From NCBI GenBank assembly GCA_965230945.1, contig OZ246397.1, positions 438,284-502,283 of the forward strand: a stretch of 64,000 bases of DNA. The letters run 5' to 3'. Origin of the DNA: an uncultured Gammaproteobacteria bacterium (lineage in GTDB: Bacteria > Patescibacteriota > Microgenomatia > PFEM01 > JAPLYW01). Shown here piece by piece: positions 1 through 64,000 of this stretch (positions within the stretch are counted from its first letter, which is position 1; each line of letters starts with the position of its first letter). The translations under genes and the position numbers were made by a program. The notes beneath the pieces were generated by a model. That model searched no databases and was not told the origin of the DNA. It saw only the letters and a program-made list of their open reading frames with translations.

Positions 1-1461
1 AAAGGTACTGCTAATCCAGTCCCTTCTATGGGGCCGGTTAAAGCCACCAATCCATGCGGAGAGCAGCCTCTATATCCCAATGAAGCTTGTAACTTGGGGA
101 GCATTAATTTGGCTTTAATGATTGACAAGAGAGGTAAGGGTCTTGATTGGAAACTGTTAGAGCGAATAGCTCGTCTGTCGACGCGCTTTTTGGACAATGT
201 TATTGAAGTAAATAAGTTTCCCTTAGATGAGATTGATAGGGTTGTTAAGCTTAATCGTCGTATTGGTTTAGGAGTAATGGGTTGGGCTGATTTACTTTTC
301 CAATTAGAAATTCCTTATCATTCTTCAGAAGCGCAGAGGTTAGCCCAAAAGATTATGAAATTTATTCAAAAAACTGCTCATCATGAGAGTCAGAAGCTGG
401 CCAAAAAAAGAGGCCCTTTCCCTAATTTTTCCAAGAGTATTTATAAAAAAGGCCCTCCTTTAAGAAATGCGACCTTAACAACCATTGCTCCAACAGGATC
501 TTTATCTATTATTGCCGGTTGTTCTTCAGGTATTGAACCCCTTTTTGCCTTATCTTTTAGACATAAAGCTAATGATCGAGAGTTAACATTTTTTAATCCT
601 TACTTTTTAGAAGCGGCTAAAAAGTATAAGTTAGATGATGAGGTTTTAGCTGAGGTGGAGAAAGCAGGCTCTCTTGAGAATCTGGATATTCCTAAAAAAT
701 TAAAGAAGGTCTTTTTAACAGCTCATCAGATTGGTTGGAGAGATCATATTAACACTCAAGCTTCTTTTCAAAAGGGAATTGATAATGCTGTTTCTAAAAC
801 CATTAATTTGGCTCATGAGGCAACTGTTAAGGAGGTTGCTGATGCCTATCTTTATGCTTTTAAAAAAGGTTGTTTAGGGATTACTGTTTACCGAGATGGC
901 TGTAAAGAAACACAGGTTTTATATGCTGGGGAAGAGAAAAAGCCGAAATTAAGACCTCAAATTAAACCAAGACCAGGTGTAGTTTCCGGTAAGACCTACC
1001 GTATTAAAACACCTGTTGGCACAGCCTTTGTCGTTGTTAATACTAATGGTGGTGGTCCTTTTGAGGTTTTTGTTAATGTTGGTAAGGCAGGGTCTGACAT
1101 TGCTGCTGACGCCGAAGCTCTTGGCCGTTTAGTTTCTTTAAATTTACGTTTGGGTTCAAGCTTTTCTTCAAGAGAGCTTTTAAAACAAATTGTCGATCAG
1201 CTAGAAGGTATTGGTGGGGGAGAAAGTATTGGTTTTGGTAAAAATAGGGTTCTTTCTTTAGCTGATGGTATTGCTAAGGTTTTGAAAGAATATTTAGGTG
1301 CTTCTAGGGAGGAAAAGGAAGCTACTCAAGTAGGAGAACAAGAGACCCTACTTGGTGTAGAAGAGAAACGTCGCGATCTTTGTCCTTCCTGTGGCCGAGC
1401 CAGTTTGATCTTTGAAGAAGGTTGCGCCAAATGTCTTTACTGCGGTTATAATAAATGTTAA
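1..1461 (+). CDS. nrdJ: Class II (adenosylcobalamin-dependent) ribonucleotide reductase, C-terminal part; 5' end lies outside the window
   Basis: Frame 1 is open from nt 1. The translation contains ATNPCGEQPLYPNEACNLGSINL (NrdJ-type active-site region) and a C-terminal CxxC...CxxC zinc ribbon (CPSCG...CAKCLYCG). Confidence 0.75.
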   Translation, partial: KGTANPVPSMGPVKATNPCGEQPLYPNEACNLGSINLALMIDKRGKGLDWKLLERIARLSTRFLDNVIEVNKFPLDEIDRVVKLNRRIGLGVMGWADLLFQLEIPYHSSEAQRLAQKIMKFIQKTAHHESQKLAKKRGPFPNFSKSIYKKGPPLRNATLTTIAPTGSLSIIAGCSSGIEPLFALSFRHKANDRELTFFNPYFLEAAKKYKLDDEVLAEVEKAGSLENLDIPKKLKKVFLTAHQIGWRDHINTQASFQKGIDNAVSKTINLAHEATVKEVADAYLYAFKKGCLGITVYRDGCKETQVLYAGEEKKPKLRPQIKPRPGVVSGKTYRIKTPVGTAFVVVNTNGGGPFEVFVNVGKAGSDIAADAEALGRLVSLNLRLGSSFSSRELLKQIVDQLEGIGGGESIGFGKNRVLSLADGIAKVLKEYLGASREEKEATQVGEQETLLGVEEKRRDLCPSCGRASLIFEEGCAKCLYCGYNKC

Positions 1462-1535
1462 TTGACATTCTAGGTATTTTGTGTTTCAATCTACGACAGA
1501 ATCATTGCCTCAAAGTTCTGCCCTGAATTTATCTA

Positions 1536-2018
1536 ATGAGTAATAAAGAGAAATTTTCTCCAAAAGAAAAAGTAGAAACTGAAGTTGAGATTAATTTAGG
1601 GAAAGAAGAAGTTGCCAAATTAGAATTTTTTAGAAAAAGCTGTGAACGTTGTATTCCTCAAATTGAGGCTGTTTTACCTAGTAAGTCGTCTGAAGGGCCC
1701 ATAGAAGACTTCTTAGATGATCAGTGGCGTTTCCTTGATTCTTTAGAGGGTATTTCCAAACAAATGCTTGAGTCTTTTAAACAGAGCACCGAATTTAGAG
1801 TAGTGCCTATGCTTAGTGCTAGGAGTAGAGATATGCTCCTTTTTTTCGAACCCGGGATGAAAGTAGCAAGCGATATTGAAAGCGATGCTGATTGGAAAAA
1901 ATTTGATTTTTTGTTTTATTATCTATACGATGATGATGAAGAAAAAGCAGAGACGATAAAAGAAAATTTAAGAGATGGGAAGACGGTCATTTTGAAGTAT
2001 GATAAAAACAAAGATTAA
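1536..2018 (+). CDS. hypothetical protein (160 aa, acidic C-terminus)
   Basis: ORF is uninterrupted and not overlapped by a longer ORF; no recognisable motif. Confidence 0.4.
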   Translation: MSNKEKFSPKEKVETEVEINLGKEEVAKLEFFRKSCERCIPQIEAVLPSKSSEGPIEDFLDDQWRFLDSLEGISKQMLESFKQSTEFRVVPMLSARSRDMLLFFEPGMKVASDIESDADWKKFDFLFYYLYDDDEEKAETIKENLRDGKTVILKYDKNKD

Positions 2019-2060
2019 TCTTCTTTTTTAGTTCTTCTTATACTATAATATAAAGATAGT

Positions 2061-2417
2061 ATGGCTCTGTCCTCAAAAGAAAGACTTACTTCTGAATACA
2101 AAGGGGAACAAGTTCCCATCGTTGAAGTTGGAATTCCGCCTGAAATAGAGTCAAATAAATATCTTAAAGAGGTTAATAAAGAAGTTTCTCTATCTCAAAA
2201 GGTAAGAGATAAGTCTGGACAAGTGGTAATGGATAATGCGACTCCTAAAGAAAAAATAACTGTTACTTTGCCCTTAACTGAGCTTGAAATGAACAAAGCT
2301 CTGCATTTGAAAGTGATTTATTCTTTACGTTGGTTGGCGGAATGGACGAAAAGATTAATAAAAATGGTAGGAAGTAAATTTGACTATCGTCATAAGATGG
2401 AAGGAGTAAGAGCATAA
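2061..2417 (+). CDS. hypothetical protein (118 aa)
   Basis: ORF sits immediately upstream of the ATPase gene on the same strand, with a 3-nt gap. Confidence 0.4.
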   Translation: MALSSKERLTSEYKGEQVPIVEVGIPPEIESNKYLKEVNKEVSLSQKVRDKSGQVVMDNATPKEKITVTLPLTELEMNKALHLKVIYSLRWLAEWTKRLIKMVGSKFDYRHKMEGVRA

Positions 2418-2420
2418 TTT

Positions 2421-4748
2421 ATGGAACAATCAAGAGCCCTAATTTCTAATCTTCAGCAAGGGGTACTAACCTTAATAATTGCACTGCTAGTCTTGATCGC
2501 TTTATTTATTTTAAGCTATATTTTTGTTTTATGGTGGCGCCATCATACAAGAGAGGAAAAATCGCTAGATTATGTTTTACTTCAGGTAGTTGTTCCTTTT
2601 GATAATGAAATTAAGATTGATGCGGCTGAACAGATGTTTGCCTCCTTGTTTTCTATAAAAAAAGGAGGTGTGTTAAGTTTTTTGCGCTTACAACCTCATA
2701 TTACCTTTGAAATTGTCGCCAAGCATGAAGATATTCGTTTTTATGTTTCTGTACCTTCCAGGTTAAAGGATATGGTAGAAAAGCAGATAAATGGGGCTTA
2801 TCCTGATGCTGAAATTTTAGAAGTACCAGAATATAATCTTTTCTCTGAAGATGGCAGGGTTGCTTTTACGGAATTTAAGCTAAAAGAATCAGCTTACTAC
2901 CCCATTAAAGTTTACAAAGATTTGCCTACTGATCCGCTTTCTTCCATAACTACCGTTTTGGCTAAGATGGGGCCAGAGGAAGGAGCGGCTATTCAGATTT
3001 TGCTTTCTCCGGCCGATAAAAAATGGCGAGTAGGTGGCAGGGATTATATAGCTGGGATTAAAAAAGCAGAATCAGATCTTAGTAAGGCTAAATTTAAGGT
3101 TGATGCTAAAGCTCTTGAAGCTATTGAAAATAAATGTAGCAAGCCTGGCTTTAGCACGGTCATAAGAATTGTTGTTTCTTCGCCGAATGAAAGAATGGCT
3201 AAATCTCATCTGGATAATATTAAGTCTGTTTTTGAGCAGTTTTCTTCTGACCTAAATCGTTTTGGCAAAAGGAGAATTTGGTGGAAGACTGGTTTTATGG
3301 TTGATTTTATTTACCGTTATCAGCCGATGTTTAGAAATAAGACGATCCTTAATTCTGAAGAGCTGGCTACCGTTTTTCATTTTCCCAACAAACAGGTGGA
3401 AACGCCCCATATCCATTGGCTTTATTCTAAAAGAGCCCCAGCCCCGATTAAGATTCCTAAAGAAGGTTTATATTTAGGTAAAAGTACCTATCGGGGAGTA
3501 AGTAAACCCGTTTATCTTTCTGATGATGATCGACGTCGCCATCTTTACATTATTGGCAAGACAGGGACAGGGAAAACAGAAATTTTAAGAGATTTAATTC
3601 TTCAAGATATTAAGGCAGGAAGAGGAGTTTGCTTGATCGATCCTCATGACTTAGCAGAAGATTTGTTGGCCTATATTCCCCCTGAGCGAGCTGAAGATGT
3701 TATCTACTTTGATCCTTCAGATACGCAAAGACCGATGGGATTAAATCTCCTTGAGGCCTATGATGAAGAACAAAAGCATATGGTTACGACCGCAATTATC
3801 AACTTAATGTATAAACTCTACGATCCTTATAAAACTGGTATCATCGGGCCTCGTTTTGAACATGCCATTCGTAATGCTATGTTGACGGTGATGAGCGAGA
3901 AAGGAAGTACCTTTATTGAAGTCGTTCGCTGTTTGACTGATGCTAATTTTGTTCAAGAATTACTGCCTAAGGTTAAAGATCCAATTATTCGCAGATACTG
4001 GACTGATCAAATTGCCCAAACTTCAGATTTCCATAAATCAGAAGTTCTTGATTATATTGTTTCTAAGTTTGGTAGGTTTGTGACCAACAAAGCTATGAGG
4101 AATATTATTGGCCAGTCAAAATCAGCTTTTGATTTTCGTAAAGTTATGGATGAGGGTAAAATTTTAATTATTAATCTGGCTAAAGGTAAGATTGGTGAAG
4201 AGAATTCTAGCTTTCTAGGGTTGGTGCTTATTCCTAAGATTTTGGCAGCGGCTATGTCTCGAGCTGATGTTCCTGAAGAGCAAAGAAAAGATTTCTATTT
4301 ATATGTTGATGAGTTTCAGAATTTTGCCACTCCTGATTTTGCTCAAATTCTTTCTGAAGCCAGGAAGTTTCATCTTAATTTAACGGTAGCCAATCAGTTT
4401 ATCGGTCAGATGGATGAAGAGGTTAAAAACGCGGTTTTTGGTAATATTGGCAGCTTAGTTGCTTTTAGAGTGGGGGTTACCGATGCTAACTATTTACAAA
4501 GAGAATTCCAGCCAGTTTTCGGTGAAGATGATCTTTTAAATATTGAAAGATTCCATGTTTACATTAAAACCATTGTTAAGAATGAACCCGTGCCTGCTTT
4601 TTCTATGGAATTAACTAAAGATATGGAGCAGATGAAAAAACTAAGAAATCCAAAATTAGCCGAGATGATAAAAGAACTTTCCAGATTAAAGTATGGGGTT
4701 GATAGAGAAGTAATAGAAGCTGAAATTAACCAGCGCGCTAGACTTTAA
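2421..4748 (+). CDS. Membrane-anchored FtsK/HerA/VirD4(TraD/TraG)-like P-loop ATPase (type IV secretion / DNA-translocation-type coupling ATPase family)
   Basis: N-terminal TM helix (LTLIIALLVLIALFILSYIFVLWW). Walker A is YIIGKTGTGKTE and Walker B is LYVDEFQNFAT. The protein is clearly paralogous along its whole length to ORF 40695-42872. Confidence 0.6.
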   Translation: MEQSRALISNLQQGVLTLIIALLVLIALFILSYIFVLWWRHHTREEKSLDYVLLQVVVPFDNEIKIDAAEQMFASLFSIKKGGVLSFLRLQPHITFEIVAKHEDIRFYVSVPSRLKDMVEKQINGAYPDAEILEVPEYNLFSEDGRVAFTEFKLKESAYYPIKVYKDLPTDPLSSITTVLAKMGPEEGAAIQILLSPADKKWRVGGRDYIAGIKKAESDLSKAKFKVDAKALEAIENKCSKPGFSTVIRIVVSSPNERMAKSHLDNIKSVFEQFSSDLNRFGKRRIWWKTGFMVDFIYRYQPMFRNKTILNSEELATVFHFPNKQVETPHIHWLYSKRAPAPIKIPKEGLYLGKSTYRGVSKPVYLSDDDRRRHLYIIGKTGTGKTEILRDLILQDIKAGRGVCLIDPHDLAEDLLAYIPPERAEDVIYFDPSDTQRPMGLNLLEAYDEEQKHMVTTAIINLMYKLYDPYKTGIIGPRFEHAIRNAMLTVMSEKGSTFIEVVRCLTDANFVQELLPKVKDPIIRRYWTDQIAQTSDFHKSEVLDYIVSKFGRFVTNKAMRNIIGQSKSAFDFRKVMDEGKILIINLAKGKIGEENSSFLGLVLIPKILAAAMSRADVPEEQRKDFYLYVDEFQNFATPDFAQILSEARKFHLNLTVANQFIGQMDEEVKNAVFGNIGSLVAFRVGVTDANYLQREFQPVFGEDDLLNIERFHVYIKTIVKNEPVPAFSMELTKDMEQMKKLRNPKLAEMIKELSRLKYGVDREVIEAEINQRARL

Positions 4749-4792
4749 GCCTTCAAATTTGATAAAATTATATTTGACTTCCTTTAGATTTT

Positions 4793-4864
4793 GGGCCTGT
4801 AGTTTAACGGTTAAAATGGGATTCTTATAAAGTCCAGTAGAAGGTTCGACTCCTTCCAGGCCCA
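4793..4864 (+). tRNA. tRNA with anticodon UAU (Ile, AUA-decoding type)
   Basis: Manual cloverleaf: acceptor GGGCCTG/CAGGCCC; D-arm gttt-aacggtta-aaat with G18G19; anticodon stem ggatt/agtcc with loop cTTATaa (U33 present); T-arm gaagg-TTCGACT-ccttc; discriminator A. Confidence 0.55.
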
Positions 4865-4941
4865 CTCTAGCTTTTTTAATTTTAGACTTTGGTGTTTTAA
4901 TAGTCTTGACTCTTTGGGTTTCTTTCGGATAAAATAAGCTT

Positions 4942-6132
4942 ATGGAAAAGATACAGCGTCCTTTGGCTGATCGTATTCGTCCCCGAAAACTTGCTGAATT
5001 TGTCGGCCAGGAACATTTGGTGGGCAAGAAGGGGTTGATTCGTCAACTGATTGAGTCTGACCAAATTCCTTCAATGATCTTTTGGGGACCTCCAGGATCA
5101 GGAAAGACAACTTTGGCCCGAATTATTGCCGAAGCAACCCAAAGTCACTTTTTGTATCATTCAGCTGTGGCCACTACCCTTAAGGATGTTCGTGAAGCAG
5201 TTGGGGCGGCAAAAGAAAGACTTCAGGCTTACAACAAAAAAACGATTTTCTTTTTAGATGAAATTCATCGTTTTAACAAAGCACAACAAGATGCCTTTTT
5301 ACCTCACGTTGAAACTGGTACGATAATTTTAATTGGGGCGACAACGGAAAATCCTAGTTTTGAAGTCATCGGGCCCTTGCTTTCTCGGAGCCGTGTTTTT
5401 GTCTTAAACCAACTTTCAATTGAAGAATTGAAGATGATTATTAAAAGAGGCCTGAAGGAATTAAAGGTGACCATGGAACCAAAAGCACTTCAGCTTCTGA
5501 TGGATTTAAGTAATGGCGATGCACGAGTATCCTTAAACGCGATTGAGATTGCCGCTTCGACTTTGAAAAGAAAGAAAAAGATAAGCTTTTCCTTGATAAA
5601 AGATGTTTTCCAGAAAAAATCTCTTTTTTACGACCAAGGAGGGGAAGAACATTACAACACTATTAGCTCTTACTTGAAAAGTATGAGGGCTAGTAATGTT
5701 GATGCCGCTTTGTATTATCTTGCCCGTATGGTTGAGGCAGGGGAGGACCCAAAGTTTATTGCCAGAAGAATGGTGGTATTTGCTTCCGAAGATGTAGCCT
5801 CTCCAACTGCTTTAGTGGTCGCTAACGCTGTTTTTAGAGCCTGTGAAACTGTAGGCTACCCAGAATGTCAGGAAAACCTGGCTGCTGGTACTGTTTATCT
5901 TGCCCAAGCTCCTAAAGACCGTAGGGCTTATAACGCTTATATGAAAGCCTTGGATGATGTCAAAAAATTTGGCAACCTTCCCATTCCTCTTAATTTAAGA
6001 AATCCTGTCACAAAATTGATGAAGAAAGTAGGATATGGGAAAGGATATAACAAATATACCAAAGATGATTTACTACCAGAGAAATTAAAAGGTAAAAAGT
6101 ATTATAAGGGTAATGATAGTAGCAGTAGATGA
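4942..6132 (+). CDS. rarA: Replication-associated recombination protein A (AAA+ ATPase RarA/MgsA)
   Basis: N-terminus LADRIRPRKLAEFVGQEHLVGKKGLIRQLIESDQIPSMIFWGPPGSGKTTLA is the RarA signature with Walker A; length 396 aa. Confidence 0.85.
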   Translation: MEKIQRPLADRIRPRKLAEFVGQEHLVGKKGLIRQLIESDQIPSMIFWGPPGSGKTTLARIIAEATQSHFLYHSAVATTLKDVREAVGAAKERLQAYNKKTIFFLDEIHRFNKAQQDAFLPHVETGTIILIGATTENPSFEVIGPLLSRSRVFVLNQLSIEELKMIIKRGLKELKVTMEPKALQLLMDLSNGDARVSLNAIEIAASTLKRKKKISFSLIKDVFQKKSLFYDQGGEEHYNTISSYLKSMRASNVDAALYYLARMVEAGEDPKFIARRMVVFASEDVASPTALVVANAVFRACETVGYPECQENLAAGTVYLAQAPKDRRAYNAYMKALDDVKKFGNLPIPLNLRNPVTKLMKKVGYGKGYNKYTKDDLLPEKLKGKKYYKGNDSSSR

Positions 6133-7096
6133 AACAGGTAGTTTTAATGAAAGCGGTTCTTTGGAATACGGCTTAGTTACTCTTGTTACAGTTACAGACA
6201 ATGAATGGAAGAAGTTCGTAAGACTAATGGATGGGTTATATCCTAATGGCTGGAAAGAAATAAAAGGAACAAACATTACAATTGAGAACCGGCAAAAAAT
6301 CTTAAAATATATTGGCAAAAAACAAGAAATTAGATACACTTCATTCCTATGTGATTTAACACCTGGTACTGATTCGTGGGTTAATTGGCATAAAAACGAA
6401 CAAGTTAAAAAAGTTGAGAAGTCAATTATATTGGTTAAAGAAAAACAAGGACACCCAAACCTAATCAGAGAATTAGAGTTGATTAGAAACCAAATCCGTA
6501 ACCAATCTGTAGGTGATTATTCCAAGTTTATAATGATTTTTGAGCTGTATGTTCAATGGCAAAGATTTTTCCAGTTTGACTATGTCTTTACTCATCCTAC
6601 TAATGACAGTTGGGAAATAAGACACATAGTAGATACACAAAATAAACCAGATAAGTTTAAATGGCTATTAAAAAGTATGTTGAATTTAACTACCAGTGAG
6701 CTTAACCCAGATTATGGAATCTTTTCTCCAAAAGAATGGCCAGCCAGTCATCCGTTCAATAAAATATATGGGGTGGAAGGACAGACTCATAGATTAAATG
6801 CTAAGCTGTTTTATAAAAACTTTAAGATTGGCAATGAGCTTCAAGATTTAGAATTGTTACTACCAGATTTAATAGGAAACTCTATCCATAAATCAATTAA
6901 ACACAGTAAGAATAAATCGTGGTTAAAATTGTTAAAAAGGTTGAAAAGCAACCGTTCTTTAACCATTACAAATAAAGTTTATGGTAACAATCATCAGTAT
7001 TATTTAATTAGAGGCTTTGACAGATTACGCTCCAAAAAATCTGTTAATCCAGTCCTAAAAGAGCATTGTCTATTGATGTCAAAAATACAAAAATAA
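6113..7096 (+). CDS. hypothetical protein, possibly DUF3800-like
   Basis: N-terminus MIVAVDETGSF resembles the DESG start of DUF3800 proteins; otherwise unrecognised. Overlaps the rarA stop by 20 nt. Confidence 0.35.
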   Translation: MIVAVDETGSFNESGSLEYGLVTLVTVTDNEWKKFVRLMDGLYPNGWKEIKGTNITIENRQKILKYIGKKQEIRYTSFLCDLTPGTDSWVNWHKNEQVKKVEKSIILVKEKQGHPNLIRELELIRNQIRNQSVGDYSKFIMIFELYVQWQRFFQFDYVFTHPTNDSWEIRHIVDTQNKPDKFKWLLKSMLNLTTSELNPDYGIFSPKEWPASHPFNKIYGVEGQTHRLNAKLFYKNFKIGNELQDLELLLPDLIGNSIHKSIKHSKNKSWLKLLKRLKSNRSLTITNKVYGNNHQYYLIRGFDRLRSKKSVNPVLKEHCLLMSKIQK

Positions 7097-7261
7097 AAAT
7101 AGTTTTTGATTATTGAGGCTGGAAATGAGATTGAGAAATCCATACAGGTATATTATTCTAATTAAAGTGCGGGTATGTGGTAATATAAAAAGGACAATAT
7201 GGTGAAAAAGATAGTAGTTAGTTTAAGGAAATGAGAATAAAGGAAAAATTTTGAGGCAATA

Positions 7262-7729
7262 ATGAAACAAAGACCTATTTTAGGCAAAGATATTCCGTGG
7301 AGTGTTATAGATGGAGAGCTTTGCCGTGTTATACGGTTTACTCCTTTTGCAAAGATAGAAAATAAAAAAGTTCGGGCAGTTGCTTCATATACACCATATG
7401 CTTTCCTAACAGTGGAGTGTAAAAAATTTAAACAGAATGCAGACTTATGGGTTACACATAAAATAGATTTTATAAATCTTTCGGAAGCCTTTGGGCAAAG
7501 AAAAATAAAAGATGGAGAGGAAGTACTGATTATTTGGTCAGTCAATCATTATAAATATAAATTGTACAAAATTTTCTCCTTTATTTTTCCAAAGATATGG
7601 GTAATGATTTGTCCCAAAAATGCCTATGAAATAGAAACTAATCCAAATTTCCGACCGGAATTGACAGGTGAGGCACGATTTTTAGCATTCAGACCCATCA
7701 AAGAGTGGGAGCCAGAAGTAATGGGTTAA
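7262..7729 (+). CDS. hypothetical protein (155 aa)
   Basis: ORF only; an alternative antisense ORF 7162-7545 overlaps it, so the coding strand is uncertain. Confidence 0.3.
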   Translation: MKQRPILGKDIPWSVIDGELCRVIRFTPFAKIENKKVRAVASYTPYAFLTVECKKFKQNADLWVTHKIDFINLSEAFGQRKIKDGEEVLIIWSVNHYKYKLYKIFSFIFPKIWVMICPKNAYEIETNPNFRPELTGEARFLAFRPIKEWEPEVMG

Positions 7730-7971
7730 AGAATTCAATTTTTCTTAAATTCCCGCAAAAACTAGTCCGAACATCGTCCACAATAGGGAGCTGGGAATTT
7801 TGAGCTTTTTTCGTGTCCTGATTATTTCCTGCTCAAAATCTTTATTTTTCTCAAGAGCCTTGATCAAGTAATAGTAAGATGTGTCAAGAACGCCCTGTTG
7901 TAAAGAGCTTTCACATCAAAAGAAGGATTGAAAAAAATAGAAACTTAGTTTCTAGACAAACCGGAGAAAAT

Positions 7972-8000
7972 AACCCCGAAAGGGGTTGTTTTTTTTATTT
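7972..8000 (+). terminator. Rho-independent terminator (aaccccgaaaggggtt + T-run)
   Basis: GC hairpin AACCCCGAAAGGGGTT followed by TTGTTTTTTTTATTT. Confidence 0.5.
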
Positions 8001-8139
8001 AATAATTATTGATGCTAGCTATTGAGAAAAGTTAAGAAGAGAGAAGAACCATCAGAACATCAATTCTAAGGTTTTGAGAGGTCATTAGACGAGGCTGAGT
8101 TTTGGTTCTAAAGACCTTAAAAATCCGAGAGGTAGTAAG

Positions 8140-8550
8140 ATGGACATGATAACCTCCAAGTGGTATATAATAAAGAAAATGGCTGAAAAAAAGAAAGAAA
8201 CATTTAAGTTCTATATGTCTGAGGGAGAACTTAAAAAAGCAGGCACTTCTTCTTCTGAAGTCTTTGAAGCTTTTTTTGGAAAAAATAAGAAAGAGGGTAA
8301 AGCAATGATGCTTATAAGCTGGCTAATTATTTCAGTGGCTTTAATCTCGGTCTGGGAGGTATTGCTACGTATCATCCCTGAAGGATGGGCTTTGGTTCCT
8401 GTAAATATTTTCTGCTTCCTGGCAAGTTTTACGATTGGAGCTTTCGGTTATTTGCCAGCATTTCGTCAGTGGATGAAACCTCTATTAGCTTGGTTCTGTG
8501 CTTTAGCATTATGGTTCCTAGTATTTGTAGTTGTTCGTAGTCTATTTTAA
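8140..8550 (+). CDS. hypothetical membrane protein (3 predicted TM)
   Basis: ORF with hydrophobic helices; first of a co-directional run of five small ORFs. Confidence 0.4.
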   Translation: MDMITSKWYIIKKMAEKKKETFKFYMSEGELKKAGTSSSEVFEAFFGKNKKEGKAMMLISWLIISVALISVWEVLLRIIPEGWALVPVNIFCFLASFTIGAFGYLPAFRQWMKPLLAWFCALALWFLVFVVVRSLF

Positions 8551-8629
8551 AGCTTAAAAAAGGAGGCCAAACTAATTTTGATGATTGTAAGAATATCGCG
8601 ACTTACAAGGTGGGAGAGAAAGAGTTGTA

Positions 8630-8869
8630 TTGAGTATGGCTAAAAAAGTTACCATCATTGCTTTAATAATCGGTTTAGCTTTTTTGGCCTACTGGTTTCA
8701 ATATAGGCTACAAAAACTAGAGGAAGCCTCTAAATTATTAAAAGAAACCTTGGGGGTTTGTGAAGTTGTGCCGAAGGCATATGATAGATATATGCCCACT
8801 ACCAAAGGTTATGAAGATGAACTTGATAGGTGTGCCAACACTTATATTAAGCTAAAAAACAGATTATAG
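8630..8869 (+). CDS. hypothetical small protein with N-terminal TM helix
   Basis: ORF preceded by AAAAAGGAGG; single TM followed by a soluble tail with 2 Cys. Confidence 0.35.
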   Translation: MSMAKKVTIIALIIGLAFLAYWFQYRLQKLEEASKLLKETLGVCEVVPKAYDRYMPTTKGYEDELDRCANTYIKLKNRL

Positions 8870-8920
8870 GAATTTTTAAAAGGAGGCTCAAGCCTTGAGG
8901 AGGAAGGAGGTGAAAAAATT

Positions 8921-9451
8921 ATGAGAAAGATTTTAGGGTCACCTTTTAAAATTCTGGACATTAGAGGATTTTTTATGAATAAGATTTTTGCCTATATAGA
9001 TTCTCATATCATTTGGGTTGTTATTGTGGCTCTAATGTTTTGGTTTGCTGGATGGTTTGTTTCTGGTTTTCCTCCACTTGGTCTCTTATTCCTTGTTGCT
9101 TTTGGGATTTACTTTTTTAGAGGGTTCAGGCGTGAGATGAAGGCGGGCATCCAAATCCAGCGTACAAGATTTATTCATACGGGTGTTGTAAAATTCATCT
9201 TATTCCTTTTTTTGTTTTTTGTCCTATCCGGAATCGCAAAAATAATAATGCTATTCACCTTATGGACGTTTGTTTGGATTGGTAGAGGGGCAGAAGTAGC
9301 AGACGAGGCCGTAATGCATAATCAAAAACTAGTGTATGGCCAAACAGACATTTTCATCGCATTGCCAGTTGTAGTAATTTTGACATTGCTGTACCTGCGA
9401 TACTTAAAACAAAAGAGGTCGGCAGAAGAATTGAGTGTAGGCAAAAATTAA
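8921..9451 (+). CDS. hypothetical polytopic membrane protein (about 4 TM)
   Basis: Strong SD (GGAGGAAGGAGGTG) 8 nt upstream of the ATG; hydrophobic segments. Confidence 0.4.
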   Translation: MRKILGSPFKILDIRGFFMNKIFAYIDSHIIWVVIVALMFWFAGWFVSGFPPLGLLFLVAFGIYFFRGFRREMKAGIQIQRTRFIHTGVVKFILFLFLFFVLSGIAKIIMLFTLWTFVWIGRGAEVADEAVMHNQKLVYGQTDIFIALPVVVILTLLYLRYLKQKRSAEELSVGKN

Positions 9452-9475
9452 CACATTTTAACCGCTGGGTTTTAA

Positions 9476-9952
9476 TTGATTTTATGTCGGCTAGAATTAA
9501 AATCAGAATTATTGAAAAATTTAATGAATATACTATATATTACAAAAGGTATTATCGGGGGGTTTTTATTAAAAATATTTCCTTCCTGGGGCCCTAAAGG
9601 CGTCATAGATACACAAATTATTGTTTATAATCGTCTAAAAAGAAAGTTTCCTAAGACGTCTGAAAACGATATATTAAATTCTCTTATAATGTCCAGAGTA
9701 AAAGCTTCTCCACGTGTCGCTTCCTTGCAAAACGAATATATTCATTACGAGTTGCTTTTGCAAAATCCCGATAAAACACTTGAAGATGTAATTTGGGAGA
9801 TAATCAATTATGAATATTTTGAAAGCAGAAAGGATTATTTGAAAAAGAAAATTCCTTCTAAGACCCTAATAGAAGCTAGATTAGAAGCGAAGCAATATAT
9901 AAAGAATAAAGTTACAAAAATAAAAAATGAGCAAAGACTTAATAAAATATAA
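9476..9952 (+). CDS. hypothetical soluble protein (158 aa; start may be a downstream Met)
   Basis: ORF only. Confidence 0.3.
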   Translation: MILCRLELKSELLKNLMNILYITKGIIGGFLLKIFPSWGPKGVIDTQIIVYNRLKRKFPKTSENDILNSLIMSRVKASPRVASLQNEYIHYELLLQNPDKTLEDVIWEIINYEYFESRKDYLKKKIPSKTLIEARLEAKQYIKNKVTKIKNEQRLNKI

Positions 9953-10268
9953 AAATATTGCTTCTGTAATATCAATCGTAATGCTCCTCTTGGCTATACC
10001 TACTTTTTGGCCTTACGGATATTACATTCTTTTAAGATGGATAATAACTGCCAGTGCTTTATTTTTAGCTTGGATTGCATACGATTTAGAGAAAGTATTG
10101 TGGGTGGTCTTGATGGGCTTGGTGGCTATATTATTTAATCCTCTAATTCCCATTCATCTAGCCAAATCAGGTTGGGTTCTTATTGATTTTGTATCAGCTA
10201 TTCTTTTCTTTTTAGCTGCCTATTCTATAAAAACTATAGCCCACAAGCATAGCGGAGAGGAAGAATGA
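9927..10268 (+). CDS. hypothetical membrane protein (3-4 TM)
   Basis: ORF with hydrophobic helices; overlaps the previous ORF by 26 nt. Confidence 0.35.
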   Translation: MSKDLIKYKNIASVISIVMLLLAIPTFWPYGYYILLRWIITASALFLAWIAYDLEKVLWVVLMGLVAILFNPLIPIHLAKSGWVLIDFVSAILFFLAAYSIKTIAHKHSGEEE

Positions 10269-10423
10269 GTAAAAGAACAGCAAGCGGGAAAAAGCCAAGA
10301 AAATAGTACAACAACCTTTTTGACAAAATTATCTAACTTTATTCAAGAGGGAAAAAATATTTAAAGCAAGAGACGATGGGTGGCAGGACAGTAAGGTAGA
10401 AAATTTACCACCCATCGATTGGC

Positions 10424-11146
10424 TCATTCTAAATTTATCTTTTTAAAACATCTAAGACCGTTTTTATCGGTTCCCGCTTCAACAAAATCTTCAAAGATAA
10501 CCGGAATAACTTCCTTAAGTTTCATAAGTAAATCTCCCGTTACCTGACGGATTTCCCAATGAGCTGCTTTTTGAGTACGCATTTCAAAGATATGTCGCCA
10601 TTGTCTAAAATTGGCAGTAACAACAATATCAGCATTAATGGCGATAGGAAGTATTTGCCGAGCGTCTTCCGGAACCCAACCAGCTTTTCTCAAACCTCGA
10701 TAATACATCTCCACCTTATGCAGCATATCTACCATTGACATTCGTGTATCGTCCTCAAGTAGAACAACTTCATATGCGTTTTTATGAGGGGGTACAGTAC
10801 AATGTAGCTGGAACTTTTCTAAATCAACTTTTTTACCCGCGTAGTCAACATATCTCGTTGATTCCTGAGAGAAAGCACAGATGCGATGTCGAACCATTTC
10901 GTGAGTAAAGCCACGGGAAACGTCAAGGAACTTTACACTTAATGTAGAGTGCTCGATTACGCTTTCATGACCTCTTTTAATAACCGTCCTGATGAATCTA
11001 TTTGCCGATTCTTCGGTAATTTTATTTTTTTCAGAACGATAACAAGTTCTACCTGCGCTTTCCAGCCTTAATAGTTGAGCCTTAAGTTCACTTTCCGATG
11101 TAAGAATAACAGAAAGGCCTCTTTTTACAACTTCCATTACCATCAC
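10424..11146 (-). CDS. thyX: Flavin-dependent thymidylate synthase ThyX
   Basis: ThyX motif RHR-x7-S is present (HEMVRHRICAFSQESTRY); length 240 aa. Confidence 0.8.
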   Translation of the reverse strand: MMVMEVVKRGLSVILTSESELKAQLLRLESAGRTCYRSEKNKITEESANRFIRTVIKRGHESVIEHSTLSVKFLDVSRGFTHEMVRHRICAFSQESTRYVDYAGKKVDLEKFQLHCTVPPHKNAYEVVLLEDDTRMSMVDMLHKVEMYYRGLRKAGWVPEDARQILPIAINADIVVTANFRQWRHIFEMRTQKAAHWEIRQVTGDLLMKLKEVIPVIFEDFVEAGTDKNGLRCFKKINLE

Positions 11147-11273
11147 TCCCTTTCAATTTTTAAATTAATGAGCCAATGGAGCAATTATAGCACTTCCTGC
11201 AAATGTTTTTTAATTTTGAGATAATTCTAGTAAAAGATTTGAGGATTGGTTGTTATCAGCTCAAGAAGTAAGC

Positions 11274-12137
11274 TTAAAGTTCTTCTATTTTGATTTTCTT
11301 TTCTCCGGTTTCTTTAATAAGATCAAGATATTTTTCCGTGGTAGAGAGACGTTTATGACCAACTAGTTTTTGGATAAGAACTACAGAAGCTCCATTGGCT
11401 AGTTGGTGGGCAATAAAGGTGTGTCTGAGATCATTGATAGTCGCATCTTTAATTTCCGCTTCTTTAAAATAACGGCCAACAATAGTGCGAATGTTTCTGA
11501 CCAGAAATGGTCTTCCAGTTTTAGTTATAAAGATGTTTTTGGTTTTAGTTTTAAGCCTGAATTCCAACCAGCGTTCTAGTGATTTTTTGGCTGATTGGTT
11601 CAAGACGATAGCTCTTTCAGGTTGAGATTCATAAGCTTTAATTTTAAGTTGATTGTCTTTAAAATCAGCAAGTTCTAATCGAGCGAGTTCTCCAATACGG
11701 ATACCGGTTTGAAGCAATAATTCAACGACAGTGGAGATGCGGACATCATTACGGACAGCATCTCTTAAAGCTCGGTATTCCATCTGACTTAGAATTCGAG
11801 GAGGTTTAGCTTCATAACTAGGATATGTGATTGATTCAGCAGGATTATTGTCAATGATATTTTGGCTATTTAAATATTTGAAAAAAGACTTGATTGAATT
11901 AAGTTTTCTGGAAGCTGATTTAGGTAGATATTTATTGTAATTAAGGTATTCTTTAAAGTCTTCAATATGTTCAGGGGTAATAGAAGTTGCTTGAGTAATT
12001 TGTTTTTTACCCAAAAATTCAATAAACTGACTAAGGTCATTGCCATATGCTAAAATAGTAGAAGACGATTTACCTTGTTTTTTTAAAAAGTCGATAAATT
12101 TTTTATAGGCAGTATTCAGAGATTTATCATCAGCCAT
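11274..12137 (-). CDS. Tyrosine site-specific recombinase, XerC/XerD family
   Basis: N-terminal SAM-like segment (ILAYGNDLSQFIEFL) and a C-terminal catalytic region with R...H..R...Y arrangement (LRHTFIAHQL...GHKRLSTTEKYLD); 287 aa. Confidence 0.75.
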   Translation of the reverse strand: MADDKSLNTAYKKFIDFLKKQGKSSSTILAYGNDLSQFIEFLGKKQITQATSITPEHIEDFKEYLNYNKYLPKSASRKLNSIKSFFKYLNSQNIIDNNPAESITYPSYEAKPPRILSQMEYRALRDAVRNDVRISTVVELLLQTGIRIGELARLELADFKDNQLKIKAYESQPERAIVLNQSAKKSLERWLEFRLKTKTKNIFITKTGRPFLVRNIRTIVGRYFKEAEIKDATINDLRHTFIAHQLANGASVVLIQKLVGHKRLSTTEKYLDLIKETGEKKIKIEEL

Positions 12138-12230
12138 AGAAGCTTTGAGGGCAGCGTTAAAATAATATTACCTAATAGCAATCCGCTATAGGGTAATCCT
12201 ATAATAACACCTGGAAGGCAACCTGTCAAT

Positions 12231-12605
12231 ATGTCAAATAAAAAGTTAAACTTACTTATACGCAGCAGGCTAGTTCAGATAGTAATTATTTTTATCGGTA
12301 TTGGTCTTATAGTCAACTTGTCAAAGGATATCATAGGGCTTTTAAAATCAGCTGGGGAATTAAAGCTAACCGAGCAGAGGGTAGGGGAGGTAAAGGAAGA
12401 AACCCTTAGCCTGAAACAAAAGAAAGAATATTATCAATCAAATGAATTTATTGAAGAAATGGCGAGAAATAAACTTAATATGGCCAGAGAAGGAGAAACG
12501 GTTGTTATTCTACCGCCAAATATAAAAGAAGTTTTGGGTTATCAAGAGTCTACTCTTCCTGAGTATATTCCCAATTGGAAACAATGGTTTAATCTATTTA
12601 GGTAG
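12231..12605 (+). CDS. Septum formation initiator family protein (FtsB/DivIC-like)
   Basis: N-terminal TM, then a coiled coil, then FIEEMARNKLNMAREGETVV resembling the FtsB/DivIC C-terminal motif. Confidence 0.5.
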   Translation: MSNKKLNLLIRSRLVQIVIIFIGIGLIVNLSKDIIGLLKSAGELKLTEQRVGEVKEETLSLKQKKEYYQSNEFIEEMARNKLNMAREGETVVILPPNIKEVLGYQESTLPEYIPNWKQWFNLFR

Positions 12606-12652
12606 TAAAGCTTGTTCTAGATTCGTTTTTTTGATAAAATTACTTTATGATA

Positions 12653-12926
12653 TGCGGGGTAGTGTACGGCAGCACGTGAGGCTCGTTTAAAATTGGGCCC
12701 TCTAATAGGTAACTATTGAGAGTGCACTCGGCTATATCGGTGAAACCCTACTGTAACTAGAGGGCAATACCGAGGGAACCCTAAAAATATTAGGGACTCT
12801 GTAGAGACTACACGCCGAGCATCCTGAATTTATTTAGGATGAAGATATAGTCCGACACTTTGAGTAATCGGAGCAAACAGTTTGCATAATCTCACAGACC
12901 GGGTTCAACTCCCGGCCCCGCAACCA
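12653..12926 (+). tRNA. tRNA(CAU) (elongator Met or Ile2 type) interrupted in the anticodon loop by a group I intron; exons 12653-12683 and 12885-12926
   Basis: Exons fold as acceptor tgcgggg/ccccgca, D-arm gtgt-acggca-gcac, anticodon stem tgagg/tctca with loop c-U33|CAUaa, T-arm ccggg-TTCAACT-cccgg, discriminator A and encoded CCA. The 5' exon ends in U and the intron ends in G. Confidence 0.6.
12684..12884 (+). ncRNA. Group I self-splicing intron (about 201 nt, ORF-less) inside tRNA(CAU)
   Basis: Contains group I R-like CTGTAGAGACTACACG and S-like GAAGATATAGTCCGAC elements. Boundaries are U|intron...G|exon. Size and host gene resemble the minimal Azoarcus-type tRNA intron. Confidence 0.6.
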
Positions 12927-12928
12927 AA

Positions 12929-13000
12929 GGTAGGGAGTAGACTGGTGTCTTGGAACGTTTCATAAGCGTTTTTTAGTGGGTTCGACTCCCACCCCTACCA
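12929..13000 (+). tRNA. tRNA with CAU anticodon (second copy; D-arm atypical)
   Basis: Acceptor ggtaggg/ccctacc; anticodon stem aacgt/gcgtt with loop ttCATaa; T-arm gtggg-TTCGACT-cccac; discriminator A. The D-arm is short, so this call is less secure. Confidence 0.45.
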
Positions 13001-13003
13001 CAA

Positions 13004-13029
13004 CCACTTCTAAAGGGAGTGGTTTTTTG
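13004..13029 (+). terminator. Rho-independent terminator after the tRNA pair
   Basis: CCACTtctaaagggAGTGG hairpin followed by TTTTTT. Confidence 0.5.
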
Positions 13030-13046
13030 TTAAAATAGTCCCAAGT

Positions 13047-14027
13047 ATGGCTGAAAAAAGAGTTTTTTCAGGAATTAGATCAAGTGGAAGACTGCACATT
13101 GGTAATTACTTTGGGGCAGTTAAGGGAATGCTTGCCTTGCAAGACACTCATGATTGTGTCTTTGGAGTGGTGGACTGTCATGGTATAACGACACCCTTTA
13201 ATCCTCAAAATATGCAGAAAGAAATAAGGGAAGTCGTTTTAGATTATTTAGCTGCTGGTCTTGATCCAAAGAAATGTCACTTAATGATTCAATCTCAAGT
13301 ACCCGAGCATATAGAGCTTTCTTATTTCTTTGCTACCATTTTTCCTGTGTCCAGACTTGAGCAGCTGCCTACTTACAAAGAAAAAAAGATTGAAAATCCA
13401 AACTATGTTAATTTAGGGCTTTTGTATTATCCGATTTTAATGGCAGCAGATATTTTAATTTACAAAGCAGATAAAGTTCCTGTAGGAAAAGATCAATTGC
13501 CTCATATTGAATTAACCAGAGAAGTGGCTAGGAAATTTAACTCTATGTTTGGAAAAATATTCCCTGAACCCCAGGCTTATCTGACCAAGGGTGCTTTAGT
13601 CCCATCTTTACTAGGAGAAGGTAAGATGAGTAAATCGCTAAAAGGGAGCTATATTTTGTTAACTGATGATTTAAAAAGTGTTAAAGAGAAATTAGCTAAG
13701 GCTCCCACTGATAGGGGTTTTGGTAAAAGTATTCCAAAAGAAGGCGGCGTGGCTAACTTGCTATTCTTCGTTGAACTTTTTATGGGTGAAAAAGTAAGAA
13801 AAGAATACGAAAAGCAGTATTTAAGTAAGGGAATTAAATATTCAGAACTTAAAGAAAAACTAGCAAAAGCTGTTTTTGAGGCTCTTCAACTAATTCAAGA
13901 GAGAAGGAGATATTTTGAGGATAGGCCTAAATTGGTTGATGAGATTCTAGAAGAAGGAAGAATCTATTGTTCAAAGCTTGCCAAAGGGACTCTTTTAGAG
14001 GTTAAAAAAGTCATGGGTTTGGTTTGA
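13047..14027 (+). CDS. trpS: Tryptophan--tRNA ligase
   Basis: Class I aaRS motifs: the HIGN-type motif in SGRLHIGNYFGA and KMSKS in GKMSKSLKGS; 326 aa. Confidence 0.9.
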   Translation: MAEKRVFSGIRSSGRLHIGNYFGAVKGMLALQDTHDCVFGVVDCHGITTPFNPQNMQKEIREVVLDYLAAGLDPKKCHLMIQSQVPEHIELSYFFATIFPVSRLEQLPTYKEKKIENPNYVNLGLLYYPILMAADILIYKADKVPVGKDQLPHIELTREVARKFNSMFGKIFPEPQAYLTKGALVPSLLGEGKMSKSLKGSYILLTDDLKSVKEKLAKAPTDRGFGKSIPKEGGVANLLFFVELFMGEKVRKEYEKQYLSKGIKYSELKEKLAKAVFEALQLIQERRRYFEDRPKLVDEILEEGRIYCSKLAKGTLLEVKKVMGLV

Positions 14028-14061
14028 ATAAGCTACCTAGATATGGTAGAATAAAAGCCTG

Positions 14062-15918
14062 ATGGTAAAGAAAGGCAGGCTTCCCCAGCGTCCGGTTAAA
14101 AAGTACCAATTTAAGTTAAAGTTAAATTTAAGAAATATTTTGCTTTGGTTGTTTTTAGGAGCTATTTTCTTTTCCCTTTTATTTTCTTTTCCTGCTAAAC
14201 CCGGTCTTACTGAAGAGGAAATTCCTCTGTCTCAAGTTTTAACAGACATTAAAGAAAATAAAATTAAAGAGATTGAAGTAGAGGATAGCAAGATTAGGCT
14301 GACTTACGAGGATGACCAGAAACGCTTTTCTAGGAAAGAAGGAGAAATTAGTTTTATTGAGGTTTTAAAGTCAGAAGGGATTGATTCTTCTGCTGTTAAA
14401 GTTTCTATTAAAGATACATCTCTTTCAAAGGTTTGGATTAACGTCTTATCAGGTATCTTGCCTTTCATTTTGTTAGTGGTTTTTTTCTTCTTTATCTTCC
14501 GTCAGGCCAAAGGGGCTCAGGATTCTATCTTTTCCTTTGGCCGCTCAAAAGCTCAGCTTTTTTCAAAAGGTAAACAATCGACTACCTTTAAGGATGTGGC
14601 TGGTGTTGATGAGGCAAAGAGGGAATTAGAAGAAGTGGTTGATTTCTTAAAACATCCTGGGAAATATAGAAGATTGGGAGCAAGAACTCCTAGGGGAGTC
14701 CTTTTAATTGGACCTTCAGGGACAGGAAAGACTTTATTAGCTAAGGCACTAGCCGGAGAAGCCAACACCCCTTTCTTTTCTATGGCCGGTTCTGAGTTTA
14801 TGGAAATGTTGGTTGGAGTCGGAGCCTCTAGGGTAAGAGATTTATTCAAAAACGCTAAAAAGGCAGCCCCATCCATCATTTTTATTGATGAGATTGATGC
14901 CATTGGTAGACAAAGAGGAATGGGTATTGGTGGAGGTCATGACGAAAGAGAACAGACTTTAAATCAGATTTTAGTGGAGATGGATGGTTTTTCTCCTTCA
15001 GATAATGTCCTTATTTTGGCCGCAACAAACAGAGGTGATCTTTTAGATCCGGCCTTATTGCGTCCTGGTCGATTTGATCGCCGCGTTATTCTAGAACTTC
15101 CAGATATTGAGGATCGAAAAGCGATTTTGGCCATTCATGCCAGAGGTAAACCCTTTATTAAAGAGATTAATTGGAATAATATTGCCAGAAGAACAGTTGG
15201 TTTTTCCGGTGCTGATTTGGAAAACATGCTTAATGAAGCCGCTATTTTAGCGGCCAGAAATAATAAAAAGATAATTAACGCTGGTGACATTGAAGAATCA
15301 GCCACCAAGGTTAAATTAGGACCGGAGAAGAAAAGAATTCAATCTAAAGAGGAAAAAAGAATGACGGCTTACCATGAAGCGGCTCATGCCATTGTCAGCT
15401 TTAGGTTGCCTCATATTGATCCCGTTCATCGAATTTCCATTGTTTCTCGAGGAGTGGCCATGGGTTTTACCTTAATTCCGCCCAAAAAAGACCGCTATAC
15501 AGAAACCAAAAGTCATATGGTAGAGATGATTGCTACTTTATTGGGGGGAAGAGCCGCTGAAAGCTTAGTCTTTGATGAATTAACAGGAGGAGCGGCTTCT
15601 GATATCAGCCAAGCTACCAGAATTGCTCGTCAAATGGTGGTTGATTATGGGATGAGTGATTTAGGTCCTGTTTATTTGGGACCTCAGGTTGAAACCACTG
15701 GTTTTGGACGTACATGGGTACAACCTACAGAAATTAGCCCCGATATGCAAGCTAAAGTTGATAAAGAAGTTAAGCAGATTGTTGATGATGCCTTTAAAAA
15801 GGCAACCGATATTTTAAAGAAAAATAGAAAGAAGTTGGATTTGATAGCTAACAGATTGGTTGAGAAAGAAACTTTGGAAGGCGAAGAATTTGAAAGATTA
15901 ATGAAGAAAAAAGCCTAA
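14062..15918 (+). CDS. ftsH: ATP-dependent zinc metalloprotease FtsH
   Basis: N-terminal TMs; AAA Walker A GPSGTGKT; second region of homology; HEAAH zinc motif. Confidence 0.9.
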
Positions 15919-16832
15919 TGAAGACCCTGGTTCTTATTGATGGGCATGCGATTCTCCATCGTGCCTACCATGCTTTTCCGTTAACATTGAAAACAAGAAA
16001 AGGAGAGATAGTTAATGCCGTTTATGGGTTTACGCGCATGTTGCTAACCGTTTTAGAGAATCTTAAACCTGAATATTTAGCGGTGGCTTTTGATTTGCCT
16101 GAGCCTACTTTTCGACATCATGAATTTATTGGCTATCAGGCTCACCGGCCAGAAACAGATAAAGAGCTGATAGATCAACTGAAGCGGGTTTATCAAATAG
16201 TAAAGACCTTAAATATTCCTATTTTTACCTACAGTGGTTTTGAAGCCGATGATATCATTGGCACTCTTTCTAAACAGGCTGGTAGAAAGAAAAATTTACA
16301 AACGATTATTGTTACCGGGGATCGGGATATTATGCAGTTGGTAGATAAAAAAGTAAAGGTTTACGCTCCCAAAAAAGGTTTTGCTCAAGCGGAGCTTTTT
16401 AATCCTAAGAAAGTTAAAGAATTTTTAGGTGTTCGTCCGGATCAAATTATTGATTATAAGGCTTTAGTTGGTGATCCTTCTGATAATTATCCTGGTGTTC
16501 CCGGAATTGGACCTAAAACAGCTACCTTGCTTTTGGAGAAATATAAGACACTTAATAATATTTTTAAGAATATTGGGAGAATTAGACCTTTAGTAGCTCA
16601 GAAAATAAAGGAAGGAGAAGAAAGTGCCTTGCTTTCCCAAAGATTGGCAACTATTATCAGAGATATTGCTGTGAGGCTTAATTTAAAAAAATGCCAAGTT
16701 CATGATTATGATAAAGAAAAGGTTATGGAATTATTTACAGAGTTGGAATTTAAGAGTTTAATTAATAAGCTGCCCTGGCAAAAAGAGAAAGAAAAAAAGA
16801 AAGGCAAAAACAGACAAATGCAATTGGTATGA
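15918..16832 (+). CDS. Standalone 5'-3' exonuclease (Pol I N-terminal / FEN-like domain)
   Basis: [20 protein letters not shown] start and GDRD acidic motif; the helix-hairpin-helix region (PGVPGIGPKTA) is typical of the PolA 5' nuclease domain; 304 aa with no polymerase domain. Confidence 0.75.
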   Translation: MKTLVLIDGHAILHRAYHAFPLTLKTRKGEIVNAVYGFTRMLLTVLENLKPEYLAVAFDLPEPTFRHHEFIGYQAHRPETDKELIDQLKRVYQIVKTLNIPIFTYSGFEADDIIGTLSKQAGRKKNLQTIIVTGDRDIMQLVDKKVKVYAPKKGFAQAELFNPKKVKEFLGVRPDQIIDYKALVGDPSDNYPGVPGIGPKTATLLLEKYKTLNNIFKNIGRIRPLVAQKIKEGEESALLSQRLATIIRDIAVRLNLKKCQVHDYDKEKVMELFTELEFKSLINKLPWQKEKEKKKGKNRQMQLV

Positions 16833-17953
16833 AAATAGCTTTGGTCCATGACTATCTGAAAGAATATGGGGGAGCTGAGAGAGTCTTAGAAGCTCTTCAT
16901 GAGATATGGCCTAAAGCGCCTATTTTTACTTTAGTTTATGCACCTAGCTATTTAGGTCCTCATAAAAAACGTTTAGAAAAATGGCCTGTAAAACCTTTAA
17001 TTCCTCAGTGTTTTTATTTGGCTACTAAGCTGATTAGCCCTTTGCGTTTATTGGCGCCTCTTTTATTTAAAAACCTAGATTTAAGTGATTATGATCTTAT
17101 CTTGGTATCGGCCACTGGTGCTTATAATCCTAATTTAGTTAAATGCAAGCAAAAGACTCATTTTTGTTACTGCCATACACCACCGAGGTATCTTTATGGT
17201 TTACCTACGGCCAGAGAATGGAAAAAATATTGGTGGTTTCGAATTCCTGCTCAAATTTCCAATCATTTTCTAAGATTGGTTGATTTTAGGTCGGCTCAAA
17301 AAGTTGATTATTTTATGGCTAATTCCAAAAATACTGTTTCAAGAATCAATAAATTTTATAGAAAAAAGGCGATAGTTATTTATCCACCAGTCGATGTTAA
17401 AAAAGACTTAGGTAAAACTAAAATTGGCGATTATTTTTTAGCTGGCGGGAGGTTGGCGAGGCCTAAACGAGTTGATTTAGCCATTAAAGCTTGTAATAAG
17501 CTCAAATTGCCTTTAAAGATTTATGGACGAGCTTTTGCTGGTTATGGAGAAGAGCTAAAGGCTATGGCTGGCCCAACTATTGAGTTTTTAGGAGAAATTA
17601 CTGATAAACAAAAAGATGAGCTTTATCGGAATTGCAGAGCCTATATTTTTCCGGCCGAGGAAGAGGATTTCGGCATTAGTCCGGTAGAGGCTTTAGGTTT
17701 TGGTAAACCGGTTATTGCTTTAAGACAGGGAGGGGTTTTAGAAAGTGTTCTTGAAAGGGAAACAGGCGAGTTTTTTGATAAACCAACCGTGGAAAGTTTA
17801 GTGAAGGTCTTAAGAAATTTTGAACCTAAAAGATACAAACCAGAGAATTGTTTTAAACAAGCTAAAAGATTTTCTAAAGAAAGATTTAAAAAAGAGATTA
17901 AAAAGTTTATAGAAGAAAAATATGCCGGAGCTGCCAGAAGTAGAAACCATTAA
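16829..17953 (+). CDS. Glycosyltransferase family 4 (GT-B)
   Basis: IALVHDYL...GGAERV N-terminus and the EEDFGISPVEALGFGKPVIA (E-x7-E) C-terminal motif. Confidence 0.7.
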   Translation: MKIALVHDYLKEYGGAERVLEALHEIWPKAPIFTLVYAPSYLGPHKKRLEKWPVKPLIPQCFYLATKLISPLRLLAPLLFKNLDLSDYDLILVSATGAYNPNLVKCKQKTHFCYCHTPPRYLYGLPTAREWKKYWWFRIPAQISNHFLRLVDFRSAQKVDYFMANSKNTVSRINKFYRKKAIVIYPPVDVKKDLGKTKIGDYFLAGGRLARPKRVDLAIKACNKLKLPLKIYGRAFAGYGEELKAMAGPTIEFLGEITDKQKDELYRNCRAYIFPAEEEDFGISPVEALGFGKPVIALRQGGVLESVLERETGEFFDKPTVESLVKVLRNFEPKRYKPENCFKQAKRFSKERFKKEIKKFIEEKYAGAARSRNH

Positions 17954-18752
17954 AAGAGGCCTTAATCGTTTAATTGTAGGATACCAGGTTTTAGATATTA
18001 AAACTGACTCACCGCAACAGATAAAGCCTTCTTTAAATGAGGTTAAGAGGGCTCTTTTGGGGAATAAGATTGAAAAAATTGAAAGAAGAGGCAAACTTTT
18101 ACAGATTTTTTTCTCCAAGGGGACTGTTTTAGGTATCCATTTAAAGCTTACAGGTAGGCTTTTGGTCAGGAAAAAGAATGATCCTCATGATAAATGGCAA
18201 CATATTACTATTTCTCTTTCTGGAGATAAGGAACTTCGCTTTGCCGATTCTCGTAAGTTCGGCTGGTTTAAATTGTTTAAAGACAAAAAGGAACTTGAAA
18301 AAGTTCTTTCTGAACTTGGCAAAGAGCCCTTGGATGATTTAAAACTTAAAGATTTTAAAGAGATTTTGTCTTCTTCGAGGAGACCAGTAAAAGTGGTTTT
18401 AATGGATCAAGCAAAAATTGCTGGGGTGGGGAATATCTATGCTAATGATGCCCTGTTTTTATCAGGCATTGATCCGCGTAGGGCAGCTAATAAAATTACT
18501 GATTTTGAGATCAAAAAACTTTATGAAGCCTTAGAAAAAGTATTAAGACTTGGCATTAAAGAGAGAGGCGCTTCTGACCAATATTATTTAGACGCTTCAG
18601 GAAGAAAAGGATCTTATCAGAAACATTTTTTAGTTTATGGCAGAGCTGGTGAAAAATGCCGTAAATGTCAAGAGAAAATAAAAAGAATTAATGTCGGAGG
18701 GCGAGGTACTTTTTATTGCCCCTATTGTCAAAAAGAAAAGATTTTGGAATAA
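17922..18752 (+). CDS. mutM: Formamidopyrimidine-DNA glycosylase (Fpg/Nei family)
   Basis: N-terminal MPELPEVE catalytic proline start and a C-terminal zinc finger CRKCQ...CPYCQ. Confidence 0.85.
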   Translation: MPELPEVETIKRGLNRLIVGYQVLDIKTDSPQQIKPSLNEVKRALLGNKIEKIERRGKLLQIFFSKGTVLGIHLKLTGRLLVRKKNDPHDKWQHITISLSGDKELRFADSRKFGWFKLFKDKKELEKVLSELGKEPLDDLKLKDFKEILSSSRRPVKVVLMDQAKIAGVGNIYANDALFLSGIDPRRAANKITDFEIKKLYEALEKVLRLGIKERGASDQYYLDASGRKGSYQKHFLVYGRAGEKCRKCQEKIKRINVGGRGTFYCPYCQKEKILE

Positions 18753-18764
18753 ATTCAAAAAGAG

Positions 18765-19829
18765 ATGGTTTTAAAACAAATTTGTCTTAAAGATTTTAGA
18801 AATTACTCTCAAAAGGAATTTGAGTTTTCTGCAAACTCGACTTTATTAGTTGGTCCTAATGCGGTTGGCAAGACTAATCTTTTGGAGGCGATTTATCTTT
18901 TAGCTACTGGCAAGAGCTTCCGAGCCCAAGTGGTGGAAGAGATGATTAATTACGGACAGGATTTAGCTCGTCTTAGAGCCGAGATCAAAAATTCTCAAGG
19001 CACAGAAAGCTTGGAGATAGTCTTAACCACGGGTGAAATATTAGGAAGAAGAACCCCTAAGAAAAGATATTTGGTAAATGGAGTCGGGCGGCGCATGATG
19101 GATTTTGTCGGTAATTTGAGAGTTGTTTATTTTGGCCCCGAAGATTTGAAAATTATTTTAAATAGTCCTTCAGTCCGTCGCCAATGGTTAGATTCAGTTT
19201 TGGAGCAGATAGATAAAGAATACAAGAGAGCTAATCTTTCTTATCAAAAAGGCTTAAGGCAGAGAAATAAACTTTTAGAACAAATTCGTGATGAAGGAAA
19301 GCCAAAAGGAATTCTTTTCTTTTGGAATAAGCTTTTGCTTGAGAATGGTGAGATTATTAGTCAAAAAAGGGAGGAGTTTATTAACTTTATTAATAGTCAG
19401 CCTCATTATTTTGGTCAAATTGATGTTCTTTATGATAAAAGCGTCATTTCACCCCAGCGTTTGCAAAGATATCTTGATAGAGAAATTGCCTCAGGCATGA
19501 CTTTGATGGGGCCTCATCGTGATGATTTTGACGTCAAAATCAAAGATGGAGAGGTGGAGCGAAGCTTGCATGCTTTTGGTTCTCGAAGTGAACAGAGGAC
19601 AGCTATTTTTAGCCTCAAGCTGGCAGAACTAGAGTTCATGTTTGTCAAAACACAAGAAAGGCCTCTCTTGTTATTGGATGATATTTTCTCCGAGCTGGAT
19701 AATAAGAGAAGGGAGAGGTTATTGGAGGTTATTCCCAAACAACAAACCATCTTGACGACGGCGGATATCGATTTACTGGAAAAGCAATACTTAAAGAAAT
19801 TAGAGGTGATTAAGGTAAAAGCAGTTTAA
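18765..19829 (+). CDS. recF: DNA replication and repair protein RecF
   Basis: LKDFRNY...LLVGPNAVGKTNLLEAI Walker A and SMC-like signature; 354 aa. Confidence 0.85.
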   Translation: MVLKQICLKDFRNYSQKEFEFSANSTLLVGPNAVGKTNLLEAIYLLATGKSFRAQVVEEMINYGQDLARLRAEIKNSQGTESLEIVLTTGEILGRRTPKKRYLVNGVGRRMMDFVGNLRVVYFGPEDLKIILNSPSVRRQWLDSVLEQIDKEYKRANLSYQKGLRQRNKLLEQIRDEGKPKGILFFWNKLLLENGEIISQKREEFINFINSQPHYFGQIDVLYDKSVISPQRLQRYLDREIASGMTLMGPHRDDFDVKIKDGEVERSLHAFGSRSEQRTAIFSLKLAELEFMFVKTQERPLLLLDDIFSELDNKRRERLLEVIPKQQTILTTADIDLLEKQYLKKLEVIKVKAV

Positions 19830-20101
19830 TTGTTTTTTACCCTTTCGGCGAGTTTGCTTAATTGGAGGGTAATGGTAACGGCTAAAGCCGTAATGATGAC
19901 AGCATAAATAATGAGCGAGATAAGGCCGGAGCCGATACTGATTTTTGTTTTAATATAGTCATTGATGAAGGTTTTAATTAGTTCGTTCCAAGCTAGGGCA
20001 GCTACCAAGCCAAAGCCAGTGGTAGCCAGTTTGAGCATTTGCTGGATAACGGCTAGTTTATATTTTTTTAAATCAGCCTTAGCTTTTTTAATTTTTTTCA
20101 T
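19826..20101 (-). CDS. hypothetical small membrane protein (91 aa)
   Basis: Two hydrophobic helices; convergent with recF. Confidence 0.35.
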   Translation of the reverse strand: MKKIKKAKADLKKYKLAVIQQMLKLATTGFGLVAALAWNELIKTFINDYIKTKISIGSGLISLIIYAVIITALAVTITLQLSKLAERVKNN

Positions 20102-20141
20102 TGACCTTGAAAATTATCCTTAAAAATTAAATAATAAACTA

Positions 20142-21206
20142 ATGTATTCTCCTAAGTTTACCATAAACAATGAAATCTTAGCTAATATTGGTCTAATTGA
20201 AGCCGCTCGAGAAGTTATTGAAAACGCTCCTTTGATTCCCGTTTATGAAGCACGTTTTGTCAAGGATGCTTTGATTAGAACGGTTCATCATGGGACTCAT
20301 CTGGAGGGTAATGATCTTTCTTTAAACGAAGTCAAAAAAGCTATTGAAGGAGAACAGGTGGTAGCTCGTGAGCGTGATATTCAGGAGGTAATCAATTACC
20401 GTAACGTTTTAAAATTTGTTGAAGAAGAAGATAAAAAAAGAGCTACTCATCGCCACTATACTGCTTCTATGCTTAAAAAGATTCATGAGTTAACTTGTCA
20501 TCGAATTCTAGGAGATTTTATAGGTGACTATCGTCAGACTCAGGTAGTAGTTAAAAACGGCTTTACCGGCGAAGTTACTTTTCGACCACCACCAGCGGTA
20601 GAGGTACCTTTTTTACTGGAAGATTTTTTTGAATGGCTTAATGGTTCTAAAATAGCTTCTATACATTCGGTTTTAAAAGCCGGTATTACTCATTATTACT
20701 TAGTGGCTGTTCATCCTTTTATTGAAGGTAATGGCCGTACAGCTCGGGCTTTTGCCACTTTGGTTTTGTTTTTTGAAGATTATGATATTAGGAAGTGTTT
20801 TTCTTTGGAAGAATATTTTGATAAGGATGCCACTTCTTACTATCAGGCTTTGGCTGATGTTTCTAATCAGTCTCAGGATATTAATCAGCGTGATCTGACC
20901 CCTTGGCTAACCTACTTTACACAAGCGATGGCGGTAGAACTAACGAGGATTAAAGAAAAGGTAAAGAAGCTTTCTACTGATTTAAAAATAAAAAATAAAA
21001 TAGGTGCTCAAATACCCTTAAACGAGCGTCAGATGAAGCTCATGGAGTATTTACAAGCTAATGGTTCCATTACTACCCCTGAAGCTAAGAAGATAGTTCC
21101 TAATTATTCAGATGATACCATCTTGCGCGACTTTAATTATTTTATTAAAAGAGGTATTCTTAAAAAAGAGGGGAAGACTAAGTCAGCAAGGTATATTTTA
21201 CGCTAA
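20142..21206 (+). CDS. Fic/Doc family protein with C-terminal winged-helix domain
   Basis: Canonical Fic motif HPFIEGNGRTAR. Confidence 0.8.
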   Translation: MYSPKFTINNEILANIGLIEAAREVIENAPLIPVYEARFVKDALIRTVHHGTHLEGNDLSLNEVKKAIEGEQVVARERDIQEVINYRNVLKFVEEEDKKRATHRHYTASMLKKIHELTCHRILGDFIGDYRQTQVVVKNGFTGEVTFRPPPAVEVPFLLEDFFEWLNGSKIASIHSVLKAGITHYYLVAVHPFIEGNGRTARAFATLVLFFEDYDIRKCFSLEEYFDKDATSYYQALADVSNQSQDINQRDLTPWLTYFTQAMAVELTRIKEKVKKLSTDLKIKNKIGAQIPLNERQMKLMEYLQANGSITTPEAKKIVPNYSDDTILRDFNYFIKRGILKKEGKTKSARYILR

Positions 21207-21221
21207 AAACCTTGGGGTATT

Positions 21222-21419
21222 TTGATGAAACCAGCAGAACCTCAGTTTCTGTATATGATTTTGATTCTGCCAACTTTATTTGGCTTGACTTTAGTTGGCG
21301 AGGGTTTAAATAAAATTTTGAAAGATGAAAAAACAGGTTGGACTTCGATTATTTTTGGCGTTTTATTTGTAGCTGTTGTCGTTTTTGCTTATTTATTCTT
21401 CTCTCAAAACCTAATTTAA
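21222..21419 (+). CDS. hypothetical small membrane protein (65 aa)
   Basis: ORF with two hydrophobic helices; may not be real. Confidence 0.25.
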   Translation: MMKPAEPQFLYMILILPTLFGLTLVGEGLNKILKDEKTGWTSIIFGVLFVAVVVFAYLFFSQNLI

Positions 21420-21421
21420 AA

Positions 21422-23140
21422 ATGGATTTTAAAAATTTGGCAAGTTTCTTCTTGAAATTAGAGAAAACTGCCTCTAGAAACGAAATCACTCAGATTTTAG
21501 TAGATCTTTTGAAAAAATCTTCCTTGAAGGAGGTAGATAAAATTTGTTACTTATCTTTAGGAAAATTATTGCCCGCCTATAAAGGCTTAGAGTTTAATAT
21601 GGCCGAAAGATTGATGTTTAAGGCAGTCGCCAAGGCTTTTGCGAAGAGGGAAGAAGAGGTAAAGAGTCTTTTTAAAAAAGAGGGTGATCTAGGAGAGGTA
21701 GTTTTTAATTTAAAAAGTAACCATGATCAAAGTAAGCTTGAGGTAAATAAAGTCTATGATCTTCTCTATGAGATTGCTTCGGAAGGAGGTCAGGGTTCGG
21801 TAGAGCGAAAGATAAACAAAACAGCCCAACTTCTTTTCGACTTAGATCCTCTTTCAGCCAAATATGTAGCAAGAATTCCCTTGGGAAAATTAAGATTAGG
21901 TTTTTCTGAATTAACAATCCTGGATGCCTTATCTTGGATGCTTAAAAAAGATAAGTCACAAAGAAAATTTATTGAGTCGATCTACAATGTCCGGGCTGAT
22001 ATTGGACAAATTGCCAGAATCCTTAAAAGCAAAGGCTTAAAAGGATTAAGGGGGGTTAAAGTTCAAGTTGGTGTTCCGGTGGTTTCTGCCTTGTGCCAGA
22101 GACTACCTAATGCTGAGGAAATGATCAAAAAGATGGGCGAAGTAGCAGTTGAACCTAAATATGACGGGCAAAGATTAGCTGTCCACTTTGCTAAAGACAA
22201 AATGACAAGAATCTTTACCAGAAATTTAGAAAATGTGACTCATATGTTTCCAGATATTGTTGAAGCATTAGGTAGGGAAGTAAAGGCTAAAGAAGTTATT
22301 TTTGATGGGGAAGCGATTGCTTTTGATCCAAAAACCAATAAATTTTTGCCTTTCCAAGAAACAATTAAAAGAAAAAGAAAATATGAAATTTCCCACAAGG
22401 CAAAAGAGATCCCTTTAAAATATTTTGTTTTTGATATCCTTTTGAAAGATGACCGAGATTTGATTAATTTACCTTTCAAAAAAAGAAGAGAGATTTTATC
22501 TAAAACTATTTTACCCCAATCACGAACAATTAAGCTTTCTCCTCAAATTGTGACCGTGAGTTCTTTGGAATTAAAATCTTATCATAAAGAACAAATAAAA
22601 AAAGGCTTAGAAGGAGTGGTTGTTAAAAAATGGGAGGCACCTTATGACTCAGGGAGGCGTGGTTATACTTGGGTAAAACTTAAACAAGAGAAGGGAAAGA
22701 AAGGTGGCGGTTTAACCGATACTCTAGATTGTGTTGTTATGGGTTATTATAAGGGAAAGGGGAAAAGGGCAAGTTTTGGCATTGGTGGTTTTTTGGTAGG
22801 TGTTAAAGAAGAGCAGGTGAATGATCGAATTTTGACGATTTCAAAAGTTGGTACTGGTCTTTCTGATGAGCAGTGGAGGGAGATGAGAAGACGTTGTGAT
22901 CGGGTTAGAACTGAAAAACAGCCAAAACAATATAAGCTTGATAAGAACTTAAAACCTGATTTATGGTGTTTGCCAAAAATTGTAGTAGAAATTGAAGCAG
23001 ACAACATTACTAAATCGCCAATTCATACCGCTGGTTTAGCTTTACGTTTCCCACGCCTGGTTCGCTTTCGTGATGATAAACGAGCTAATCAAGCAAGTAG
23101 TCTTGAGGAAGTTAAAAAGCTTTATGAACTGCAAAAGTAG
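21422..23140 (+). CDS. ATP-dependent DNA ligase
   Basis: Adenylation motif I KYDGQR (VEPKYDGQRLAVHF), motif III FDGEAIAFD, EGVVVKK and WVKLK motifs. Start placed at Met 21422 (MDFKNLASFF) rather than the upstream ORF start, which overlaps the preceding small ORF. Confidence 0.8.
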   Translation: MDFKNLASFFLKLEKTASRNEITQILVDLLKKSSLKEVDKICYLSLGKLLPAYKGLEFNMAERLMFKAVAKAFAKREEEVKSLFKKEGDLGEVVFNLKSNHDQSKLEVNKVYDLLYEIASEGGQGSVERKINKTAQLLFDLDPLSAKYVARIPLGKLRLGFSELTILDALSWMLKKDKSQRKFIESIYNVRADIGQIARILKSKGLKGLRGVKVQVGVPVVSALCQRLPNAEEMIKKMGEVAVEPKYDGQRLAVHFAKDKMTRIFTRNLENVTHMFPDIVEALGREVKAKEVIFDGEAIAFDPKTNKFLPFQETIKRKRKYEISHKAKEIPLKYFVFDILLKDDRDLINLPFKKRREILSKTILPQSRTIKLSPQIVTVSSLELKSYHKEQIKKGLEGVVVKKWEAPYDSGRRGYTWVKLKQEKGKKGGGLTDTLDCVVMGYYKGKGKRASFGIGGFLVGVKEEQVNDRILTISKVGTGLSDEQWREMRRRCDRVRTEKQPKQYKLDKNLKPDLWCLPKIVVEIEADNITKSPIHTAGLALRFPRLVRFRDDKRANQASSLEEVKKLYELQK

Positions 23141-23166
23141 CCTCCAATTTATGTTAAGATTAAGCT

Positions 23167-25659
23167 ATGGAAAAAGATTTCCCTAAATTAGGCTTAAATT
23201 CGCAAGAAGCAGCTAAGCGTTTGAAGGAAAAAGGACCTAATGAGCTTCGAAAACCACAGGAATTTACCACTTTAAGAATTATTGTCTCTCAATTTAAATC
23301 ACCCTTAATTTATATTTTACTACTGGCTGGTATTGTCACTCTCTTTTTAGGTGCCTTTAAGGACAGCTTAGTTATTTTTGGAGCGGTTTTAATCAATACC
23401 ATTGTTGGTTTTTACCAAGAACAGAAGGCGCAAAAATCCTTAGAAGCCTTAAGAAGTCTTTTGGCACCTCAAGCAAATGTTATCCGTGATGGCCAACAGC
23501 AGTTAATAAAGGCTAAAGATTTAGTAGTGGGAGATCTGGTCGTTTTAACGATTGGGAGTCGTATTCCTGCCGATGGAGTCTTGTTGGAGGCAACAGATTT
23601 GAACGTCAATGAAGCTATTTTGACGGGGGAATCGATGCCAGTTAAAAAAAACAAGACTCCAGAAGAAAAGATAGAGGCGTCTAAGTATAAAAAAGGAAAT
23701 ATGGTTTTTGCCGGTACTATTATTAGTAGTGGTATTGGTAAGATGTTGGTTACCAAAACTGGTATGAGCACGGAAATAGGTAAGATCGGCAAAAGAATAG
23801 CTAGATTAGAAGAAGAAAAAACTCCTCTGCAAATTCAGATTGCCAGGCTAGCTAAATACCTGGCTATTGCCGTGGGCGTAATGGCTCTTTGCCTTTTCCT
23901 TTTTGGTGAGTTTTTAGGTTATGGTTTGCTGGAGATGTTTACCACCAGTGTGGCTGTGGCGGTAGCTGCCATTCCTGAAGGTTTGCCCATAAGCTTAACT
24001 GTGATTTTGGCTTTGGGAATGCAAAGGATTTTAAAACGAAAAGCCTTAGTCCGCCGGCTTTTGGCGGCTGAGACTTTAGGTTCGGTAAGCGTTATTTGCG
24101 CCGACAAAACAGGCACCTTAACGGAAGGAAAAATGAAGGTAGTAAATTCTGTTTTAAGTGATGCGTCTAATAGTGAGGATTTATTAGTTAAAGCGGCTCT
24201 TCTTTGCAACGATATGAGGGATCCTTTAGAGATAGCTATGAAGGCTTGGGCGGAGCAAAAGACAGAGATTAAAGACATAGAAAAACAATATCTTCGTTTA
24301 GACGAAATCCCCTTTAATCCCAAATACAAATATATTGCTACCCTACATCGATCTGATTCGAAAGAGGATAATTTACTTTTTGTTTCCGGAGCGCCAGAGA
24401 TAATTTTGCGTAGATGCAAGTTAAGTAAAGCGGAAATCAGGTCATGGGAGGAAAAGTTTAAAGCTTTTGCCGAAAAGGGTTTTCGTCTAGTAGGTTTTGC
24501 CTATAAAGAAATGAGACAAAAAGAAGTTAATCACAAAGACCTTGATCATCTTGATTGGTTGGGTATTCTTATTTTTGAGGATCCTATTCGGGAAGGAGTA
24601 AGAGTAGTTTTGAGAGAGGCGCAACAAGCCAATGTAAAAATTAAGGTCATTACCGGTGATTATCGTTTAACGGCCTTGGCAGTTTTAAAGAAATTAGGCT
24701 TGGCTGATAATGGTTTGGTTTTGGAAGGCAAAGATTTAGAAGAGATGACGGAAAAAGACTTAGAGGAGAAAGTTGAAGATGTGGTTTTGTTTACTCGGAC
24801 GACACCCGAACAGAAACTAAAGATTGTTAAAGCTTTAAAGGCTAATAAAGAGGTGGTGGCTATGATGGGGGATGGAGTGAACGACGCCCCAGCTTTAAAA
24901 CAGGCAGATATTGGTATTGTCGTAGGGGAGTCGTCTGATGTAGCCAAACAAACAGCTGATATTGTTCTGCTTGATTCTAATTTTGCCACTGTTATTCATG
25001 CCATTGAAGGTGGACGGGCAATTTTTGCAAACATTAAAAAAGTCGTTTTGTATCTTTTATCTGATGGCTTTTCTGAAGTCATTTTAATTGGTGGCTCTTT
25101 GCTTTTGAGGTTGCCTTTGCCAGTAACAGCAGTACAAATTCTTTGGGTAAATTTAGTTCAAGATAGTTTCCCTGCCATTGCCTTAGCTTTTGAAGGTAAA
25201 GAAAAGGGGATTATGAAGGAACCACCCCGCTTGAAAGATGCCCCTATTTTAAATAATGAACTCAAGTTTTTGATCTTTGTGATTGGTATTTTCACCAACT
25301 TAGTCCTTTTGGGCTTGTTTTACTTATTGAGCAAGGGCTATTTATATCTTTTAGATATTCGTACGGTGATGTTTGTGGCTTTGGGCATTGATTCTTTGTT
25401 TGTTGTTTTTGCTTGTCGAAGTCTGCGCCAGCCAATTTTTAGGTATAATCCTTTTGGTAATAAAATACTTAGTTTATCAGTCCTTGTCGGCCTAATTTTG
25501 CTTTTAGGAGCTGTCTATTTGCCTTTTTTACAGAAACTTTTAGGGACTCATTTTTTGGGAATTAGAGAGTGGATTTTTCTTTTAAGTTTGGGTATTTTTA
25601 ATTTATTGGCTATTGAAATCACCAAAGGTGTTTTCATTGCCTTAAGGAAAAAAGGATAA
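23167..25659 (+). CDS. Cation-transporting P-type ATPase (Ca2+/Mg2+ type IIA-like)
   Basis: DKTGTLT phosphorylation motif (ICADKTGTLTEGKM), GDGVNDAPAL hinge motif; 830 aa with N- and C-terminal TM bundles. Confidence 0.85.
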   Translation: MEKDFPKLGLNSQEAAKRLKEKGPNELRKPQEFTTLRIIVSQFKSPLIYILLLAGIVTLFLGAFKDSLVIFGAVLINTIVGFYQEQKAQKSLEALRSLLAPQANVIRDGQQQLIKAKDLVVGDLVVLTIGSRIPADGVLLEATDLNVNEAILTGESMPVKKNKTPEEKIEASKYKKGNMVFAGTIISSGIGKMLVTKTGMSTEIGKIGKRIARLEEEKTPLQIQIARLAKYLAIAVGVMALCLFLFGEFLGYGLLEMFTTSVAVAVAAIPEGLPISLTVILALGMQRILKRKALVRRLLAAETLGSVSVICADKTGTLTEGKMKVVNSVLSDASNSEDLLVKAALLCNDMRDPLEIAMKAWAEQKTEIKDIEKQYLRLDEIPFNPKYKYIATLHRSDSKEDNLLFVSGAPEIILRRCKLSKAEIRSWEEKFKAFAEKGFRLVGFAYKEMRQKEVNHKDLDHLDWLGILIFEDPIREGVRVVLREAQQANVKIKVITGDYRLTALAVLKKLGLADNGLVLEGKDLEEMTEKDLEEKVEDVVLFTRTTPEQKLKIVKALKANKEVVAMMGDGVNDAPALKQADIGIVVGESSDVAKQTADIVLLDSNFATVIHAIEGGRAIFANIKKVVLYLLSDGFSEVILIGGSLLLRLPLPVTAVQILWVNLVQDSFPAIALAFEGKEKGIMKEPPRLKDAPILNNELKFLIFVIGIFTNLVLLGLFYLLSKGYLYLLDIRTVMFVALGIDSLFVVFACRSLRQPIFRYNPFGNKILSLSVLVGLILLLGAVYLPFLQKLLGTHFLGIREWIFLLSLGIFNLLAIEITKGVFIALRKKG

Positions 25660-25662
25660 ACA

Positions 25663-26622
25663 ATGCTTTTTCTTTATTTAGGTTTAATATTATTTTTTTG
25701 TTTTCTATTGGTTAAGGCAACTGATATTTTAATTATTAATTTCCGTCGTCTTTCTCAAAAGACTAATCTTAGGAAATTTGCTTTAACTGGTTTAGTTTTA
25801 GGTTTGGCTACCAGTTTGCCTGAACTTTTTGTGGGCCTAAGTTCTGCTTTTGAGAATCAGCCCATTCTTTCTTTAGGTAATATTATGGGGGCTAATATTG
25901 CCAATTTGTCTTTAGTAATTGGTGGGGCAGCTTTGGTTAGTGGTATGATAGCTGTTCGGGGCAGCTTTATTCGCCGAGATGTTTTTTATGCCTTTTTGGC
26001 AGCTACTTCGCCGATGATTCTTTTATTTGATAAGACTTTATCGCGAGTGGATGGTTTGATTCTGTTGTTTTTTTATATCTTTTATCAGCTGGTGGTTTTC
26101 AACGAACAGCATCGTAAGCTAGCAGGGGAAAAGAAAAGTGTTGTTAGCCGTTTGTTAAGAAAGTTAGATAGCAGGCGAACAAGAAAAGAATTAGGTTGGA
26201 TTTTGATTAGTATTATTTTGCTTTTGTTTTCAGCTGATATTTTGGTAAGGGTTTCCATTAAACTGGCCGTTCTTTTTGGTTTCCCCTTGCTTTTAGTAGG
26301 TCTTTTGATTATCTCTGTCGGAACTACTTTACCAGAATTGGTTTTTAGTATTAAAGCTCTTTTAAGAAGACAAAAAGAGATGTTCTTTGGTAACTTATTG
26401 GGTTCGATTGTGGCCAACGGGACTTTGGTTATTGGTTTGGTGGCCTTAATTTCTCCTTTCCGCATTCAGACTTTTTCTAGTTATCTTTTGGCTACCATGA
26501 TCTTTGTCCTTATCTTTGGCTTACTTTACCTTTTTATTAAGACTAAACAGCGTTTAGATCGTTGGGAGGGAGCAATTCTTTTGATTGTTTATCTACTTTT
26601 TATTTTTCTAGAATCTTTTTGA
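25663..26622 (+). CDS. Ca2+/cation antiporter, CaCA (YrbG-like Na+/Ca2+ exchanger) family
   Basis: Two alpha-repeat signatures (GLATSLPELFVGL and GTTLPELVFSI); about 10 TM; 319 aa. Confidence 0.7.
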   Translation: MLFLYLGLILFFCFLLVKATDILIINFRRLSQKTNLRKFALTGLVLGLATSLPELFVGLSSAFENQPILSLGNIMGANIANLSLVIGGAALVSGMIAVRGSFIRRDVFYAFLAATSPMILLFDKTLSRVDGLILLFFYIFYQLVVFNEQHRKLAGEKKSVVSRLLRKLDSRRTRKELGWILISIILLLFSADILVRVSIKLAVLFGFPLLLVGLLIISVGTTLPELVFSIKALLRRQKEMFFGNLLGSIVANGTLVIGLVALISPFRIQTFSSYLLATMIFVLIFGLLYLFIKTKQRLDRWEGAILLIVYLLFIFLESF

Positions 26623-26624
26623 AG

Positions 26625-27947
26625 ATGGAAATTGTAGCTGATCTTCATCTACATAGTAAATATTCACGGGCTGTTTCTCAGAAGATGACCATTCCCGAAA
26701 TGGCTGAATGGGCTGAAAAGAAAGGTATTAACTTATTGGCTACCTCAGACTGGACTCATCCTCTGTGGTTAAGGGAGCTGAAAGAAAATCTTAAAGAAGT
26801 TAGAGAGGGCGTTTATGGTTTAAAAGATCAGTCAAGTAAAACACTGTTTGTGCTGGGGACAGAGATTTCCTCCATTTATAGTCAAGAAGGAGATTCGCAT
26901 AGGATTCATAATCTTATTTTTGCCCCAAATCTTTCTGTGGTTGAAGAGATTAACAATAAACTACGCAGTCGGGGAGCTAATCTTTTCTCTGACGGTCGAC
27001 CCATAATTGGCTTATCAAGTATGGAGATTTGCGATTTGGTTTTTTCTGTTTGTAAAGATTGTTTGGTAATCCCTGCTCATATTTGGACGCCTTGGTTTTC
27101 TTTATATGGTTCAAAATCTGGCTTTGATTCTTTTAAAGAATGTTTTGGTAAGTTTGCAGATTCGGTTTATGGTATTGAGACCGGTTTATCTTCTGATCCT
27201 TTGATGAACTGGCAAATAGAAGATTTAAAGAATAAAAGTATTTTAAGCTTTAGCGATGCTCATAGTCCGCAGAAGTTGGGTAGGGAGGTAACAGTTTTCA
27301 GAAGCAAAGGTAAGGATAAGCAAATAACTTACAAAGATATTTTAGAAGCTATAAGAAGAGATAAGGATTCTTGGTGGGAGATTGGTCATACCATTGAGTT
27401 TTACCCACAAGAAGGTAAATATCATTACAGCGGCCATCGGAATTGTAATGTGGTACGAAGCCCTAAAGAAATTGAGAAATTAGGTTCTGCTTGTTCTGTT
27501 TGTGGTCGGGGTTTAACGGTAGGAGTAATGTCTCGGGTAGAACAATTAGCTAGTAAAGGAATTAAAGAAAAAGATTTAAAAATTGAAAAGGATGAATTTG
27601 GAGTGAAACGAATTACTTATAATAGCAGGTCCTCTTATGTGATGATGGTGCCTTTGGTGGAGATTTTATCCGAAGTGCTTGAATGCGGAGTTTCTAGCCA
27701 AAAGGTGGAAAGTGAGTATGATTTGTTAACAAATCAATTTGGTTGTGAGTTTGATATTTTGCTTAAAACACCCCTAAAAGAATTAGAGAAAATTGCTGGA
27801 GAGAAGGTAGTTCAGGCTTTAGGAAGGGTTAGAAGCGGTAATATTTTTATTAAGCCTGGCTATGATGGTGTTTTTGGTCAGGTAAAAATTTGGCCAAATG
27901 AAGAAAGCAGTAAGGTTGGCGCTGAACAGCAAATGAATTTATTTTAG
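26625..27947 (+). CDS. PHP-domain protein, endonuclease Q-like
   Basis: Begins MEIVADLHLHSKYSRA (PHP metal-binding His motif) and has a C-terminal Cys-rich zinc finger (CSVCGRG). Start placed at Met 26625 rather than the overlapping upstream ORF start. Confidence 0.5.
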   Translation: MEIVADLHLHSKYSRAVSQKMTIPEMAEWAEKKGINLLATSDWTHPLWLRELKENLKEVREGVYGLKDQSSKTLFVLGTEISSIYSQEGDSHRIHNLIFAPNLSVVEEINNKLRSRGANLFSDGRPIIGLSSMEICDLVFSVCKDCLVIPAHIWTPWFSLYGSKSGFDSFKECFGKFADSVYGIETGLSSDPLMNWQIEDLKNKSILSFSDAHSPQKLGREVTVFRSKGKDKQITYKDILEAIRRDKDSWWEIGHTIEFYPQEGKYHYSGHRNCNVVRSPKEIEKLGSACSVCGRGLTVGVMSRVEQLASKGIKEKDLKIEKDEFGVKRITYNSRSSYVMMVPLVEILSEVLECGVSSQKVESEYDLLTNQFGCEFDILLKTPLKELEKIAGEKVVQALGRVRSGNIFIKPGYDGVFGQVKIWPNEESSKVGAEQQMNLF

Positions 27948-28019
27948 AGAATTTATGCCTTGACAAAAGCCAGGTAATTATGAAACGATAAGCTTAAGGA
28001 AGGGGGTGAGAAATAAAGA

Positions 28020-28328
28020 ATGGCTGGAACAGGTCTGCCTAAAAAGACTGCCGCTGCTTTATCTTATGTTTTAGGCTGGGTTACGGGTATCATTTTTCTC
28101 TTGATTGAGAAGGATCCTTTTGTCCGCTTTCATGCTGCTCAATCAGTAGTTGTCTTTGGTATTTTAACGGTTATTGTTCTGATTCCCTTCCTTTGGTTTT
28201 TTATTCCCATCGTTTGGATTGTTGGTTTTGTGCTTTGGTTAGTTTTGATTTACAAAGCTTATCAAGGAGAGGAATTTAAACTTCCCTGGGTTGGTAATTT
28301 AGCGAAAAAACTATTAGGTAAGATTTAA
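28020..28328 (+). CDS. Small membrane protein, DUF4870-like
   Basis: SYVLGWVTGIIFLLIEKDPFVRFHAAQS resembles the DUF4870 signature; 102 aa. Confidence 0.45.
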   Translation: MAGTGLPKKTAAALSYVLGWVTGIIFLLIEKDPFVRFHAAQSVVVFGILTVIVLIPFLWFFIPIVWIVGFVLWLVLIYKAYQGEEFKLPWVGNLAKKLLGKI

Positions 28329-28399
28329 TTACTAAATTTTAGTTAATTATTTTAGCCGTTCGCTGTCGGGCGGCTTTAATGTGCTAGAATATTGATATT

Positions 28400-29026
28400 G
28401 TGATATTTAAAAATCGGAACACGGCTGGTAAAGAACTAGCTAAAAAGATAAAATTTTTACCAGGAGATAAAAAGATTATTGTTTTAGGTATCCCGCGGGG
28501 AGGAGTGGTGGTAGCTAAAGAGATAGCTGATTTGTTAAAGGTTCCTTTGGATATCATCGTTGCTAAAAAGATTGCCGCTCCTCATCATTCAGAATTGGCT
28601 ATTGGAGCTGTAGGTACGATAGGTCAAGCGGTTATTGATGAGAAGATGGCCGCAAAGATGGGAGCTGATGAGCAATATATTAATAGCCAAATTAAAGAAG
28701 TAAGAAATTTAGTTGCAGGTAAAGAAAAGGAGCTTCGAGGAGGAAAGCCGCCTTTAGAGTTAAAAGACAAAGCAGTGATTTTGGTTGACGATGGCGTTGC
28801 TACTGGAGCCACCATGGCGGCGGCCATAGGAATTATAAGGCAAAGTAACCCCTATCAAGTAATCGTAGCTGTTCCTGTTATTGCTAAAGATACTCTATCT
28901 AAAATAGAAAATTCAGCTGATGAGGTGATTTACCTTCAGGCACCGATGTTGTTTTTTGCCGTTGGTCAGTTTTACCAAGATTTTACTCAAGTAAATGATA
29001 AACAAGTTAAACAACTTTTAAAATGA
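28400..29026 (+). CDS. Phosphoribosyltransferase family protein
   Basis: PRPP-binding motif VILVDDGVATGATM. Confidence 0.6.
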   Translation: MIFKNRNTAGKELAKKIKFLPGDKKIIVLGIPRGGVVVAKEIADLLKVPLDIIVAKKIAAPHHSELAIGAVGTIGQAVIDEKMAAKMGADEQYINSQIKEVRNLVAGKEKELRGGKPPLELKDKAVILVDDGVATGATMAAAIGIIRQSNPYQVIVAVPVIAKDTLSKIENSADEVIYLQAPMLFFAVGQFYQDFTQVNDKQVKQLLK

Positions 29027-29592
29027 TTTTAATTATTGGTTTAGGCAATCCAGGTGAAAAATACCAAAACTCTCGTCATAATTTGGGCTTTATGGTTGTT
29101 GATGAATTGGCAAGAAAAATATTGCCATTGTCAAAAACAAAATGGGAGAAAAACCAAAAATTTAATTCACAATTCATAATTTTTAATTCACAATTTATCT
29201 TAATTAAACCCCAAACAATGATGAATGCTTCCGGTTTTGCCGTGGCAAAAATGGCTAATTTTTATCATATTGAGCCTGTCGAAATATGGGTTGTTCATGA
29301 TGATGTTGATTTGCCTTTAGGGAAGATTAAAATCCGTCAAGGCGGAGCGGCCGCTGGCCATCGTGGTGTCGAATCAATTATTAAACAATTAAGGACAGAC
29401 CAATTTGTCAGACTTAGATTAGGTATTGGTCATCCTGTGCGGGGAGGAGATAAACTGGTAGAAAGATTTGTTTTAGAAAAGTTTTCTGATCAGGAAAAAC
29501 ATGAGGTGAAAAGGATGATTAAAAAAGCCATTCAGGCTTTGGAAGTGGCTTTAAAAAAAGGTCTGTCCAAAGCGATGAATCAATTTAATTAA
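29023..29592 (+). CDS. pth: Peptidyl-tRNA hydrolase
   Basis: MILIIGLGNPGEKYQNSRHNLGF start. Contains an in-frame 21-nt tandem duplication (FNSQFII/FNSQFIL). Confidence 0.85.
   Translation: MILIIGLGNPGEKYQNSRHNLGFMVVDELARKILPLSKTKWEKNQKFNSQFIIFNSQFILIKPQTMMNASGFAVAKMANFYHIEPVEIWVVHDDVDLPLGKIKIRQGGAAAGHRGVESIIKQLRTDQFVRLRLGIGHPVRGGDKLVERFVLEKFSDQEKHEVKRMIKKAIQALEVALKKGLSKAMNQFN
29163..29204 (+). repeat. In-frame 21-nt tandem duplication within pth
   Basis: tttaattcacaattcataatt / tttaattcacaatttatctta; the first 15 nt are identical, encoding FNSQFII-FNSQFIL. Confidence 0.5.
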
Positions 29593-30746
29593 TGAAAATA
29601 AAGGCATCTTTTACACCAATTATTTTAACAACTGCTTTTAGAACAACGGCCTTTGGTTTTTTGGGTCTTTTTTCTCCTATTTATATTTTCCAAATTATTA
29701 TTGATATGACCGGGGGGACCTTAAAAATAGCCATTTTAGGCGTTTTGCTTTATATGTTGGTTTTTTATCTCATGAAGTTTATTACCTTTCCTTTAGCGGA
29801 GAACCTTTCTTATAAATTAGGTTTTAAAAATGTAGTTGCTCTTTCTGTTTTTCCTCTTTTTGTCTTCATTACCTGTTTAATATTGGCAGAGAGTAATTTA
29901 GCCTTTTTAATTTTAGCCGCTATTTTTGGTGGTATGCAAGCGGCTTTATTTTGGTTCGGCTATCATGGTTTATTTATTAAATGTGTTAGCGAACATTGTT
30001 TTGGTTTTCGGGAGGGAATTCGTAATAGTGTTGGTATCTTAACTTTGGTAATGACGCCTATTTTGGGAAGCATTTTGGTTTTGGCTTTGGGATTTAAGAG
30101 CTTGTTTTTAGTAGCGGCTTTGTTTTCTCTGCTTTCTGCTTTGGTAGTGCTTTTTTCACCTTCAGTTAAACCCTATCGTGACGTTAAATTTTTAAATGTT
30201 TTTAAGCTTTTTAGGAATAATTTAAGGCCTTTTGGAGCTTATGTTGGTTGGGGATGTGATTTTACCATTTTTGGTAGCGTTTGGCCGATCTTTTTGATTT
30301 TAATTTTGGGTGACATTTTAAGTTATGGGGGAGTAATTTCGGCGGGAATTTTACTTTCCTTTTTGATAACTTTGTTGATTGGCCGATGGGTAGATAAGGC
30401 CAAAAGCAAAGAAGTAATTTCCTGGGGAGTAGTTTTGGGAGCAGTTTCTTGGTTATTTAGGATGGTAGTTCGTTTACCTTTGTTTATTGTTGGTGTTGAT
30501 GCTTTTTACCGTATTAGTGAACAAATGTTAGCTATTCCTATGGATGTGGCCTCTTATAAAAAAGCCTTGCGTGGTTGGGTAAGTGATGCTTTGTACTTCA
30601 GAGAAATATCATTGAATATAGGTTCTATCCTGGCTTTAGTAGGAGCTATTGTTTTGATTTGGTTAGGCTTGCCGTTATGGTCGGCTTTCGGCATAGGCTT
30701 TTTAGGTACTTTGGCCCCTATTTTAGTAATCAAAGAGTTTAAATGA
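29592..30746 (+). CDS. polytopic membrane protein (possible MFS-type transporter)
   Basis: 384 aa with 10 or more hydrophobic segments; no diagnostic motif. Confidence 0.35.
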   Translation: MKIKASFTPIILTTAFRTTAFGFLGLFSPIYIFQIIIDMTGGTLKIAILGVLLYMLVFYLMKFITFPLAENLSYKLGFKNVVALSVFPLFVFITCLILAESNLAFLILAAIFGGMQAALFWFGYHGLFIKCVSEHCFGFREGIRNSVGILTLVMTPILGSILVLALGFKSLFLVAALFSLLSALVVLFSPSVKPYRDVKFLNVFKLFRNNLRPFGAYVGWGCDFTIFGSVWPIFLILILGDILSYGGVISAGILLSFLITLLIGRWVDKAKSKEVISWGVVLGAVSWLFRMVVRLPLFIVGVDAFYRISEQMLAIPMDVASYKKALRGWVSDALYFREISLNIGSILALVGAIVLIWLGLPLWSAFGIGFLGTLAPILVIKEFK

Positions 30747-31033
30747 TGAAAAAGAATAAGGATTTTCAATCTATTAAAGAAATTATTTCTAAGATTGACC
30801 TTGCGGAGGATAAATATATTAGCAGGGAGTTTCAGGACTATGGCTATCGTTTATCCGAAGAGCTAGATGATTTAGAACATAGGGCTTTGTATATCAAATT
30901 TGCTAAAGAATTGCCCAGAAAGATACTAGAAGAGGCGCGTAATTTTGTGAAAGATGCTAATAATGTTAAAAATCCAGCCAGATTGTTTATGTGGCGTTTG
31001 GCGCAGTTAAAGAAAGATATTGAAAAGAAATAA
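30743..31033 (+). CDS. hypothetical protein (96 aa)
   Basis: ORF only. Confidence 0.3.
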   Translation: MMKKNKDFQSIKEIISKIDLAEDKYISREFQDYGYRLSEELDDLEHRALYIKFAKELPRKILEEARNFVKDANNVKNPARLFMWRLAQLKKDIEKK

Positions 31034-31313
31034 ATTCAGCTATAAAGTTTATCAACTAGTGAGGAAAGTACCTCAAGAAAAGGTAATAACCTATGGTCAA
31101 ATTGCCCAAAGTTTAGGCAGACCTCAGGCAGCGCGAGCCGTAGGTAATATTTTACATACTAGTCCCTTTAGGGATGTTCCTTGTCATCGGGTAGTTAGCA
31201 AAACAGGTAAGTTAGCTTCAAATTATGCTTTCGGAGGTATTAAAGGTCAGCGAAGAAAGCTTCTAAAAGAGGGGGTTAGGTTTGCCGATAGGTATCAAGT
31301 AAAACTTGGTTAA
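31020..31313 (+). CDS. Methylated-DNA--protein-cysteine methyltransferase (MGMT/Ogt) DNA-binding domain protein
   Basis: YGQIAQ...PCHRVV active-site PCHR motif; 97 aa. Confidence 0.7.
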   Translation: MKRNKFSYKVYQLVRKVPQEKVITYGQIAQSLGRPQAARAVGNILHTSPFRDVPCHRVVSKTGKLASNYAFGGIKGQRRKLLKEGVRFADRYQVKLG

Positions 31314-31351
31314 GCTTTTTATTTATGATAGGCTGAATAAAGAAGTTTTTT

Positions 31352-31900
31352 ATGCCCAAGAAAGAGTTGTTTAACCGTCTTTTAATCACCTTAATCTGGC
31401 TGCTGGTTATTTCTTTGTTTCGCTGGCATTGGCACTGGCATTTAATTTGGCTTTGGCTAGGAAGTTTTTTGGGTATCTTCTTGATTGAGCTGGATCATTT
31501 TCTATATGTTTTATTGAGCAACCCCCACGAATTAACAGGTTTAAGAATTAAAAGATTACTAGAGCAAAGAAGCTTTAGAGAAATTTTGACTTTAGTTGTT
31601 GATACGCGTGGAGAAAGGGAAAGATTGGCTTTCCATAACGCCCTTTTTCAGGTAGTTTTGTATGCCCTTTGTTTTTTTACCATTAGTTCAACTAATAATC
31701 TTTTTGGTTCGGGCTTATTAATGGGCATGGCTTTGATTCTCCTTAGAGATGAGCTAGATGATTTATTAAAAGGTAAAGAAGGGAGACTTAGGAATTGGCT
31801 TTTTTGGCCCCTTAGACAGACAGTTTCTTTACCACAGCAAAGGCTTTTTATAATAGCTGTGGTGATTCTTTTTTTAGTTTTGAGTTTTCTTTTAGTTTAG
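31352..31900 (+). CDS. hypothetical membrane protein (182 aa)
   Basis: ORF with hydrophobic segments. Confidence 0.35.
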   Translation: MPKKELFNRLLITLIWLLVISLFRWHWHWHLIWLWLGSFLGIFLIELDHFLYVLLSNPHELTGLRIKRLLEQRSFREILTLVVDTRGERERLAFHNALFQVVLYALCFFTISSTNNLFGSGLLMGMALILLRDELDDLLKGKEGRLRNWLFWPLRQTVSLPQQRLFIIAVVILFLVLSFLLV

Positions 31901-31954
31901 TCTCTTTACGGTTAAAAATAATTAGGTTAAGATAAAAAGAAAGGAGGTGAAAGG

Positions 31955-32716
31955 ATGTTTGATTTAAATGGTAAAAAGGCTTTAGTGACCGGTGCTTCTC
32001 GCGGTATTGGTCGGGGAATTGCCCTTGCTTTAGCTAAACAAGGTGCCGATGTAGTCATTAATTTTCGTTCTAATAAAGAAGAGGCGGAGAAGGTAGCTGC
32101 CCAAATTAAAAAAATGGGACGGAATTCTTTTTCGGTTCAGGCGGATGTTTCCAGTGTTGATGATGTTATTCGGATGTTTAAGGAAATTAAAAAACAATGG
32201 GGAAAGCTTGATATTTTGGTCAATAATGCTGGAATTGCCCAATTTAAGCCTTTTATGGAGTTAACAGAGGAAGATTGGGATAAAACTTTGGCCGTCAATC
32301 TTAAAGGACAGTTCCTTTGTGCTCGCGAGGCAGTTAAAATAATGAAGGACCATGGAGGAAAGATTGTTAATATTTCCTCGGTTGCCTCCGGTCAAGCGGG
32401 AATAGGAGGGGTAAGGATTGCCCATTATGTTGCTTCAAAAGGAGGAGTAGCCGCCTTAACAGAGGCCTTAGCGGTAGAGTTAGCTCCTTATAAAATTAAT
32501 GTTAATGCTATTGGTCCAGGCTTTATTGATACCGACATGACTAAAGATTTGATTTCTGATCCCAAAGCAAGACAGGGGCTTTTAGCTCGAATTCCCTTGG
32601 GTAGGTTTGGGAAGCCGGCTGATATTGGCGCAGTAGCGGCCTTTTTGGCCAGTGATGAAGCAGACTATATCACTGGGGCTCTTTTGTTTGTTGATGGAGG
32701 CTGGCTTGCCGGTTAG
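31955..32716 (+). CDS. Short-chain dehydrogenase/reductase, 3-oxoacyl-ACP reductase (FabG)-like
   Basis: TGASRGIGRGIA Rossmann motif, NNAG, and the YxxxK catalytic dyad (YVASKGG). Confidence 0.8.
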   Translation: MFDLNGKKALVTGASRGIGRGIALALAKQGADVVINFRSNKEEAEKVAAQIKKMGRNSFSVQADVSSVDDVIRMFKEIKKQWGKLDILVNNAGIAQFKPFMELTEEDWDKTLAVNLKGQFLCAREAVKIMKDHGGKIVNISSVASGQAGIGGVRIAHYVASKGGVAALTEALAVELAPYKINVNAIGPGFIDTDMTKDLISDPKARQGLLARIPLGRFGKPADIGAVAAFLASDEADYITGALLFVDGGWLAG

Positions 32717-32725
32717 ATCCCGAAG

Positions 32726-33049
32726 GTGATGGAAGAATTAAATGATGGAAATTTTGAAGAAGAAGTTTTAAGGGCTGATTTGCCTGTTTTGGTTGATTTT
32801 TGGGCGCCTTGGTGCGGTCCCTGTAAGACGGCTGGTCCTATCATTAATGAATTGTCTGAGGAGTATAAGGGGAAGATAAAGGTGGGCAAAATGAACGTTG
32901 ATGAGAATCCTCAAACACCGCAAAAATATATGGTCATGAGTATTCCCACGATGATCCTTTTTAAAAGTGGCGAGGAAGTTAAAAGACAGGTTGGTTTTCC
33001 CGGCAAGGAAGGCTACATTAAGCTTTTAGAGGAGGTTTTAAAGGCTTAG
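32726..33049 (+). CDS. trxA: Thioredoxin
   Basis: WAPWCGPCK active site. Confidence 0.85.
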   Translation: MMEELNDGNFEEEVLRADLPVLVDFWAPWCGPCKTAGPIINELSEEYKGKIKVGKMNVDENPQTPQKYMVMSIPTMILFKSGEEVKRQVGFPGKEGYIKLLEEVLKA

Positions 33050-33050
33050 C

Positions 33051-33998
33051 ATGGAAAAGAAAATTTATGATCTAATCATTATTGGAACAGGTCCGGCCGG
33101 ATTAACGGCTTCCATTTATGCTTCTCGTTATCGTCTTAATCATTTAGTAATTGGCAGTCAAGAAGGAGGAGCTTTAAGCTGGGCAGCCAAGATAGAGAAT
33201 TATCCTGGCTTTAAAGAGATCTCTGGTTTGGATTTAACTAATAAAATGATGGATCAAGTTAAGAGTTTAGGAGCTGAAGTTTTGATTCAAGAAGTAATAG
33301 GGGTAGAAAGAAAAGATAGCGTTTTTGAGGTAAAAATTTCTGGCGAGCAAACATTTCAGGCTAAAACTTTGATTGTTGCCTCAGGCACAGAAAGAAGGAA
33401 ACTTAATGTTCCTGGTGAGAGTAAGTACGTGGGTCGCGGCGTTTCTTATTGTACTACTTGTGATGGCGCCTTTTTTAAAGGTAAGGTGGTGGCGGTGGTA
33501 GGTGGTTCTAATGCAGCTGCTATGGGAGCTTATTACCTATCAAGTATTGCCAGCAAGGTTTACCTTATTTATCGCCGCCAGCCGTTAAGAGCTGAACCTA
33601 TTTGGCAGGAGAGAATTCAGGGCGAATCTAAGATCGAAATTATTTATGAAACTAATGTGACGGAAATTTTAGGCGACGAGGATAAAGTTAATGGCGTTAA
33701 ATTGGACAAACCCTATCAAGGTAGCCAGCAACTTTCCTTAGAGGGAATTTTTATTGAAATTGGCGGTATTCCAGGTACAGAGTTGGTCAAGTCTCTAGGG
33801 GTGGAGTTAGATGAAGGGGGTTTTATTAAGGTCTCTTCAGCCATGGAGACTAATATTGAGGGTCTTTTTGCCGCTGGTGATGTCGCCAACGCTACCGGGG
33901 AATTTCATCAAATTGTTACCGCCACTGCCGAAGGAGCTTTAGCTGCTAATAATCTTTATAAATATTTGAAAAGAGGTAAAAATGAAAATCGTCATTGA
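33051..33998 (+). CDS. trxB: Thioredoxin-disulfide reductase
   Basis: FAD-binding IIGTGPAG, redox-active CTTCDG, NAD(P) motif GGSNAA. Confidence 0.85.
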   Translation: MEKKIYDLIIIGTGPAGLTASIYASRYRLNHLVIGSQEGGALSWAAKIENYPGFKEISGLDLTNKMMDQVKSLGAEVLIQEVIGVERKDSVFEVKISGEQTFQAKTLIVASGTERRKLNVPGESKYVGRGVSYCTTCDGAFFKGKVVAVVGGSNAAAMGAYYLSSIASKVYLIYRRQPLRAEPIWQERIQGESKIEIIYETNVTEILGDEDKVNGVKLDKPYQGSQQLSLEGIFIEIGGIPGTELVKSLGVELDEGGFIKVSSAMETNIEGLFAAGDVANATGEFHQIVTATAEGALAANNLYKYLKRGKNENRH

Positions 33999-34188
33999 TA
34001 AAGGTTTGTGTATTGGTTGTGGAACCTGTGTAACAATCGCTCCTAAAAGTTTTAAGTTAAACAATGAGGGTAAGGCGGAGGTGATTGAACCTCAGGAAGA
34101 TGGAGAGTCTAAGGTCAAGGAAGCTATTGACAGCTGTCCTGTTTCTGCGATAAAATCGACCGATCAGGATGAAAAAGATGAAAGATAA
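33982..34188 (+). CDS. Small [4Fe-4S] ferredoxin
   Basis: CIGCGTC...C and a distal CP motif; 68 aa. Confidence 0.55.
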   Translation: MKIVIDKGLCIGCGTCVTIAPKSFKLNNEGKAEVIEPQEDGESKVKEAIDSCPVSAIKSTDQDEKDER

Positions 34189-34894
34189 AGGATTTAACTT
34201 AACAACGATAATTTTAGTAGTTGCTTTAGTAGGAGCCGCTTTTTTTGTGGGTAAATATTCAGAACGGTCTAATACTCCTACTAAAGAGGTAGGAGAAGAA
34301 GGAGTTACCCAAGGAGAACAAGAAAGACAAGAAGAGCAAATTATTTTAGGAGAAGAAGAAATGAAACTTATTGCCCAAGGAGGGGCTGCCGCCAAAGGTA
34401 ATAAAGATGCTCCGATAACTATTGTCGAGTTTTCTGAGTATGAATGTCCATTTTGTAAGAGTTATGTAGATGATACTTATAAAAAAATTATGGATGAATA
34501 TGGAGATAAAATATATTATGTTTTTCGAGATTATCCTTTACCCTTTCATTCTCATGCTCAAAACCTAGCTGAAGCGGCCAGATGCGCTGGTGATCAAGAT
34601 AAATATTGGTCCATGCATGATTTGCTTTTTGCCAAAAGAGACGAGTGGGTGGAAAAGAAAGATATTACCAATAGCCTGGCGGTTTACGCTAAAGAACTGG
34701 GGCTAAATACACAAAAGTTTAATTCTTGTTTATCTTCAAATAAATATACTCAAGCGGTAAAAGATGATCTAGCCTTAGGAGAGAAGGTGGGTGTTGGTGG
34801 AACGCCGAGTTTCTTTATCAATGGCTTCATGTTGGTAGGAGCTCAACCTTTTGAAAACTTCAAGACAGTTATTAACGAACAGTTAAATCAATAA
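34169..34894 (+). CDS. DsbA-like thiol:disulfide oxidoreductase (membrane-anchored)
   Basis: N-terminal TM; CPFC thioredoxin-fold active site. Confidence 0.7.
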   Translation: MKKMKDKGFNLTTIILVVALVGAAFFVGKYSERSNTPTKEVGEEGVTQGEQERQEEQIILGEEEMKLIAQGGAAAKGNKDAPITIVEFSEYECPFCKSYVDDTYKKIMDEYGDKIYYVFRDYPLPFHSHAQNLAEAARCAGDQDKYWSMHDLLFAKRDEWVEKKDITNSLAVYAKELGLNTQKFNSCLSSNKYTQAVKDDLALGEKVGVGGTPSFFINGFMLVGAQPFENFKTVINEQLNQ

Positions 34895-34911
34895 TATTTC
34901 TCCATTAAAAA

Positions 34912-35610
34912 ATGCTTTTAGAATTGCTAAATAGTCAAGATCTGGGTTCTTTAGGACCAATTAATTTTTTAAAGCATGCTCTTTATTGGGCCGTAAATCA
35001 AGGTTTCCCTTTGGAATTATTAGTTTTAATTTTACTTTTACCCTTGGCTGTTTCCTTGGTAGTCTTGGTGAGATATCTTGTTGGTATCCAAGGTTTAGGT
35101 ATTTTTACTCCGGTAATGATGGCGGTGGCTTTTTTAAGTATTGGTCTTATTCCAGGTATTTTGCTGTTTTTAATTATTTTACTGATTGAAATTTTTGCTA
35201 TTTATCTTTTAAAACGGTTCAAAATTCATTTTTTGTCTAAAATGTCATTAGTTTTACTTATTATTTGTTTTTGTTTTTTTCCGCTTTTAGTTTTGTTTCA
35301 AAAGTTTAATTTTCAGGTATTATTTAATTCCTCATCAACTTCTATTTTAGTTTTAATTCTTTTGGGAGAAAACTTAGCCGAGGCTCAATTTAAAAAGCCG
35401 CCTAAAAAGATAACCATGGTTACAGCAGAAAACTTAGTTTTAGCGGCCTTATCTTTTGGGGTCTTAAACTCTTTCTTTTTGAAAAAAATGGTTATCTTTT
35501 ACCCAGAATTAATAGTTTTAATAGCCTTGTTTATCAACATTATAGTGGGTCGTTTTACTGGTTTACGTCTTTTAGAATATCGTCGTTTCAGAAGATTATT
35601 AAGGAAATAA
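34912..35610 (+). CDS. Polytopic (about 7TM) membrane protein, likely partner of the downstream ATP-grasp enzymes
   Basis: 232 aa made almost entirely of hydrophobic helices; 1-nt gap to the next gene. Confidence 0.4.
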   Translation: MLLELLNSQDLGSLGPINFLKHALYWAVNQGFPLELLVLILLLPLAVSLVVLVRYLVGIQGLGIFTPVMMAVAFLSIGLIPGILLFLIILLIEIFAIYLLKRFKIHFLSKMSLVLLIICFCFFPLLVLFQKFNFQVLFNSSSTSILVLILLGENLAEAQFKKPPKKITMVTAENLVLAALSFGVLNSFFLKKMVIFYPELIVLIALFINIIVGRFTGLRLLEYRRFRRLLRK

Positions 35611-36903
35611 ATGGCTAAAGCTTCTTCTATTCTAGGTCAAAACGCTCGTAATTATCTCTTTTTATCTTTGAACAAAAAAGAGGGCCGAAAAATTGCCAAT
35701 TCCAAGCTTTTAACGAAAAGAGTTTTAAAAAGGCATAATTTGCTAAGTCCGGCTGTTTTGGCTGTTTTTAGGACCGCTAAAAAGATTAATAATTTTGCCT
35801 GGGAAACTTTACCTGATAATTTTGTTTTAAAACCCTCAAAGGGATCTGGCGGAGAAGGAGTAGTTATTGTTAAAAAGAAGGCTAAATGGGCGGGGGAATG
35901 GTATTTAATGGATGGTTCCATTATTAATACTCAAGATTTAAAATTCCACGCTTTAGAAATTCTCTCTGGTAGATTTAGGCTTTATAATGTTCCTGGTGTA
36001 GCCTTTGTTGAGGAACGAATAAAGATTCAAAAAATTTTTAGCAGATATGTTTATCATGGAACGCCTGACATTAGAGTTTTGGTTTTTAATAAAGTTCCAG
36101 TGGCAGCTATGCTGCGTTTGCCAAGCAAAGAGTCTAAAGGTAAATCAAACCTTCATCAAGGAGCTATTGGAGCAGGTATTGATTTGGCTACTGGTATCAC
36201 TACCTTTGGCATTGTCAATGGCCTTTTTGTTAAATATATTCCCGAAACTAAAAGAAAGATTAATGGTCTAAAAGTCCCTCATTGGGATAGGATTCTAAAG
36301 CTGGCCGTAAAAGCTCAAGAAGTGGTTCCGTCTTTAGGCTTTTTGGGTGTTGATATCATTTTAGATAAGGAGAGAGGGCCAATGATTTTGGAGTTAAATG
36401 CCAGGCCTGGCTTAGAGATTCAGAATGCCAATTTATCTCCTTTAAAAAAGAGGTTGGAGAGGGTGGAAGGCTTAGAGGTAAAAGATGTTGATCATGGGGT
36501 TAAAATAGCCAAGGCTCTTTTTGCAGAAAGATTTGCTGATCGAGTTATGGCTGAAGAAGGGATAAAAATAGTTAATGTCTGGGAAAAGATAAAAGTTTTA
36601 TCTGAAGATAAGGAAAAGCATGAATTAAAAGCCAAAATTGATACTGGTGCTTGGCGGACATCAATTGATGAGGATTTAGCTGAAAGATTGGGCCTGCTTA
36701 CGCCAAGTAATATTTTATGGTCTAAGGTCTATAAAAGTGGTTTAGGCATACAGGAAAGAGAGGTTATTGGTCTAACTTTTTATTTAGCGGGCAGAAGAAT
36801 TAAGACTATTGCCAGTGTTGCCAAAAGGGCCGATTTAAGAGCCTCGATGATTATTGGCCGTCGAGACCTGAGAGACTTTTTAATTAAAGCCAGAAAGTTT
36901 TAA
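35611..36903 (+). CDS. ATP-grasp (alpha-L-glutamate-ligase-like) enzyme fused to a C-terminal retropepsin-like aspartyl protease domain
   Basis: N-terminal 300 aa are ATP-grasp-like (KPSKGSGGEGVVIV, ELNARPGLEIQN). The C-terminal 130 aa carry an aspartyl-protease motif KIDTGAW. Confidence 0.55.
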   Translation: MAKASSILGQNARNYLFLSLNKKEGRKIANSKLLTKRVLKRHNLLSPAVLAVFRTAKKINNFAWETLPDNFVLKPSKGSGGEGVVIVKKKAKWAGEWYLMDGSIINTQDLKFHALEILSGRFRLYNVPGVAFVEERIKIQKIFSRYVYHGTPDIRVLVFNKVPVAAMLRLPSKESKGKSNLHQGAIGAGIDLATGITTFGIVNGLFVKYIPETKRKINGLKVPHWDRILKLAVKAQEVVPSLGFLGVDIILDKERGPMILELNARPGLEIQNANLSPLKKRLERVEGLEVKDVDHGVKIAKALFAERFADRVMAEEGIKIVNVWEKIKVLSEDKEKHELKAKIDTGAWRTSIDEDLAERLGLLTPSNILWSKVYKSGLGIQEREVIGLTFYLAGRRIKTIASVAKRADLRASMIIGRRDLRDFLIKARKF

Positions 36904-36904
36904 A

Positions 36905-37828
36905 ATGGTTAAAATATTAATTCTCATTGGCGGTAGTGATCGCCCCATTAAACATTTTGCCCAAGTAGGGGAAAAGCTTGGCTGTCAGGTTAAGACGGCT
37001 TCTTTTAGTCGTTTGAACTATTCAACTTTAGATAAAGAATTTATCTTAAAAGTTGATGATACAGATATAGCTGATTTTGATATTGTTTATATCAGATTGG
37101 TAGGTAAACATTTTGAAGAGGTAGCTTTAGTTTCGCAATACGCTTATGAGAAAAATATTCCTTTGATCGACCGGATTTTTACCAAAAAGGGACTGACCCG
37201 TTTACCTATTCCCAAGTCAATTGAAGCTAAACTTTTGTTTCAAGCAGGTTTGTCGATACCTAGGACCTTTTTTGGTTCACTAAAACAAATAGAAAAAGAG
37301 GCACCTGAGCTTTTTGGTTTCCCCTTTGTTATTAAAAGCACCACCGGCAAACAAGGTCGTTCTGTTTGGTCACCAAGAAACGGCAAGGAATTGGAAAATT
37401 TGCTAATAGAACTTCGTAGATTGAAGAAAAGGAAAAGTAAGAGAGTTAGGGGTTCTTTTATTGCCCAGGAATTTGTCTGTGTCTCTCAAAGACATCGCTT
37501 GTTCGTTTTAGGTGGTAGGGTAGTTGGAGCCATAACCAGACCAACTCGCTGGCGAAAAAGATTTTTAGGTAAAGATGCTCCAGAAGGTAAAAGAGAAGCT
37601 TTGTTTGTTATTCCTAAAGAAGAAAAAGAAATGGCTTTACAAGCAACTTCTGCTTTAGGAGTAGATATTGCCGGAGTTGATCTTATTAGGGATGATAAGA
37701 CAGGCAAACTTTTTGTTTTGGAAGTTAATTCTGCTCCTCGTTGGGAATCAATTAGAAAAGACTGTCATCTGAATATTGAAGAGGAAATTATTAAGCTTTT
37801 AATCAAAAGAGCAAAAAAGAATAATTAG
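36905..37828 (+). CDS. RimK-like ATP-grasp ligase
   Basis: ATP-grasp layout with FVIKSTTGKQGRSV and LEVNSAP motifs; 307 aa; starts 2 nt after the previous stop. Confidence 0.65.
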   Translation: MVKILILIGGSDRPIKHFAQVGEKLGCQVKTASFSRLNYSTLDKEFILKVDDTDIADFDIVYIRLVGKHFEEVALVSQYAYEKNIPLIDRIFTKKGLTRLPIPKSIEAKLLFQAGLSIPRTFFGSLKQIEKEAPELFGFPFVIKSTTGKQGRSVWSPRNGKELENLLIELRRLKKRKSKRVRGSFIAQEFVCVSQRHRLFVLGGRVVGAITRPTRWRKRFLGKDAPEGKREALFVIPKEEKEMALQATSALGVDIAGVDLIRDDKTGKLFVLEVNSAPRWESIRKDCHLNIEEEIIKLLIKRAKKNN

Positions 37829-37870
37829 TCTTCTTTAATTTTCCTTTATAGAAATGATAAAATTCAATTC

Positions 37871-39004
37871 ATGAAGAAACTAAAAGTGGCTATTGCGATG
37901 AGCGGTGGTGTAGATTCAGGGGTGGCGGCAGCTCTTTTAGTTCGGCAAGGATACCAATGTGCTGGTTTCCATATGGAATTATGGAATGAGAGCCAAAAGC
38001 AGGGTTTTAGAAATAAGTGCTGTGATTCTGAATCATCAGAAACTGCTTTGAGAACTGCTCATAAATTAAAAATTCCTTTTTATACTCTTAATTTGCGTAA
38101 AACCTTTAAAAAAGAGATCGTTGATTACTTTTTACAATCTTACGCTAATGGTTTAACCCCAAACCCTTGTGTTAAATGTAATAAATTGATTAAATTTGGG
38201 GCTTTATTAGACTACGTACAAAAGAAAGGCTTTGATTATTTAGCTACCGGCCATTATGCGCGCATAAAAAAGTTAGGTAAAAGTTACCAGCTTTTAGCAG
38301 GTGTTGACAGTCAAAAAGACCAATCTTATTTTCTTTATAACTTAAAACAAAAACAACTTGGCCATATTTTATTCCCAATTGGTGACTACCATAAAAAGCA
38401 AGTAGTAACCATGGCCCAGAAATGGGATTTACCGGTGGCCAACAGGTCCGAATCTCAAGAGATCTGTTTTTTTCCAGAAAAAGATTATCGTCCTTTTTTA
38501 AAACGTCATTTATTAAAGGAAATTAAACCTGGAGAAACGGTTGATGTTAGGGGGAGAGTAATTGGTCGTCATTTTGGTTTGCCTCTCTATACGATTGGCC
38601 AGAGGCATGGTTTTACTATTTCTACTAAGCAAACACCTAATTTGGCCCCTTTTTATGTTATTGCCAAAAAAGTAGGAGCCAATCAATTGGTGGTTGGTTT
38701 TGGCAACCAGACAGAAAGAAAAGAATTTTTACTTAAAAATGTTAATGAGGTTAATACTATTAGATTTAAAAGGGGAATTTTTAAAACAAAGCTAAAGATT
38801 CGTTACCAAGGGGAACTACTAGAGGCAAAACTGCGTAAATATAGTAAAGAAGGTGATTTAGCTGTTCTATTGAAAGAAGCTGAAAGAGGTATTGCCTGTG
38901 GTCAATCGGCTGTCTTTTATGAAAAAGGAAAGGTTCTCGGCGGGGGAATAGTTGATATTGACAAAATGGATAAGAAATGTTTAAATGTTTCCAGTATGAC
39001 TTGA
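37871..39004 (+). CDS. mnmA: tRNA-specific 2-thiouridylase
   Basis: PP-loop SGGVDSGVAA, and conserved Cys residues; 377 aa. Confidence 0.85.
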   Translation: MKKLKVAIAMSGGVDSGVAAALLVRQGYQCAGFHMELWNESQKQGFRNKCCDSESSETALRTAHKLKIPFYTLNLRKTFKKEIVDYFLQSYANGLTPNPCVKCNKLIKFGALLDYVQKKGFDYLATGHYARIKKLGKSYQLLAGVDSQKDQSYFLYNLKQKQLGHILFPIGDYHKKQVVTMAQKWDLPVANRSESQEICFFPEKDYRPFLKRHLLKEIKPGETVDVRGRVIGRHFGLPLYTIGQRHGFTISTKQTPNLAPFYVIAKKVGANQLVVGFGNQTERKEFLLKNVNEVNTIRFKRGIFKTKLKIRYQGELLEAKLRKYSKEGDLAVLLKEAERGIACGQSAVFYEKGKVLGGGIVDIDKMDKKCLNVSSMT

Positions 39005-39033
39005 AACTAGCTAAGCTGTTGAAAGGCTTTTGA

Positions 39034-39055
39034 GCCCCGCTTGGCGGGGTTTTTT
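39034..39055 (+). terminator. Rho-independent terminator after mnmA
   Basis: GCCCCGCttggCGGGG followed by TTTTTT. Confidence 0.6.
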
Positions 39056-39076
39056 AGTCAGAAATTTAGTTGTTCT

Positions 39077-39104
39077 TTGACAATCAAGATGTAGTAGGAA
39101 TAAT

Positions 39105-39105
<1 letters not shown>
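39077..39105 (+). promoter_or_regulatory. Putative sigma70-type promoter for the 16S rRNA
   Basis: TTGACA (39077-39082), 16-nt spacer, AATAAT, ending at the mature 16S 5' end. Confidence 0.4.
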
Positions 39106-40559
<1,454 letters not shown>

Positions 40560-40694
40560 TGGAGAAAATTTTAAACACCCAAGGTTTCCAATTTTACTTG
40601 TAAAACTAAATTTGGGAATTCCTACTACATCTTGGTTGTTAAAAAAGACCCACTCTTAAGAGTGGGTCTTTCTATATCGAAGTATTTAAAAATA

Positions 40695-42872
40695 CTATCT
40701 TCTATATTGGTATTGTCTGTGTTTAGAGGCGTATTTGTAGGAATAGCGATCGTTGGATACTTTAATAACTTTGTCTCGATTTTGATTGAAGGACTTAGGT
40801 AGAGGTAGGGTATAGGCAAAAAAGGGTCGAGAAGTTAAGTTATCGACGGCGAGTTTGAGAACAATCTGGAAGTTGGAAAGACCTACTAAATTCTTCTGAG
40901 TAAAGATACTTCCAAATTCTTTTTCTAAGATATAGGCATCTTCAGCGCCGACGATAAAAGAGATTAAAGTGCCGGCGTTGCCAAAAATAGCTTTCTGAAC
41001 CGGTTCATCAATTTGGGCAATATATTGATTAGTCAGGCAAAGGTTTAATCGATATTTTCTAGCTTCAGATAAGATTTTAATAAAAGAGTCAGTAGCAAAG
41101 TTCTGAAATTCATCAACATACAAATAGAAATCTCTGCGCTTTTCTTCAGGCATATGGACTCTGCTCATAGCCGCTAGTTGCAATTTACTGATAATCATGG
41201 CTCCTAAAAGAGCCGCATTATCCTCACCTAATTTTCCCTGAGAGAGGTTGAGAATTAAAATTTTACCTTCATTCATAATTTTTTCAAAATCAACTGTTGA
41301 GTGCGGCTGACCAATAATATCTCTAATTGAGGTTGAGGAGACAAACTGACCAACTTTGTTTAAAATAGGGGCGATGGCTTCCTGTTGAAGGCGGTCAGGC
41401 ATTCTTTCAAATTCTTTAAGCCAGAAATTCCTTAAGACTGGATCATGGAGGTTTCCCACTATTCTTTGGCGAAATTTCTTATCAGTTAATATTCTGGGGA
41501 TGTCAACCAATGTACTTCCAGGAGTTTTAACCAAAGTAAGCAAGGTATTACGGAGGATATGTTCCAGCCTGGGACCCCAGGAAAAAGAATAAAGTTTATG
41601 GAAGATAGAGATAATACCTGAGGCAATTAGCTCTCCCTGGGAAGGGTCTTTAACCTCTAAGATATTAATAGAAAAAGGAAAGTCTTTATTAGACGGGTCG
41701 AGATAACAGACTTCGTTGATGCGATGAGAGGGAATGTAATTGAGAAGAATCTCAGAAAGATCACCATGAGGATCAATTACCGCCAATCCACGCTTTTTCT
41801 TCATGTCATCAATGGCCATATTAGCGATCAAAGTTGATTTACCAGTACCTGTCTTGCCGATAACATATATGTGGCGGCGACGATCTTTTTGTTTAATGCC
41901 GAAATTGGTTAGTCTGTTTTTGAATTCAGTTTTGGCAAAAAAATTGATTTCTTGCTTTTGTTCTTCAGTAAGATTAATAGCTGCTGGCAGATTTTCTGGA
42001 GCCTCAGTTAATACTTGTCTTCCCCAAGAAATATTAGGGATCTTGGTTTGATCACTGGGCAGGTGCCATAAGGTAGCTAATTCTGAAATGGTTAATACTT
42101 GGTATTTGGGAATAGATTCAGGCGATCTTTTAAATAAAGACTGAATAGATTTCTTTTTTCTTAAGATGGATGGTTTTTTAAAGCCAAGACTGTTGCCATC
42201 ACCTTTAGTAAAGATGTCTAAACTGCCGACAATAGATTTTAAAAGGCTAGGATTGGAGGCAGCTACTCTGATACCTACAATTAGCCCTTGTTCCTGGATT
42301 TTTTGTTTAATGGCCGCTTCTCCAGGTAGGGGACGACGTTCATTTTCACCAGCCTTAATACCTTCATCAATAGCCTTTTGGCCTTGTTTCTGCCAGCCAG
42401 AAGGGGCTTTTTGGATAATAAATTGGATGATGCTTTTATCTTCTTCATTTCCTTTTGACATGACTGCTAAAAGATTGCTTAAAGGGTCAACATCAACAAA
42501 CTCTTTAAGAGTTTTTAAAGGGTAAAAGAAGCTCTTTTCTAAAATTAATTGGCCAAAATAAATTTTTTCTGGATTCCAATCTTGTAAATAATTGGTAATT
42601 TTATTTAAGACCGCCAAAGGATAAGCAGCTAGGATTTGGCTTTCAAAATAGGGAAGCAAAGATTTATCTAGAACGACGCAAAAATGAATTTGTTGCTGTT
42701 CACAAACAATCTCTAAAGTCAAAGATTCTGGTTTTTTACCTCTTAATTGCTCAAAAAAGCTAGGTAAAGAAAGAATTTTGGTGAATCCAGAAAACAAAGT
42801 ATGGGCATTTTCTGGAGTATACTCATTTTCCCTAGGAACCTTTATTTCTAAGATAACTTTTTCTTCAGGCAT
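40695..42872 (-). CDS. FtsK/HerA/VirD4(TraD/TraG)-like P-loop ATPase, paralog of 2421-4748, no N-terminal TM
   Basis: Walker A HIYVIGKTGTGKST and Walker B LYVDEFQNFAT; collinear similarity to the first copy in both the N-terminal and ATPase regions. Lies between 16S and tRNA-Ile on the opposite strand. Confidence 0.6.
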   Translation of the reverse strand: MPEEKVILEIKVPRENEYTPENAHTLFSGFTKILSLPSFFEQLRGKKPESLTLEIVCEQQQIHFCVVLDKSLLPYFESQILAAYPLAVLNKITNYLQDWNPEKIYFGQLILEKSFFYPLKTLKEFVDVDPLSNLLAVMSKGNEEDKSIIQFIIQKAPSGWQKQGQKAIDEGIKAGENERRPLPGEAAIKQKIQEQGLIVGIRVAASNPSLLKSIVGSLDIFTKGDGNSLGFKKPSILRKKKSIQSLFKRSPESIPKYQVLTISELATLWHLPSDQTKIPNISWGRQVLTEAPENLPAAINLTEEQKQEINFFAKTEFKNRLTNFGIKQKDRRRHIYVIGKTGTGKSTLIANMAIDDMKKKRGLAVIDPHGDLSEILLNYIPSHRINEVCYLDPSNKDFPFSINILEVKDPSQGELIASGIISIFHKLYSFSWGPRLEHILRNTLLTLVKTPGSTLVDIPRILTDKKFRQRIVGNLHDPVLRNFWLKEFERMPDRLQQEAIAPILNKVGQFVSSTSIRDIIGQPHSTVDFEKIMNEGKILILNLSQGKLGEDNAALLGAMIISKLQLAAMSRVHMPEEKRRDFYLYVDEFQNFATDSFIKILSEARKYRLNLCLTNQYIAQIDEPVQKAIFGNAGTLISFIVGAEDAYILEKEFGSIFTQKNLVGLSNFQIVLKLAVDNLTSRPFFAYTLPLPKSFNQNRDKVIKVSNDRYSYKYASKHRQYQYRR

Positions 42873-43009
42873 ATTCTTCTACTAAACTAGTTTTTATTAT
42901 AGCAGATTTTCTATTAATATGAATAGTTTTAACTTCTGTCCTATATCTTAGGTCAGGGTTAGTTTTATGCTGTTATTTTACCTAAATTTATGTTAAAATT
43001 TCCTTGCTT

Positions 43010-43081
43010 TGGGTGGTTGGCTCAGCGGTAGAGCGCTTCTCTGATAAAGAAGAGGTCATAGGTTCGACTCCTATACCACCC
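43010..43081 (+). tRNA. tRNA-Ile (anticodon GAU)
   Basis: Acceptor gggtggt/accaccc; D-arm gctc-agcggta-gagc; anticodon loop cUGAUaa; T-arm atagg-TTCGACT-cctat. Confidence 0.8.
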
Positions 43082-43090
43082 ACTTGTTTA

Positions 43091-43119
43091 TTGACAGTTA
43101 GTTTAGTTTTTGTTAAAAT
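43091..43119 (+). promoter_or_regulatory. Near-consensus sigma70-type promoter inside the rRNA spacer (TTGACA-17-TAAAAT)
   Basis: TTGACA at 43091-43096, 17-nt spacer, TAAAAT at 43114-43119. Confidence 0.4.
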
Positions 43120-43230
43120 TGTTAACAGTAGTCAAGCTACTAAATTTATGAGAAGTCGTCAAACTAGATATTTTTCTTTACGAGACCTATTTTGTGGTGG
43201 AACTTGATTGACTTTTTAGTAATTTTAGGA

Positions 43231-43253
43231 AGCTGGCTCGGCCAGCTTTTTTA
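43231..43253 (+). terminator. Hairpin + T-run (terminator-like) directly upstream of tRNA-Ala
   Basis: AGCTGGCtcgGCCAGCT followed by TTTTTT. Confidence 0.35.
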
Positions 43254-43259
43254 GTTTAA

Positions 43260-43332
43260 GGGCTCATAGCTCAGTTGGAAGAGCATCCGCCTTGCACGCG
43301 GAAGGCCAGGAGTTCGAATCTCCTTGAGTCCA
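43260..43332 (+). tRNA. tRNA-Ala (anticodon UGC)
   Basis: Acceptor gggctca/tgagtcc with G3:U70; anticodon loop cUUGCac; T-arm aggag-TTCGAAT-ctcct. Confidence 0.8.
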
Positions 43333-44467
43333 CTTGCTCTTTGAAAAGTGGATAGAAAATCCGTCAGACGAAAGAAAACGGCGAAAAGCTACTTTTATTA
43401 AAGCAAGCAATGGATGTCTTGGCTGTTTAAGCCGATGAAGGACGTTGCCGTCAACGATAGCGTCGGGGAGGTGACAAGCAACCTTTGATCCGGCGGTTTC
43501 CGAATGGGGTAACCCAGCGCCTAGCGTTACATCTTGTTTTTCAAGATGGGGGAACCATCCGAACTGAAACATCTAAGTAGGATGAGGAAAAGAGAACAAT
43601 TGTTATTCTGTTAGTAGCGGTGAGCGAAAACGGAACAGCCTAAACCTTCTTTAGGAAGGGGTTGCGGGGCAAAAAACATAGGATTTGTTGAGGATAGAGG
43701 AATACTCCGGAATGGGTAGCCAGAGAAAGTGAAAGCCTTGTACTCGAAATCCAAAACAACCTTATTTTGTTCCCAAGTACCACGGAACACGTGTAATTCT
43801 GTGGGAAGCTACCAGGGACCACCTGGTAAGGCTAAATACTTAAACAGACCGATAGTGAACCAGTACCGTGAGGGAAAGATGAAAAGTCCCTGTAATAGGG
43901 AGTGAAATAGAACCTGAAATTGTTTGCTAACAAGCAGTCAGAGTCTTAATTTTTAAGATGATGACGTGCCTATTGAAGAATGAACCGGTGAGTATTCGTC
44001 TAATTGTCAGTTTAAGCTATTTTGTAGCGAAGGCGCAGGGAAACCGAGTCTGAATAGGGCGTAGGTCTTTGACCAGCGATTAGACGGATGACCCGAAACC
44101 GGGCGAGCTAACCATGAGCAGGGTGAAGCTTATCGAAAGATGAGTGGAGGCCCGCACCAGTGTCTGGTTCAAAAGGCTTGGATGACTTGTGGTTAGGGGT
44201 AATATGCTAATCGAGCCCGGAGATAGCTGGTTCTCCTCGAAATATATTTAGGTATAGCGGTGTTGTGCGTTTTGGTGGGGTAGAGCACTGAATGATGGCA
44301 GGACAGCAATGTCTTGTCATCAATCAAACTCCGAATACGCCAAAAAACATACACTAGTCAGTCTTGCCGGGCTAAGCTGGTGAGGCAAAAGGGAAACAAC
44401 CCAGACTCTCATCTAAGGTCTCTAAATCTTACTTAAGTGTTTAAAGGAGGTGAAGTTCCTAAAACAC

Positions 44468-44523
<56 letters not shown>

Positions 44524-45310
44524 ACAAGGGATTTTGCGCCGCAAATTCAGGAGGCTAAAGTAAGTACCGAAGATGGAGCTGCGTTTAACTTCGGTTAAAC
44601 GTGGGGTAGAGGAGCGTCGATATGGCAGTGAAGCCATTTTGTAAGGAATGGTGGAGTAGTATCGAGTGAGAATGCCGGTATGAGTAGCAAAATTCCAGTG
44701 AGAATCTGGAACGCCGAATGTCCAAGGTTTCCCACGTAATGTTTGTCAGCGTGGGGTTAGTCGACCCTAACCCGAGGCCGATTGGCGTAGGGGATGGATA
44801 GCAGGTTTATATTCCTGCACCTTAATTATTTCGTTATTAACTAGGGAGGGACGGGATTTGATAGATAAGGTGTCTTATTGATTTGACATTTAAACAACGA
44901 ATCAGTTCTAATAGGCAAATCCGTTAGAGCGACGATGAGTTGAATGAAAAGGCCAAAGGCAACGGCGGCCAATCTTATTGCGTTAAGTCTCCAAGAAAAG
45001 CTTCGTGGTGAGGAATAATTAGGATCGTACCGTAAACCGAAACAGGTGGACTGGACGAGTAGTCTAAGGCGGACGGGAGAAGAGAGTTTAAGGAACTCGG
45101 CAAAACAACTGGACGTAACATTTGGAGATGTCCTACCCTGTTTATCAGGGTCGCAGCGAAAGATTGCTTACCGACTGTTTAACTAAAACACAGGTCTCTG
45201 CAAAGGCGAAAGCCAAAGTATAGGGGCTGAGGCCTGCCCAGTGCCGGAAGGTTAAGAGGACCTCCTTTATGGAGAGAATTGAAGCCCCGGTAAACGGCAG
45301 CAGTAACTAT

Positions 45311-45580
45311 GAATAGATTGTAGTTGTAAAAGTCGACTATATGCTGGAACATCCGTACCGTCGTTAAAGAACACGAACGGTTGCAGTATCTGACGCTACC
45401 ATATTTTTATATGGTGACAATGCGATCAGTGCGGACAATCAGCAGGAAAGGCTTAGGTTTTTCTAAGAATCCTCAGAGACTATACGTCGACCTCTTAAAA
45501 TAGAAATTAAGAGATGATATAGTCCGACCTCATGGGCGACCATGAGACTCCGTATTCAATCGGAGCTTAGTAACAAAGTG
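45311..45580 (+). ncRNA. ORF-less group I intron in 23S (helix 69-71 region, near E. coli position 1917-1923)
   Basis: Splits GTAACTAT / AACTGTTCTACGGTAGCG. R element CCTCAGAGACTATACG and S element AGATGATATAGTCCGAC are present. The 5' exon ends in U and the intron ends in G. Confidence 0.6.
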
Positions 45581-46160
45581 AACTGTTCTACGGTAGCGAA
45601 ACTCCTTGTCGTGTAAGTTACGACCCGCATGAAAGGCGTAACGAGTAAGCAACTGTCTTAAACTCTTTCCCGGCGAAATTGAAATGGCTGTGAAGATGCG
45701 GCCTAATTACTGCAGGACAAAAAGACCCCGTGAAGCTTTACTACAACTTGGCACTGAAAAATATACATGAATTGTTTAGAATAGGTGGGAGTCTTCGGAC
45801 GTCAGTGAAATACCACTCGTTTGTTTATGTTTTTCTTACCAAGATATGCTGGAAACGCATATTGGGACAGTGTCTGGTGGGTAGTTTGACTGGGGCAGTC
45901 GCTTGCTCAAGAGTAACGCAAGCGTACAAAGGTCAGCTTAGCACGTATGGAAATCGTGCTGGACGTATAAAGGCAGAAGCTGGCTTGACTGTGAGACTGA
46001 CAGGTCGAGCAGGAACGAAAGTTGGTCTTAGTGATCCTCGAATCCGAAGTGGTTTCGGATCGAGCTTAACGAATAAAAGCTACTCCGGGGATAACAGGTT
46101 AGTCGCGCCCGAGAGTTCATATCGACGGCGCGGTTCGATACCTCGATGTCGGCTCAGCGT

Positions 46161-46192
<32 letters not shown>

Positions 46193-46299
46193 TCTGTTCG
46201 CCCATTAAAACGCTACGTGAGCTGGGTTCAGAACGTCGTAAGACAGTTCGGTCTCTATCCGCAGTAATCGTTGGATATTTGAGGGAATCTGACCACAGT

Positions 46300-47055
46300 A
46301 GGAAATGCTGCCTTGGTGAGTAATTACCAAGGTCACTCTTGCTAAAATTGGTGAAATCCTCTAAAATGATATCGTTGGTCCTTTTGATTTAGAGGACCAC
46401 ACCAAGGGAAGGTTAGAATTTTTCTCTATGACAGATCAAGAAAAAGCATATATAGCAGGATTTTTAGACGGGGATGGAAGTATTATGCTTCAATTAAAGC
46501 CTAGAAAATTAGTAAGTTATGGCTTTAGAGTAAAAACAACGCTTTGTTTCTACCAAGATACACGTCATAAAAAGGGTTTATCTTGGATTAGGGGTAAATT
46601 AGGTATAGGATATCTTTCTCAAAGGAAAGATAGGATTACCGAATTAAGAATTGAAGGTTATAAAGCTGTTAAATCAGTTTTGAATGAATTAGCCCCCTTT
46701 ATTATCTTTAAAAAGAAACAAGTCAAAATTATTCTAAAGGCAATTTTAATAATGGAAAATAACCCTAATCCTAAGGAATTTCTGAAAGTTTGTAAACTTT
46801 CAGATGATATTTCTGCTATTAATTATGCAACTGTACGAAAAAAATATAATTATGTTTTCGTACGTAAGAAGTTTATAGAGAAAGGTTTGATACCCCCTTA
46901 ACGACTGATCCTGATTCACTTTTGTGAAGAAGGAGAGATAGGAGTTACTTCTACTTTATTAGTAGAAAATCTATGGCTCTTATAATAAGGCAAGCCCCCA
47001 GTTTTTTCTGGGGTGAAGGTATAGTCTAACCCTTTAGTAATAAGGGAATAAGTTG
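46300..47055 (+). mobile_element. Intron (probably group I) in the 23S sarcin-ricin loop region, carrying a LAGLIDADG homing endonuclease gene
   Basis: Splits ...CACAGU / ACGAGAGGACC. The intron ends in G. An S-like element AGGTATAGTCTAA lies near the 3' end. Confidence 0.65.
46428..46901 (+). CDS. LAGLIDADG homing endonuclease (intron-encoded)
   Basis: YIAGFLDGDGS is a LAGLIDADG motif; 157 aa single-motif form; entirely inside the 23S intron. Confidence 0.8.
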   Translation: MTDQEKAYIAGFLDGDGSIMLQLKPRKLVSYGFRVKTTLCFYQDTRHKKGLSWIRGKLGIGYLSQRKDRITELRIEGYKAVKSVLNELAPFIIFKKKQVKIILKAILIMENNPNPKEFLKVCKLSDDISAINYATVRKKYNYVFVRKKFIEKGLIPP

Positions 47056-47363
47056 ACGAGAGGACCTGGTTGGAGGAATCCCTGGTGTGCCAGTTGTTCC
47101 TATCAAGGGCAACGCTGGGTAGCTACATTCCTTAAGGATAACCGCTGAAGGCATCTTAAGCGGGAAGCCTCACCCAAGATTAGATATCCTTTCTCCTTCG
47201 GGAGATGAAGATCGGTTGTAGACTACAACCTTTATAGACTGGAAGTGTAAGTAGAGTAATCTATTTAGCTAACCAGAACTAATGATCGAAGAAAGTAACT
47301 TTTTTGCCTTTTCTTTTGCCTAACGGTGATCTATCCACTTTTCAAGGAGCAAATTTGAAAATT

Positions 47364-47486
47364 TGCCTTGGTGATTTGAGCGTCGTCGAACTACTCTTTC
47401 CCATTCCGAACAGGATCGTAAAAGGCGACAGCGGGGACGATAGTTAACTCGCAAGGGTTTGCGAAAATACCTCATTGCCAGGGCAT
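47364..47486 (+). rRNA. rrf: 5S ribosomal RNA
   Basis: TTGCCTTGGTG...CCCATTCCGAACAGG...ATTGCCAGGGCAT matches the 5S termini and loop C. Confidence 0.7.
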
Positions 47487-47564
47487 TTTTGGTAAAATAT
47501 TATTGTCAAAAAGCACTTTTTGCTTTAGAATAGAAATAACAAAAGGAAAGAGAGGTAACTGTGA

Positions 47565-48740
47565 GTGGTCAAAAAGAACAAGAAAAAAACTTCTGTAAAA
47601 CCTAAAGAGTCTTTAAAAAAGGCTCCGGTAAGCGGTGCTTCTAAAAAACCCCAAACAATGGAAGATCTTCTTGAACAGAGTGGTTATCAGTTGCGTGGTT
47701 TTAAAAAAGGTGATGTTGTCGAAGGTATTATTACAGAAAAGACTAGAAAGAAGGTCTGGATTGATATTGGCGCTAAAACAGAGGGAATAATTCTTGATAA
47801 AGAAATTAAGACAGCCAGAGATTTTATTAACCAGCTTAAGATTGGTGATAAGGTAAAAGTTACCGTTTTTCAGCCGGAAAACGAGAACGGACAACCTCTT
47901 TTATCCTTTAGGAAAACCTTAGATGATTTTATTTGGTCAGAATTTGAAGAGAGCTTAAAAACGGGTAGTCCTATTAGGGTTAAGGGAGGAGAAGTTAATA
48001 GAGGAGGATTGGTGGTTGATGTCAAAGGTTTGTCTGGTTTCATTCCTTCTTCCTGTTTTAGTGCTAAATTGGCCGGCAAGATAAATGAGCTTGTTAACAG
48101 AAGCTTTGAGGCAAAATTAATTGAAGTTGATAGAAAGAAAAGCCGTTTGATTTTATCAGAAAAGGCAGTTTCTGAGTCGGATTTAATTAAAGAGCAAGAA
48201 GAAAAGTTGAATAAAATAAAAGTGGGAGATGCTTTTGAGGGAGAAGTAACGGGAGTTATGCCTTTTGGTTTATTTGTTAAGGTTAAAATTAAAGATGATA
48301 AAAAGAAGACAAAAAAAGATAGTATTTTCCTTGAAGGTTTAGTTCATATTTCTGAGATATCTTGGGAAAAGGTAGAAGATCCGAGTAAATTTTTTAAAGT
48401 AAAAGATAGGGTTAAAGTAAAAGTCTTAATTGTTGATAAAAAGAGCGGCAAGTTAAATCTTTCTATTAAACAATTAGAAAAAGACCCTTGGCAGGATATT
48501 GAAAAGAAATATCCGCTTGAAAGTAAAGCCAAAGGAGAGGTTATGCGTCTAGCTCCTTTTGGTATTTTTGTCAGCCTAGATAAAGGTATTGAAGGGTTGG
48601 TTCATATTTCTAAGGTTCCGGCAGAAAAAACAATGAAAGTTGGCGATAAAGTCGATTGCTTTGTTGAGTCAATTGATAAGGAGGCGAGAAAAATGAGCTT
48701 AGGTTTGGTTCTGAAGGGAAAGCCCGTTGGTTATAAATAA
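47565..48740 (+). CDS. rpsA: 30S ribosomal protein S1 (short, four S1 domains)
   Basis: GTG start 9 nt after an AGGAAAGAGAGG SD. Repeated S1 OB-fold units (GDVVEGII..., GDKVKVTVF..., GDAFEGEVTGV..., GEVMRLAPFGIFV). Confidence 0.7.
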   Translation: MVKKNKKKTSVKPKESLKKAPVSGASKKPQTMEDLLEQSGYQLRGFKKGDVVEGIITEKTRKKVWIDIGAKTEGIILDKEIKTARDFINQLKIGDKVKVTVFQPENENGQPLLSFRKTLDDFIWSEFEESLKTGSPIRVKGGEVNRGGLVVDVKGLSGFIPSSCFSAKLAGKINELVNRSFEAKLIEVDRKKSRLILSEKAVSESDLIKEQEEKLNKIKVGDAFEGEVTGVMPFGLFVKVKIKDDKKKTKKDSIFLEGLVHISEISWEKVEDPSKFFKVKDRVKVKVLIVDKKSGKLNLSIKQLEKDPWQDIEKKYPLESKAKGEVMRLAPFGIFVSLDKGIEGLVHISKVPAEKTMKVGDKVDCFVESIDKEARKMSLGLVLKGKPVGYK

Positions 48741-48748
48741 AAAAATTT

Positions 48749-50095
48749 ATGGCTAAGACAAGAACAGTTTTTGTTTGCCAGCAATGTGGGGCTGATACCA
48801 TTAAATGGTCGGGAAGATGTCCTAGCTGTGGGGAGTGGAATTCTTTAGTTGAGACAGTTATTCCTGATATTCATAAGGGAGCTTTTAGAGAAAAAGAAAA
48901 ACCAACCTTACAAAAACTTTCTCATATAAAAAGCATTAATCGAAGCAGGACTAAGACCGGTATTGGTGAGTTAGATCGTGTTTTGGGTGGCGGCATTGTT
49001 CCTGGATCTTTGGTTTTAGTAGCTGGTGAGCCAGGTATTGGCAAAAGTACCTTATTACTTCAATTGGCCTTTTCATTATCCTCTCAAAATTCTTCTCAAA
49101 AGAAAAACAAAGAGTTTAGTATTCTTTATATTTCTGGTGAGGAATCGCCTCAGCAGATTAAGCTAAGGGCAGAAAGATTAGGCATTAAAAAGGAAGATAA
49201 TTTACTTTTCTTGCCGTCAACAGATGTTGATCAGATAATTGGAGTTATCAATGACATTAATAACAAAGGTTTAGGTTTAGTAATTGTCGATTCTATCCAG
49301 ACTTTGGTAACCGAGGATTTATCAGGGAGTGCTGGTTCCATTGGTCAGGTAAGAGAATCTGCCTCACGCCTGCTTAAAACAGCTAAGATAACAGGTACGC
49401 CTATTTTTTTAGTTGGACATGTAACTAAAGAGGGGGCTGTAGCTGGACCCAAAATTTTAGAACACATGGTAGATACTGTTTTATCTCTTGAAGGGGAGAA
49501 GCTAGGTAGCTTTCGGCTTTTAAGAACTAATAAGAACCGTTTTGGAGCTACCGATGAGGTAGGGGTTTTTGAAATGACTGACAAGGGTATGATGGAAGTT
49601 GCTAATCCTTCAAGAATGTTTTTATCAAAAAGACAAAAAGGTGTTCCGGGATCAGTGGTGGTGCCTACCATAGAGGGGACAAGACCAGTTTTAGTAGAAA
49701 TTCAAGCCTTGGTAGTGCCGACACAGTTAGCTATGCCGCGCCGCTTTGCTTCAGGGATTGATAAAAATCGTTTACAGCTTATTGTGGCAGTTTTATCTAA
49801 AAGATTAAATTTACCCTTGGGGTCTTTTGATGTTTTTGTTAATGTGGCCGGAGGATTAAGGATTGAAGAGCCGGCTGCAGATTTGGGAGCGGCTTTGGCA
49901 ATCTTTACTTCTTTTAAGAATTTGTTTATTGGTCCTAAAACGGCTGTTTTTGGCGAGTTAGGCTTGCTGGGTGAGATAAGAGAGGTAGGTTATATAAAAC
50001 AGCGCCAAAAGGAGGCCAAAAGATTGGGTTTTACTAATCTCATTACTCCTGAAAAATATTCTTCTATTAATGAGGTTGTCGAGTCTTTAAAATAG
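48749..50095 (+). CDS. radA: DNA repair protein RadA/Sms
   Basis: N-terminal C4 zinc finger (CQQCG...CPSCG), Walker A GEPGIGKSTLLLQ, KNRFG motif, Lon-like C-terminal domain. Confidence 0.9.
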   Translation: MAKTRTVFVCQQCGADTIKWSGRCPSCGEWNSLVETVIPDIHKGAFREKEKPTLQKLSHIKSINRSRTKTGIGELDRVLGGGIVPGSLVLVAGEPGIGKSTLLLQLAFSLSSQNSSQKKNKEFSILYISGEESPQQIKLRAERLGIKKEDNLLFLPSTDVDQIIGVINDINNKGLGLVIVDSIQTLVTEDLSGSAGSIGQVRESASRLLKTAKITGTPIFLVGHVTKEGAVAGPKILEHMVDTVLSLEGEKLGSFRLLRTNKNRFGATDEVGVFEMTDKGMMEVANPSRMFLSKRQKGVPGSVVVPTIEGTRPVLVEIQALVVPTQLAMPRRFASGIDKNRLQLIVAVLSKRLNLPLGSFDVFVNVAGGLRIEEPAADLGAALAIFTSFKNLFIGPKTAVFGELGLLGEIREVGYIKQRQKEAKRLGFTNLITPEKYSSINEVVESLK

Positions 50096-50579
50096 AACCT
50101 CTTTTAGTTATCCACAAAACTTAATTTTTTGGGGAAAAGCTAATTTTTGAACCTAAAATAACAACTATTTTTATTATAGGATTAGTGGTTTTTCTTGATA
50201 ATTTTCCTATAGGATTGACAAAAGGAAAAAAATGTGGTAAAAAAACAAAGAGCATTATTATCGCTAGCAGACAGAGTCAACTACGAATAACAATGCTCTC
50301 TGTAGATCCGATCGTTAAATCAGGACAGGTGATCTAACAATCAATCTTGAAAATAACATAATTGTTAAATACTGTCAAGACCGTTAAATGGCATTTTGAG
50401 CTAGTTAGCTTTGAAGTGGAGGGTGATATGTAGGGCAGGCGTATCACCTTCCGCTTTAGGGCTAACAAAGGTTTTGCTAATAAAAATTAAGGGCTTGACA
50501 AAGAGTTTTGTTCCTGTTTTACTTGCTTAAGTAAGTAGTCCTCTTAAAATTTTCGATTTTTATGTTTCCTGATTAAATA

Positions 50580-51902
50580 ATGGCTGATAAAAAGAAGCTT
50601 ACTGTTGATGAGGTTGTTGGTTCTTTAGAACCAAGCAGACCAGCGGTAAAAGAAACCACAATAAAAGAAAGCAAAGAGAAATTTAAAACAGAAGGTAGAA
50701 CCTCTGTTTCTAGAAACCGTCCTTTTTTAAGTAGAAAAGACAACGGTAATAATTTTAATGGAGTAGTCGATAATCGTGTTATCCCTGATGCTGGTGTTCC
50801 CACTCATTATCTGGAAGGTATTTTAGACGTTTCTCCGGAAGGTCATGGTTATTTAAGGCCTAAGTTTTCTCCTTCTAGCCAAGATGCCTACATTTCTTCC
50901 TCTCAAATTCGCAGATTTAATTTAAGGCCTGGCGATATGATAGGAGGTCAGGTAAGAGAACCAAAGGAAAAAGAACGTTATTTTGGGCTCTTAAAGGTAG
51001 AAAAGGTTAATGGTGTTGATATTAATAAATTGGGGAGGAGGCTTAATTTTGAAGATCTTTTGCCGGTTTACCCAGATAAACAGATTAAGTTAGAGACTGG
51101 TAAGACGCCCTTATCTACGAGAATGATTGATTTGATCTCGCCTGTTGGTAGAGGACAAAGGGGTTTGCTTGTTTCGCCTCCTAAAGCTGGTAAGACTTGG
51201 CTTTTAAAAGATATTGCTAATGGTATTAGCACTAATTACAAAGATATTCATTTGATGGCCGTTTTAGTGGGAGAAAGACCGGAGGAGGTAACCGATATTT
51301 CTCGTTCAGTTAAGGGTGAGGTTATTGCTTCTAACTTTGATGACCCGCCTAATCATCAGACTAGAGTAGCAGAGGTTGCTTTAGATAGAGCCAAAAGATT
51401 GGTGGAGATGGGTAAAGATGTTTTTATCTTGCTTGATTCTATTACCAGGCTGGCTCGTGCTTATAATCTAAGTATCCCTACTTCAGGACGAACCTTAACC
51501 GGTGGTTTTGATCCAGCCGCTTTGTATCCGGCCAAGCGTTTTTTAGGAGCAGCCAGGAATATTGAAAAGGGTGGCTCTTTGACTATTTTAGGAACAACCT
51601 TAGTTGAAACTGGTTCTAAAATGGATGATTTAATTTATGAGGAGTTTAAAGGTACAGGTAATATGGAGCTTCATTTAGTTCGCTCTCTGGCAGAACGTCG
51701 GGTTTACCCCGCCATTGATATTCAACGTTCTGGTACTCGTCAGGAAGAACTTTTGTACGACAGCAAAGTCTATCCTAGAATTGTCACCATGAGAAAAATG
51801 GTTGATATGCTGGGGGCGAATGAAAGAACAGAGATTATTTTAGATAGATTGAGTAAATCAAAGAGCAACGAAGAGTTTCTAAAAACATTGAACAGGGGTT
51901 AA
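50580..51902 (+). CDS. rho: Transcription termination factor Rho
   Basis: Cold-shock-like RNA-binding N-domain (GILDVSPEGHGYLR), Walker A PPKAGKT, and the Rho signature LLDSITRLARAYN. Confidence 0.9.
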   Translation: MADKKKLTVDEVVGSLEPSRPAVKETTIKESKEKFKTEGRTSVSRNRPFLSRKDNGNNFNGVVDNRVIPDAGVPTHYLEGILDVSPEGHGYLRPKFSPSSQDAYISSSQIRRFNLRPGDMIGGQVREPKEKERYFGLLKVEKVNGVDINKLGRRLNFEDLLPVYPDKQIKLETGKTPLSTRMIDLISPVGRGQRGLLVSPPKAGKTWLLKDIANGISTNYKDIHLMAVLVGERPEEVTDISRSVKGEVIASNFDDPPNHQTRVAEVALDRAKRLVEMGKDVFILLDSITRLARAYNLSIPTSGRTLTGGFDPAALYPAKRFLGAARNIEKGGSLTILGTTLVETGSKMDDLIYEEFKGTGNMELHLVRSLAERRVYPAIDIQRSGTRQEELLYDSKVYPRIVTMRKMVDMLGANERTEIILDRLSKSKSNEEFLKTLNRG

Positions 51903-51923
51903 AGATATGCTATTCTTGGTGGC

Positions 51924-53006
51924 ATGCAAACTTCTTCATTAGCTCAAGATCTTAAAAGGTTCTCCATTTCTCTTCTTATCTACTTAAAACAAAAAGTTTT
52001 AAGGGCTTGGCAGTCTTTTGAAAAGACGAAATCTTTAGTAGCCATGGGTTTGTACCAGCAGCGAGGGCGTTTTGTTCGTCCTTTTATTCATTCGGGCATG
52101 GCCTTTTTGATTGTCGGTGGTATTACCCTAGGTCCGGTTTTGATTGCTGAGAATTTAAGTAATCCTTGGCAGGAAGAATTTGCTCCTCAGGCAATTTTAT
52201 CTACAGCCGTAGCTGAATCAGGCACGGCTACTTTGGTTTCTATTAAGCCTCGAGCTGAGGTAGCGGAATACGAAGTTAAAGCAGGCGATACCGTTTCTAC
52301 TATTGGCGAGAAGTTTGGTGTTTCTGTTGATACCATCATTTGGGAGAATAACCTTAAGTCGGTTAAAGATATTAAGCCGGGCCAAAAGCTAAAAATTTTG
52401 CCAGTGGCTGGTATTATGTACAAGGTAAGGCCAGGAGAAACGATTTATTCTATTGCCAAAAAACACCAAGTTGATGCACAGGTGATTGTTGATTGGCCTT
52501 ACAACTCCTTTGCCAATGACGAAACTTTTGCTTTGGCTGTAGGGCAGACATTGATAATTCCTGACGGTATTAAGCCTAAGGCTAAACCAGTGGCGCCAAG
52601 AAGCAGTTATTATGCAACCGTTGTTCCTGGGGCTGGTTTAGGGACAGGACAATTTGTCTGGCCGGTAGGTGGAGGAATTTCTCAAGGCTATACTTGGTAT
52701 CATAGAGGAATTGATATCGCCAACAAAGCCAGGCCAAACATTGTGGCTGCTGATTCAGGAACGGTAATTATTACTGGCTGGCCTTCACCTTGGGCTTTTG
52801 GAAACAGGATTATTATTGATCATGGTAATGGTTATCAAACCCTATATGCGCATCTTTCGGCTGTCTATGTAGGAACGGGGCAAAGAGTGCAAAGGGGGCA
52901 GACAATTGGCAGAATGGGTTCTACTGGAAGAAGTACCGGTCCCCATTTACATTTAGAAATTAGAAAAAATGGAGTTGCTTTAAATCCACTAAGCTTTCTT
53001 AAATAA
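51924..53006 (+). CDS. LysM-domain M23 family metallopeptidase
   Basis: Two LysM repeats (YEVKAGDTVSTIGEKFGV; YKVRPGETIYSIAKKHQV) and an M23 HxH motif (GPHLHLEI). Confidence 0.8.
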   Translation: MQTSSLAQDLKRFSISLLIYLKQKVLRAWQSFEKTKSLVAMGLYQQRGRFVRPFIHSGMAFLIVGGITLGPVLIAENLSNPWQEEFAPQAILSTAVAESGTATLVSIKPRAEVAEYEVKAGDTVSTIGEKFGVSVDTIIWENNLKSVKDIKPGQKLKILPVAGIMYKVRPGETIYSIAKKHQVDAQVIVDWPYNSFANDETFALAVGQTLIIPDGIKPKAKPVAPRSSYYATVVPGAGLGTGQFVWPVGGGISQGYTWYHRGIDIANKARPNIVAADSGTVIITGWPSPWAFGNRIIIDHGNGYQTLYAHLSAVYVGTGQRVQRGQTIGRMGSTGRSTGPHLHLEIRKNGVALNPLSFLK

Positions 53007-53049
53007 TTGATTCATAAAGGTAGGTAAAGTATAATAAAAAGGTAGATTT

Positions 53050-53122
53050 GGGCCCATGGCGAAGTTGGTATCGCGTCTCGATGGCATCGAGAAGACCGCC
53101 GGTTCGAGTCCGGCTGGGTCCA
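53050..53122 (+). tRNA. tRNA-Ala (anticodon GGC)
   Basis: Acceptor gggccca/tgggtcc with G3:U70; D-arm gcga-agttggta-tcgc; anticodon loop aUGGCau; T-arm gccgg-TTCGAGT-ccggc. Confidence 0.75.
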
Positions 53123-53132
53123 CAAAAATTAA

Positions 53133-53204
53133 GGGGCTATAGCTTAGTTGGTAGAGCACGGCATTCGCATTGCCAAGACGTCGGTTCGATTCCGACTAGC
53201 TCCA
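53133..53204 (+). tRNA. tRNA-Ala (anticodon CGC)
   Basis: Acceptor ggggcta/tagctcc with G3:U70; anticodon loop uUCGCau; T-arm gtcgg-TTCGATT-ccgac. Confidence 0.7.
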
Positions 53205-53250
53205 CAGGAAAGAAGAAAAGAGAAAAAGGAGGGTAGAGTAAAGAAGGGCT

Positions 53251-55272
53251 TTATTCTTCTAGTTCAGCTTCGGGAGTAGCTTCCTCAATAATTTCGATTT
53301 CACCAGCATCAGTAGATTCGCTTACCTCGGGACCAGATTGTTCCGGTAATTCAATGGGTGGGGAAATAATAGGAGATGGAAGAACTTCCGGTTCAGTAAG
53401 TTGAGTTGTACCTTCAGTAGTTTCTGTTATTTCTTCTTCAGGAAGATTTTTAGCTAGTTCTTCAAGTTCTGTTCTTGCTTTTTGATAATCAACTGAATCG
53501 GTAGGAATTAAATTAGTGACGATGAGCATCATCTCATGGGCCTTTTTAAAATCTTCCTTTTCTTTGTAGGCAGCAGAGAGATTATAATAGCCATTGGCAA
53601 AGTTGGCTTTATCGTCAATAGACTTTTGAAACCATAAAATAGCCTCATCATATTCACCTAGAGCATAATAAACACCACCTAGTCCTAATTTTAATTCAGG
53701 GTTGGTGGGGTCTAAATTAATTGTTTGACGGTAGGATGTTAGCGTCCATTGTTCAGCCCCTTCAGCAAAATTGATTAATTGACGGTAGGTTTGAGATAGA
53801 TTTTCCCAATTGATCACTTTGTTTTGGTTTAAAGAAACGGCTACTTTAGCTTCACTAATTGATTGCTGGATTAAGGTGGTAATAGTTTGTCGGTCCTGAT
53901 CAGAAAGATCTGGCCGACCGGCAATACTGTCTGCTAAGGCAAGACTGGTTTGAGAGTAGGAGATGCGGTAAACATCATTATAAGGATTTAACATAATAGC
54001 TTTAAGCTGGTTATTATAGGCGTTAGTTCCATCATTTAAGGCGATATTAACCAGCGATTGTCTAAAACGAACTTCGGCAGCATAGACTCTACCGGCAAAG
54101 TAAAAAGAAACTCCGCTAAAAAGGACAATTAAAGAGAGGATAATCACAGGTAGTATTTTTGATCTTTCTACATATTGCCCTTTTGGTAAACCGATTGCAG
54201 CTGAAGCAACCAAGATATAGAAGATTAAAAGAGTAAGAAAATTGACTGGTAGAAAGAGGAAGATCAAAGAAACGGTAAAGATAGTCAAAAAGTAAGCAGA
54301 ATATTTTTTGGCCTTAATAATTTTACCCATTAACCAAACCCAGGCTGCAAAACCCAAAATACCCACGGTGGTTATAAGATTAAAATAGAAATTTCCTGAG
54401 GTACCAAAACGAAATAGCCAAAGATTAGTTAAATTATAGCTAGCTGGTCGGAATCGAGAAAAAGCGTCTAGAAAGTTTTCCGGTCCAACACCTAAAAGGA
54501 AAGTTTTACCATTTTTAAAAGCTTCAATCACGATTGCCCATGAGGTTGAATACGGTAAAAGAAGAGGTTTGCTAACAACTAAAATTTGCCATAAAGAAAT
54601 ACCTAGACCACCAAGGATGATTATGATAGAGATGGGGTGGTGGATTAGAGAGAGCAAACTTTCTCTTTTAACTTTCTTAATAATAGAAATAAAACGGGTT
54701 AAAGCTAAGATTAAGACAGCAATTAGAAAAGTGGTTAAAACCAATGGGGTTCCGGCTGGCGTCCAAGATTTTAATCTAAGGAAAGCAACACGGCTGCCTT
54801 CAGGAATAAAAGCTTCACCCAAACCAATAAATTGAAAGATGGCGGTTAAAGAAAGAACAACAGCACCAACAATGAAACTGTTTAAAAGCTTAATTCTATT
54901 TTCCCTACTAACGTTGTTGGTAATTATAAAATAGAGAAAGGTGAGGGTAATTACTGTTCCTGTTCCGTTAGGCAACCAAAGAGTTTCCCATTTATTAGGA
55001 GAAACGATAATTGTTGAAAGAATGAAAGCAACGGCAATAGCCAAAATAGGTAAATCAAAGGAAGTTTTTTTAATACTTAATTCTTTAGTAACAACCATTT
55101 TAACAGCCCACAGAATTAATAGGATAAAGACAGAGGAGAAAAGAAGAGCATTTTTATTAAACTCGTAGAACTCTGAAGTGAAAGGCAAGAAAAATAGTGG
55201 CGTTACTCCAATAAAAATGATTAAAAACCAAAGAATGATTTTATTAATAAATAGACTTCTTTTTTCTGCCAT
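53251..55272 (-). CDS. Polytopic membrane protein, O-antigen ligase (Wzy_C)-like, with C-terminal TPR repeats and acidic tail
   Basis: About 12 TM segments over 400 aa, then TPR-like repeats (LGGVYYALGEYDEAILWFQKSI...). The C-terminal 80 aa are Glu/Thr/Pro-rich. Confidence 0.45.
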   Translation of the reverse strand: MAEKRSLFINKIILWFLIIFIGVTPLFFLPFTSEFYEFNKNALLFSSVFILLILWAVKMVVTKELSIKKTSFDLPILAIAVAFILSTIIVSPNKWETLWLPNGTGTVITLTFLYFIITNNVSRENRIKLLNSFIVGAVVLSLTAIFQFIGLGEAFIPEGSRVAFLRLKSWTPAGTPLVLTTFLIAVLILALTRFISIIKKVKRESLLSLIHHPISIIIILGGLGISLWQILVVSKPLLLPYSTSWAIVIEAFKNGKTFLLGVGPENFLDAFSRFRPASYNLTNLWLFRFGTSGNFYFNLITTVGILGFAAWVWLMGKIIKAKKYSAYFLTIFTVSLIFLFLPVNFLTLLIFYILVASAAIGLPKGQYVERSKILPVIILSLIVLFSGVSFYFAGRVYAAEVRFRQSLVNIALNDGTNAYNNQLKAIMLNPYNDVYRISYSQTSLALADSIAGRPDLSDQDRQTITTLIQQSISEAKVAVSLNQNKVINWENLSQTYRQLINFAEGAEQWTLTSYRQTINLDPTNPELKLGLGGVYYALGEYDEAILWFQKSIDDKANFANGYYNLSAAYKEKEDFKKAHEMMLIVTNLIPTDSVDYQKARTELEELAKNLPEEEITETTEGTTQLTEPEVLPSPIISPPIELPEQSGPEVSESTDAGEIEIIEEATPEAELEE

Positions 55273-55378
55273 AAGTTAATAATAAGGCTTAAAAAACATA
55301 CCTGTCAACTGCTATTTTTTGATTTAATTTTGATATACAAGTTTATATTAAGATATATTCTTCTAAGCAAATAAGGAT

Positions 55379-58300
55379 CTATTTAATTGTTACTCCTGAA
55401 ACACTTACTCCGCTGAAATTAATGTTGCCTTGACTGTAATCTACTGTTAGTGTACCACACCATTCAGAATTCCCGTTGTCACTGTTGGCCCTAATTCGGT
55501 ATTGGTAGGTATATTCAGAGGAGGTGGTATTATCAGTAGAGGAAGTGCTATCAGCGTCTTCAGTGGTTAAAAGAGTATAAGCTCCACCATCGACACTTCT
55601 TTCCACCCGATAACCAGTCTCCAGACTGGTATTATCATTCCATTTGACGATTGTTTGGTTAGGTTGACTGCCGTCATCAATCATGCAGCCCGTAGGAGCG
55701 TAAATTTGACTCATGGTAAAGTAAGCAGACTCTGTACTCCAGGCCCCCTCTTCACCTCCGTCATCCCAATATTTAATACGCCAATAATACGTAGCCCCCC
55801 ATTGTAGATCGGTGCTTGCTCCTCCATAGGAAATATCGGTACAGCGATCACCAGCTGTGCAAGTGGGAGAGAGGGAAGTTTTGTCAGAATCCCAAAGTGT
55901 AGAGCCAAAAGCTGAATCATCATCAACCTGAATTTGATAATAATCAGCAATATCGCCAGTATCGGTATCATTATAAATTGCCGAAAATTCAGGGGTGGTA
56001 TCAGTTACCCCTGTGGGGTTAGTTTGCCCTTCGGTTAATAAAGAAGTGGGGGCCAAGGGGGTATAGTTGACGGAAAAAGTATTGGTTCCTGTACTCCAGG
56101 GGCTTTCCGCACAATCATCATCAAAAAATTTAATTCGCCAATAGTAAGTAATTCCGCCGGTTAAAGCTGATCCTGCATAAGAAATATCAGCACAGCGAGT
56201 TCCTTGATTGCAATTCGTCATCGAAGTTCCTGAAGCCCCTGAATCCCAAATCGGTGAACCAAATTCAGAATCGTCATCTACTTGAATGCGATATTTATTG
56301 GCAATATCATCGCTATCAGGATCATTATAAATAGCCGAAAATTCTGGTTCAGTGTCGGGAACTTGACTGGGATTGGTTTGCCCTTCAGTTAGCAAAGAAG
56401 TAGGAGCGGTTGGGGTTTGGTTCTCGGTGTAATTTAAAGTGACACTCGTGAGAGAGGGAGAAACGGTGGTATCGTTAGTTGTTAAAATAGCTCGATATTG
56501 GAAGTATCTTTGAGGAGTAGAGGAAATGGTGGAGCCAGTTGGGTCTGTCATATAGGTAGAATTAGATCTAAAGTCGTCCAAATACATATCAAAACCTTCT
56601 GAACCATCAAGAACTCTAATGCCTAGTTTGGTAATCTCATCTCTGTCATCAGTAGAAATATCAGTAATATCCCAATACTCTCTTTGCCACTTAAAGACAT
56701 CAGCATTGGTTGAATAACCAGAAGAAGGAGCGGTACCGCTCCAAGAAGAAACAGTTACCAAACCTGAAGAAATAGAAGTTACTTCACCTTGCATAATATA
56801 AGTGGTACCATCAACATTTTCTCGAATGATAACTGTATCGCCGGTATATAAACCAGTTACACTGTCAGGTGTAAATTCATAATTAGAGGTTGAGGTTGGA
56901 CCATCTGAACCTGCGGTAGTAGCATAATCAACCGAAATCTGGTGAGTTCGTAACCCATATTGATAAGCCTGTCTGATTTCATCAGCCGAACGGGTAGTAG
57001 TGTTGGAAATGCGGACTTCGTCGATGGTGCCCTTAAATTGACTGGCACCAATGGTTAGGGGGTTATCGTTTGTTGCAATTGTGACGGATCTTGAAGCGGT
57101 GTTTTTTAGTTCACCATTTACATATATGGAAAGGGTTGTACCGTTGTATGTCCCCGCTACATGATACCATTCTCCAATATTTGGTGTTACATTACTATTT
57201 ACTCGTGGTTCGTAAGAACTGCCGTCATAAATAAAAAATTCGAAATCGTCACCACCTCCACTAGAAATTCTGATAAAATATGATCCCAAACTAGTTCCTT
57301 TACTGATAAGGTATTCATAAGTAGAATGGCTACTTATTTTAACCCATAATTCAATAGATAAATTTCCAGTGATATCTAGACTTGCCGAATCTGGTACGTT
57401 TATATAGTCACTATCACTAGCAAAACTCCTCGCCTTGCCGATTTTTCCTTGAGTAAAGGTTGTCCCGGTTGGGGTTCCATGGTTACCATTACTAGAAGAA
57501 TCTTTAATATAAGCTCCAGAGCCGGATTTTTCATCCAGATGCCACAGGCTGACGGTGCTAGCATCGCTTCCATAAACCGAATGATCAGTTTCACCGACAT
57601 ATGTTTCAAGATATGTCCCTGGTCTATTTGCCGCTACATAAAAAGGAGCTTTGTTTTTAGAAGATAAGTCAGTTGAAGTTAGAGTTCTGGAAAGACGATG
57701 GTCTTTTCCTGCTCGATAAGCTTCAGCAATTTCTTCGGCGGTGCGAGCGACATTGGAAATACGGACTTCGTCAACTTGACCATCGTGGTATCCATAGGAT
57801 CCACCCCCAATTTGATAAGGGGCATAAACGGTCGTCTTTGGTGAGGTGAGTCCAGTCCTGACAAGAGTTCCATTAAGATATATGGAAGGAGTTTTGTTAT
57901 TATAAACAATTGCTAAATAATTCCACCCAGATGGAACAGTTCCGTTATAGACTGCCAAGGGGGGCATATAAGCACTTCCATGTTCATATACAGAGATACC
58001 ATTAGTGCCAACAGATACGCCAGCTCCACTGTTAGTACCTTCATTAACGGCTCCAAATAAATATTTTTGGCCTGAGATTCCAGTAGTTGAGGTTGTACTT
58101 TCTGCATCAATTTCGTGAGTGCTATTGGCTGTAAACCATGCAGAAAAAGTAAAGGTATTCGTGGGTCGATTTGTTGTTCCAACAGTAATGATATCACTAC
58201 TTCCATTAAAGCTCCTAGCTTTTCCATAGAATCCATCTACTACTGTTGTTCCAGTTGGCGTGCCATGGTTGACGTTGGCAGTGGCATCTTTAATATAAGC

Positions 58301-61300
58301 TCCAGTGCCTGAAGTTTCCTCCATATGCCAAAGAGCAACGGTATTACCATCTACTTGCGGGGCTCCGACAGTGGATTTTAAAGAGCCATTACCCTCCATT
58401 TTAATGGTTGATTCGTCGGTTTTAGTAAGAGTGTTGGAGTTTGATGTAGACCAATTAGTAGCGTCTGAATCCATGCTTAAAATAGTAGTTTCGTTGCTTA
58501 TTGGTTTCCATTCTTCCCAAGTAGAATTATTGGCTGAAGTTCTGGTTTGAAATTCAATATCCGCCCCTAAGCCAGCCGTTGGTTCAGGAGAGGTATATTT
58601 GCGGACTATAATCCTATCCCAATCAGTAGTGTAACTTTGACCGTTATAAGAATCACTATCGTATCTTCTTCCTAATGCAATTGGTTCACTAGACACAGTA
58701 TTAGTTAAATCACCAACATTCCAATAAGTTGAATTCAAATCTAAATTATACATATTTAAATTAACCGTAGAAGAATCTTTTACCTTTATAGTGTAAAGCA
58801 TATTATTAGCTGGCGTTTCGTCATCTTTATTCATCCAGCTTGAGTCATTTCTATAGTAAGCATTACCTGGGTGATTTAACCATCCTATACTATTACTTGA
58901 AGATAGATAAAATCCCCCTATCATCTGACCATTAGTTGCTAAACTGGTTGACTTTGCTTTAATCTCCTGAATAATGCCTGAAGAAAAGGTGGATATAGAA
59001 GTTAATCTACCGGTTGTATTTGTGCCGTGCAGATAGCCGCCGGAAACACTAAAACCAGTACCATCTGTTATAGTCCATTTAGTGGTGTCAATAGAATCTC
59101 CCAAGAAATCATCAAAAAACTCAAAAGTTGCACCACCATCTGAACCCGCACTAGCCCCTGAATTTCCATACCACATAAAAATCGTTGTTTTACTTGAAGC
59201 AGTGATAGAGTCTACTTCCACCCAAACTTCTGCTTCCACGCCGTCTGATTTTTCTTCTATCCAATAATCAAGATTGGTTCCGGCAGAGTTGGTGAACTTC
59301 AAATCATCAAAATCACTTTGCATATTAGAGTTATAGGGAACAGTCAATTTTACTTGGTAATTAGTTAAGGTGTTTGAATTTTGAGAATTATCAATAATTA
59401 CTGGCTTGACTTTGGTCCAGCCATCTGGAGTTGAAGGGGGAGTAATTGATTCTGTCCATTGGAGAGAATCAAGACTAGCCACAGATGTTCCTAAATCAAT
59501 TGATTGGGAAGTATAAACACCATAAGGTCTTTTTTGAGCATCTAATTTGATTTCTTCAGGAGTTCGAGCGGTGTTGGAAATACGGACCTCATCGATGGTG
59601 CCATTGAAAAAGTAACTTCCACTCCCATGTGCACCTATAATTGATGTTCCCGCAGGATTAGTTATTAAAGTTTGAGAATACGACTTAGATGCAGCTAAGG
59701 TACCATTTACATAAACTGCCTTTGTACTACCGTTATATGTACAAGCAACATGATTCCATTGATTATTCTTAAAATAGCTGCTAGTAGTAAAACTAAGATT
59801 ATCGCTATTAGAAGATGTATTATATGTGCGGAAATAAAAAGTATCTGTCGCTGCAAAAAAACAGGAATACTGAGTATTTACAGAGCCGTTTGTTGTTTTT
59901 TCAAATATAAACATATTTCTATTAAAATTATCTGAATAAACCCAGGCTTCTATTGAAAGATTCTGTAAATCAAAAGAGGAAGATGCTGGCAATAGAATAT
60001 AATCACTGCTCCCATTAAAACTTCTTCCGGCTGCTCCTAATTTTTGAGTGGTAGTAGTGATGGTGGTGCCAGTGGCTGTGCCGTGATTGCCATTGCCGGA
60101 AGAATCACAAGCATCCTGTCCTTCAGAGCAGCTGTCATTAACTGTTTCATTCATATGCCAAAGGCCAACGGTATGAAGATCAGCTGGTGATTCTTGTTCG
60201 TAAAGTTCAATCGAAGGACCAGTGTCAATTGTGGGATATCTAACAATTACTATACCAGAGCCACCATCGCCACCTTTAGTACCAGGATTACCGCCGCCAT
60301 TACCACCGCCGCCGCCGCCAGTATTAGCAACGCCATTAGTATCTGCTGAGTTTCCGTATCTATATCCATCACCGCCACCACCTTGTCCGCCAGTTCCAAG
60401 TGTGCCTGGAGGACCAGTAAAAGCTGAACCACCACCGCCACCCGCAAACCAGCCAGAAACCCCTACGGATGTCCCGAAATAACTTGACATGTCAACACCT
60501 ACGCCACCATCACCACCAGCTCCTTTAGCAGCATTAGCACCAACAGCACCTGCACCACCACCACCACCAGCAGCAAATAGCCGCCAGTCTGTATCGGTGA
60601 TACCATTACCACCATTATATCCCTGTCTTGGGGGTCCAGCATTTCCAGCGCCACCAGTTCTGGTACCCGCATTACCAGCACCACCACCTGAACCGCCAGC
60701 ACCACCATCGCCATAACTACCAGCACCACCGCCCTCTGCGGTTATATTATCAAAGACAGAGTTATCACCTTTAGTACCAGCTGCATCATCACCACCACCA
60801 CCACCAGCCCCAACGGTTACGGTTAGTTCACTGCCTCGTGTTACGTCATGGTCTGTTTCGTATAAAAGTCCACCAGCACCACCGCCACCGCCAGTATTAT
60901 TTGTGTGATGTCCACCGCCACCGCCACCAGCGACAATTAATACATCTACTTTTAAAGGAATATTTGTCGTAAATGTTCCATCACTTGTAAAGGTATGAAT
61001 GGTATAGCCTTCGGAATAGGTAATTGTTCCTCCTGTTACAAAATTACCAACATCTTTAACTCGATTTAGCTGGCCGCTGGTAAAGTCAGATTGCTCATCA
61101 TGGACAATTGTTGGATCAATAATAACAGGGTAAAGAGCAGTTTTTAGCCAGTTAACATCAGGATTAAAATGAGCATAGTATTGAATAGGTTGTGACTTTT
61201 GACTGAGAGTAGAGGAGGAGGTAATAGTTAAAGGAATATTATTACTTCTATTGTTTCCAGCGTCAATCATGAATGGTTTTTCGAAGTGGAAGCGATATTC

Positions 61301-61846
61301 TCCACTAGTTGGGTCGATAAAGGTAGATGTAATTTTGCCTTGAAGATCTTTTTTAGGGACAACTTTGTTTAAATTTAAAGCAAAAGTTAAAACTTTATCT
61401 AGGTTTTGGACGCTTTCAGGTGAGTTTAATTTAATTTCTTCCTTTACTCCTTTTTCAATGAGGGTATAAATTAAATCAATTCCTGGATAAACGTTTTTAT
61501 AAATCACAGTTTTTTCATCTTTCTTTTCAAATTTGATTTTGTCGTTTGAAACGTTATTGGCTAAAGAGAATTCAATAGAAGAACCAGAGGTAGAAAACTT
61601 AATCTTAGTTGATTTTTCATCAAGACGGTTGCCTAGATATATCTTGAAATCTTTTGAATTGTTTTGATATATATAATTGGTTACCCTAGGAGCATCTTGA
61701 AGGATAATGTTATCCGCTTTTTTGTTGCTATTTTTTACGGCTAGGATAGAGATAAGAGTGGTTACAAAAATAGCTATTGCAAATAAAATTAGCTTTTTGT
61801 TTTTCTGGATAATTTTTTTGGTGATTAAGATTTTACTTTTTCTCAT
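55379..61846 (-). CDS. Giant secreted/surface protein (2155 aa) with three LamG/concanavalin-A-like repeats, a Gly-rich block and two FN3-like C-terminal repeats
   Basis: N-terminal signal anchor. Motif LWHM(N/E)E...G.GNHGT.TGTT...G.A(R/G)SFNGS.DYI occurs three times. GGGGxAGG... low-complexity block spans about 230 aa. The module PTAPTSLLTEGQTNP...YYWRIK occurs twice. Confidence 0.7.
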   Translation of the reverse strand: MRKSKILITKKIIQKNKKLILFAIAIFVTTLISILAVKNSNKKADNIILQDAPRVTNYIYQNNSKDFKIYLGNRLDEKSTKIKFSTSGSSIEFSLANNVSNDKIKFEKKDEKTVIYKNVYPGIDLIYTLIEKGVKEEIKLNSPESVQNLDKVLTFALNLNKVVPKKDLQGKITSTFIDPTSGEYRFHFEKPFMIDAGNNRSNNIPLTITSSSTLSQKSQPIQYYAHFNPDVNWLKTALYPVIIDPTIVHDEQSDFTSGQLNRVKDVGNFVTGGTITYSEGYTIHTFTSDGTFTTNIPLKVDVLIVAGGGGGGHHTNNTGGGGGAGGLLYETDHDVTRGSELTVTVGAGGGGGDDAAGTKGDNSVFDNITAEGGGAGSYGDGGAGGSGGGAGNAGTRTGGAGNAGPPRQGYNGGNGITDTDWRLFAAGGGGGAGAVGANAAKGAGGDGGVGVDMSSYFGTSVGVSGWFAGGGGGSAFTGPPGTLGTGGQGGGGDGYRYGNSADTNGVANTGGGGGGNGGGNPGTKGGDGGSGIVIVRYPTIDTGPSIELYEQESPADLHTVGLWHMNETVNDSCSEGQDACDSSGNGNHGTATGTTITTTTQKLGAAGRSFNGSSDYILLPASSSFDLQNLSIEAWVYSDNFNRNMFIFEKTTNGSVNTQYSCFFAATDTFYFRTYNTSSNSDNLSFTTSSYFKNNQWNHVACTYNGSTKAVYVNGTLAASKSYSQTLITNPAGTSIIGAHGSGSYFFNGTIDEVRISNTARTPEEIKLDAQKRPYGVYTSQSIDLGTSVASLDSLQWTESITPPSTPDGWTKVKPVIIDNSQNSNTLTNYQVKLTVPYNSNMQSDFDDLKFTNSAGTNLDYWIEEKSDGVEAEVWVEVDSITASSKTTIFMWYGNSGASAGSDGGATFEFFDDFLGDSIDTTKWTITDGTGFSVSGGYLHGTNTTGRLTSISTFSSGIIQEIKAKSTSLATNGQMIGGFYLSSSNSIGWLNHPGNAYYRNDSSWMNKDDETPANNMLYTIKVKDSSTVNLNMYNLDLNSTYWNVGDLTNTVSSEPIALGRRYDSDSYNGQSYTTDWDRIIVRKYTSPEPTAGLGADIEFQTRTSANNSTWEEWKPISNETTILSMDSDATNWSTSNSNTLTKTDESTIKMEGNGSLKSTVGAPQVDGNTVALWHMEETSGTGAYIKDATANVNHGTPTGTTVVDGFYGKARSFNGSSDIITVGTTNRPTNTFTFSAWFTANSTHEIDAESTTSTTGISGQKYLFGAVNEGTNSGAGVSVGTNGISVYEHGSAYMPPLAVYNGTVPSGWNYLAIVYNNKTPSIYLNGTLVRTGLTSPKTTVYAPYQIGGGSYGYHDGQVDEVRISNVARTAEEIAEAYRAGKDHRLSRTLTSTDLSSKNKAPFYVAANRPGTYLETYVGETDHSVYGSDASTVSLWHLDEKSGSGAYIKDSSSNGNHGTPTGTTFTQGKIGKARSFASDSDYINVPDSASLDITGNLSIELWVKISSHSTYEYLISKGTSLGSYFIRISSGGGDDFEFFIYDGSSYEPRVNSNVTPNIGEWYHVAGTYNGTTLSIYVNGELKNTASRSVTIATNDNPLTIGASQFKGTIDEVRISNTTTRSADEIRQAYQYGLRTHQISVDYATTAGSDGPTSTSNYEFTPDSVTGLYTGDTVIIRENVDGTTYIMQGEVTSISSGLVTVSSWSGTAPSSGYSTNADVFKWQREYWDITDISTDDRDEITKLGIRVLDGSEGFDMYLDDFRSNSTYMTDPTGSTISSTPQRYFQYRAILTTNDTTVSPSLTSVTLNYTENQTPTAPTSLLTEGQTNPSQVPDTEPEFSAIYNDPDSDDIANKYRIQVDDDSEFGSPIWDSGASGTSMTNCNQGTRCADISYAGSALTGGITYYWRIKFFDDDCAESPWSTGTNTFSVNYTPLAPTSLLTEGQTNPTGVTDTTPEFSAIYNDTDTGDIADYYQIQVDDDSAFGSTLWDSDKTSLSPTCTAGDRCTDISYGGASTDLQWGATYYWRIKYWDDGGEEGAWSTESAYFTMSQIYAPTGCMIDDGSQPNQTIVKWNDNTSLETGYRVERSVDGGAYTLLTTEDADSTSSTDNTTSSEYTYQYRIRANSDNGNSEWCGTLTVDYSQGNINFSGVSVSGVTIK

Positions 61847-61848
61847 CT

Positions 61849-64000
61849 TTAATTAATAATCCACCAGTTAAACTTGATTTCCTGATTAATAGCCATATCA
61901 ATGGCTACCTTAAACCAACCGTCTTTATTGACACATTCAGATTTATTTTCTTCACAAATAATGTTAGCTTGTTTAGATTTAACAAAAAGGACTTTATTAG
62001 CAGTATCTGAAATAGGGGTAATATATATTAGACTTTGATCGGTAATTTTAGGATTGTAAATCATAATTTCTTCTTCATTAGTAGGGAGAATACCCATTCC
62101 AGAGGTAGCGTTGGTTTTTATCGCTGGAAGATAATTACCTGTCTCATCCCAATTATCATAGGCAGCAATAAGAGCGCCTGATTGAGTGGCTGAGTAATCA
62201 GCTTCAATGTCTAAAGAGCTAAAGTAGGCACTTCCTGAGGCATCAATGGAAGCAACTGTCTTACCGTCAAATCCTTTTACTAAGAGTTTGCCAAAAGCAG
62301 ATTCACTGGCTTCTGATGGCAATTCGATACCTGATTCACTGGCTACAGGAATTGTGGCTAGATCAATGACAAGGTCTTGGTTTTCAAGAGGCCTGATGGT
62401 ATTAGCAAAAAGACTGCCTTCAACGGTAACATCTTCACCAAAGACAACATTACCGCTTTGATCAATAATGATTTTGCCGGCTAAGATATCAATACCGCCT
62501 AGGCCTAGATTTTGTATATATAAAGGACCATAGAGAGTATTAATTGAATTATCAGCGATTGAGAGAGTACCGCCAATATTTAATGAACCGGTGGTATTAA
62601 CATCAGATAGGGTAGTGGTTCCTAAGACCATGAGATCATTTTCGAAGACATAGCCATTGGTTGGAATTTCGATGTCTTCATCGAATTCTTCATTTTCAGT
62701 ATCAATAGGAGTATTTAGTATTTCCGCAATTAAAGCTTCAATATCGTCTATTTCATCGAAGATATTGGCGCTTTCAGTAGCCATTGAGTCAGCGGAATCA
62801 GAAGCTTCATTTTGATAGATATTGGTGATGTTTTGAGTGATATAGGTGGCGGAAATACTGCTGGCGATTAGATCACCAAAGGTTCCATGTTTAGTTATAA
62901 TTTCTTCAGCATATAAAGTACCAGCGATACTAGCATCTTCTCCAACTGATAAACTTTCAGTAGTAAGTTCACCACTAAAACTGGCGTTTCCTTCTGAATC
63001 TATAGAGACAACTTCTTGTCCTTCCTTGCCTTTTATAATTAACCTGCCAAAGCTGGAGCCACTAGCTTCTTGATCATCAGTTAAAGTTTGTTGAAGATTA
63101 ATCACTATGTCTTGATCAGCTAGGGGAGTAAGTTCTGATAGACTTAATCTTTCGGTTTCAATTTCTTTGCTTTTAATAATAGGGCTGATTAATTCTTCTG
63201 TTTCGATCCGGCCGGCGCGAAGATTGGCGATAACTGCTTCAGAGAAAATACCAATTCTTTGGATAATTTCTCCTAGGCTATCTTTAAGATTATATTTGGC
63301 ATTAAGTTCTGCTTCTTCTTCATTTTCAGCTAGTTCTTCTCCAGTAATAGATAGTTCACCTGTTGAAGTTAGATAAATCTCCGGATCATACCAGCCGACA
63401 TTAACAAAAAGAGTAATTTTCCCGACATTATTAGGATCAGGATTATTGTAGGGTTCTAAGGCCTTTCCTACAATCGGTCCGGCTTTGATGGCTTTCATGG
63501 CCACTCCGGGAATATTTGAAGAAGTTAAATAATCTCCTACTTCAATTGGACCATTTTTTGTTGAGACTTTAACAGGGACCTGACCAATAAGAGCAACGAT
63601 TACATTAGATTTTTCATAACTTTCATCACAGCTTTGATCTTCCACCTGACACAAAGGTCCTCCACCCAAGAAGCCAGGAGAAGTCGATACCACACCGATT
63701 GGATTATCAGATTGTTTTTCGGTTTTTCTAACCGCTCTTGCTTTTTGATTATCAAAAGTTACCAACTCTCCCACTTCAGGAACTTGGTTTAGATTAGCAA
63801 TCAAGAAATATTCGGCAAGGTCAGTCCCGGTAGTAGTATAAGCTACAGCACTAGCTCCTCCCTGAATCTTACCAGCAACTGTGCCTGCTCCATCAGAAAA
63901 ACCAATAAAATAGTTTCCGGTGGTCCGGCTGGCATTGGCTACACCCAAACTAATCAACAAGGCATCGGCGCTAGTTGCCGTATCAGTATTATAAATTCGA
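61849..64000 (-). CDS. Second giant surface protein (at least 717 aa in window; N-terminus beyond window end) with internal repeats
   Basis: Minus-strand frame is open to the window edge. Shows repeated modules (SFGRLIIKGKEGQEVVSIDSEGNASFSG / AFGKLLVKGFDGKTVASIDASGSAYFSS) and an acidic linker. Sits 2 nt upstream of, and co-directional with, the 2155-aa gene. Confidence 0.6.
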   Translation of the reverse strand, partial: RIYNTDTATSADALLISLGVANASRTTGNYFIGFSDGAGTVAGKIQGGASAVAYTTTGTDLAEYFLIANLNQVPEVGELVTFDNQKARAVRKTEKQSDNPIGVVSTSPGFLGGGPLCQVEDQSCDESYEKSNVIVALIGQVPVKVSTKNGPIEVGDYLTSSNIPGVAMKAIKAGPIVGKALEPYNNPDPNNVGKITLFVNVGWYDPEIYLTSTGELSITGEELAENEEEAELNAKYNLKDSLGEIIQRIGIFSEAVIANLRAGRIETEELISPIIKSKEIETERLSLSELTPLADQDIVINLQQTLTDDQEASGSSFGRLIIKGKEGQEVVSIDSEGNASFSGELTTESLSVGEDASIAGTLYAEEIITKHGTFGDLIASSISATYITQNITNIYQNEASDSADSMATESANIFDEIDDIEALIAEILNTPIDTENEEFDEDIEIPTNGYVFENDLMVLGTTTLSDVNTTGSLNIGGTLSIADNSINTLYGPLYIQNLGLGGIDILAGKIIIDQSGNVVFGEDVTVEGSLFANTIRPLENQDLVIDLATIPVASESGIELPSEASESAFGKLLVKGFDGKTVASIDASGSAYFSSLDIEADYSATQSGALIAAYDNWDETGNYLPAIKTNATSGMGILPTNEEEIMIYNPKITDQSLIYITPISDTANKVLFVKSKQANIICEENKSECVNKDGWFKVAIDMAINQEIKFNWWIIN

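Follow-up and report, generated by a model that had tools for sequence, protein, structure and literature searches.

VirD4-like T4CPs have been surveyed across Patescibacteria, with 5,713 detected in 2,918 genomes and 148 of them located near virB4 (Quinonero-Coronel et al. 2025, PMC12102498). The same survey counts 2,474 virB4 genes beside the 5,713 T4CPs, finds relaxases to be rare (109 in 103 genomes), and notes that a t4cp homolog of S. epibionticum is non-essential, whereas the T4SS genes of this organism are essential (PMC12102498). The essential S. epibionticum T4SS cluster contains no recognizable coupling protein or relaxase (PMC10633639), and an ftsK gene is annotated in at least one Patescibacterium, TM7x (PMC10768705).

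The window, meaning the whole 64-kb stretch of DNA analyzed here, encodes two large ATPases, termed A and B. We think it probable that they are native, vertically inherited, coupling-protein-like ATPases carrying a DUF8128 domain, that the family is Patescibacteria-wide, and that its members act as ring motors and not as a conjugation module. The family is already catalogued through a Pfam entry (PF26449) and a published count, and the present analysis is a refinement of that record and not the description of a new system.

Sequence and Motifs of the Two Paralogs

The features discussed are collected in Table 1. A and B align by BLASTP over 707 residues with 36% identity, 57% positives and an E value of 3e-148, and the alignment runs collinearly from the N-terminal domain through to the C terminus. 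The preliminary description had proposed that the two ORFs are paralogs with collinear similarity, and the alignment, which is well above chance, indicates that they are true paralogs and that the paralogy is old. The motifs cited there are found in the proteins, with VLLQVVVPFDNE of A corresponding to VILEIKVPRENE of B and ITFEIVAKHEDIRFYVSVP of A to LTLEIVCEQQQIHFCVVLD of B, and the Walker B segment DFYLYVDEFQNFAT is identical in both. Walker A is GKTGTGKT in A (residues 379-386) and GKTGTGKS in B (residues 339-346). Walker A, Walker B and about 70 further columns are invariant in 92 A- and B-type sequences, and the catalytic motifs of both proteins are intact. An all-α insertion in A (residues ~449-563) is seen as a helical block in the AF2 model.

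Each paralog has more than 7,000 database relatives, with orthologs at 70-87% identity for A and 54-83% for B, and the A-type and B-type proteins are two separate orthologous groups. The GC and GC3 values of both genes are like those of the rest of the window, and their composition is native.

Table 1. Positions of A, B and associated features in the window
Feature	Position	Strand	Remarks
Conserved 118-aa partner gene of A	2061-2417	+	stop 4 nt before the ATG of A
ORF A, membrane-anchored DUF8128 + coupling-protein-like ATPase	2421-4748	+	775 aa; ORF list
Predicted single N-terminal transmembrane helix of A	2460-2534	+	residues 14-38; Kyte-Doolittle
DUF8128 (PF26449) of A	2562-3440	+	residues ~48-340; VirB4-N-terminal-domain-like fold predicted, domain model
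Conserved ELATxxHxP motif, end of A DUF8128	3360-3386	+	conservation
A ATPase core	3468-4625	+	residues ~350-735; motifs, AF2 model
A Walker A	3555-3578	+	motif
A Walker B	4290-4331	+	motif
XerC/D-type tyrosine recombinase	11274-12137	-	syntenic neighbor of A-type genes in other genomes
DivIC/FtsB	12231-12605	+	syntenic neighbor of A-type genes in other genomes
16S rRNA gene	39103-40558	+	context; convergent with B
ORF B, soluble DUF8128 + coupling-protein-like ATPase	40695-42872	-	725 aa; ORF list
B Walker B	41091-41132	-	motif
B Walker A	41835-41858	-	motif
Promoter-like site (TTCATA, 16-nt spacer, TG-TATAAT)	42896-42923	-	consensus match only
tRNA-Ile(GAT)	43011-43083	+	context; divergent from B
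tRNA-Ile(GAT) + tRNA-Ala(TGC)	43011-43333	+	opens the 23S-5S section of the split rRNA locus

Family Assignment of the ATPase Cores

Both proteins score above the Pfam gathering cut-off with TrwB_AAD_bind (25.2 bits for A and 36.3 bits for B; cut-off 20.5) and, by a slight margin, with DUF87 (23.7 bits for A and 34.1 bits for B; cut-off 23.2), and B does so with TraG-D_C (23.5 bits; cut-off 22). The PDB sequence matches of A and B are TrwB and DotL only, with TrwK not among them. This agrees with the FtsK-HerA or VirD4-type assignment made in the preliminary description and supports a placement of the ATPases in the FtsK-HerA superfamily, nearest in sequence to the VirD4/TraD/TrwB coupling proteins. 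Several attributes of a coupling protein are present, namely a RecA-type domain of this superfamily with Walker A and Walker B motifs, an all-α insertion, and TrwB_AAD_bind above cut-off in A and in B. Structure prediction, which had been recommended as a check, points the same way, with the AF2 model of A (pLDDT 89) matched to TrwB by Foldseek at a TMt of 0.60-0.65 and an E value of ~5e-13.

The profile searches recommended alongside it are borne out for TrwB_AAD_bind and DUF87 and fail for the remaining models. PF02534 (T4SS-DNA_transf) is not listed for A or B in the Pfam scan, the VirB4 N-terminal family CagE_TrbE_VirB matches neither protein, and the FtsK_SpoIIIE scores of 14.6 and 11.5 bits lie below the cut-off of 24, with no gamma-domain match. 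Among the NCBIfam models for TraD, VirD4, CedD and VirB4, A and B all fall far below the cut-offs: SXT_TraD gives 51.9 bits against 366, TraD_Ftype 13.5 against 521, the CD1115 VirD4-like model 29.9 and 37.9 against 250, VirB4_CagE (TIGR00929) 16.1 and 12.4 against 643, and CedD (NF053655) 20.5 for A and 43 for B against 600. The HerA model NF040819 gives 14 bits against 970, and no NurA-like neighbor is seen. Public annotations of the relatives read [quoted passage not shown]

Membrane Helix and Partner of A

The Kyte-Doolittle maximum is 3.2 at residue 18 of A compared with 1.34 over the whole of B, and the AF2 model of A has a helix over residues 2-41. As measured by a hydropathy window, an N-terminal hydrophobic helix occurs in 118 of 120 A-type proteins and in 1 of 120 B-type proteins, so that the anchor ascribed earlier to A only proves to be typical of the A-type group. 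Basic residues follow the helix, and by the positive-inside rule the ATPase domain of A is therefore predicted to be cytoplasmic. Coupling proteins usually have two N-terminal helices, whereas by the hydropathy window A has one and B has none.

The 118-aa protein encoded directly upstream of A has a variable N-terminal half, a conserved LPLTELE motif and a strongly amphipathic C-terminal helix, SLRWLAEWTKRLIK (hydrophobic moment 0.61), and contains no transmembrane segment. It is 43-45% identical to the ORF directly upstream of the A orthologs in two other loci (L009 and L010), and an iterated HMM places it immediately before the A-type gene in 41 of the fetched loci. Its database relatives number 433, none with a Pfam domain, and in one lineage (L078 and P0264) it is fused in-frame to the ATPase. 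No further fusions came out of an HMM search over 390 proteins of the family; the visibly fused P0264 was also missed, probably owing to the biased-composition filter. B has no upstream partner gene.

The two small ORFs at 1536-2417 had both been put forward as possible partners, and this stands for the second of them only: ORF 2061-2417 is conserved as a partner of A, an assignment that is new here. ORF 1536-2018 has no Pfam, NCBIfam, PHROG or PADLOC match and has relatives in contigs of the same organism only. It was rejected as a conserved partner, being absent upstream of the A orthologs in L009 and L010 and having no relative by phmmer in the other loci that were fetched.

Gene Neighborhoods of A and B

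The neighbors of A and B are housekeeping genes (RNR, RarA, MnmA, rRNA and DNA-repair genes), and the synteny of the A-type genes is stable across orders. Genes of the family often adjoin ribonucleotide reductase and ThyX, an adjacency that would fit feeding of the nucleotide pool if A, B and the partner were a phylum-wide VirB4/VirD4-hybrid motor recruited to a core function of the cell, perhaps powering or gating host nucleic acid uptake through the T4SS-like machine of Patescibacteria, which is essential and bears a pilus. This proposal, which may also take the form of a septal DNA pump linked to Xer and DivIC, is in our estimate unlikely; its uptake form is modeled on the VirD4-like CedD of Sulfolobales DNA import.

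Of 55 loci with 3.5 kb or more of sequence downstream of the A-type gene, 32 have a convergent XerC/D-type gene within 3 kb on that side and 23 have it within 1 kb, and DivIC/FtsB is the next gene in 27 of the 32. The location of A in a conserved block with the Xer recombinase and DivIC is new here. The block comprises A-Xer-DivIC-TrpRS-FtsH, and its A-Xer-DivIC portion reaches the Dojkabacteria at 45-50% ATPase identity, where the upstream neighbor is SmpB in place of RNR. In the window, Xer and DivIC are displaced from A by an insertion at 4942-11146.

These counts, the persistence of the block into Dojkabacteria although the upstream neighbor changes, and the nature of A as a membrane-anchored motor of the FtsK-HerA superfamily would be consistent with a divisome- or Xer-linked DNA pump, an FtsK/SpoIIIE analogue placed at the septum to move or clear chromosomal DNA and perhaps to aid Xer dimer resolution. 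Such a role for A is unlikely, because the FtsK_SpoIIIE scores given above are below the cut-off and no FtsK gamma domain is reported, the Xer gene is convergent and hence not co-transcribed with A, and the whole block is conserved, so that inheritance of the gene order may account for the adjacency. The annotated ftsK of TM7x (PMC10768705) and the finding that B is without Xer/DivIC synteny also argue against it.

B is placed antisense between the 16S gene on one side and tRNA-Ile, tRNA-Ala, 23S and 5S on the other, inside the rRNA locus as had been described. The same position is found in one ortholog (L006, 74% identity) but not in two others (L007 and L008, 65% and 54% identity), and this distribution led us to reject a functional connection of B to the rRNA operon. 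The presence of B in the 16S-23S gap is probably an incidental by-product of the split rRNA operon. The promoter-like site is located 24 nt upstream of the B start codon, within the 138 nt that separate B from the divergent tRNA-Ile, and such sites are not commoner in the region than in shuffled sequence.

Fold of the DUF8128 Domain

In both A and B an N-terminal PF26449 domain, not foreseen in the preliminary description, is followed by the TrwB_AAD_bind/DUF87 ATPase. The PF26449 assignment comes from precomputed Pfam annotation for exactly these two proteins; a separate Pfam scan gave no PF26449 match to A or B with a copy of Pfam that may be without the model. The DUF8128 profile covers 4,659 cluster representatives, with the domain N-terminal in all 150 listed, and the term "DUF8128" was not found in the literature.

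The best 14 PDB fold matches of the DUF8128 model from A (pLDDT 89, pTM 0.88) are TrwK/VirB4 chains (E 4e-8 to 4e-5, prob 1.0), and the next are berberine-bridge-enzyme chains with E values of at least 2.5e-4. With the TrwK N-terminal domain (TMq ~0.5, E 4e-8) the fold matches without a match in sequence. In BFVD the same model hits gp156 of phage G as well as its VirB4-like gp155, and TrwK/VirB4 is also the top full-length structural match of the complete A model in Foldseek (E 1e-16), with both domains aligned. Sequence homology of DUF8128 to a solved structure was considered and rejected, as the sequence profile gave noise only against the PDB (E of at least 0.14). The hhalign alignment of the ATPase family with gp155 is limited to the P-loop, and with both results the relationship to VirB4 is thus one of fold. 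On these models DUF8128 is predicted to have the VirB4 N-terminal-domain fold, which is new here, and A and B appear as VirB4/VirD4 hybrids in architecture.

In the classical virB3-virB4 arrangement a small gene is found directly upstream of virB4, overlapping or abutting it. The gene directly upstream of A resembles this arrangement, and the structural matches to TrwK/VirB4, both full-length and in the 14 best N-terminal-domain hits, together with the same N-terminal fold in gp155, would suit divergent VirB4-type assembly ATPases for a T4SS-like machine, with the helix of A and/or the partner in the VirB3 role. We nevertheless consider this identity of A and B improbable. The TIGR00929 scores (16 and 12 bits against 643) and the lack of a VirB4 N-terminal Pfam match speak against it, and sequence profiles find TrwB and DotL and not TrwK. 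Genuine virB4 genes exist separately in Patescibacteria (2,474 against 5,713 T4CPs; PMC12102498), the partner is without a transmembrane segment, and no virB6 or virB8 is seen near the annotated orthologs.

Secretion, Phage and Defense Context

The preliminary description had noted no obvious T4SS structural genes nearby, and none is found, nor any relaxase, among the window ORFs that were scanned or have precomputed Pfam annotation. No channel, pilin, VirB4 or relaxase gene was detected in the 64-kb window or within 6-10 kb around the orthologs whose neighbors have precomputed Pfam annotation (L001-L010), and no virB3, virB6 or virB8 in the window or in these flanks; the neighbors in the other 80 loci were screened with eleven window proteins, no T4SS component being among those. 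The minimal DNA/protein translocation system suggested in the preliminary description would thus have no channel component encoded in the window. The linkage to relaxase or mating-pair-formation genes expected of a coupling protein is likewise not seen in the window and the annotated ortholog flanks. The remaining ORFs scanned in the window have DNA-repair or housekeeping functions. Large ORFs between 53251 and 63960 encode a TPR protein, a giant protein with LamG/DUF2341 and a 703-aa protein, and the last of these (ORF 61849-63960) has no family match, as is the case for several small window ORFs.

It is highly unlikely that A and B are coupling proteins of an integrated conjugative or mobilizable element with ordinary conjugation genes. 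The conjugative-transfer annotation and the TraG-D_C and TrwB_AAD_bind matches would agree with such an element, but no relaxase, VirB4, integrase-bounded island or repeat structure is seen, the neighbors are housekeeping genes in stable synteny, the composition is native, orthologs are found at 70-87% identity, and the Patescibacteria have few relaxases (109 in 103 genomes; PMC12102498).

The family matches phrog_5156 (E 6e-97), and full-length homologs, N-terminal domain included, with a tblastn coverage of 70-87% and 20-23% identity occur in Bacillus and Geobacillus phages, namely phage G gp156, SPO1 gp27.4, Geobacillus phage TP-84 (ATP06113) and Deep-sea thermophilic phage D6E. Phage G gp156 aligns with the family over 638 columns in hhalign (probability 100%, E 2e-46), with a BFVD TMq of 0.71. 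The neighbors of the phage homologs are a VirB4-like ATPase in phage G, a weak VirB2-like membrane protein in TP-84, and Replic_Relax and actin-like genes in SPO1. These full-length homologs adjoining T4SS-like genes are new here, and literature joining Bacillus phage with VirD4 and VirB4 was not found.

A viral origin was rejected, motif-bearing relatives being present in 7 IMG/VR contigs of 2.9 million, all with the ATPase part only, as was a defense system, the PADLOC mad8 and HerA matches being confined to the ATPase core. For all the mad8 (E 1.6e-18) and HerA models, the PHROG match and the full-length phage homologs, there is very little likelihood that A and B are mad8- or HerA-like defense ATPases or phage-derived prophage relics, as they are single-copy genes in conserved core positions with no defense partners or phage genes nearby.

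Proposed Mechanism and Significance

By analogy, A is most likely a hexameric membrane-associated and B a soluble translocation or coupling motor, both outside any conjugative element. Each protein would form a ring like the TrwB, VirB4 and HerA hexamers, and the ATP-driven ring would pass on or thread a polymer on the cytoplasmic side of the membrane, nucleic acid being the most plausible cargo. A would be tethered by its own helix and cooperate with its 118-aa partner, the product of the gene 4 nt upstream, and in the fused lineage the amphipathic C-terminal helix of the partner may stand in for the membrane helix. B, being soluble, would require a docking partner. The host apparatus might be a chromosomal relaxase-less T4SS-like machine of Patescibacteria encoded outside the window, or there may be none. 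We infer ring assembly, substrate, transport direction and any T4SS link; because no T4SS gene was detected near A or B or in L001-L010, this last link draws on analogy and on the distant phage relatives.

Further observations count against this explanation. The t4cp homolog of S. epibionticum is non-essential compared with the essential T4SS (PMC12102498), which argues against an obligatory shared function, although two paralogs could mask each other. Both proteins fall far below the cut-offs of the curated TraD, VirD4, CedD and VirB4 models. In place of the two membrane helices usual for coupling proteins, A has one and B none.

Patescibacteria rely on their hosts for nucleotides and lipids, and host RNA uptake by them has reportedly been described in a 2026 preprint. 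With about two copies per genome, strong conservation and kinship to coupling proteins, the family is an obvious candidate for the missing cytoplasmic motor of the essential T4SS-like machine. The question of this motor becomes more testable through the pairing of an anchored form having a small partner with a soluble form, through the VirB4-like domain, and through the full-length relatives in the culturable Bacillus phages SPO1 and phage G.

Comparison with Known Systems

The phage homologs differ from A and B in being phage-borne and in their 20-23% identity. FtsK/SpoIIIE proteins resemble A as membrane-anchored motors of the FtsK-HerA superfamily, and A-type genes lie near Xer and DivIC; A differs in its FtsK_SpoIIIE score below the Pfam cut-off, the lack of a gamma domain and its single transmembrane helix. 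CedD of the Sulfolobales DNA import system resembles A and B in being a VirD4-like, non-conjugative ATPase whose gene lies on the chromosome away from those of its apparatus, and some CedD orthologs have a membrane anchor whereas others do not (PMC11823120), comparable with A and B. CedD is the best NCBIfam match of B (E 2.4e-11; 43 bits against 600, mostly around the P-loop) but is archaeal.

TrwK/VirB4 of the R388 T4SS (PDB codes 7o42, 7o43 and 8rtd) has the two-domain architecture and N-terminal fold in common with A and B, and a small gene directly upstream of A recalls virB3 upstream of VirB4. In contrast with TrwK/VirB4, A and B have no sequence match to VirB4 models, have an ATPase nearer to the coupling proteins, and have no virB3, virB6 or virB8 neighbors. 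TrwB, VirD4, TraD and DotL share with A and B the Walker A and B core, the all-α insertion and the TrwB_AAD_bind match above cut-off, whereas the extra VirB4-like domain of ~300 residues and the absence of relaxase or T4SS linkage set A and B apart.

The Patescibacteria survey (PMC12102498) does not divide the copies into anchored and soluble orthologous groups, and it gives no description of the N-terminal domain, of the 118-aa partner or of the synteny with Xer and DivIC. Its VirD4-like T4CPs number about two per genome and are mostly not near virB4, as is the case for the pair A and B, and the relatives of A and B carry PF26449 and TrwB_AAD_bind. Judged from these counts and annotations, the A/B family is most likely the T4CP set of that survey.

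Sequence and family assignment of the two ATPases

The products of ORFs A and B are collinear and share 36% identity across 707 residues (BLASTP, E 3e-148), with the segment DFYLYVDEFQNFAT identical in both and Walker A loops of GKTGTGKT in A and GKTGTGKS in B; every motif cited in the preliminary description occurs in the two paralogs. In each protein a P-loop motor takes up the C-terminal two-fifths to one-half; it belongs to the FtsK-HerA superfamily, and the type IV coupling proteins (T4CPs) are its nearest kin. The Pfam TrwB_AAD_bind model scores 25.2 bits with A and 36.3 bits with B (cut-off 20.5), DUF87 exceeds its cut-off in both, and TraG-D_C does so in B. Sequence searches of the PDB with a single protein or a 92-sequence profile matched TrwB and DotL only. 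The original observation is correct, and its assignment to the FtsK-HerA/coupling-type ATPases is essentially right. Scores against the NCBIfam TraD, VirD4-like, CedD, CedB, and VirB4 models fall far under every cut-off, so A and B are members of none of these curated families. The ~300 N-terminal residues are DUF8128 (PF26449, according to annotation precomputed for these same proteins), a name for which no mention was found in the literature searched.

A hydrophobic N-terminal helix (residues 14-38) is present in A only, as first described, and the same helix occurs in 118/120 A-type and 1/120 B-type orthologs. Basic residues after the helix predict a cytoplasmic location for the ATPase of A. 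The best-supported reading is that A and B would form rings and work as ATP-driven motors for translocation or coupling, A tethered to the membrane and acting with a dedicated small partner and B acting as a soluble motor.

Positions of the ATPase genes and other features in the window
Feature	Position	Strand	Remarks
Partner ORF	2061-2417	+	118 aa; ends 4 nt before A start codon
A	2421-4748	+	775 aa
tRNA-Ile(UAU)	4793-4865		directly after A
Insertion	4942-11146		RarA/MgsA and ~8 ORFs
Group I intron	within 12674-13001		Rfam, 87 bits; 55 nt upstream of tRNA-Met(CAT)
tRNA-Met(CAT)	12929-13001
ATP-grasp trio	34912-37828		just upstream of mnmA and 16S
16S rRNA gene	39103-40558	+	Rfam
B	40695-42872	-	725 aa
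23S rRNA region	43387-47483
Group I intron	45301-45546		within the 23S rRNA gene
LAGLIDADG endonuclease ORF	46428-46901
TPR/LamG cluster	53251-63960	-

Genomic context of A and its upstream partner

The small ORFs at 1536-2417 had been proposed as partners of A, which holds for the second of them and not for ORF 1536-2018, which is not conserved across the A-ortholog loci compared. In 41 fetched loci an iterated HMM locates the partner upstream of the ATPase; its identity is 43-45% to an ORF abutting or overlapping the A orthologs in two of the homolog loci (L009 and L010), and several other loci have analogous small ORFs with a Trp-rich or basic C-terminal helix. None of its 433 database relatives has a Pfam domain. 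The C-terminal helix of the partner, SLRWLAEWTKRLIK, is strongly amphipathic (hydrophobic moment 0.61). In two different sequences (locus L078, 227-2770, and the family protein P0264) the partner is fused in frame to the ATPase N terminus in place of the TM helix, a Rosetta-stone arrangement that argues for a physical association of partner and A.

Identified neighbors in the window are ribonucleotide reductase, RarA, ThyX, XerC/D, DivIC, FtsH, DNA-repair genes, MnmA, rRNA, RadA, and Rho. A conserved genomic association was looked for and found, besides that with the partner, with a convergent Xer-type recombinase ≤3 kb downstream of the A-type gene (32/55 informative loci), followed in 27 of these by DivIC, and the A-Xer-DivIC block reaches Dojkabacteria. 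Compared with L009 and L010, an insertion parts A from the Xer/DivIC genes in the window; most of its ORFs have no family match, and several are predicted membrane proteins. An FtsK-like division or Xer-linked pump is the most plausible of the rival readings.

Ribonucleotide reductase lies upstream of the A-type gene in 16/54 informative loci (class II in the window and L009, class III in L010). In L007 (region 9895-13857) a B-type ortholog lies 1.7 kb upstream of a topoisomerase I, dCTP deaminase, ThyX, and thymidylate kinase run, the gap being occupied by three small unannotated ORFs. Nucleotide-metabolism genes are a recurring neighborhood of the family. The anticodon UAU of the tRNA-Ile following A is not known to be common in bacteria.

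B in the rRNA locus and other window features

The second ATPase is embedded in the rRNA locus as originally reported, antisense between 16S and tRNA-Ile(GAT), tRNA-Ala, 23S, and 5S (Rfam, ARAGORN), in a 2.45-kb gap (within 39103-43387). A 74%-identical ortholog (in L006, rRNA region 1985-11209) is likewise antisense between 16S and tRNA/23S, in a gap also containing HD and DUF2584 genes, and no rRNA genes lie near the orthologs of 65% and 54% identity. B is read as lying by chance inside a split rRNA operon, an arrangement that L006 alone shares of the orthologs checked. A promoter-like site 24 nt upstream of the B start codon, recognized by consensus match only, is plausibly its own promoter.

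The LAGLIDADG ORF sits in the interval that separates the Rfam 23S end (46327) from 5S (47367), leaving the true 23S 3' end uncertain; L006 also has two LAGLIDADG ORFs near 23S. The intron upstream of tRNA-Met could be free-standing, or it could sit within an RNA gene that escaped detection. The trio upstream of mnmA, a 7TM_transglut protein followed by two ATP-grasp genes (ATPgrasp_ST, RimK), looks like a peptide-modification type. The minus-strand cluster, which may be a surface or adhesion module, encodes a 673-aa TPR protein, a 2155-aa LamG/DUF2341/glycine-rich/Ig-like giant, and a 703-aa protein without family matches.

Predicted structure

For the confident AlphaFold2 model (92-sequence alignment, pLDDT 89), plasmid R388 TrwK/VirB4 gives the best full-length PDB matches (E 1e-16 to 1e-13), with both domains aligned. 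TrwB follows, aligned over the ATPase part only (TMt 0.60-0.65, rmsd ~5 Å), and then HerA. With DUF8128 modeled alone (301-residue query, pLDDT 89, pTM 0.88), TrwK/VirB4 chains take the first 14 places among the PDB matches (E 4e-8 to 4e-5, probability 1.0, TMq ~0.5), and those below are berberine-bridge-enzyme-like oxidoreductases (E 2.5e-4 and weaker). The aligned TrwK/VirB4 region is read as the N-terminal part from the span of ~365-400 columns for the 301-residue query, the output giving no target coordinates. Searched against a viral structure library, the domain resembles gp156 of phage G (TMq 0.71) and that phage's VirB4-like gp155 (E 5e-10). Sequence profiles detect no DUF8128-VirB4 relationship, so it is the fold that suggests this kinship. 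Helices at residues 449-563 of the model form an all-alpha insertion in the motor. In the predicted architecture, a membrane helix that is optional precedes a VirB4-NTD-like domain, and the coupling-protein-like motor with its all-alpha insertion comes last; as the family was on record before, what is new here is confined to this architecture and details of context. A true VirB4-type assembly ATPase, second among the rivals in plausibility, is favored by the full-length match and disfavored by the motor sequence, which is nearer to the coupling proteins, and by an NCBIfam VirB4 score far under its cut-off.

Distribution and descent

At E ≤ 1e-5 there are at least 7,449 relatives of A and 6,840 of B. 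Identity is 70-87% among A-type and 54-83% among B-type orthologs against ~35% between A and B, indicating an old duplication. At least 598 relatives occur in species-representative genomes; the best 80 are all A-type, with record titles naming Shapiro-, Woese-, Levy-, Gottesman-, Roizman-, Davies-, Curtiss-, and Collierbacteria, Dojkabacteria/WS6, WWE3, and Saccharibacteria. The "Gammaproteobacteria" in many relatives' titles looks mis-assigned. The DUF8128 profile finds 4,659 cluster representatives (50% identity), and the domain is N-terminal in 150/150 of those listed. An anchor is present in 38 of the 54 full-length representatives and absent from 16, and a third group of anchored proteins is longer, with an insertion within DUF8128. 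It looks as though the general form is anchored and the soluble B form is derived. One contig (L089, 1092-6160) carries a tandem, slightly overlapping pair of family ATPases.

No relaxase or T4SS component was detected within the 64-kb window, the latter in agreement with the preliminary description, and an ordinary conjugative coupling protein, to which the motor is akin, ranks third among the rivals. The best-supported view is that A and B are native core genes and not a conjugative module. That they may serve a chromosomal T4SS-like machine encoded elsewhere, like any assignment of substrate or transport direction, is something we infer.

The family is matched by PHROGs phrog_5156 (E 6e-97), and full-length homologs with 20-23% identity and 70-87% coverage turn up by tblastn in Bacillus phage G (gp156), SPO1-like phages (gp27.4), Geobacillus phage TP-84, and Deep-sea thermophilic phage D6E, with hhalign confirming the gp156 homology (638 columns, E 2e-46). 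Beside the homolog in phage G (L093, region 2327-6469), gp155 is a VirB4-like ATPase (P-loop_TraG, AAA_10); in TP-84 (L092, region 4498-7037) a 126-aa membrane protein encoded by an overlapping upstream gene shows a weak VirB2/TrbC likeness (E 6e-5, below cut-off); and the neighbors in SPO1 (L091, region 3821-9331) are a Replic_Relax protein, gp27.3, and an actin-like one, gp27.9. These neighbors are suggestive of a module of T4SS origin in lytic phages of Bacillus and Geobacillus. The least plausible rival is a relic of a phage or defence system, the PADLOC mad8 and HerA models aligning with the ATPase core only. GC and GC3 of A and B are typical of the window.

Comparison with known systems

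Across 2,918 Patescibacteria genomes 5,713 VirD4-like T4CP homologs have been counted (1.96/genome), only 148 of them near virB4; the S. epibionticum copy is distant from virB4 and not essential, and exaptation was raised as a possibility (Quinonero-Coronel et al. 2025, PMC12102498). An essential T4SS cluster without a recognizable coupling protein or relaxase has been described (Wang et al. 2023, PMC10633639), and a cultivated Patescibacterium is reported to take up host RNA by a route left unresolved there (2026 preprint, 10.64898/2026.06.21.733656). CedD of Sulfolobales is a VirD4-like ATPase indispensable for importing DNA, and from its locus tag (saci_0667) it appears to be encoded apart from cedA1/A2 (saci_0567, saci_0569) and cedB (saci_0748); some CedD orthologs are missing the membrane anchor (PMC11823120).

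Follow-up and report, generated by a model that had tools for sequence, protein, structure and literature searches.

About 5 kb of lineage-specific genes lie between rarA and xer in the 64,000-nucleotide stretch of DNA analyzed here (the window), which comes from an uncultured ultra-small Microgenomates (CPR/Patescibacteria) bacterium, and this block looks like the outcome of ordinary local gene gain and loss rather than of mobile-element insertion at tRNA genes. We consider it likely to be a flexible islet, that is, a slot between the convergent conserved genes rarA (forward strand) and xer (reverse strand) in which genes are gained, lost, or replaced piecemeal, and not a site-specifically integrated element. 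Turnover in the slot would most likely proceed by illegitimate recombination. The slot holds orf327, orf155, 410 nt of noncoding DNA, five small open reading frames (ORFs), and thyX, and its present content would be mosaic, made up of three transcription units that are independent of one another. As an islet it is ordinary and of modest interest.

The evidence comes from a comparison with two close siblings (L003 and L083) and one more distant relative. Both siblings keep the order tRNA-Ile(UAU)–rarA on one side and xer–divIC–two tRNA(CAU) genes–trpS–ftsH on the other, and the rarA–xer interval alone differs. L003 has the order DUF8128–tRNA-Ile–rarA, followed after 32 nt by xer, divIC, the two tRNA genes, trpS, and ftsH; in L083, rarA is followed by orf325 (a homolog of orf327), 260 nt, orf119 (an unrelated 119-aa gene), and xer. 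By blastn against the siblings, the left break point falls at 6107 or 7101 and the right one exactly at 11274: homology to L003 stops at 6107, inside the end of rarA, and homology to both siblings restarts exactly at the xer stop codon, leaving 7102-11273 as the window-specific segment. Relative to the two closest siblings, all of the DNA from the 3' end of rarA to the xer stop codon is thus variable, in agreement with the preliminary description, which had called the block accessory. A hairpin terminator just 3' of xer is common to L003 and L083. In L003, the rarA end is joined onto the sequence that terminates orf119 in L083, and L003 is therefore a deletion derivative; nucleotide identity gives the tree ((L003, L083), window). 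The gene arrangement of the window is present on three independent assemblies, and the status of the slot as a hot spot rests on three different states in three genomes. The left flank itself, rarA/mgsA (4942-6132, forward strand), matches its Pfam families and is 84 to 85% identical in the siblings, with its last ~7 codons overlapping the start of orf327 and differing from those of L003, the sibling without orf327.

The block had been described as bounded by tRNA genes, a delimitation contradicted by the siblings, where synteny extends over the two tRNA loci as well as rarA, xer, and divIC. The tRNA(UAU) gene is confirmed as tRNA-Ile(UAU) at 4793-4865 (forward strand; ARAGORN and Rfam); it also precedes rarA in siblings L003 and L084 and is part of the conserved flank, not an edge of the variable DNA. 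The two tRNA(CAU) genes likewise proved real, with the correction that the first, a tRNA-Met(CAU) at 12653-12926 (forward strand) in the flank outside the block, is split by a group I intron (RF00028, 87 bits). The intron spans 201 nt (12684-12884) between U33 and C34 and is missing from L003 and L083; the spliced product folds as a 73-nt tRNA that is 1 nt off the intronless sibling genes. The second tRNA-Met(CAU), at 12929-13001 on the forward strand, is also called as a tRNA by ARAGORN and Rfam. The suggested search for att sites returned no att-type direct repeats, the only repeats related to the tRNAs being the T-arm common to them and a promoter-like motif of 13 nt that precedes each tRNA locus.

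The tyrosine recombinase at 11274-12137 (reverse strand) was recognized correctly, and both SAM-like and catalytic domains were found in it. As the integrase of an element it fails, since it stands in the same place in L003 with nothing between rarA and xer, and it is 85 to 86% identical and syntenic in both siblings. This conserved right flank is the chromosome's own Xer, of the XerA/XerC/D type, and is unrelated to the block. It shares its domain architecture with chromosomal single-Xer systems (archaeal XerA; XerC/D), which it also resembles in being a conserved, syntenic gene; its best solved relative is archaeal XerA (5HXY, E = 3.6e-28), and the catalytic Arg (GIRIGEL), the LRH motif, GH, and the Tyr (EKY) are all present. 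It differs from them in scoring under every NCBIfam equivalog cutoff and in having Asn235, as in the sibling, in place of the HxxR His, and no dif site was identified for it. The preliminary description had named as evidence against its reading a block without att repeats that is conserved in all related genomes, which would make the recombinase a chromosomal Xer; the outcome is mixed, the repeats being absent and the Xer chromosomal, but the block not being conserved in the relatives.

The first of the three proposed units would consist of orf327, translationally coupled to rarA, and then orf155, ending at an intrinsic terminator. orf327 (6113-7096, forward strand) overlaps the rarA stop by 20 nt, and this coupling to rarA is seen in three lineages. 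L083 carries a homolog at 92% identity and L003 has none; in L180 and L181, a relative is part of a rarA-246-325-220 operon. Because it is common to one sibling and, in a rarA operon, to a more distant relative, orf327 is older than the rest of the block. Homologs elsewhere lie near restriction-modification genes, PIN_12, Trypco2, an Omega repressor, and a large serine recombinase, and a mobile or defense history of orf327 is therefore possible. No relatives were found on viral contigs and no matches in phage records.

DUF3800 (PF12686) comprises proteins with an RNase H2-like fold that are tied to type VII retrons, Cas12a2/a3 loci, and DUF3800 RNA motifs. The assignment of orf327 as DUF3800-like has no sequence support, as orf327 has no Pfam match; none of its family of 31 homologs has a Pfam domain, and DUF3800 was matched in 1 of 28 family members at E = 1.1. 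What stands is moderate support at the level of the fold: in a Foldseek search, the AF2 model (pLDDT 92) matches a phage DUF3800 protein (E = 1.7e-3), among its best viral fold matches, and has RNase HII as its top PDB match (E = 0.11). Invariant residues in the family are D6, E7, D156, and P251-D252, of which the N-terminal D-E matches the "DE motif" of DUF3800 (PMC7736814), and the C-terminal Asp sits in LPDLIG without the Q, as in the retron VII-A2 proteins. Unlike DUF3800, orf327 fails the Pfam HMM, gives nothing in hhalign against one DUF3800 protein, is larger at 327 aa with long helical inserts, and has source-named homologs exclusively from CPR genomes; no structured RNA, retron reverse transcriptase, or cas genes were found with it. 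The predicted structure suggests a small family with a DUF3800/RNase H-like fold, and the protein is probably a nuclease.

Downstream, orf155 (7262-7729, forward strand) is the first gene of the segment 7102-11273 and encodes a soluble hypothetical protein. Gene calls on the source contigs include it, and it has a frame-specific coding signal in a 3-periodic Markov model, but forms a singleton cluster without a match in Pfam, PHROG, PADLOC, or NCBIfam and without viral or phage relatives. About half of the 1 kb initially read as low-coding DNA is thus filled by orf155. The remainder, a spacer at 7730-8139, is noncoding, its short ORFs scoring poorly, and it does hold the terminator on the forward strand: hairpin CCCCGAAAGGGG followed by a T-run, ~7967-7998 (arms 7967-7977 and 7982-7992, T-run to ~7998; fold z-score −2.4). 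An Rfam search of the spacer gave no match.

The second unit would be the run of five small genes, encoding four membrane proteins and one soluble helical domain. These co-directional ORFs (8140-10268) are real genes by homologs and coding signal, as had been supposed. Homologs were found for four of the five (orf136 in its 81-aa core, orf176, orf158, and the DUF6804 protein), and the Markov model gives in-frame coding for orf79, orf176, orf158, the DUF6804 ORF, and the N-terminal extension of orf136. The coding status of the orf136 core rests on its homologs, because its score is ambiguous (−0.207 in frame versus −0.154 in another frame). Hydropathy bears out three polytopic proteins, with 3, 5, and 4 transmembrane (TM) segments in orf136, orf176, and the DUF6804 protein, respectively; orf79 has one N-terminal segment and orf158 none. 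The AGGAGG sites are found in two spacers, at 8561 before orf79 and at 8881, 8898, and 8905 before orf176, and not ahead of all five ORFs as first described.

Individually, orf136 (8140-8550, forward strand) has its family core in the last 81 aa (8305-8550, motif IPEGWALVPVNI), with 16 homologs of ~81 aa at 56 to 75% identity in unrelated contexts, and an N-terminal extension unique to this genome. orf79 (8630-8869, forward strand; gene callers start at 8636) has the best coding score among the small ORFs and a single TM anchor, and forms a singleton cluster. The membrane protein orf176 (8921-9451, forward strand; ~5 TM) has four homologs at 69 to 82% identity that start at the second Met (8975; 158 aa), each with a different neighborhood. 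orf158 (9524-9952, forward strand; 142 aa from the ATG at 9524) is a soluble all-helical domain found in 58 representative clusters at E ≤ 1e-3, with an AF2 pLDDT of 89 and no significant PDB fold match; its end overlaps the start of the last gene, a DUF6804 family protein (9927-10268, forward strand; PF20619, 2.2e-22, 79.5 bits versus a cutoff of 27). A perfect 10-bp inverted repeat, CGATGGGTGG/CCACCCATCG (10374-10417), between this gene and the convergent thyX is probably a bidirectional terminator.

It has been suggested that the small ORFs form a membrane-protein system, and we find it unlikely that all five act as one functional unit expressed as an operon, be it toxin/immunity, holin-like or defense, or a small transporter or sensor. 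Consistent with such a unit, the ORFs are co-directional and closely spaced, with strong Shine-Dalgarno sites in two spacers and hairpins on both sides; orf158 and the DUF6804 gene overlap by 26 nt; a DUF6804 gene directly follows an orf176 homolog once more, on an unrelated contig (L170); and the orf158 domain is often fused to 1 to 4 TM segments, including a TM2 domain, as seen in ~10 of the longer relatives. The homologs, however, sit in unrelated neighborhoods with no recurring cassette, those of orf136 and orf176 occurring alone in at least six different neighborhoods without the other members, and the full set is present in 0 of 80 ThyX loci, 80 RarA loci, and the other fetched loci, excepting the source contigs L001 and L002. 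The orf136 extension is lineage specific, no Pfam toxin or holin match was obtained, PADLOC gave no match at E ≤ 0.1, the PHROGs matches (E = 0.046 and 0.065) do not rise above chance, and orf136, orf176, and orf158 have no relative on the viral contigs scanned. We regard the five genes as individually conserved "orphan" envelope proteins and not a conserved system, although orf158 with DUF6804, and orf176 with DUF6804, may work in pairs at the membrane.

The third unit would be thyX with its own promoter, a promoter-like site lying at 11213-11184. The gene (10424-11146, reverse strand; gene callers start at 11137) encodes an intact flavin-dependent thymidylate synthase, an identification made at the outset and upheld by PF02511 (1.4e-46), TIGR02170 (147 bits versus a cutoff of 88), and RHRxxSxxxS at residue 86. 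The suggestion that it is phage or island borne does not hold. Its closest homologs are 67 to 79% identical, and eight of eight occur in a tmk–thyX–rsmI context (tmk and/or rsmI adjacent); the best phage ThyX matches reach ≤45%. thyX is of CPR descent and has therefore been relocated or duplicated here, the gene for this organism's CPR-type thymidylate synthase having moved, or been copied, out of the conserved ancestral locus; no tmk or rsmI was found within the 64-kb window. The protein resembles chromosomal CPR ThyX encoded next to tmk in both family models, motif, and identity, and differs in that its gene is separated from tmk and rsmI and lies by itself in the rarA–xer slot, on the opposite strand.

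The compositional check that had been proposed puts the GC content of the block at 0.345 (0.380 in the window as a whole), a minimum among 118 sliding windows of 5.1 kb; its tetranucleotide distance is unremarkable, 18 of the 118 being at least as deviant. The low GC would also fit a foreign origin. Searches of the block found no phage, plasmid, or defense signatures: none of its nine proteins matches PADLOC at E ≤ 0.1, and apart from ThyX and Xer they give PHROGs matches at chance level only (E = 0.03 to 0.065).

We weighed, and hold to be improbable, a decayed island or prophage at or next to rarA that has lost its integrase and att sites, with orf327 and the small ORFs as surviving cargo. 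Such an element would accommodate the GC minimum and the absence of, or difference in, the block in siblings. orf327 relatives (67 to 69% identity) lie amid genes of mobile-element type (HTH, Omega repressor, and DUF5659 in L180) or near a 582-aa large serine recombinase (L182); identity is higher for orf327 than for the rarA beside it (92 versus 84%; 69 versus 62%), which would fit exchange between lineages; and DUF3800 proteins are described as frequently linked to mobile elements and defense systems (PMC13594972). Against this, the block has no integrase, repeats, or phage, plasmid, or conjugation genes, its tetranucleotide composition is normal, and its thyX is vertically CPR-like. The three genomes show three states with different left break points, one being a simple deletion, and displaced rarA ends do not account for the MgsA_C-like genes found near orf327 relatives, which form a family of their own with 22% identity to RarA.

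Integron cassettes sit upstream of intI, and dif is expected at a GC-skew switch. Capture of variable DNA by the adjacent Xer, through either IMEX-type insertion at a dif-like site beside xer or an integron-like cassette platform, is very improbable and largely refuted. In its favor, the variable DNA runs exactly up to the xer stop codon in 3 of 3 genomes, and Xer scores, under the cutoff, on the XerA/"integron integrase" model NF040815. Against it, neither junction region (7090-7270 and 11140-11280) contains an inverted-repeat or dif-like site, the ORFs are not separated by repeated attC-like elements, the variable DNA lies at the 3' end of xer, GC skew is positive throughout 1-56 kb so that no skew switch lies at the locus, and L003 and L083 differ by a plain deletion.

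The flexible islet can finally be set against known types of variable locus. With tRNA-targeting islands and prophage remnants it shares nearby tRNAs, a tyrosine recombinase at one edge, accessory content, and lower GC; unlike in those, the recombinase and tRNAs are core and syntenic, att duplication and mobility genes are absent, and the boundaries are not at the tRNAs. The other type is that of flexible islets and pangenome hot spots, hypervariable slots between core genes: although an integrase, a tRNA target, and repeats were not found at the rarA–xer slot, its flanks are conserved and syntenic, its content differs among close relatives with one empty site, and it carries genes for small hypothetical and membrane proteins at slightly lower GC.

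The region between rarA (4942..6132, +) and xer (11274..12137, -) is an ordinary flexible islet beside a chromosomal xer gene, as becomes apparent from comparison with sibling genomes. Among 80 RarA loci fetched from species-representative genomes, which came from Microgenomates, Shapirobacteria, Woesebacteria, and similar lineages, the closest is L003 (RarA 85% identical). Its order is DUF8128, tRNA-Ile(UAU), rarA, 32 nt, xer(-), divIC, two tRNA-Met(CAU), trpS, and ftsH, and the interval between rarA and xer holds no gene. A second sibling, L083 (GCA_964490965.1), was found through the orf327 homolog search and reads rarA, orf325, 260 nt, a 119-aa gene, and xer(-), with the right flank as in L003. 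Here, orf325 is 92% identical to orf327 and overlaps rarA identically, and the 119-aa gene is an unrelated one of zinc-ribbon/TM type. By blastn, homology between the window and L083 runs up to 7101 and starts again at 11274, exactly at the xer stop codon, and homology with L003 ends at 6107 within the last rarA codons and restarts at 11274, so that the variable DNA is restricted to the space between rarA and xer. These two genes, the tRNA genes, and divIC belong to the core, and the window-specific part is 7102-11273. Because the hairpin terminator directly 3′ of xer is common to L003 and L083, and because the end of rarA in L003 (…KKTNP*) runs directly into what in L083 is the end of orf119 (…KKPT*), L003 is a deletion derivative of an L083-like state; nucleotide identities give the grouping ((L003, L083), window). 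The locus exemplifies gene turnover in reduced CPR genomes at ~80% nucleotide identity, with three states at one site, one of them with a traceable deletion junction.

The window belongs to an uncultured Microgenomates (CPR/Patescibacteria) genome, and its sequence is also found in JGI contig Ga0111034_1133771, a Logan contig, and an NCBI contig of 615 kb. The ORFs of the preliminary description are borne out by ORF calls. Pfam recognizes ThyX (10424-11146, -), a tyrosine recombinase with SAM-like and catalytic domains (11274-12137, -), DivIC (12231-12605), and the DUF6804 protein (9927-10268), and has no match for orf327, orf155, orf136, orf79, orf176, or orf158. For these six proteins, PHROGs and NCBIfam matches are at chance level only (E 0.007-0.065), and PADLOC gives none. 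The islet combines an older, rarA-coupled gene (orf327), whose predicted fold is DUF3800-like, with independently distributed small envelope genes and what is probably a relocated thyX.

The preliminary description likened the block to a degenerate integrated element bounded by tRNA genes. What it observed largely holds, including the accessory label, as the siblings differ at rarA–xer; the proposed nature does not, as homology breaks at 6107 or 7101 and at 11274, and both tRNA loci are kept in both siblings. The supposed element integrase occupies the same place in L003, at 86% identity, next to an empty rarA–xer interval. Our check for att repeats across 4600-13200 returned, apart from a promoter-like motif of 13 nt, only the similarity common to T-arms (16 nt, 88%). 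In composition, the block is the lowest-GC 5-kb stretch of the window (GC 0.345 versus 0.380, lowest of 118 windows), which would fit foreign DNA, and its tetranucleotide distance is ordinary (18th of 118). No mobility, phage, or plasmid genes are apparent: outside ThyX and Xer, PHROGs matches are at chance level only (E 0.03-0.065), IMG/VR scans of five proteins (orf327, orf155, orf158, orf176, and the orf136 core) found no viral relative, and phage tblastn with orf327 and orf155 gave no match. These results matter chiefly as a correction: small ORFs of unknown kind and a recombinase beside tRNA genes mimic an island, and the sibling comparison instead reveals no more than a variable slot next to a core Xer. 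Current understanding is unchanged by these findings.

Capture at a dif site (IMEX) or by an integron-like process is unsupported, since no inverted repeats lie in the junctions (7090-7270 and 11140-11280) and since the GC skew stays positive throughout 1-56 kb, which also speaks against a location at the replication terminus. Inverted repeats came up in two places only, as a terminator hairpin (7967-7992) and as a hairpin that separates the DUF6804 gene from thyX. No attC-like repeat family was found between the ORFs, and the variable DNA sits 3′ of xer, not upstream of an integrase gene in an attI-type position. Farther along the window, GC skew drops to zero and then turns negative at a 2155-aa ORF (55379-61846, -), which coincides with the window's strongest tetranucleotide deviation. 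The 13-mer TTTGATAAAATTA occurs in identical copies at 4758-4770 and 12630-12642, ~10-22 nt upstream of each tRNA locus, and is probably a tRNA promoter, because it overlaps a promoter-like site (4739-4768) with a TG-extended -10.

The recombinase is best read as a chromosomal Xer, since both siblings, even the one whose rarA–xer interval is empty, have it in synteny, with the same neighbors, at 85-86% identity. Its best solved relative is the archaeal-type XerA, and it scores below the cut-off in every equivalog model. The catalytic Arg, LRH, GH, and Tyr are present, with Asn235 in place of the HxxR His. We observe the same Asn in the sibling L083; XerA and XerD have HVLRH where the window Xer has INDLRH. 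No dif site is recognizable near xer, in a lineage without a defined dif site.

ThyX is a clear family member (147.2 bits against TIGR02170, cut-off 87.9; 159 bits against PF02511, cut-off 24.8) and carries the motif RHRxxS(x)3S as RHRICAFSQES from residue 86. A metagenome scan returned 80 ThyX loci. All eight of the closest (67-79% identity) have tmk upstream and/or rsmI downstream of thyX, and none has xer; two longer contigs continue with an oxoacid:ferredoxin oxidoreductase, Nramp, and LexA. These neighbors are all absent from the 64-kb window. A phage or island origin, which the preliminary description called frequent for ThyX, finds its counterevidence in the homologs themselves: phage ThyX matches are at most 45% identical, against 67-79% for CPR homologs, and the 76-79% identity to the closest homologs lies within the range of core proteins between these genomes (64-87%). 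The gene has its own promoter-like site, and a hairpin separates it from the convergent DUF6804 gene. We conclude that thyX is native to the lineage and reached the rarA–xer slot by relocation or duplication, which places an essential gene of nucleotide metabolism outside its conserved tmk-thyX-rsmI context. The small ORFs were also considered as a thyX-linked cassette, and not one of them occurs at the 80 ThyX loci.

The five small genes between 8140 and 10268 are real and encode mostly envelope proteins, and they are not a recurring cassette. All of them, as well as orf155, show a frame-specific coding signal, except for the 81-aa core of orf136, whose own coding score is ambiguous and whose reality therefore rests on homologs. 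These last 81 aa of orf136 belong to a family of 81-aa, 3-TM proteins that share the motif IPEGWALVPVNI at 56-75% identity and are found in unrelated contexts and unrelated GC backgrounds; the N-terminal extension is found in the window genome only. Four homologs of orf176 (69-82% identity) lie in four different neighborhoods, with a DUF6804 gene directly after in one of them (L170). The orf158 product is an all-helical domain of 130 aa, which is represented by 58 clusters and in relatives is often fused to one to four TM segments and once to a TM2 domain; its fold has no significant PDB match, and the TM tails of these fusions show no similarity to orf136, orf176, or the DUF6804 protein. At 90% identity, orf79 and orf155 are singletons, and the DUF6804 protein matches PF20619 at 79.5 bits (cut-off 27; 88 of 91 profile positions covered). 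At most, pairwise links are suggested by gene order and domain fusion, namely, orf176 with DUF6804 and orf158 with a membrane partner.

A defense, toxin-antitoxin, or holin system, the other nature proposed for these genes, is not borne out, as the nine block proteins have no PADLOC match at E ≤ 0.1 and none to such systems in Pfam or PHROG. Of six neighbors of orf327 homologs, five likewise gave no PADLOC match at E ≤ 0.01, and the sixth gave a chance-level Cas5 match (E 0.0053). The strong AGGAGG Shine-Dalgarno sites reported for the whole run occur in two spacers and not elsewhere in it. In each of these two spacers, a mini-ORF (8581-8643, 20 codons, ATG; 8895-8924, 9 codons, TTG) lies 8-14 nt behind an AGGAGG and ends at or over the start codon of orf79 or orf176, where in the second case ATGA is shared at 8921. 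The mini-ORFs may encode leader peptides or reflect translational coupling. A homolog of the 81-aa orf136 core (L172/L173, 8001-9877, in a genome of 48% GC) adjoins a true DUF3800 (PF12686) gene at a locus that also holds a tyrosine-integrase fragment and FRG and DUF4917 genes; this second case of an orf136-type protein near a DUF3800-type gene is possibly coincidental. Although highly conserved, three small-protein families lack annotation: the 81-aa IPEGWALVPVNI proteins, the 158-aa orf176 proteins, and the helical domain of orf158.

The first tRNA-Met(CAU) gene (12653-12926) contains a 201-nt group I intron (12684-12884; RF00028, 87 bits) between U33 and C34. With the intron removed, a clean 73-nt tRNA results, 1 nt different from the genes of both siblings, which are intron-less, so that the intron is polymorphic among close relatives. 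CPR tRNA genes with group I introns have been mentioned before (PMC8172020). Upstream of rarA, tRNA-Ile(UAU) is found in the window (4793-4865) and in L003 (9912-9985), and a tRNA gene lies in the matching place in a further rarA locus, L084 (542-614). The conserved tRNA-Ile(UAU) suggests that AUA is read by the UAU tRNA, not by a lysidine-modified CAU tRNA. Neither of the two CAU tRNAs has a GGG:CCC anticodon stem. In L083, the spacer between orf325 and the 119-aa gene (11070-11240) carries an extended -10 close to the consensus, TGCTATAAT, and after it a 5′ leader predicted to form a three-way junction with a perfect 8-bp closing stem, CAGCUGGG/CCCAGCUG, to which two further pairs could be added across mismatches. 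This leader has no Rfam match, and its single-sequence z-score is only -1.5.

The shared gene of the islet, orf327, has 31 homologs in our search, none with a Pfam domain, and the few with a named source are all CPR (Collierbacteria, Andersenbacteria, and Microgenomates). In the more distant relative L180/L181 (RarA 62%), the order is a tight operon of rarA, a 246-aa gene, orf325, and a 220-aa gene, so the linkage of rarA with orf327 is old, and translational coupling of the family to rarA is seen in three lineages. Identity is higher for orf327 than for rarA (92 versus 84% in L083 and 69 versus 62% in L180), which therefore points to unusually strong constraint or to exchange among lineages. 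More distant homologs adjoin a restriction-modification pair, PIN_12, Trypco2, or MGE-type genes, including a large serine recombinase. In L180 (4787-7144) and L182 (531-2232), homologs with 67-69% identity are preceded by a 246/247-aa partner, 80% identical between the two and without a Pfam match; the L180 operon consists of overlapping genes (rarA-246-325-220), and the 246-aa partner is absent from the window and L083. Standalone MgsA_C-like small proteins are encoded a few kb from the orf327 homologs (L180, 11962-12303; L182, 5028-5636 and 9125-10873), with small ORFs and a large serine recombinase of 582 aa behind them in L182. We considered these as displaced rarA 3′ ends left by integration; being ~22% identical to RarA and 46% to each other, they form a separate family.

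The AlphaFold2 model of orf327 is confident (pLDDT 92, pTM 0.91), and the sole significant Foldseek/BFVD matches are an uncharacterized siphovirus protein (E 2.5e-4) and a DUF3800-annotated protein (E 1.7e-3); the top PDB match, RNase HII, is not significant (E 0.11). Residues D6-E7, D156, and P251-D252 are invariant in the alignment. A PDB profile search with the family gave no match, the hhalign probability with one DUF3800 protein of L172 is 0.1%, and against PF12686 the window protein has no match at E ≤ 10, with one of 28 family members matching at E = 1.1. DUF3800 proteins are described in the literature as RNase H2-like and linked to retrons, Cas12a2/a3 loci, MGEs, and nearby structured RNAs. 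On the lead of Weinberg (2017), a DUF3800-type structured RNA was sought by orf327 and its homologs: Rfam found none in the window, L084, L087, and L089, and the spacers downstream of them have unremarkable single-sequence folds with nothing in common. We think it unlikely that orf327 represents an undescribed, strongly conserved, RarA-tied branch of DUF3800/RNase H-like nucleases, whose role might then be at stalled forks or in defense or against MGEs as a nuclease working alone, and that, separately, orf158, DUF6804, and orf176 form a new envelope module. The family is a well-modeled, DUF3800-like one that is missed by Pfam and coupled to rarA. The preliminary call of a DUF3800-like protein is reasonable at the level of fold and motif, and the protein fails against the family HMM. 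DUF3800 motifs comprise an N-terminal DE and a C-terminal QxxD (PMC7736814); compared with these, orf327 has an invariant D6-E7, an invariant D252, within LPDLIG, and an unconserved Q position, as reported for retron VII-A2 proteins.

Follow-up and report, generated by a model that had tools for sequence, protein, structure and literature searches.

The question raised by this locus is whether a tRNA(CAU) gene that is interrupted within its anticodon loop is still a working gene, split by a splicing-competent intron, and which tRNA it encodes. The window (the whole stretch of DNA analysed, 64,000 nucleotides) comes from a bacterium of a small-genome lineage of Patescibacteria, the Microgenomatia. 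The sequence anatomy, boundaries, homology and covariation of the locus could be seen directly and indicate that positions 12653–12926 very probably constitute a single-copy tRNA(CAU) gene split between U33 and C34 by a 201-nt group I ribozyme without an open reading frame (ORF). From these features we infer that the intron is spliced.

ARAGORN -i reported a tRNA(CAU) at 12653–12926 of the + strand and gave the insertion as 'aggct-Intron-cataa'. Exon 1 (12653–12683, TGCGGGGTAGTGTACGGCAGCACGTGAGGCT) supplies the acceptor 5' strand, the D arm, the 5' strand of the anticodon stem, C32 and U33, the last of which is also U-1 of the intron. The intron (12684–12884, + strand, 201 nt), which was delimited by RF00028, the ARAGORN boundaries, the ORF list and 24 homologues, begins with CGTTT and ends with TTTG, such that its terminal omega-G is base 12884. 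Exon 2 (12885–12926, + strand, CATAATCTCACAG...CCCCGCAACCA; ARAGORN) then runs from the anticodon CAU through A37 and A38, the 3' strand of the anticodon stem, the variable loop, the T arm, the acceptor 3' strand and A73 to an encoded CCA. The initial annotation had placed both exons and the 201-nt intron at exactly these coordinates, and its U and G boundaries were likewise borne out by U33 and the omega-G. When spliced by ARAGORN, the sequence formed a clean cloverleaf, namely a 73-nt tRNA with the anticodon CAU in a 7-nt anticodon loop, CUCAUAA. On unspliced DNA, the split gene was missed both by ARAGORN in its default mode and by the tRNA model of Rfam, and the intron-less orthologue from the closest relative (L053:1348–1417) scored 49.3 bits with the latter. 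The possibility that the flanks form no tRNA, which had been raised at the outset, is thus set aside by the cloverleaf and by this orthologue. The first 24 nt of exon 1 were the same in 119 species-representative genomes, save one variable base, the anticodon stem covaried between the two exons (25-sequence alignment), and the gene was present in one copy in the 64-kb window.

Other readings of the interruption were considered and rejected. A splice register shifted by +1 would yield the same mature sequence, since intron position +1 and the first base of exon 2 are both C, and would require a C at -1 and another at the intron end; none of the other registers combined U/G boundaries with a 7-nt loop. 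Searches for a tmRNA or other structured RNA returned no such matches (ARAGORN, Rfam). Over 6–7 kb across the locus, the window was identical to two assemblies made independently of each other (JGI 3300008517 and Logan SRR3095933); therefore, the split gene is not an assembly artefact.

The Rfam group I model (RF00028, Intron_gpI) matched positions 12674–12874 over its full length (1–253) with 87.2 bits (E 7e-21), against a gathering score of 50 bits, so that the search proposed in the initial annotation gave a strong match. The R and S core elements that it had picked out by eye are also present, as the R-like GUAGAGACUA at 12802–12810 and the S-like AAGAUAUAGUCC at 12842–12853. Together, RF00028, ARAGORN -i and covariation confirm that this tRNA(CAU) gene is interrupted in its anticodon loop by a group I intron. 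The fold has a z-score of -4.2, and helices P1–P9 are supported by covariation among 25 introns. All elements described below lie on the + strand.

In the P1 hairpin (12680–12699; MFE fold), bases 12680–12685, which comprise G30, G31, C32 and U33 of the exon and positions +1 and +2 of the intron, pair with UGGGCC at 12694–12699. U33 and G12696 form the wobble pair that identifies the 5' splice site; this pair is U.G in 25/25 sequences, and the other P1 pairs (G:C, C:G, G:C) are kept in 22–25 of the 25. As a candidate P10, UUG at 12693–12695 can pair with the anticodon CAU; this triplet is AUG in 19/25 homologues, and P10 is weak in the window, with 2 bp and UUG rather than AUG. P2 (12703–12718) is capped by a GUAA (GNRA) tetraloop and showed compensatory changes at 6/6 pairs. 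The 5' strand of P3 (CUCGGC, 12727–12732) pairs with its 3' strand (GCCGAG, 12814–12819) as part of the P3/P7 pseudoknot, with 96% of cells paired and compensatory changes at 4/6 pairs. Within the P4–P5 domain (12737–12773), P4 (12737–12742 with 12768–12773) was 100% paired, P5 (12746–12749 with 12761–12764) covaried at 3 pairs, and the A residues of J4/5 (AAA) and J5/4 (CAA) were invariant. The P6/P6a hairpin (12774–12799; MFE fold) was 92% paired at the base of P6 and contained one compensatory pair. The 5' strand of P7 (12804–12810, G-A(bulge)-GACUA) pairs with UAGUCC at 12848–12853, and all six pairs were invariant in 25/25 sequences. Here, G12806–C12852 is predicted to be the guanosine-binding pair, which we take to be the counterpart of G264–C311 of Tetrahymena. 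P8 (12820–12841; MFE fold) showed compensatory changes at 7/7 pairs in a region where the MAFFT register is imperfect. J8/7 (AAGAUA) and the 3' strand of P7 (UAGUCC) make up the S element (12842–12853), which is supported by invariant columns among the homologues and by the Rfam alignment, and P9 (12858–12873), with a GUAA tetraloop, had compensatory changes at 4/6 pairs and pairing in 92–100% of cells. Subgroup IA was reportedly defined by Michel and Westhof in 1990 through additional helices, P7.1/P7.2, located between P7 and P3'; the window intron has no P7.1/P7.2 there, as only 3 nt (CAC, 12811–12813) lie between the 5' strand of P7 and P3'.

The insertion site was examined across a sample of 119 species, 24 with the intron and 95 with an empty site. 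The 24 homologous introns occupy an identical site, all following U33 and all ending in G, and in each of the 25 family members the terminal G directly precedes CAUAA. The empty site reads GGCU/CAUAA in the 95 remaining species, including the closest relative, L053. In an alignment of 25 sequences (the window intron and its 24 homologues), with the P3/P7 pseudoknot written into the structure, 90.6% of cells paired under the consensus structure, compared to 33–49% in slid controls. Compensatory changes were found at 29 pairs, and the observed values were reached by 0/500 shuffles; P3, P5, P8 and P9 covaried, and P7 and J8/7 were invariant. The ORF list held no ORF of at least 30 aa within the window intron (12684–12884), and none of the 25 family members carried an endonuclease or ORF. 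Thus, there is no intron-encoded endonuclease, because no ORF of that size is present and family lengths of 184–266 nt leave no room for one.

The proposed splicing route follows standard group I chemistry. A two-tRNA precursor would be transcribed, and the intron would fold as P1–P9 with the P3/P7 pseudoknot. The internal guide UGGGCC would then pair with G30-G31-C32-U33 of the exon to create the U.G wobble, and an exogenous guanosine held at the P7 pair G12806–C12852 would attack after U33. In the following step, the omega-G (12884) would take over the guanosine site and the free 3'-OH of U33 would attack before C34, possibly helped by a short P10 between U/AUG of the intron and the anticodon CAU, to leave a mature tRNA whose anticodon loop reads CUCAUAA.

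Introns of this kind had been regarded as rare in the initial annotation. This holds across bacteria generally but not within the phylum, where tRNA group I introns have been described as common and were found in 19/95 complete Patescibacteria genomes (Nakagawa et al. 2026, mSystems, PMC13011429), and where 24/119 species carried the intron here. For two genomes of Microgenomatia (GCA_001029755.1 and GCA_013426185.1), the same study lists group I introns at the 33/34 site of Met(CAU). By homology, the window intron is an orthologue of this family, catalogued in January 2026, and not a new intron: the tRNA is the same, with exon 1 differing at 2–3 of 31 positions, the site (U33/C34), U-1 and omega-G are shared, no ORF is present, and the internal guide sequence UGGGC, GGCUAUAUCGG, UAGAGACUA.ACGCC and GAUAUAGUCCG.CACU are common to all. 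The species differ, as do the lengths (201 nt compared to 190 and 216 nt). The window family profile matched the GCA_013426185.1 intron with 105 bits (nhmmer), and identity to the intron of GCA_001029755.1 (CP011214.1, our L028, one of the aligned homologues) was 67%, compared to 76% for the nearest sampled homologue (L009).

Comparison with the cyanobacterial tRNA-fMet and Azoarcus tRNA-Ile introns, which the initial annotation had drawn, is apt for mechanism, whereas profile similarity favours the tRNA introns of Patescibacteria. The Azoarcus tRNA-Ile2 intron is likewise about 200 nt long, sits in the anticodon loop of a tRNA(CAU), lacks peripheral domains and has the same order of P1–P9, and tetraloops cap its P2 and P9, as in the window intron. 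It differs in following U36 (class Ile2.5Ug) rather than U33, in its tRNA-Ile2 host and in belonging to subgroup IC3; moreover, its splicing and 3D structure were determined experimentally, whereas splicing of the window intron is predicted. The cyanobacterial tRNA-fMet intron (fMet.2Ug, IC3; Williams 2020) shares the 33/34 site, CAU, U-1 and omega-G, and both would reside in an initiator-type tRNA if our identity call for the window tRNA is right, but profile comparison suggests a different intron lineage. Some cyanobacterial copies carry PD-(D/E)XK endonuclease genes, compared to none of the 25 introns here. The family profile scored 36, 22 and 10 bits against IC3 introns of fMet (Bacteroidota), Arg and Leu, respectively, and 40–60 bits against Patescibacteria 35/36 introns of Asp, Tyr and one Asn, its best matches outside the family, with 20.9 bits for another Asn intron and only 6.7 bits for an in vitro-spliced Asn construct. 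On these scores, the window intron appears to group with tRNA introns of Patescibacteria and not with the IC3 introns compared. No Patescibacteria tRNA intron was placed in subgroup IC in the published catalogue (PMC13011429). The Asp and Asn 35/36 introns of the same phylum are similar in size, share core motifs and mostly lack an endonuclease gene, and differ in their host tRNAs and site and therefore in their internal guide sequence. Classification with covariance models assigned them to subgroup IA, HNH endonuclease genes are found in four of the Asn copies, and introns of both types self-splice in vitro, the splicing tests of that paper having covered Asn and Asp 35/36 introns only (PMC13011429).

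A second tRNA(CAU), already recognised in the initial annotation, lies at 12929–13001 (+ strand; ARAGORN, 32.6 bits with the Rfam tRNA model), starts 2 nt downstream of the host tRNA and has orthologues in 97 relatives. Its D arm is aberrant. It is probably co-transcribed with the host tRNA and is probably an elongator tRNA-Met. An intrinsic terminator-like hairpin with a T run (13002–13034, + strand) closes the two-tRNA unit, and the same hairpin also follows the second tRNA in the intron-less L053. A promoter scan upstream of the host tRNA found no consensus sigma-70-type promoter; a putative extended -10 element (TGaTAAAAT, 12632–12640) was noted by eye.

The lack of a homing endonuclease and the degenerate-looking D arm of the adjacent tRNA might suggest that the intron is a decaying relic that no longer splices and the split tRNA gene a pseudogene. 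We consider this very improbable, as the U.G wobble, P7, J8/7, the A residues of J4/5 and the omega-G are intact and do not vary among 25 species, compensatory changes have preserved the helices and the exons are strongly constrained. Furthermore, no second copy of the host tRNA was found in the window and genomes of the class hold two CAU tRNAs; with only two in complete genomes, loss of the host tRNA should be lethal. Even harder to credit is the idea that the neighbouring tyrosine recombinase brought in the tRNA, with its intron, on an integrated mobile element or a genomic island. Tyrosine integrases often adjoin tRNA genes, which serve as attachment sites, and the recombinase ORF that the initial annotation had placed next to the tRNAs does exist (11274–12137, - strand; Pfam Phage_integrase plus a SAM-like N domain), with a DivIC-like gene between it and the host tRNA. 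However, a homologue of this recombinase was found within the 8-kb locus in 95/119 relatives, of which 21 have the intron and 74 lack it, the closest one (75% identity) was that of the intron-less L053, in the same gene order, and att-like repeats are not needed to explain the locus. In addition, 69 relatives had TrpS close by and 28 had DivIC. Since it is syntenic whether the intron is present or absent, the recombinase is a conserved Xer-like gene unrelated to the intron; group I introns are not known to employ tyrosine recombinases.

With the split gene thus read as a probably functional tRNA(CAU) gene, the identity of its product was considered. The host tRNA is probably the initiator of this lineage, of an unconventional kind (U1:A72, AU/GC/GU). 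In 92/92 intron-less genes, U1:A72, G2:C71, C3:G70, G4:C69 and A73 were invariant, as were the anticodon-stem pairs A:U at 29:41, G:C at 30:40 and G.U at 31:39, and this triple stayed invariant while the upper anticodon-stem pairs varied. The canonical three G:C pairs at these positions are absent, the 3GC feature being present in degenerate R:Y form only, and the triple is exactly the au/GC/gu variant, which occurs naturally in some initiators of mycoplasmas and alpha-proteobacteria. The pairs that act as determinants for Fmt at 2:71 and 3:70 (G2:C71 and C3:G70 in E. coli) are present, and base 1 is the sole difference from the acceptor stem of E. coli metZ. Overall identity was 73% to E. coli fMet and 72% to Bacteroidota fMet, compared to 59–60% for E. 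coli Met and Ile2. The second tRNA is elongator-shaped and its 31:39 position is non-Watson-Crick, a feature of 27% of elongator Met tRNAs compared to 0.2% of fMet tRNAs. Against an initiator, the 1:72 mismatch of initiators (C1xA72 in E. coli) was not found, as a weak Watson-Crick U1:A72 pair occurs in 92/92 genes, and position 11:24 is U:A; initiators typically have A11:U24.

These latter two features would also fit a different assignment, which we regard as doubtful, in which the intron is real and the host is an elongator tRNA-Met, the initiator being the second tRNA or an undetected third CAU tRNA. G2:C71 and C3:G70 are MetRS identity elements and are found in the E. coli elongator tRNA-Met as well, and a weak G1.U72 pair was present in 52/97 genes of the second tRNA. 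The elongator label is also that of PMC13011429, where Met was assigned from the best intron-less homologue and its tRNAscan-SE label, whereas an initiator is argued for here. Against this assignment, just two CAU tRNAs occur in complete Microgenomatia genomes, a count that rests on Table S2 of PMC13011429, in which ARAGORN gave Ile=2 and CAU=2 for these genomes and CAU=3 in classes with Ile=1. Sampled loci never held more than one other CAU tRNA. In several of the complete genomes, tRNAscan-SE gave Met=2, and if that column excludes fMet then no initiator was called, in which case one tRNAscan-SE label would be wrong. The rows for Saccharimonadia suggest that the Met column does exclude fMet calls. 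The second tRNA lacks any R:Y triple, with C:G at 30:40 in 50/97 genes and AxC, U.G or AxA at 31:39, and the host tRNA is nearer to fMet (73%) than to Met (60%) and keeps AU/GC/GU unchanged in a stem that otherwise covaries. A literature search for TilS or lysidine in CPR found nothing. On balance, we favour the interpretation that the host tRNA is the sole Microgenomatia initiator, unconventional in U1:A72, AU/GC/GU and U11:A24, and was mislabelled as elongator Met by isotype models.

If the host tRNA is indeed the initiator, Microgenomatia would start translation with a non-canonical initiator tRNA, which is relevant to how, in reduced genomes, initiators are recognised by Fmt, IF3 and the P site. 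Species that carry the intron would then obtain their initiator solely via RNA self-splicing, such that translation initiation would depend on a ribozyme in about one-fifth of the species of the class, and the locus would offer a simple natural system for asking whether such introns regulate or merely persist. It would also mean that an intron lineage unrelated to the compared IC3 fMet intron converged on U33/C34, a site that would be favoured because the initiator-specific, invariant G30-G31-C32-U33 is the target of P1 and the AUG-like guide triplet pairs with CAU in P10. As an intron, the window copy adds little, being one further orthologue of a published family. Default tRNA finders miss the split gene, so a genome of this kind would be scored without one of its two CAU tRNAs and its completeness estimate would be lowered accordingly.

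Active intron mobility in this lineage, proposed in the initial annotation, is suggested by the fact that intron presence differs between very close relatives, the Xer proteins of which are 95–96% identical. However, 25/25 introns lack an endonuclease, and precise intron loss accounts for the pattern of presence and absence as well as gain does. Intron identity and the identity of the neighbouring Xer protein gave a Spearman rho of 0.02, which is uninformative at such divergence, and the two tracked each other in the closest pairs only. Pairs with and without the intron that have 95–96% identical Xer proteins constitute matched pairs for studying gain and loss. The 23S group I intron that had been cited in support of mobility was also recovered, as a second Intron_gpI match within the 23S gene of the window (45301–45546, 63.2 bits).

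The full-length Rfam Intron_gpI model matched positions 12674–12874 (plus strand; 87.2 bits against a gathering score of 50; E = 7e-21). ARAGORN reported the downstream tRNA(CAU) at 12929–13001 as the sole tRNA(CAU) in its default run, and in intron-search mode it recovered another at 12653–12926, carrying a 201-nt insert between U33 and C34 (output string 'aggct-Intron-cataa'). Excision of 12684–12884 from between the exons (12653–12683 and 12885–12926) yielded a cloverleaf of 73 nt whose anticodon loop reads CUCAUAA and whose CCA is encoded. The intron was preceded by U and ended in G, and no other splice register combined these boundary rules with a 7-nt loop. The initial annotation, which described a group I intron with U and G boundaries splitting a tRNA(CAU) gene beside a second tRNA(CAU), was thus real and correctly read, and its exon and intron coordinates were exact. 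No ORF of ≥30 aa was found inside this intron. The locus was identical in a JGI metagenome contig and in the Logan assembly of SRR3095933, which are independent public assemblies, and it is therefore not chimeric.

Relatives were sought in one genome per GTDB species with exon 1's first 24 nt, any base being allowed at one position, giving at least 119 loci; among the matches listed, almost all came from Woesebacteria, Shapirobacteria, Microgenomates or Patescibacteria MAGs, the tRNA was uninterrupted (GGCT/CATAA) in 95 of 119 and an intron of 184–266 nt occupied the identical site in 24. All 24 followed U33 and had a terminal G. Many species-representative MAGs with this Microgenomatia-type tRNA and synteny (e.g., loci L002, L004, L006 and L009; TPA binchicken assemblies) are titled 'uncultured Gammaproteobacteria bacterium', evidently wrongly.

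The minimum free energy fold of 12674–12894 (-70.4 kcal/mol, z = -4.2) displayed P1, P2, P3, P4, P5, P6, P8 and P9, and P7 was missing because it is the pseudoknotted partner. P1 joins 12680–12685 to 12694–12699, with exon bases G30 G31 C32 U33 facing the guide GGCC..G and U33 forming a wobble with G12696. P2 (12703–12718) and P9 (12858–12873) have GUAA loops; P3 pairs 12727–12732 with 12814–12819, P4 12737–12742 with 12768–12773, and P5 12746–12749 with 12761–12764, while P6/P6a spans 12774–12799 and P8 12820–12841. P7 pairs 12804–12810 with 12848–12853 (A12805 bulged; G12806–C12852 the predicted G-binding pair), J8/7 (12842–12847) reads AAGAUA, and omega-G is 12884. P7.1/P7.2 helices are a classical hallmark of subgroup IA; the window intron lacks them because only 3 nt separate P7 from P3'. 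The triplet directly 5' of the guide, AUG in 19 of the 25 introns (window plus 24 homologues) and UUG in 6, including the window's, can pair with the CAU anticodon as a 2–3-bp P10. G30 and G31 would be contested between P1 and the anticodon stem, and the tRNA body could fold fully only after the first splicing step.

An alignment of the 25 introns with 10-nt flanks was scored against a hand-written structure that included the P3/P7 pseudoknot. Cells were paired in 90.6% of cases vs 33–49% with partners slid by 1–3 columns, compensatory double changes occurred at 29 of 52 pairs, and 0 of 500 shuffles attained these values. P2, P3, P5, P8, P9 and, across the exons, the anticodon stem covaried; neither the U.G wobble of P1 nor any of the six P7 pairs varied. 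A functional ribozyme family should give this pattern. The longest member (266 nt; L027:6678-6963) has an apparently duplicated P1/guide at its 5' end, ATTGGGCC then TTTGGTCAC.

Williams (bioRxiv 2020) counted fMet.2Ug, at the 33/34 site, as one of the four classical classes of bacterial tRNA intron, to which that work added 17. A survey of 95 complete Patescibacteria genomes (Nakagawa et al., mSystems 2026, PMC13011429) reports group I introns at Met(CAU) 33/34 for two genomes of Microgenomatia, and the sequences in its Table S3 have essentially the same exons as the window and a plainly homologous intron. One of the two genomes, CP011214.1 (GCA_001029755.1), is in our sample as L028, and the other intron scored 105 bits with our 25-member profile; the window intron is an additional member of this published family. 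That survey assayed splicing for the 35/36 introns of Asn and Asp alone; for the Met 33/34 family it is inferred. Scored against other tRNA introns, with the IC3 fMet target taken from Bacteroidota, the profile gave 40–60 bits for Patescibacteria Asp, Tyr and one Asn intron (35/36), 36 for IC3 fMet, 34 for the window's 23S intron, 31 for the Patescibacteria Phe intron (33/34), 22 for IC3 Arg, 21 for the Patescibacteria Asn intron of GCA_025999335 (35/36), 10 for IC3 Leu and 7 for the Patescibacteria Asn intron spliced in vitro (GCA_016700035; 35/36). These scores agree with the statement in PMC13011429 that Patescibacteria tRNA introns are never IC and nearly all IA by covariance-model classification. 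With the Bacteroidota fMet intron as the comparison, they imply that use of the 33/34 site here and in cyanobacterial tRNA-fMet would reflect convergence or transposition, not common descent.

The locus comprises ThyX (10424–11146, minus), a tyrosine recombinase (Xer-like) with a SAM-like N-terminal domain (11274–12137, minus), a DivIC-like gene (12231–12605), the tRNAs, TrpS (13047–14027) and then FtsH. A terminator-like hairpin with a T run (13002–13024) lies 3' of the downstream tRNA, which defines a unit of intron-split tRNA, 2 nt, second tRNA and terminator. By tblastn, TrpS was found in 69 of 119 loci listed and the recombinase in 95, of which 21 carry the intron and 74 lack it. L053, the closest relative among the matches listed (Xer 75% and TrpS 70% identical), matches this locus in gene order and terminator, and its tRNA is uninterrupted. 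The recombinase was ruled out as part of an intron-delivering element; it is a conserved syntenic Xer-like gene regardless of intron state.

Intron state differed between hosts with 95–96% identical Xer proteins (L077+/L010-, L111+/L038-, L074+/L119-); therefore intron turnover is ongoing, by gain, precise loss or both. No family intron encoded an endonuclease, and the initially proposed 'active mobility' is a reasonable guess rather than a finding. The most similar introns belonged to related hosts (L076/L077, L074/L081), and across the family intron and Xer identity showed no rank correlation. The L019 intron was 72–77% identical to those of L076/L077, with adjacent Xer proteins at 47–49%, which could mean that the intron moved laterally among distant Microgenomatia or that the Xer hit is paralogous. 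Intron presence or absence among near-identical hosts retains interest, as does the host tRNA's probable identity as an initiator.

The literature labels this host an elongator tRNA-Met, an assignment derived from tRNAscan-SE. Its 1:72 is paired, which counts against an initiator, and its 11:24 is U:A, an elongator pattern. We nevertheless consider an initiator the probable identity. Bacterial initiators are defined by G:C at 29:41, 30:40 and 31:39 plus acceptor determinants at 1:72, 2:71 and 3:70, and au/GC/gu is a natural initiator variant on record. Across 92 intron-less orthologues listed, A29:U41/G30:C40/G31.U39 was invariant, as were U1:A72, G2:C71, C3:G70, G4:C69, A73 and U11:A24, while 27:43 and 28:42 covaried freely. 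The spliced window tRNA shared 73% identity with E. coli metZ and 72% with a Bacteroidota fMet, and 59–60% with E. coli metT, ileX and an Acidobacteriota Ile2. The other CAU tRNA in loci listed had a canonical elongator D arm, U32 (89 of 97 Microgenomatia genes listed), no R:Y triple and a non-Watson-Crick 31:39 (AxC 53, U.G 29, AxA 11 of 97), leaving a four-pair anticodon stem, a feature of 27% of elongator tRNA-Met genes vs 0.2% of tRNA-fMet genes; its 1:72 was G.U in 52 of 97.

Gene content also bears on this assignment. Table S2 of PMC13011429 (ARAGORN) gives three CAU tRNAs for Patescibacteria classes with one tRNA-Ile and two for classes with two, Microgenomatia included. Among loci listed, the host tRNA's cluster contained a single further CAU tRNA and, in most cases, tRNA-Ile(UAU) (window, 4793–4865), so AUA is presumably read by the latter, which should leave the initiator and elongator roles to the two CAU tRNAs. 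tRNA-Ile(UAU) and the second CAU tRNA shared an 8-kb locus in 66 of 119 listed, 51 with the host tRNA too, which, together with the published gene counts, suggests that tRNA-Ile(UAU) replaced tRNA-Ile2(CAU)/TilS. If the downstream tRNA were Ile2, no methionine tRNA other than the host would exist, and initiation would still require it. Were the host an initiator, the P1 target G30-G31-C32-U33 would be invariant, initiator-specific bases, which would explain why guide GGGCC and site are so stable.

The window's downstream tRNA, starting 2 nt past the CCA of the split tRNA, shows an aberrant D arm, with A8, G9 and a UAGA/UCUU stem, and an Rfam tRNA score of 32.6 bits, the model passing over that arm; its orthologue (L053:1472-1544), 54 nt downstream, has a canonical D arm (66.5 bits). 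Elsewhere, the rRNA operon spacer is split by a 725-aa ORF (40695–42872, minus; P-loop GKTGTGKST) between the 16S gene (end 40558) and tRNA-Ile(GAU) at 43011. The 23S gene contains a group I intron (45301–45546, 63.2 bits), and a weak further Intron_gpI match (46911–47047; 26.6 bits, E 0.0014) lies between the LSU model match, which ends at 46327, and the 5S gene (47367), a stretch of 1 kb.
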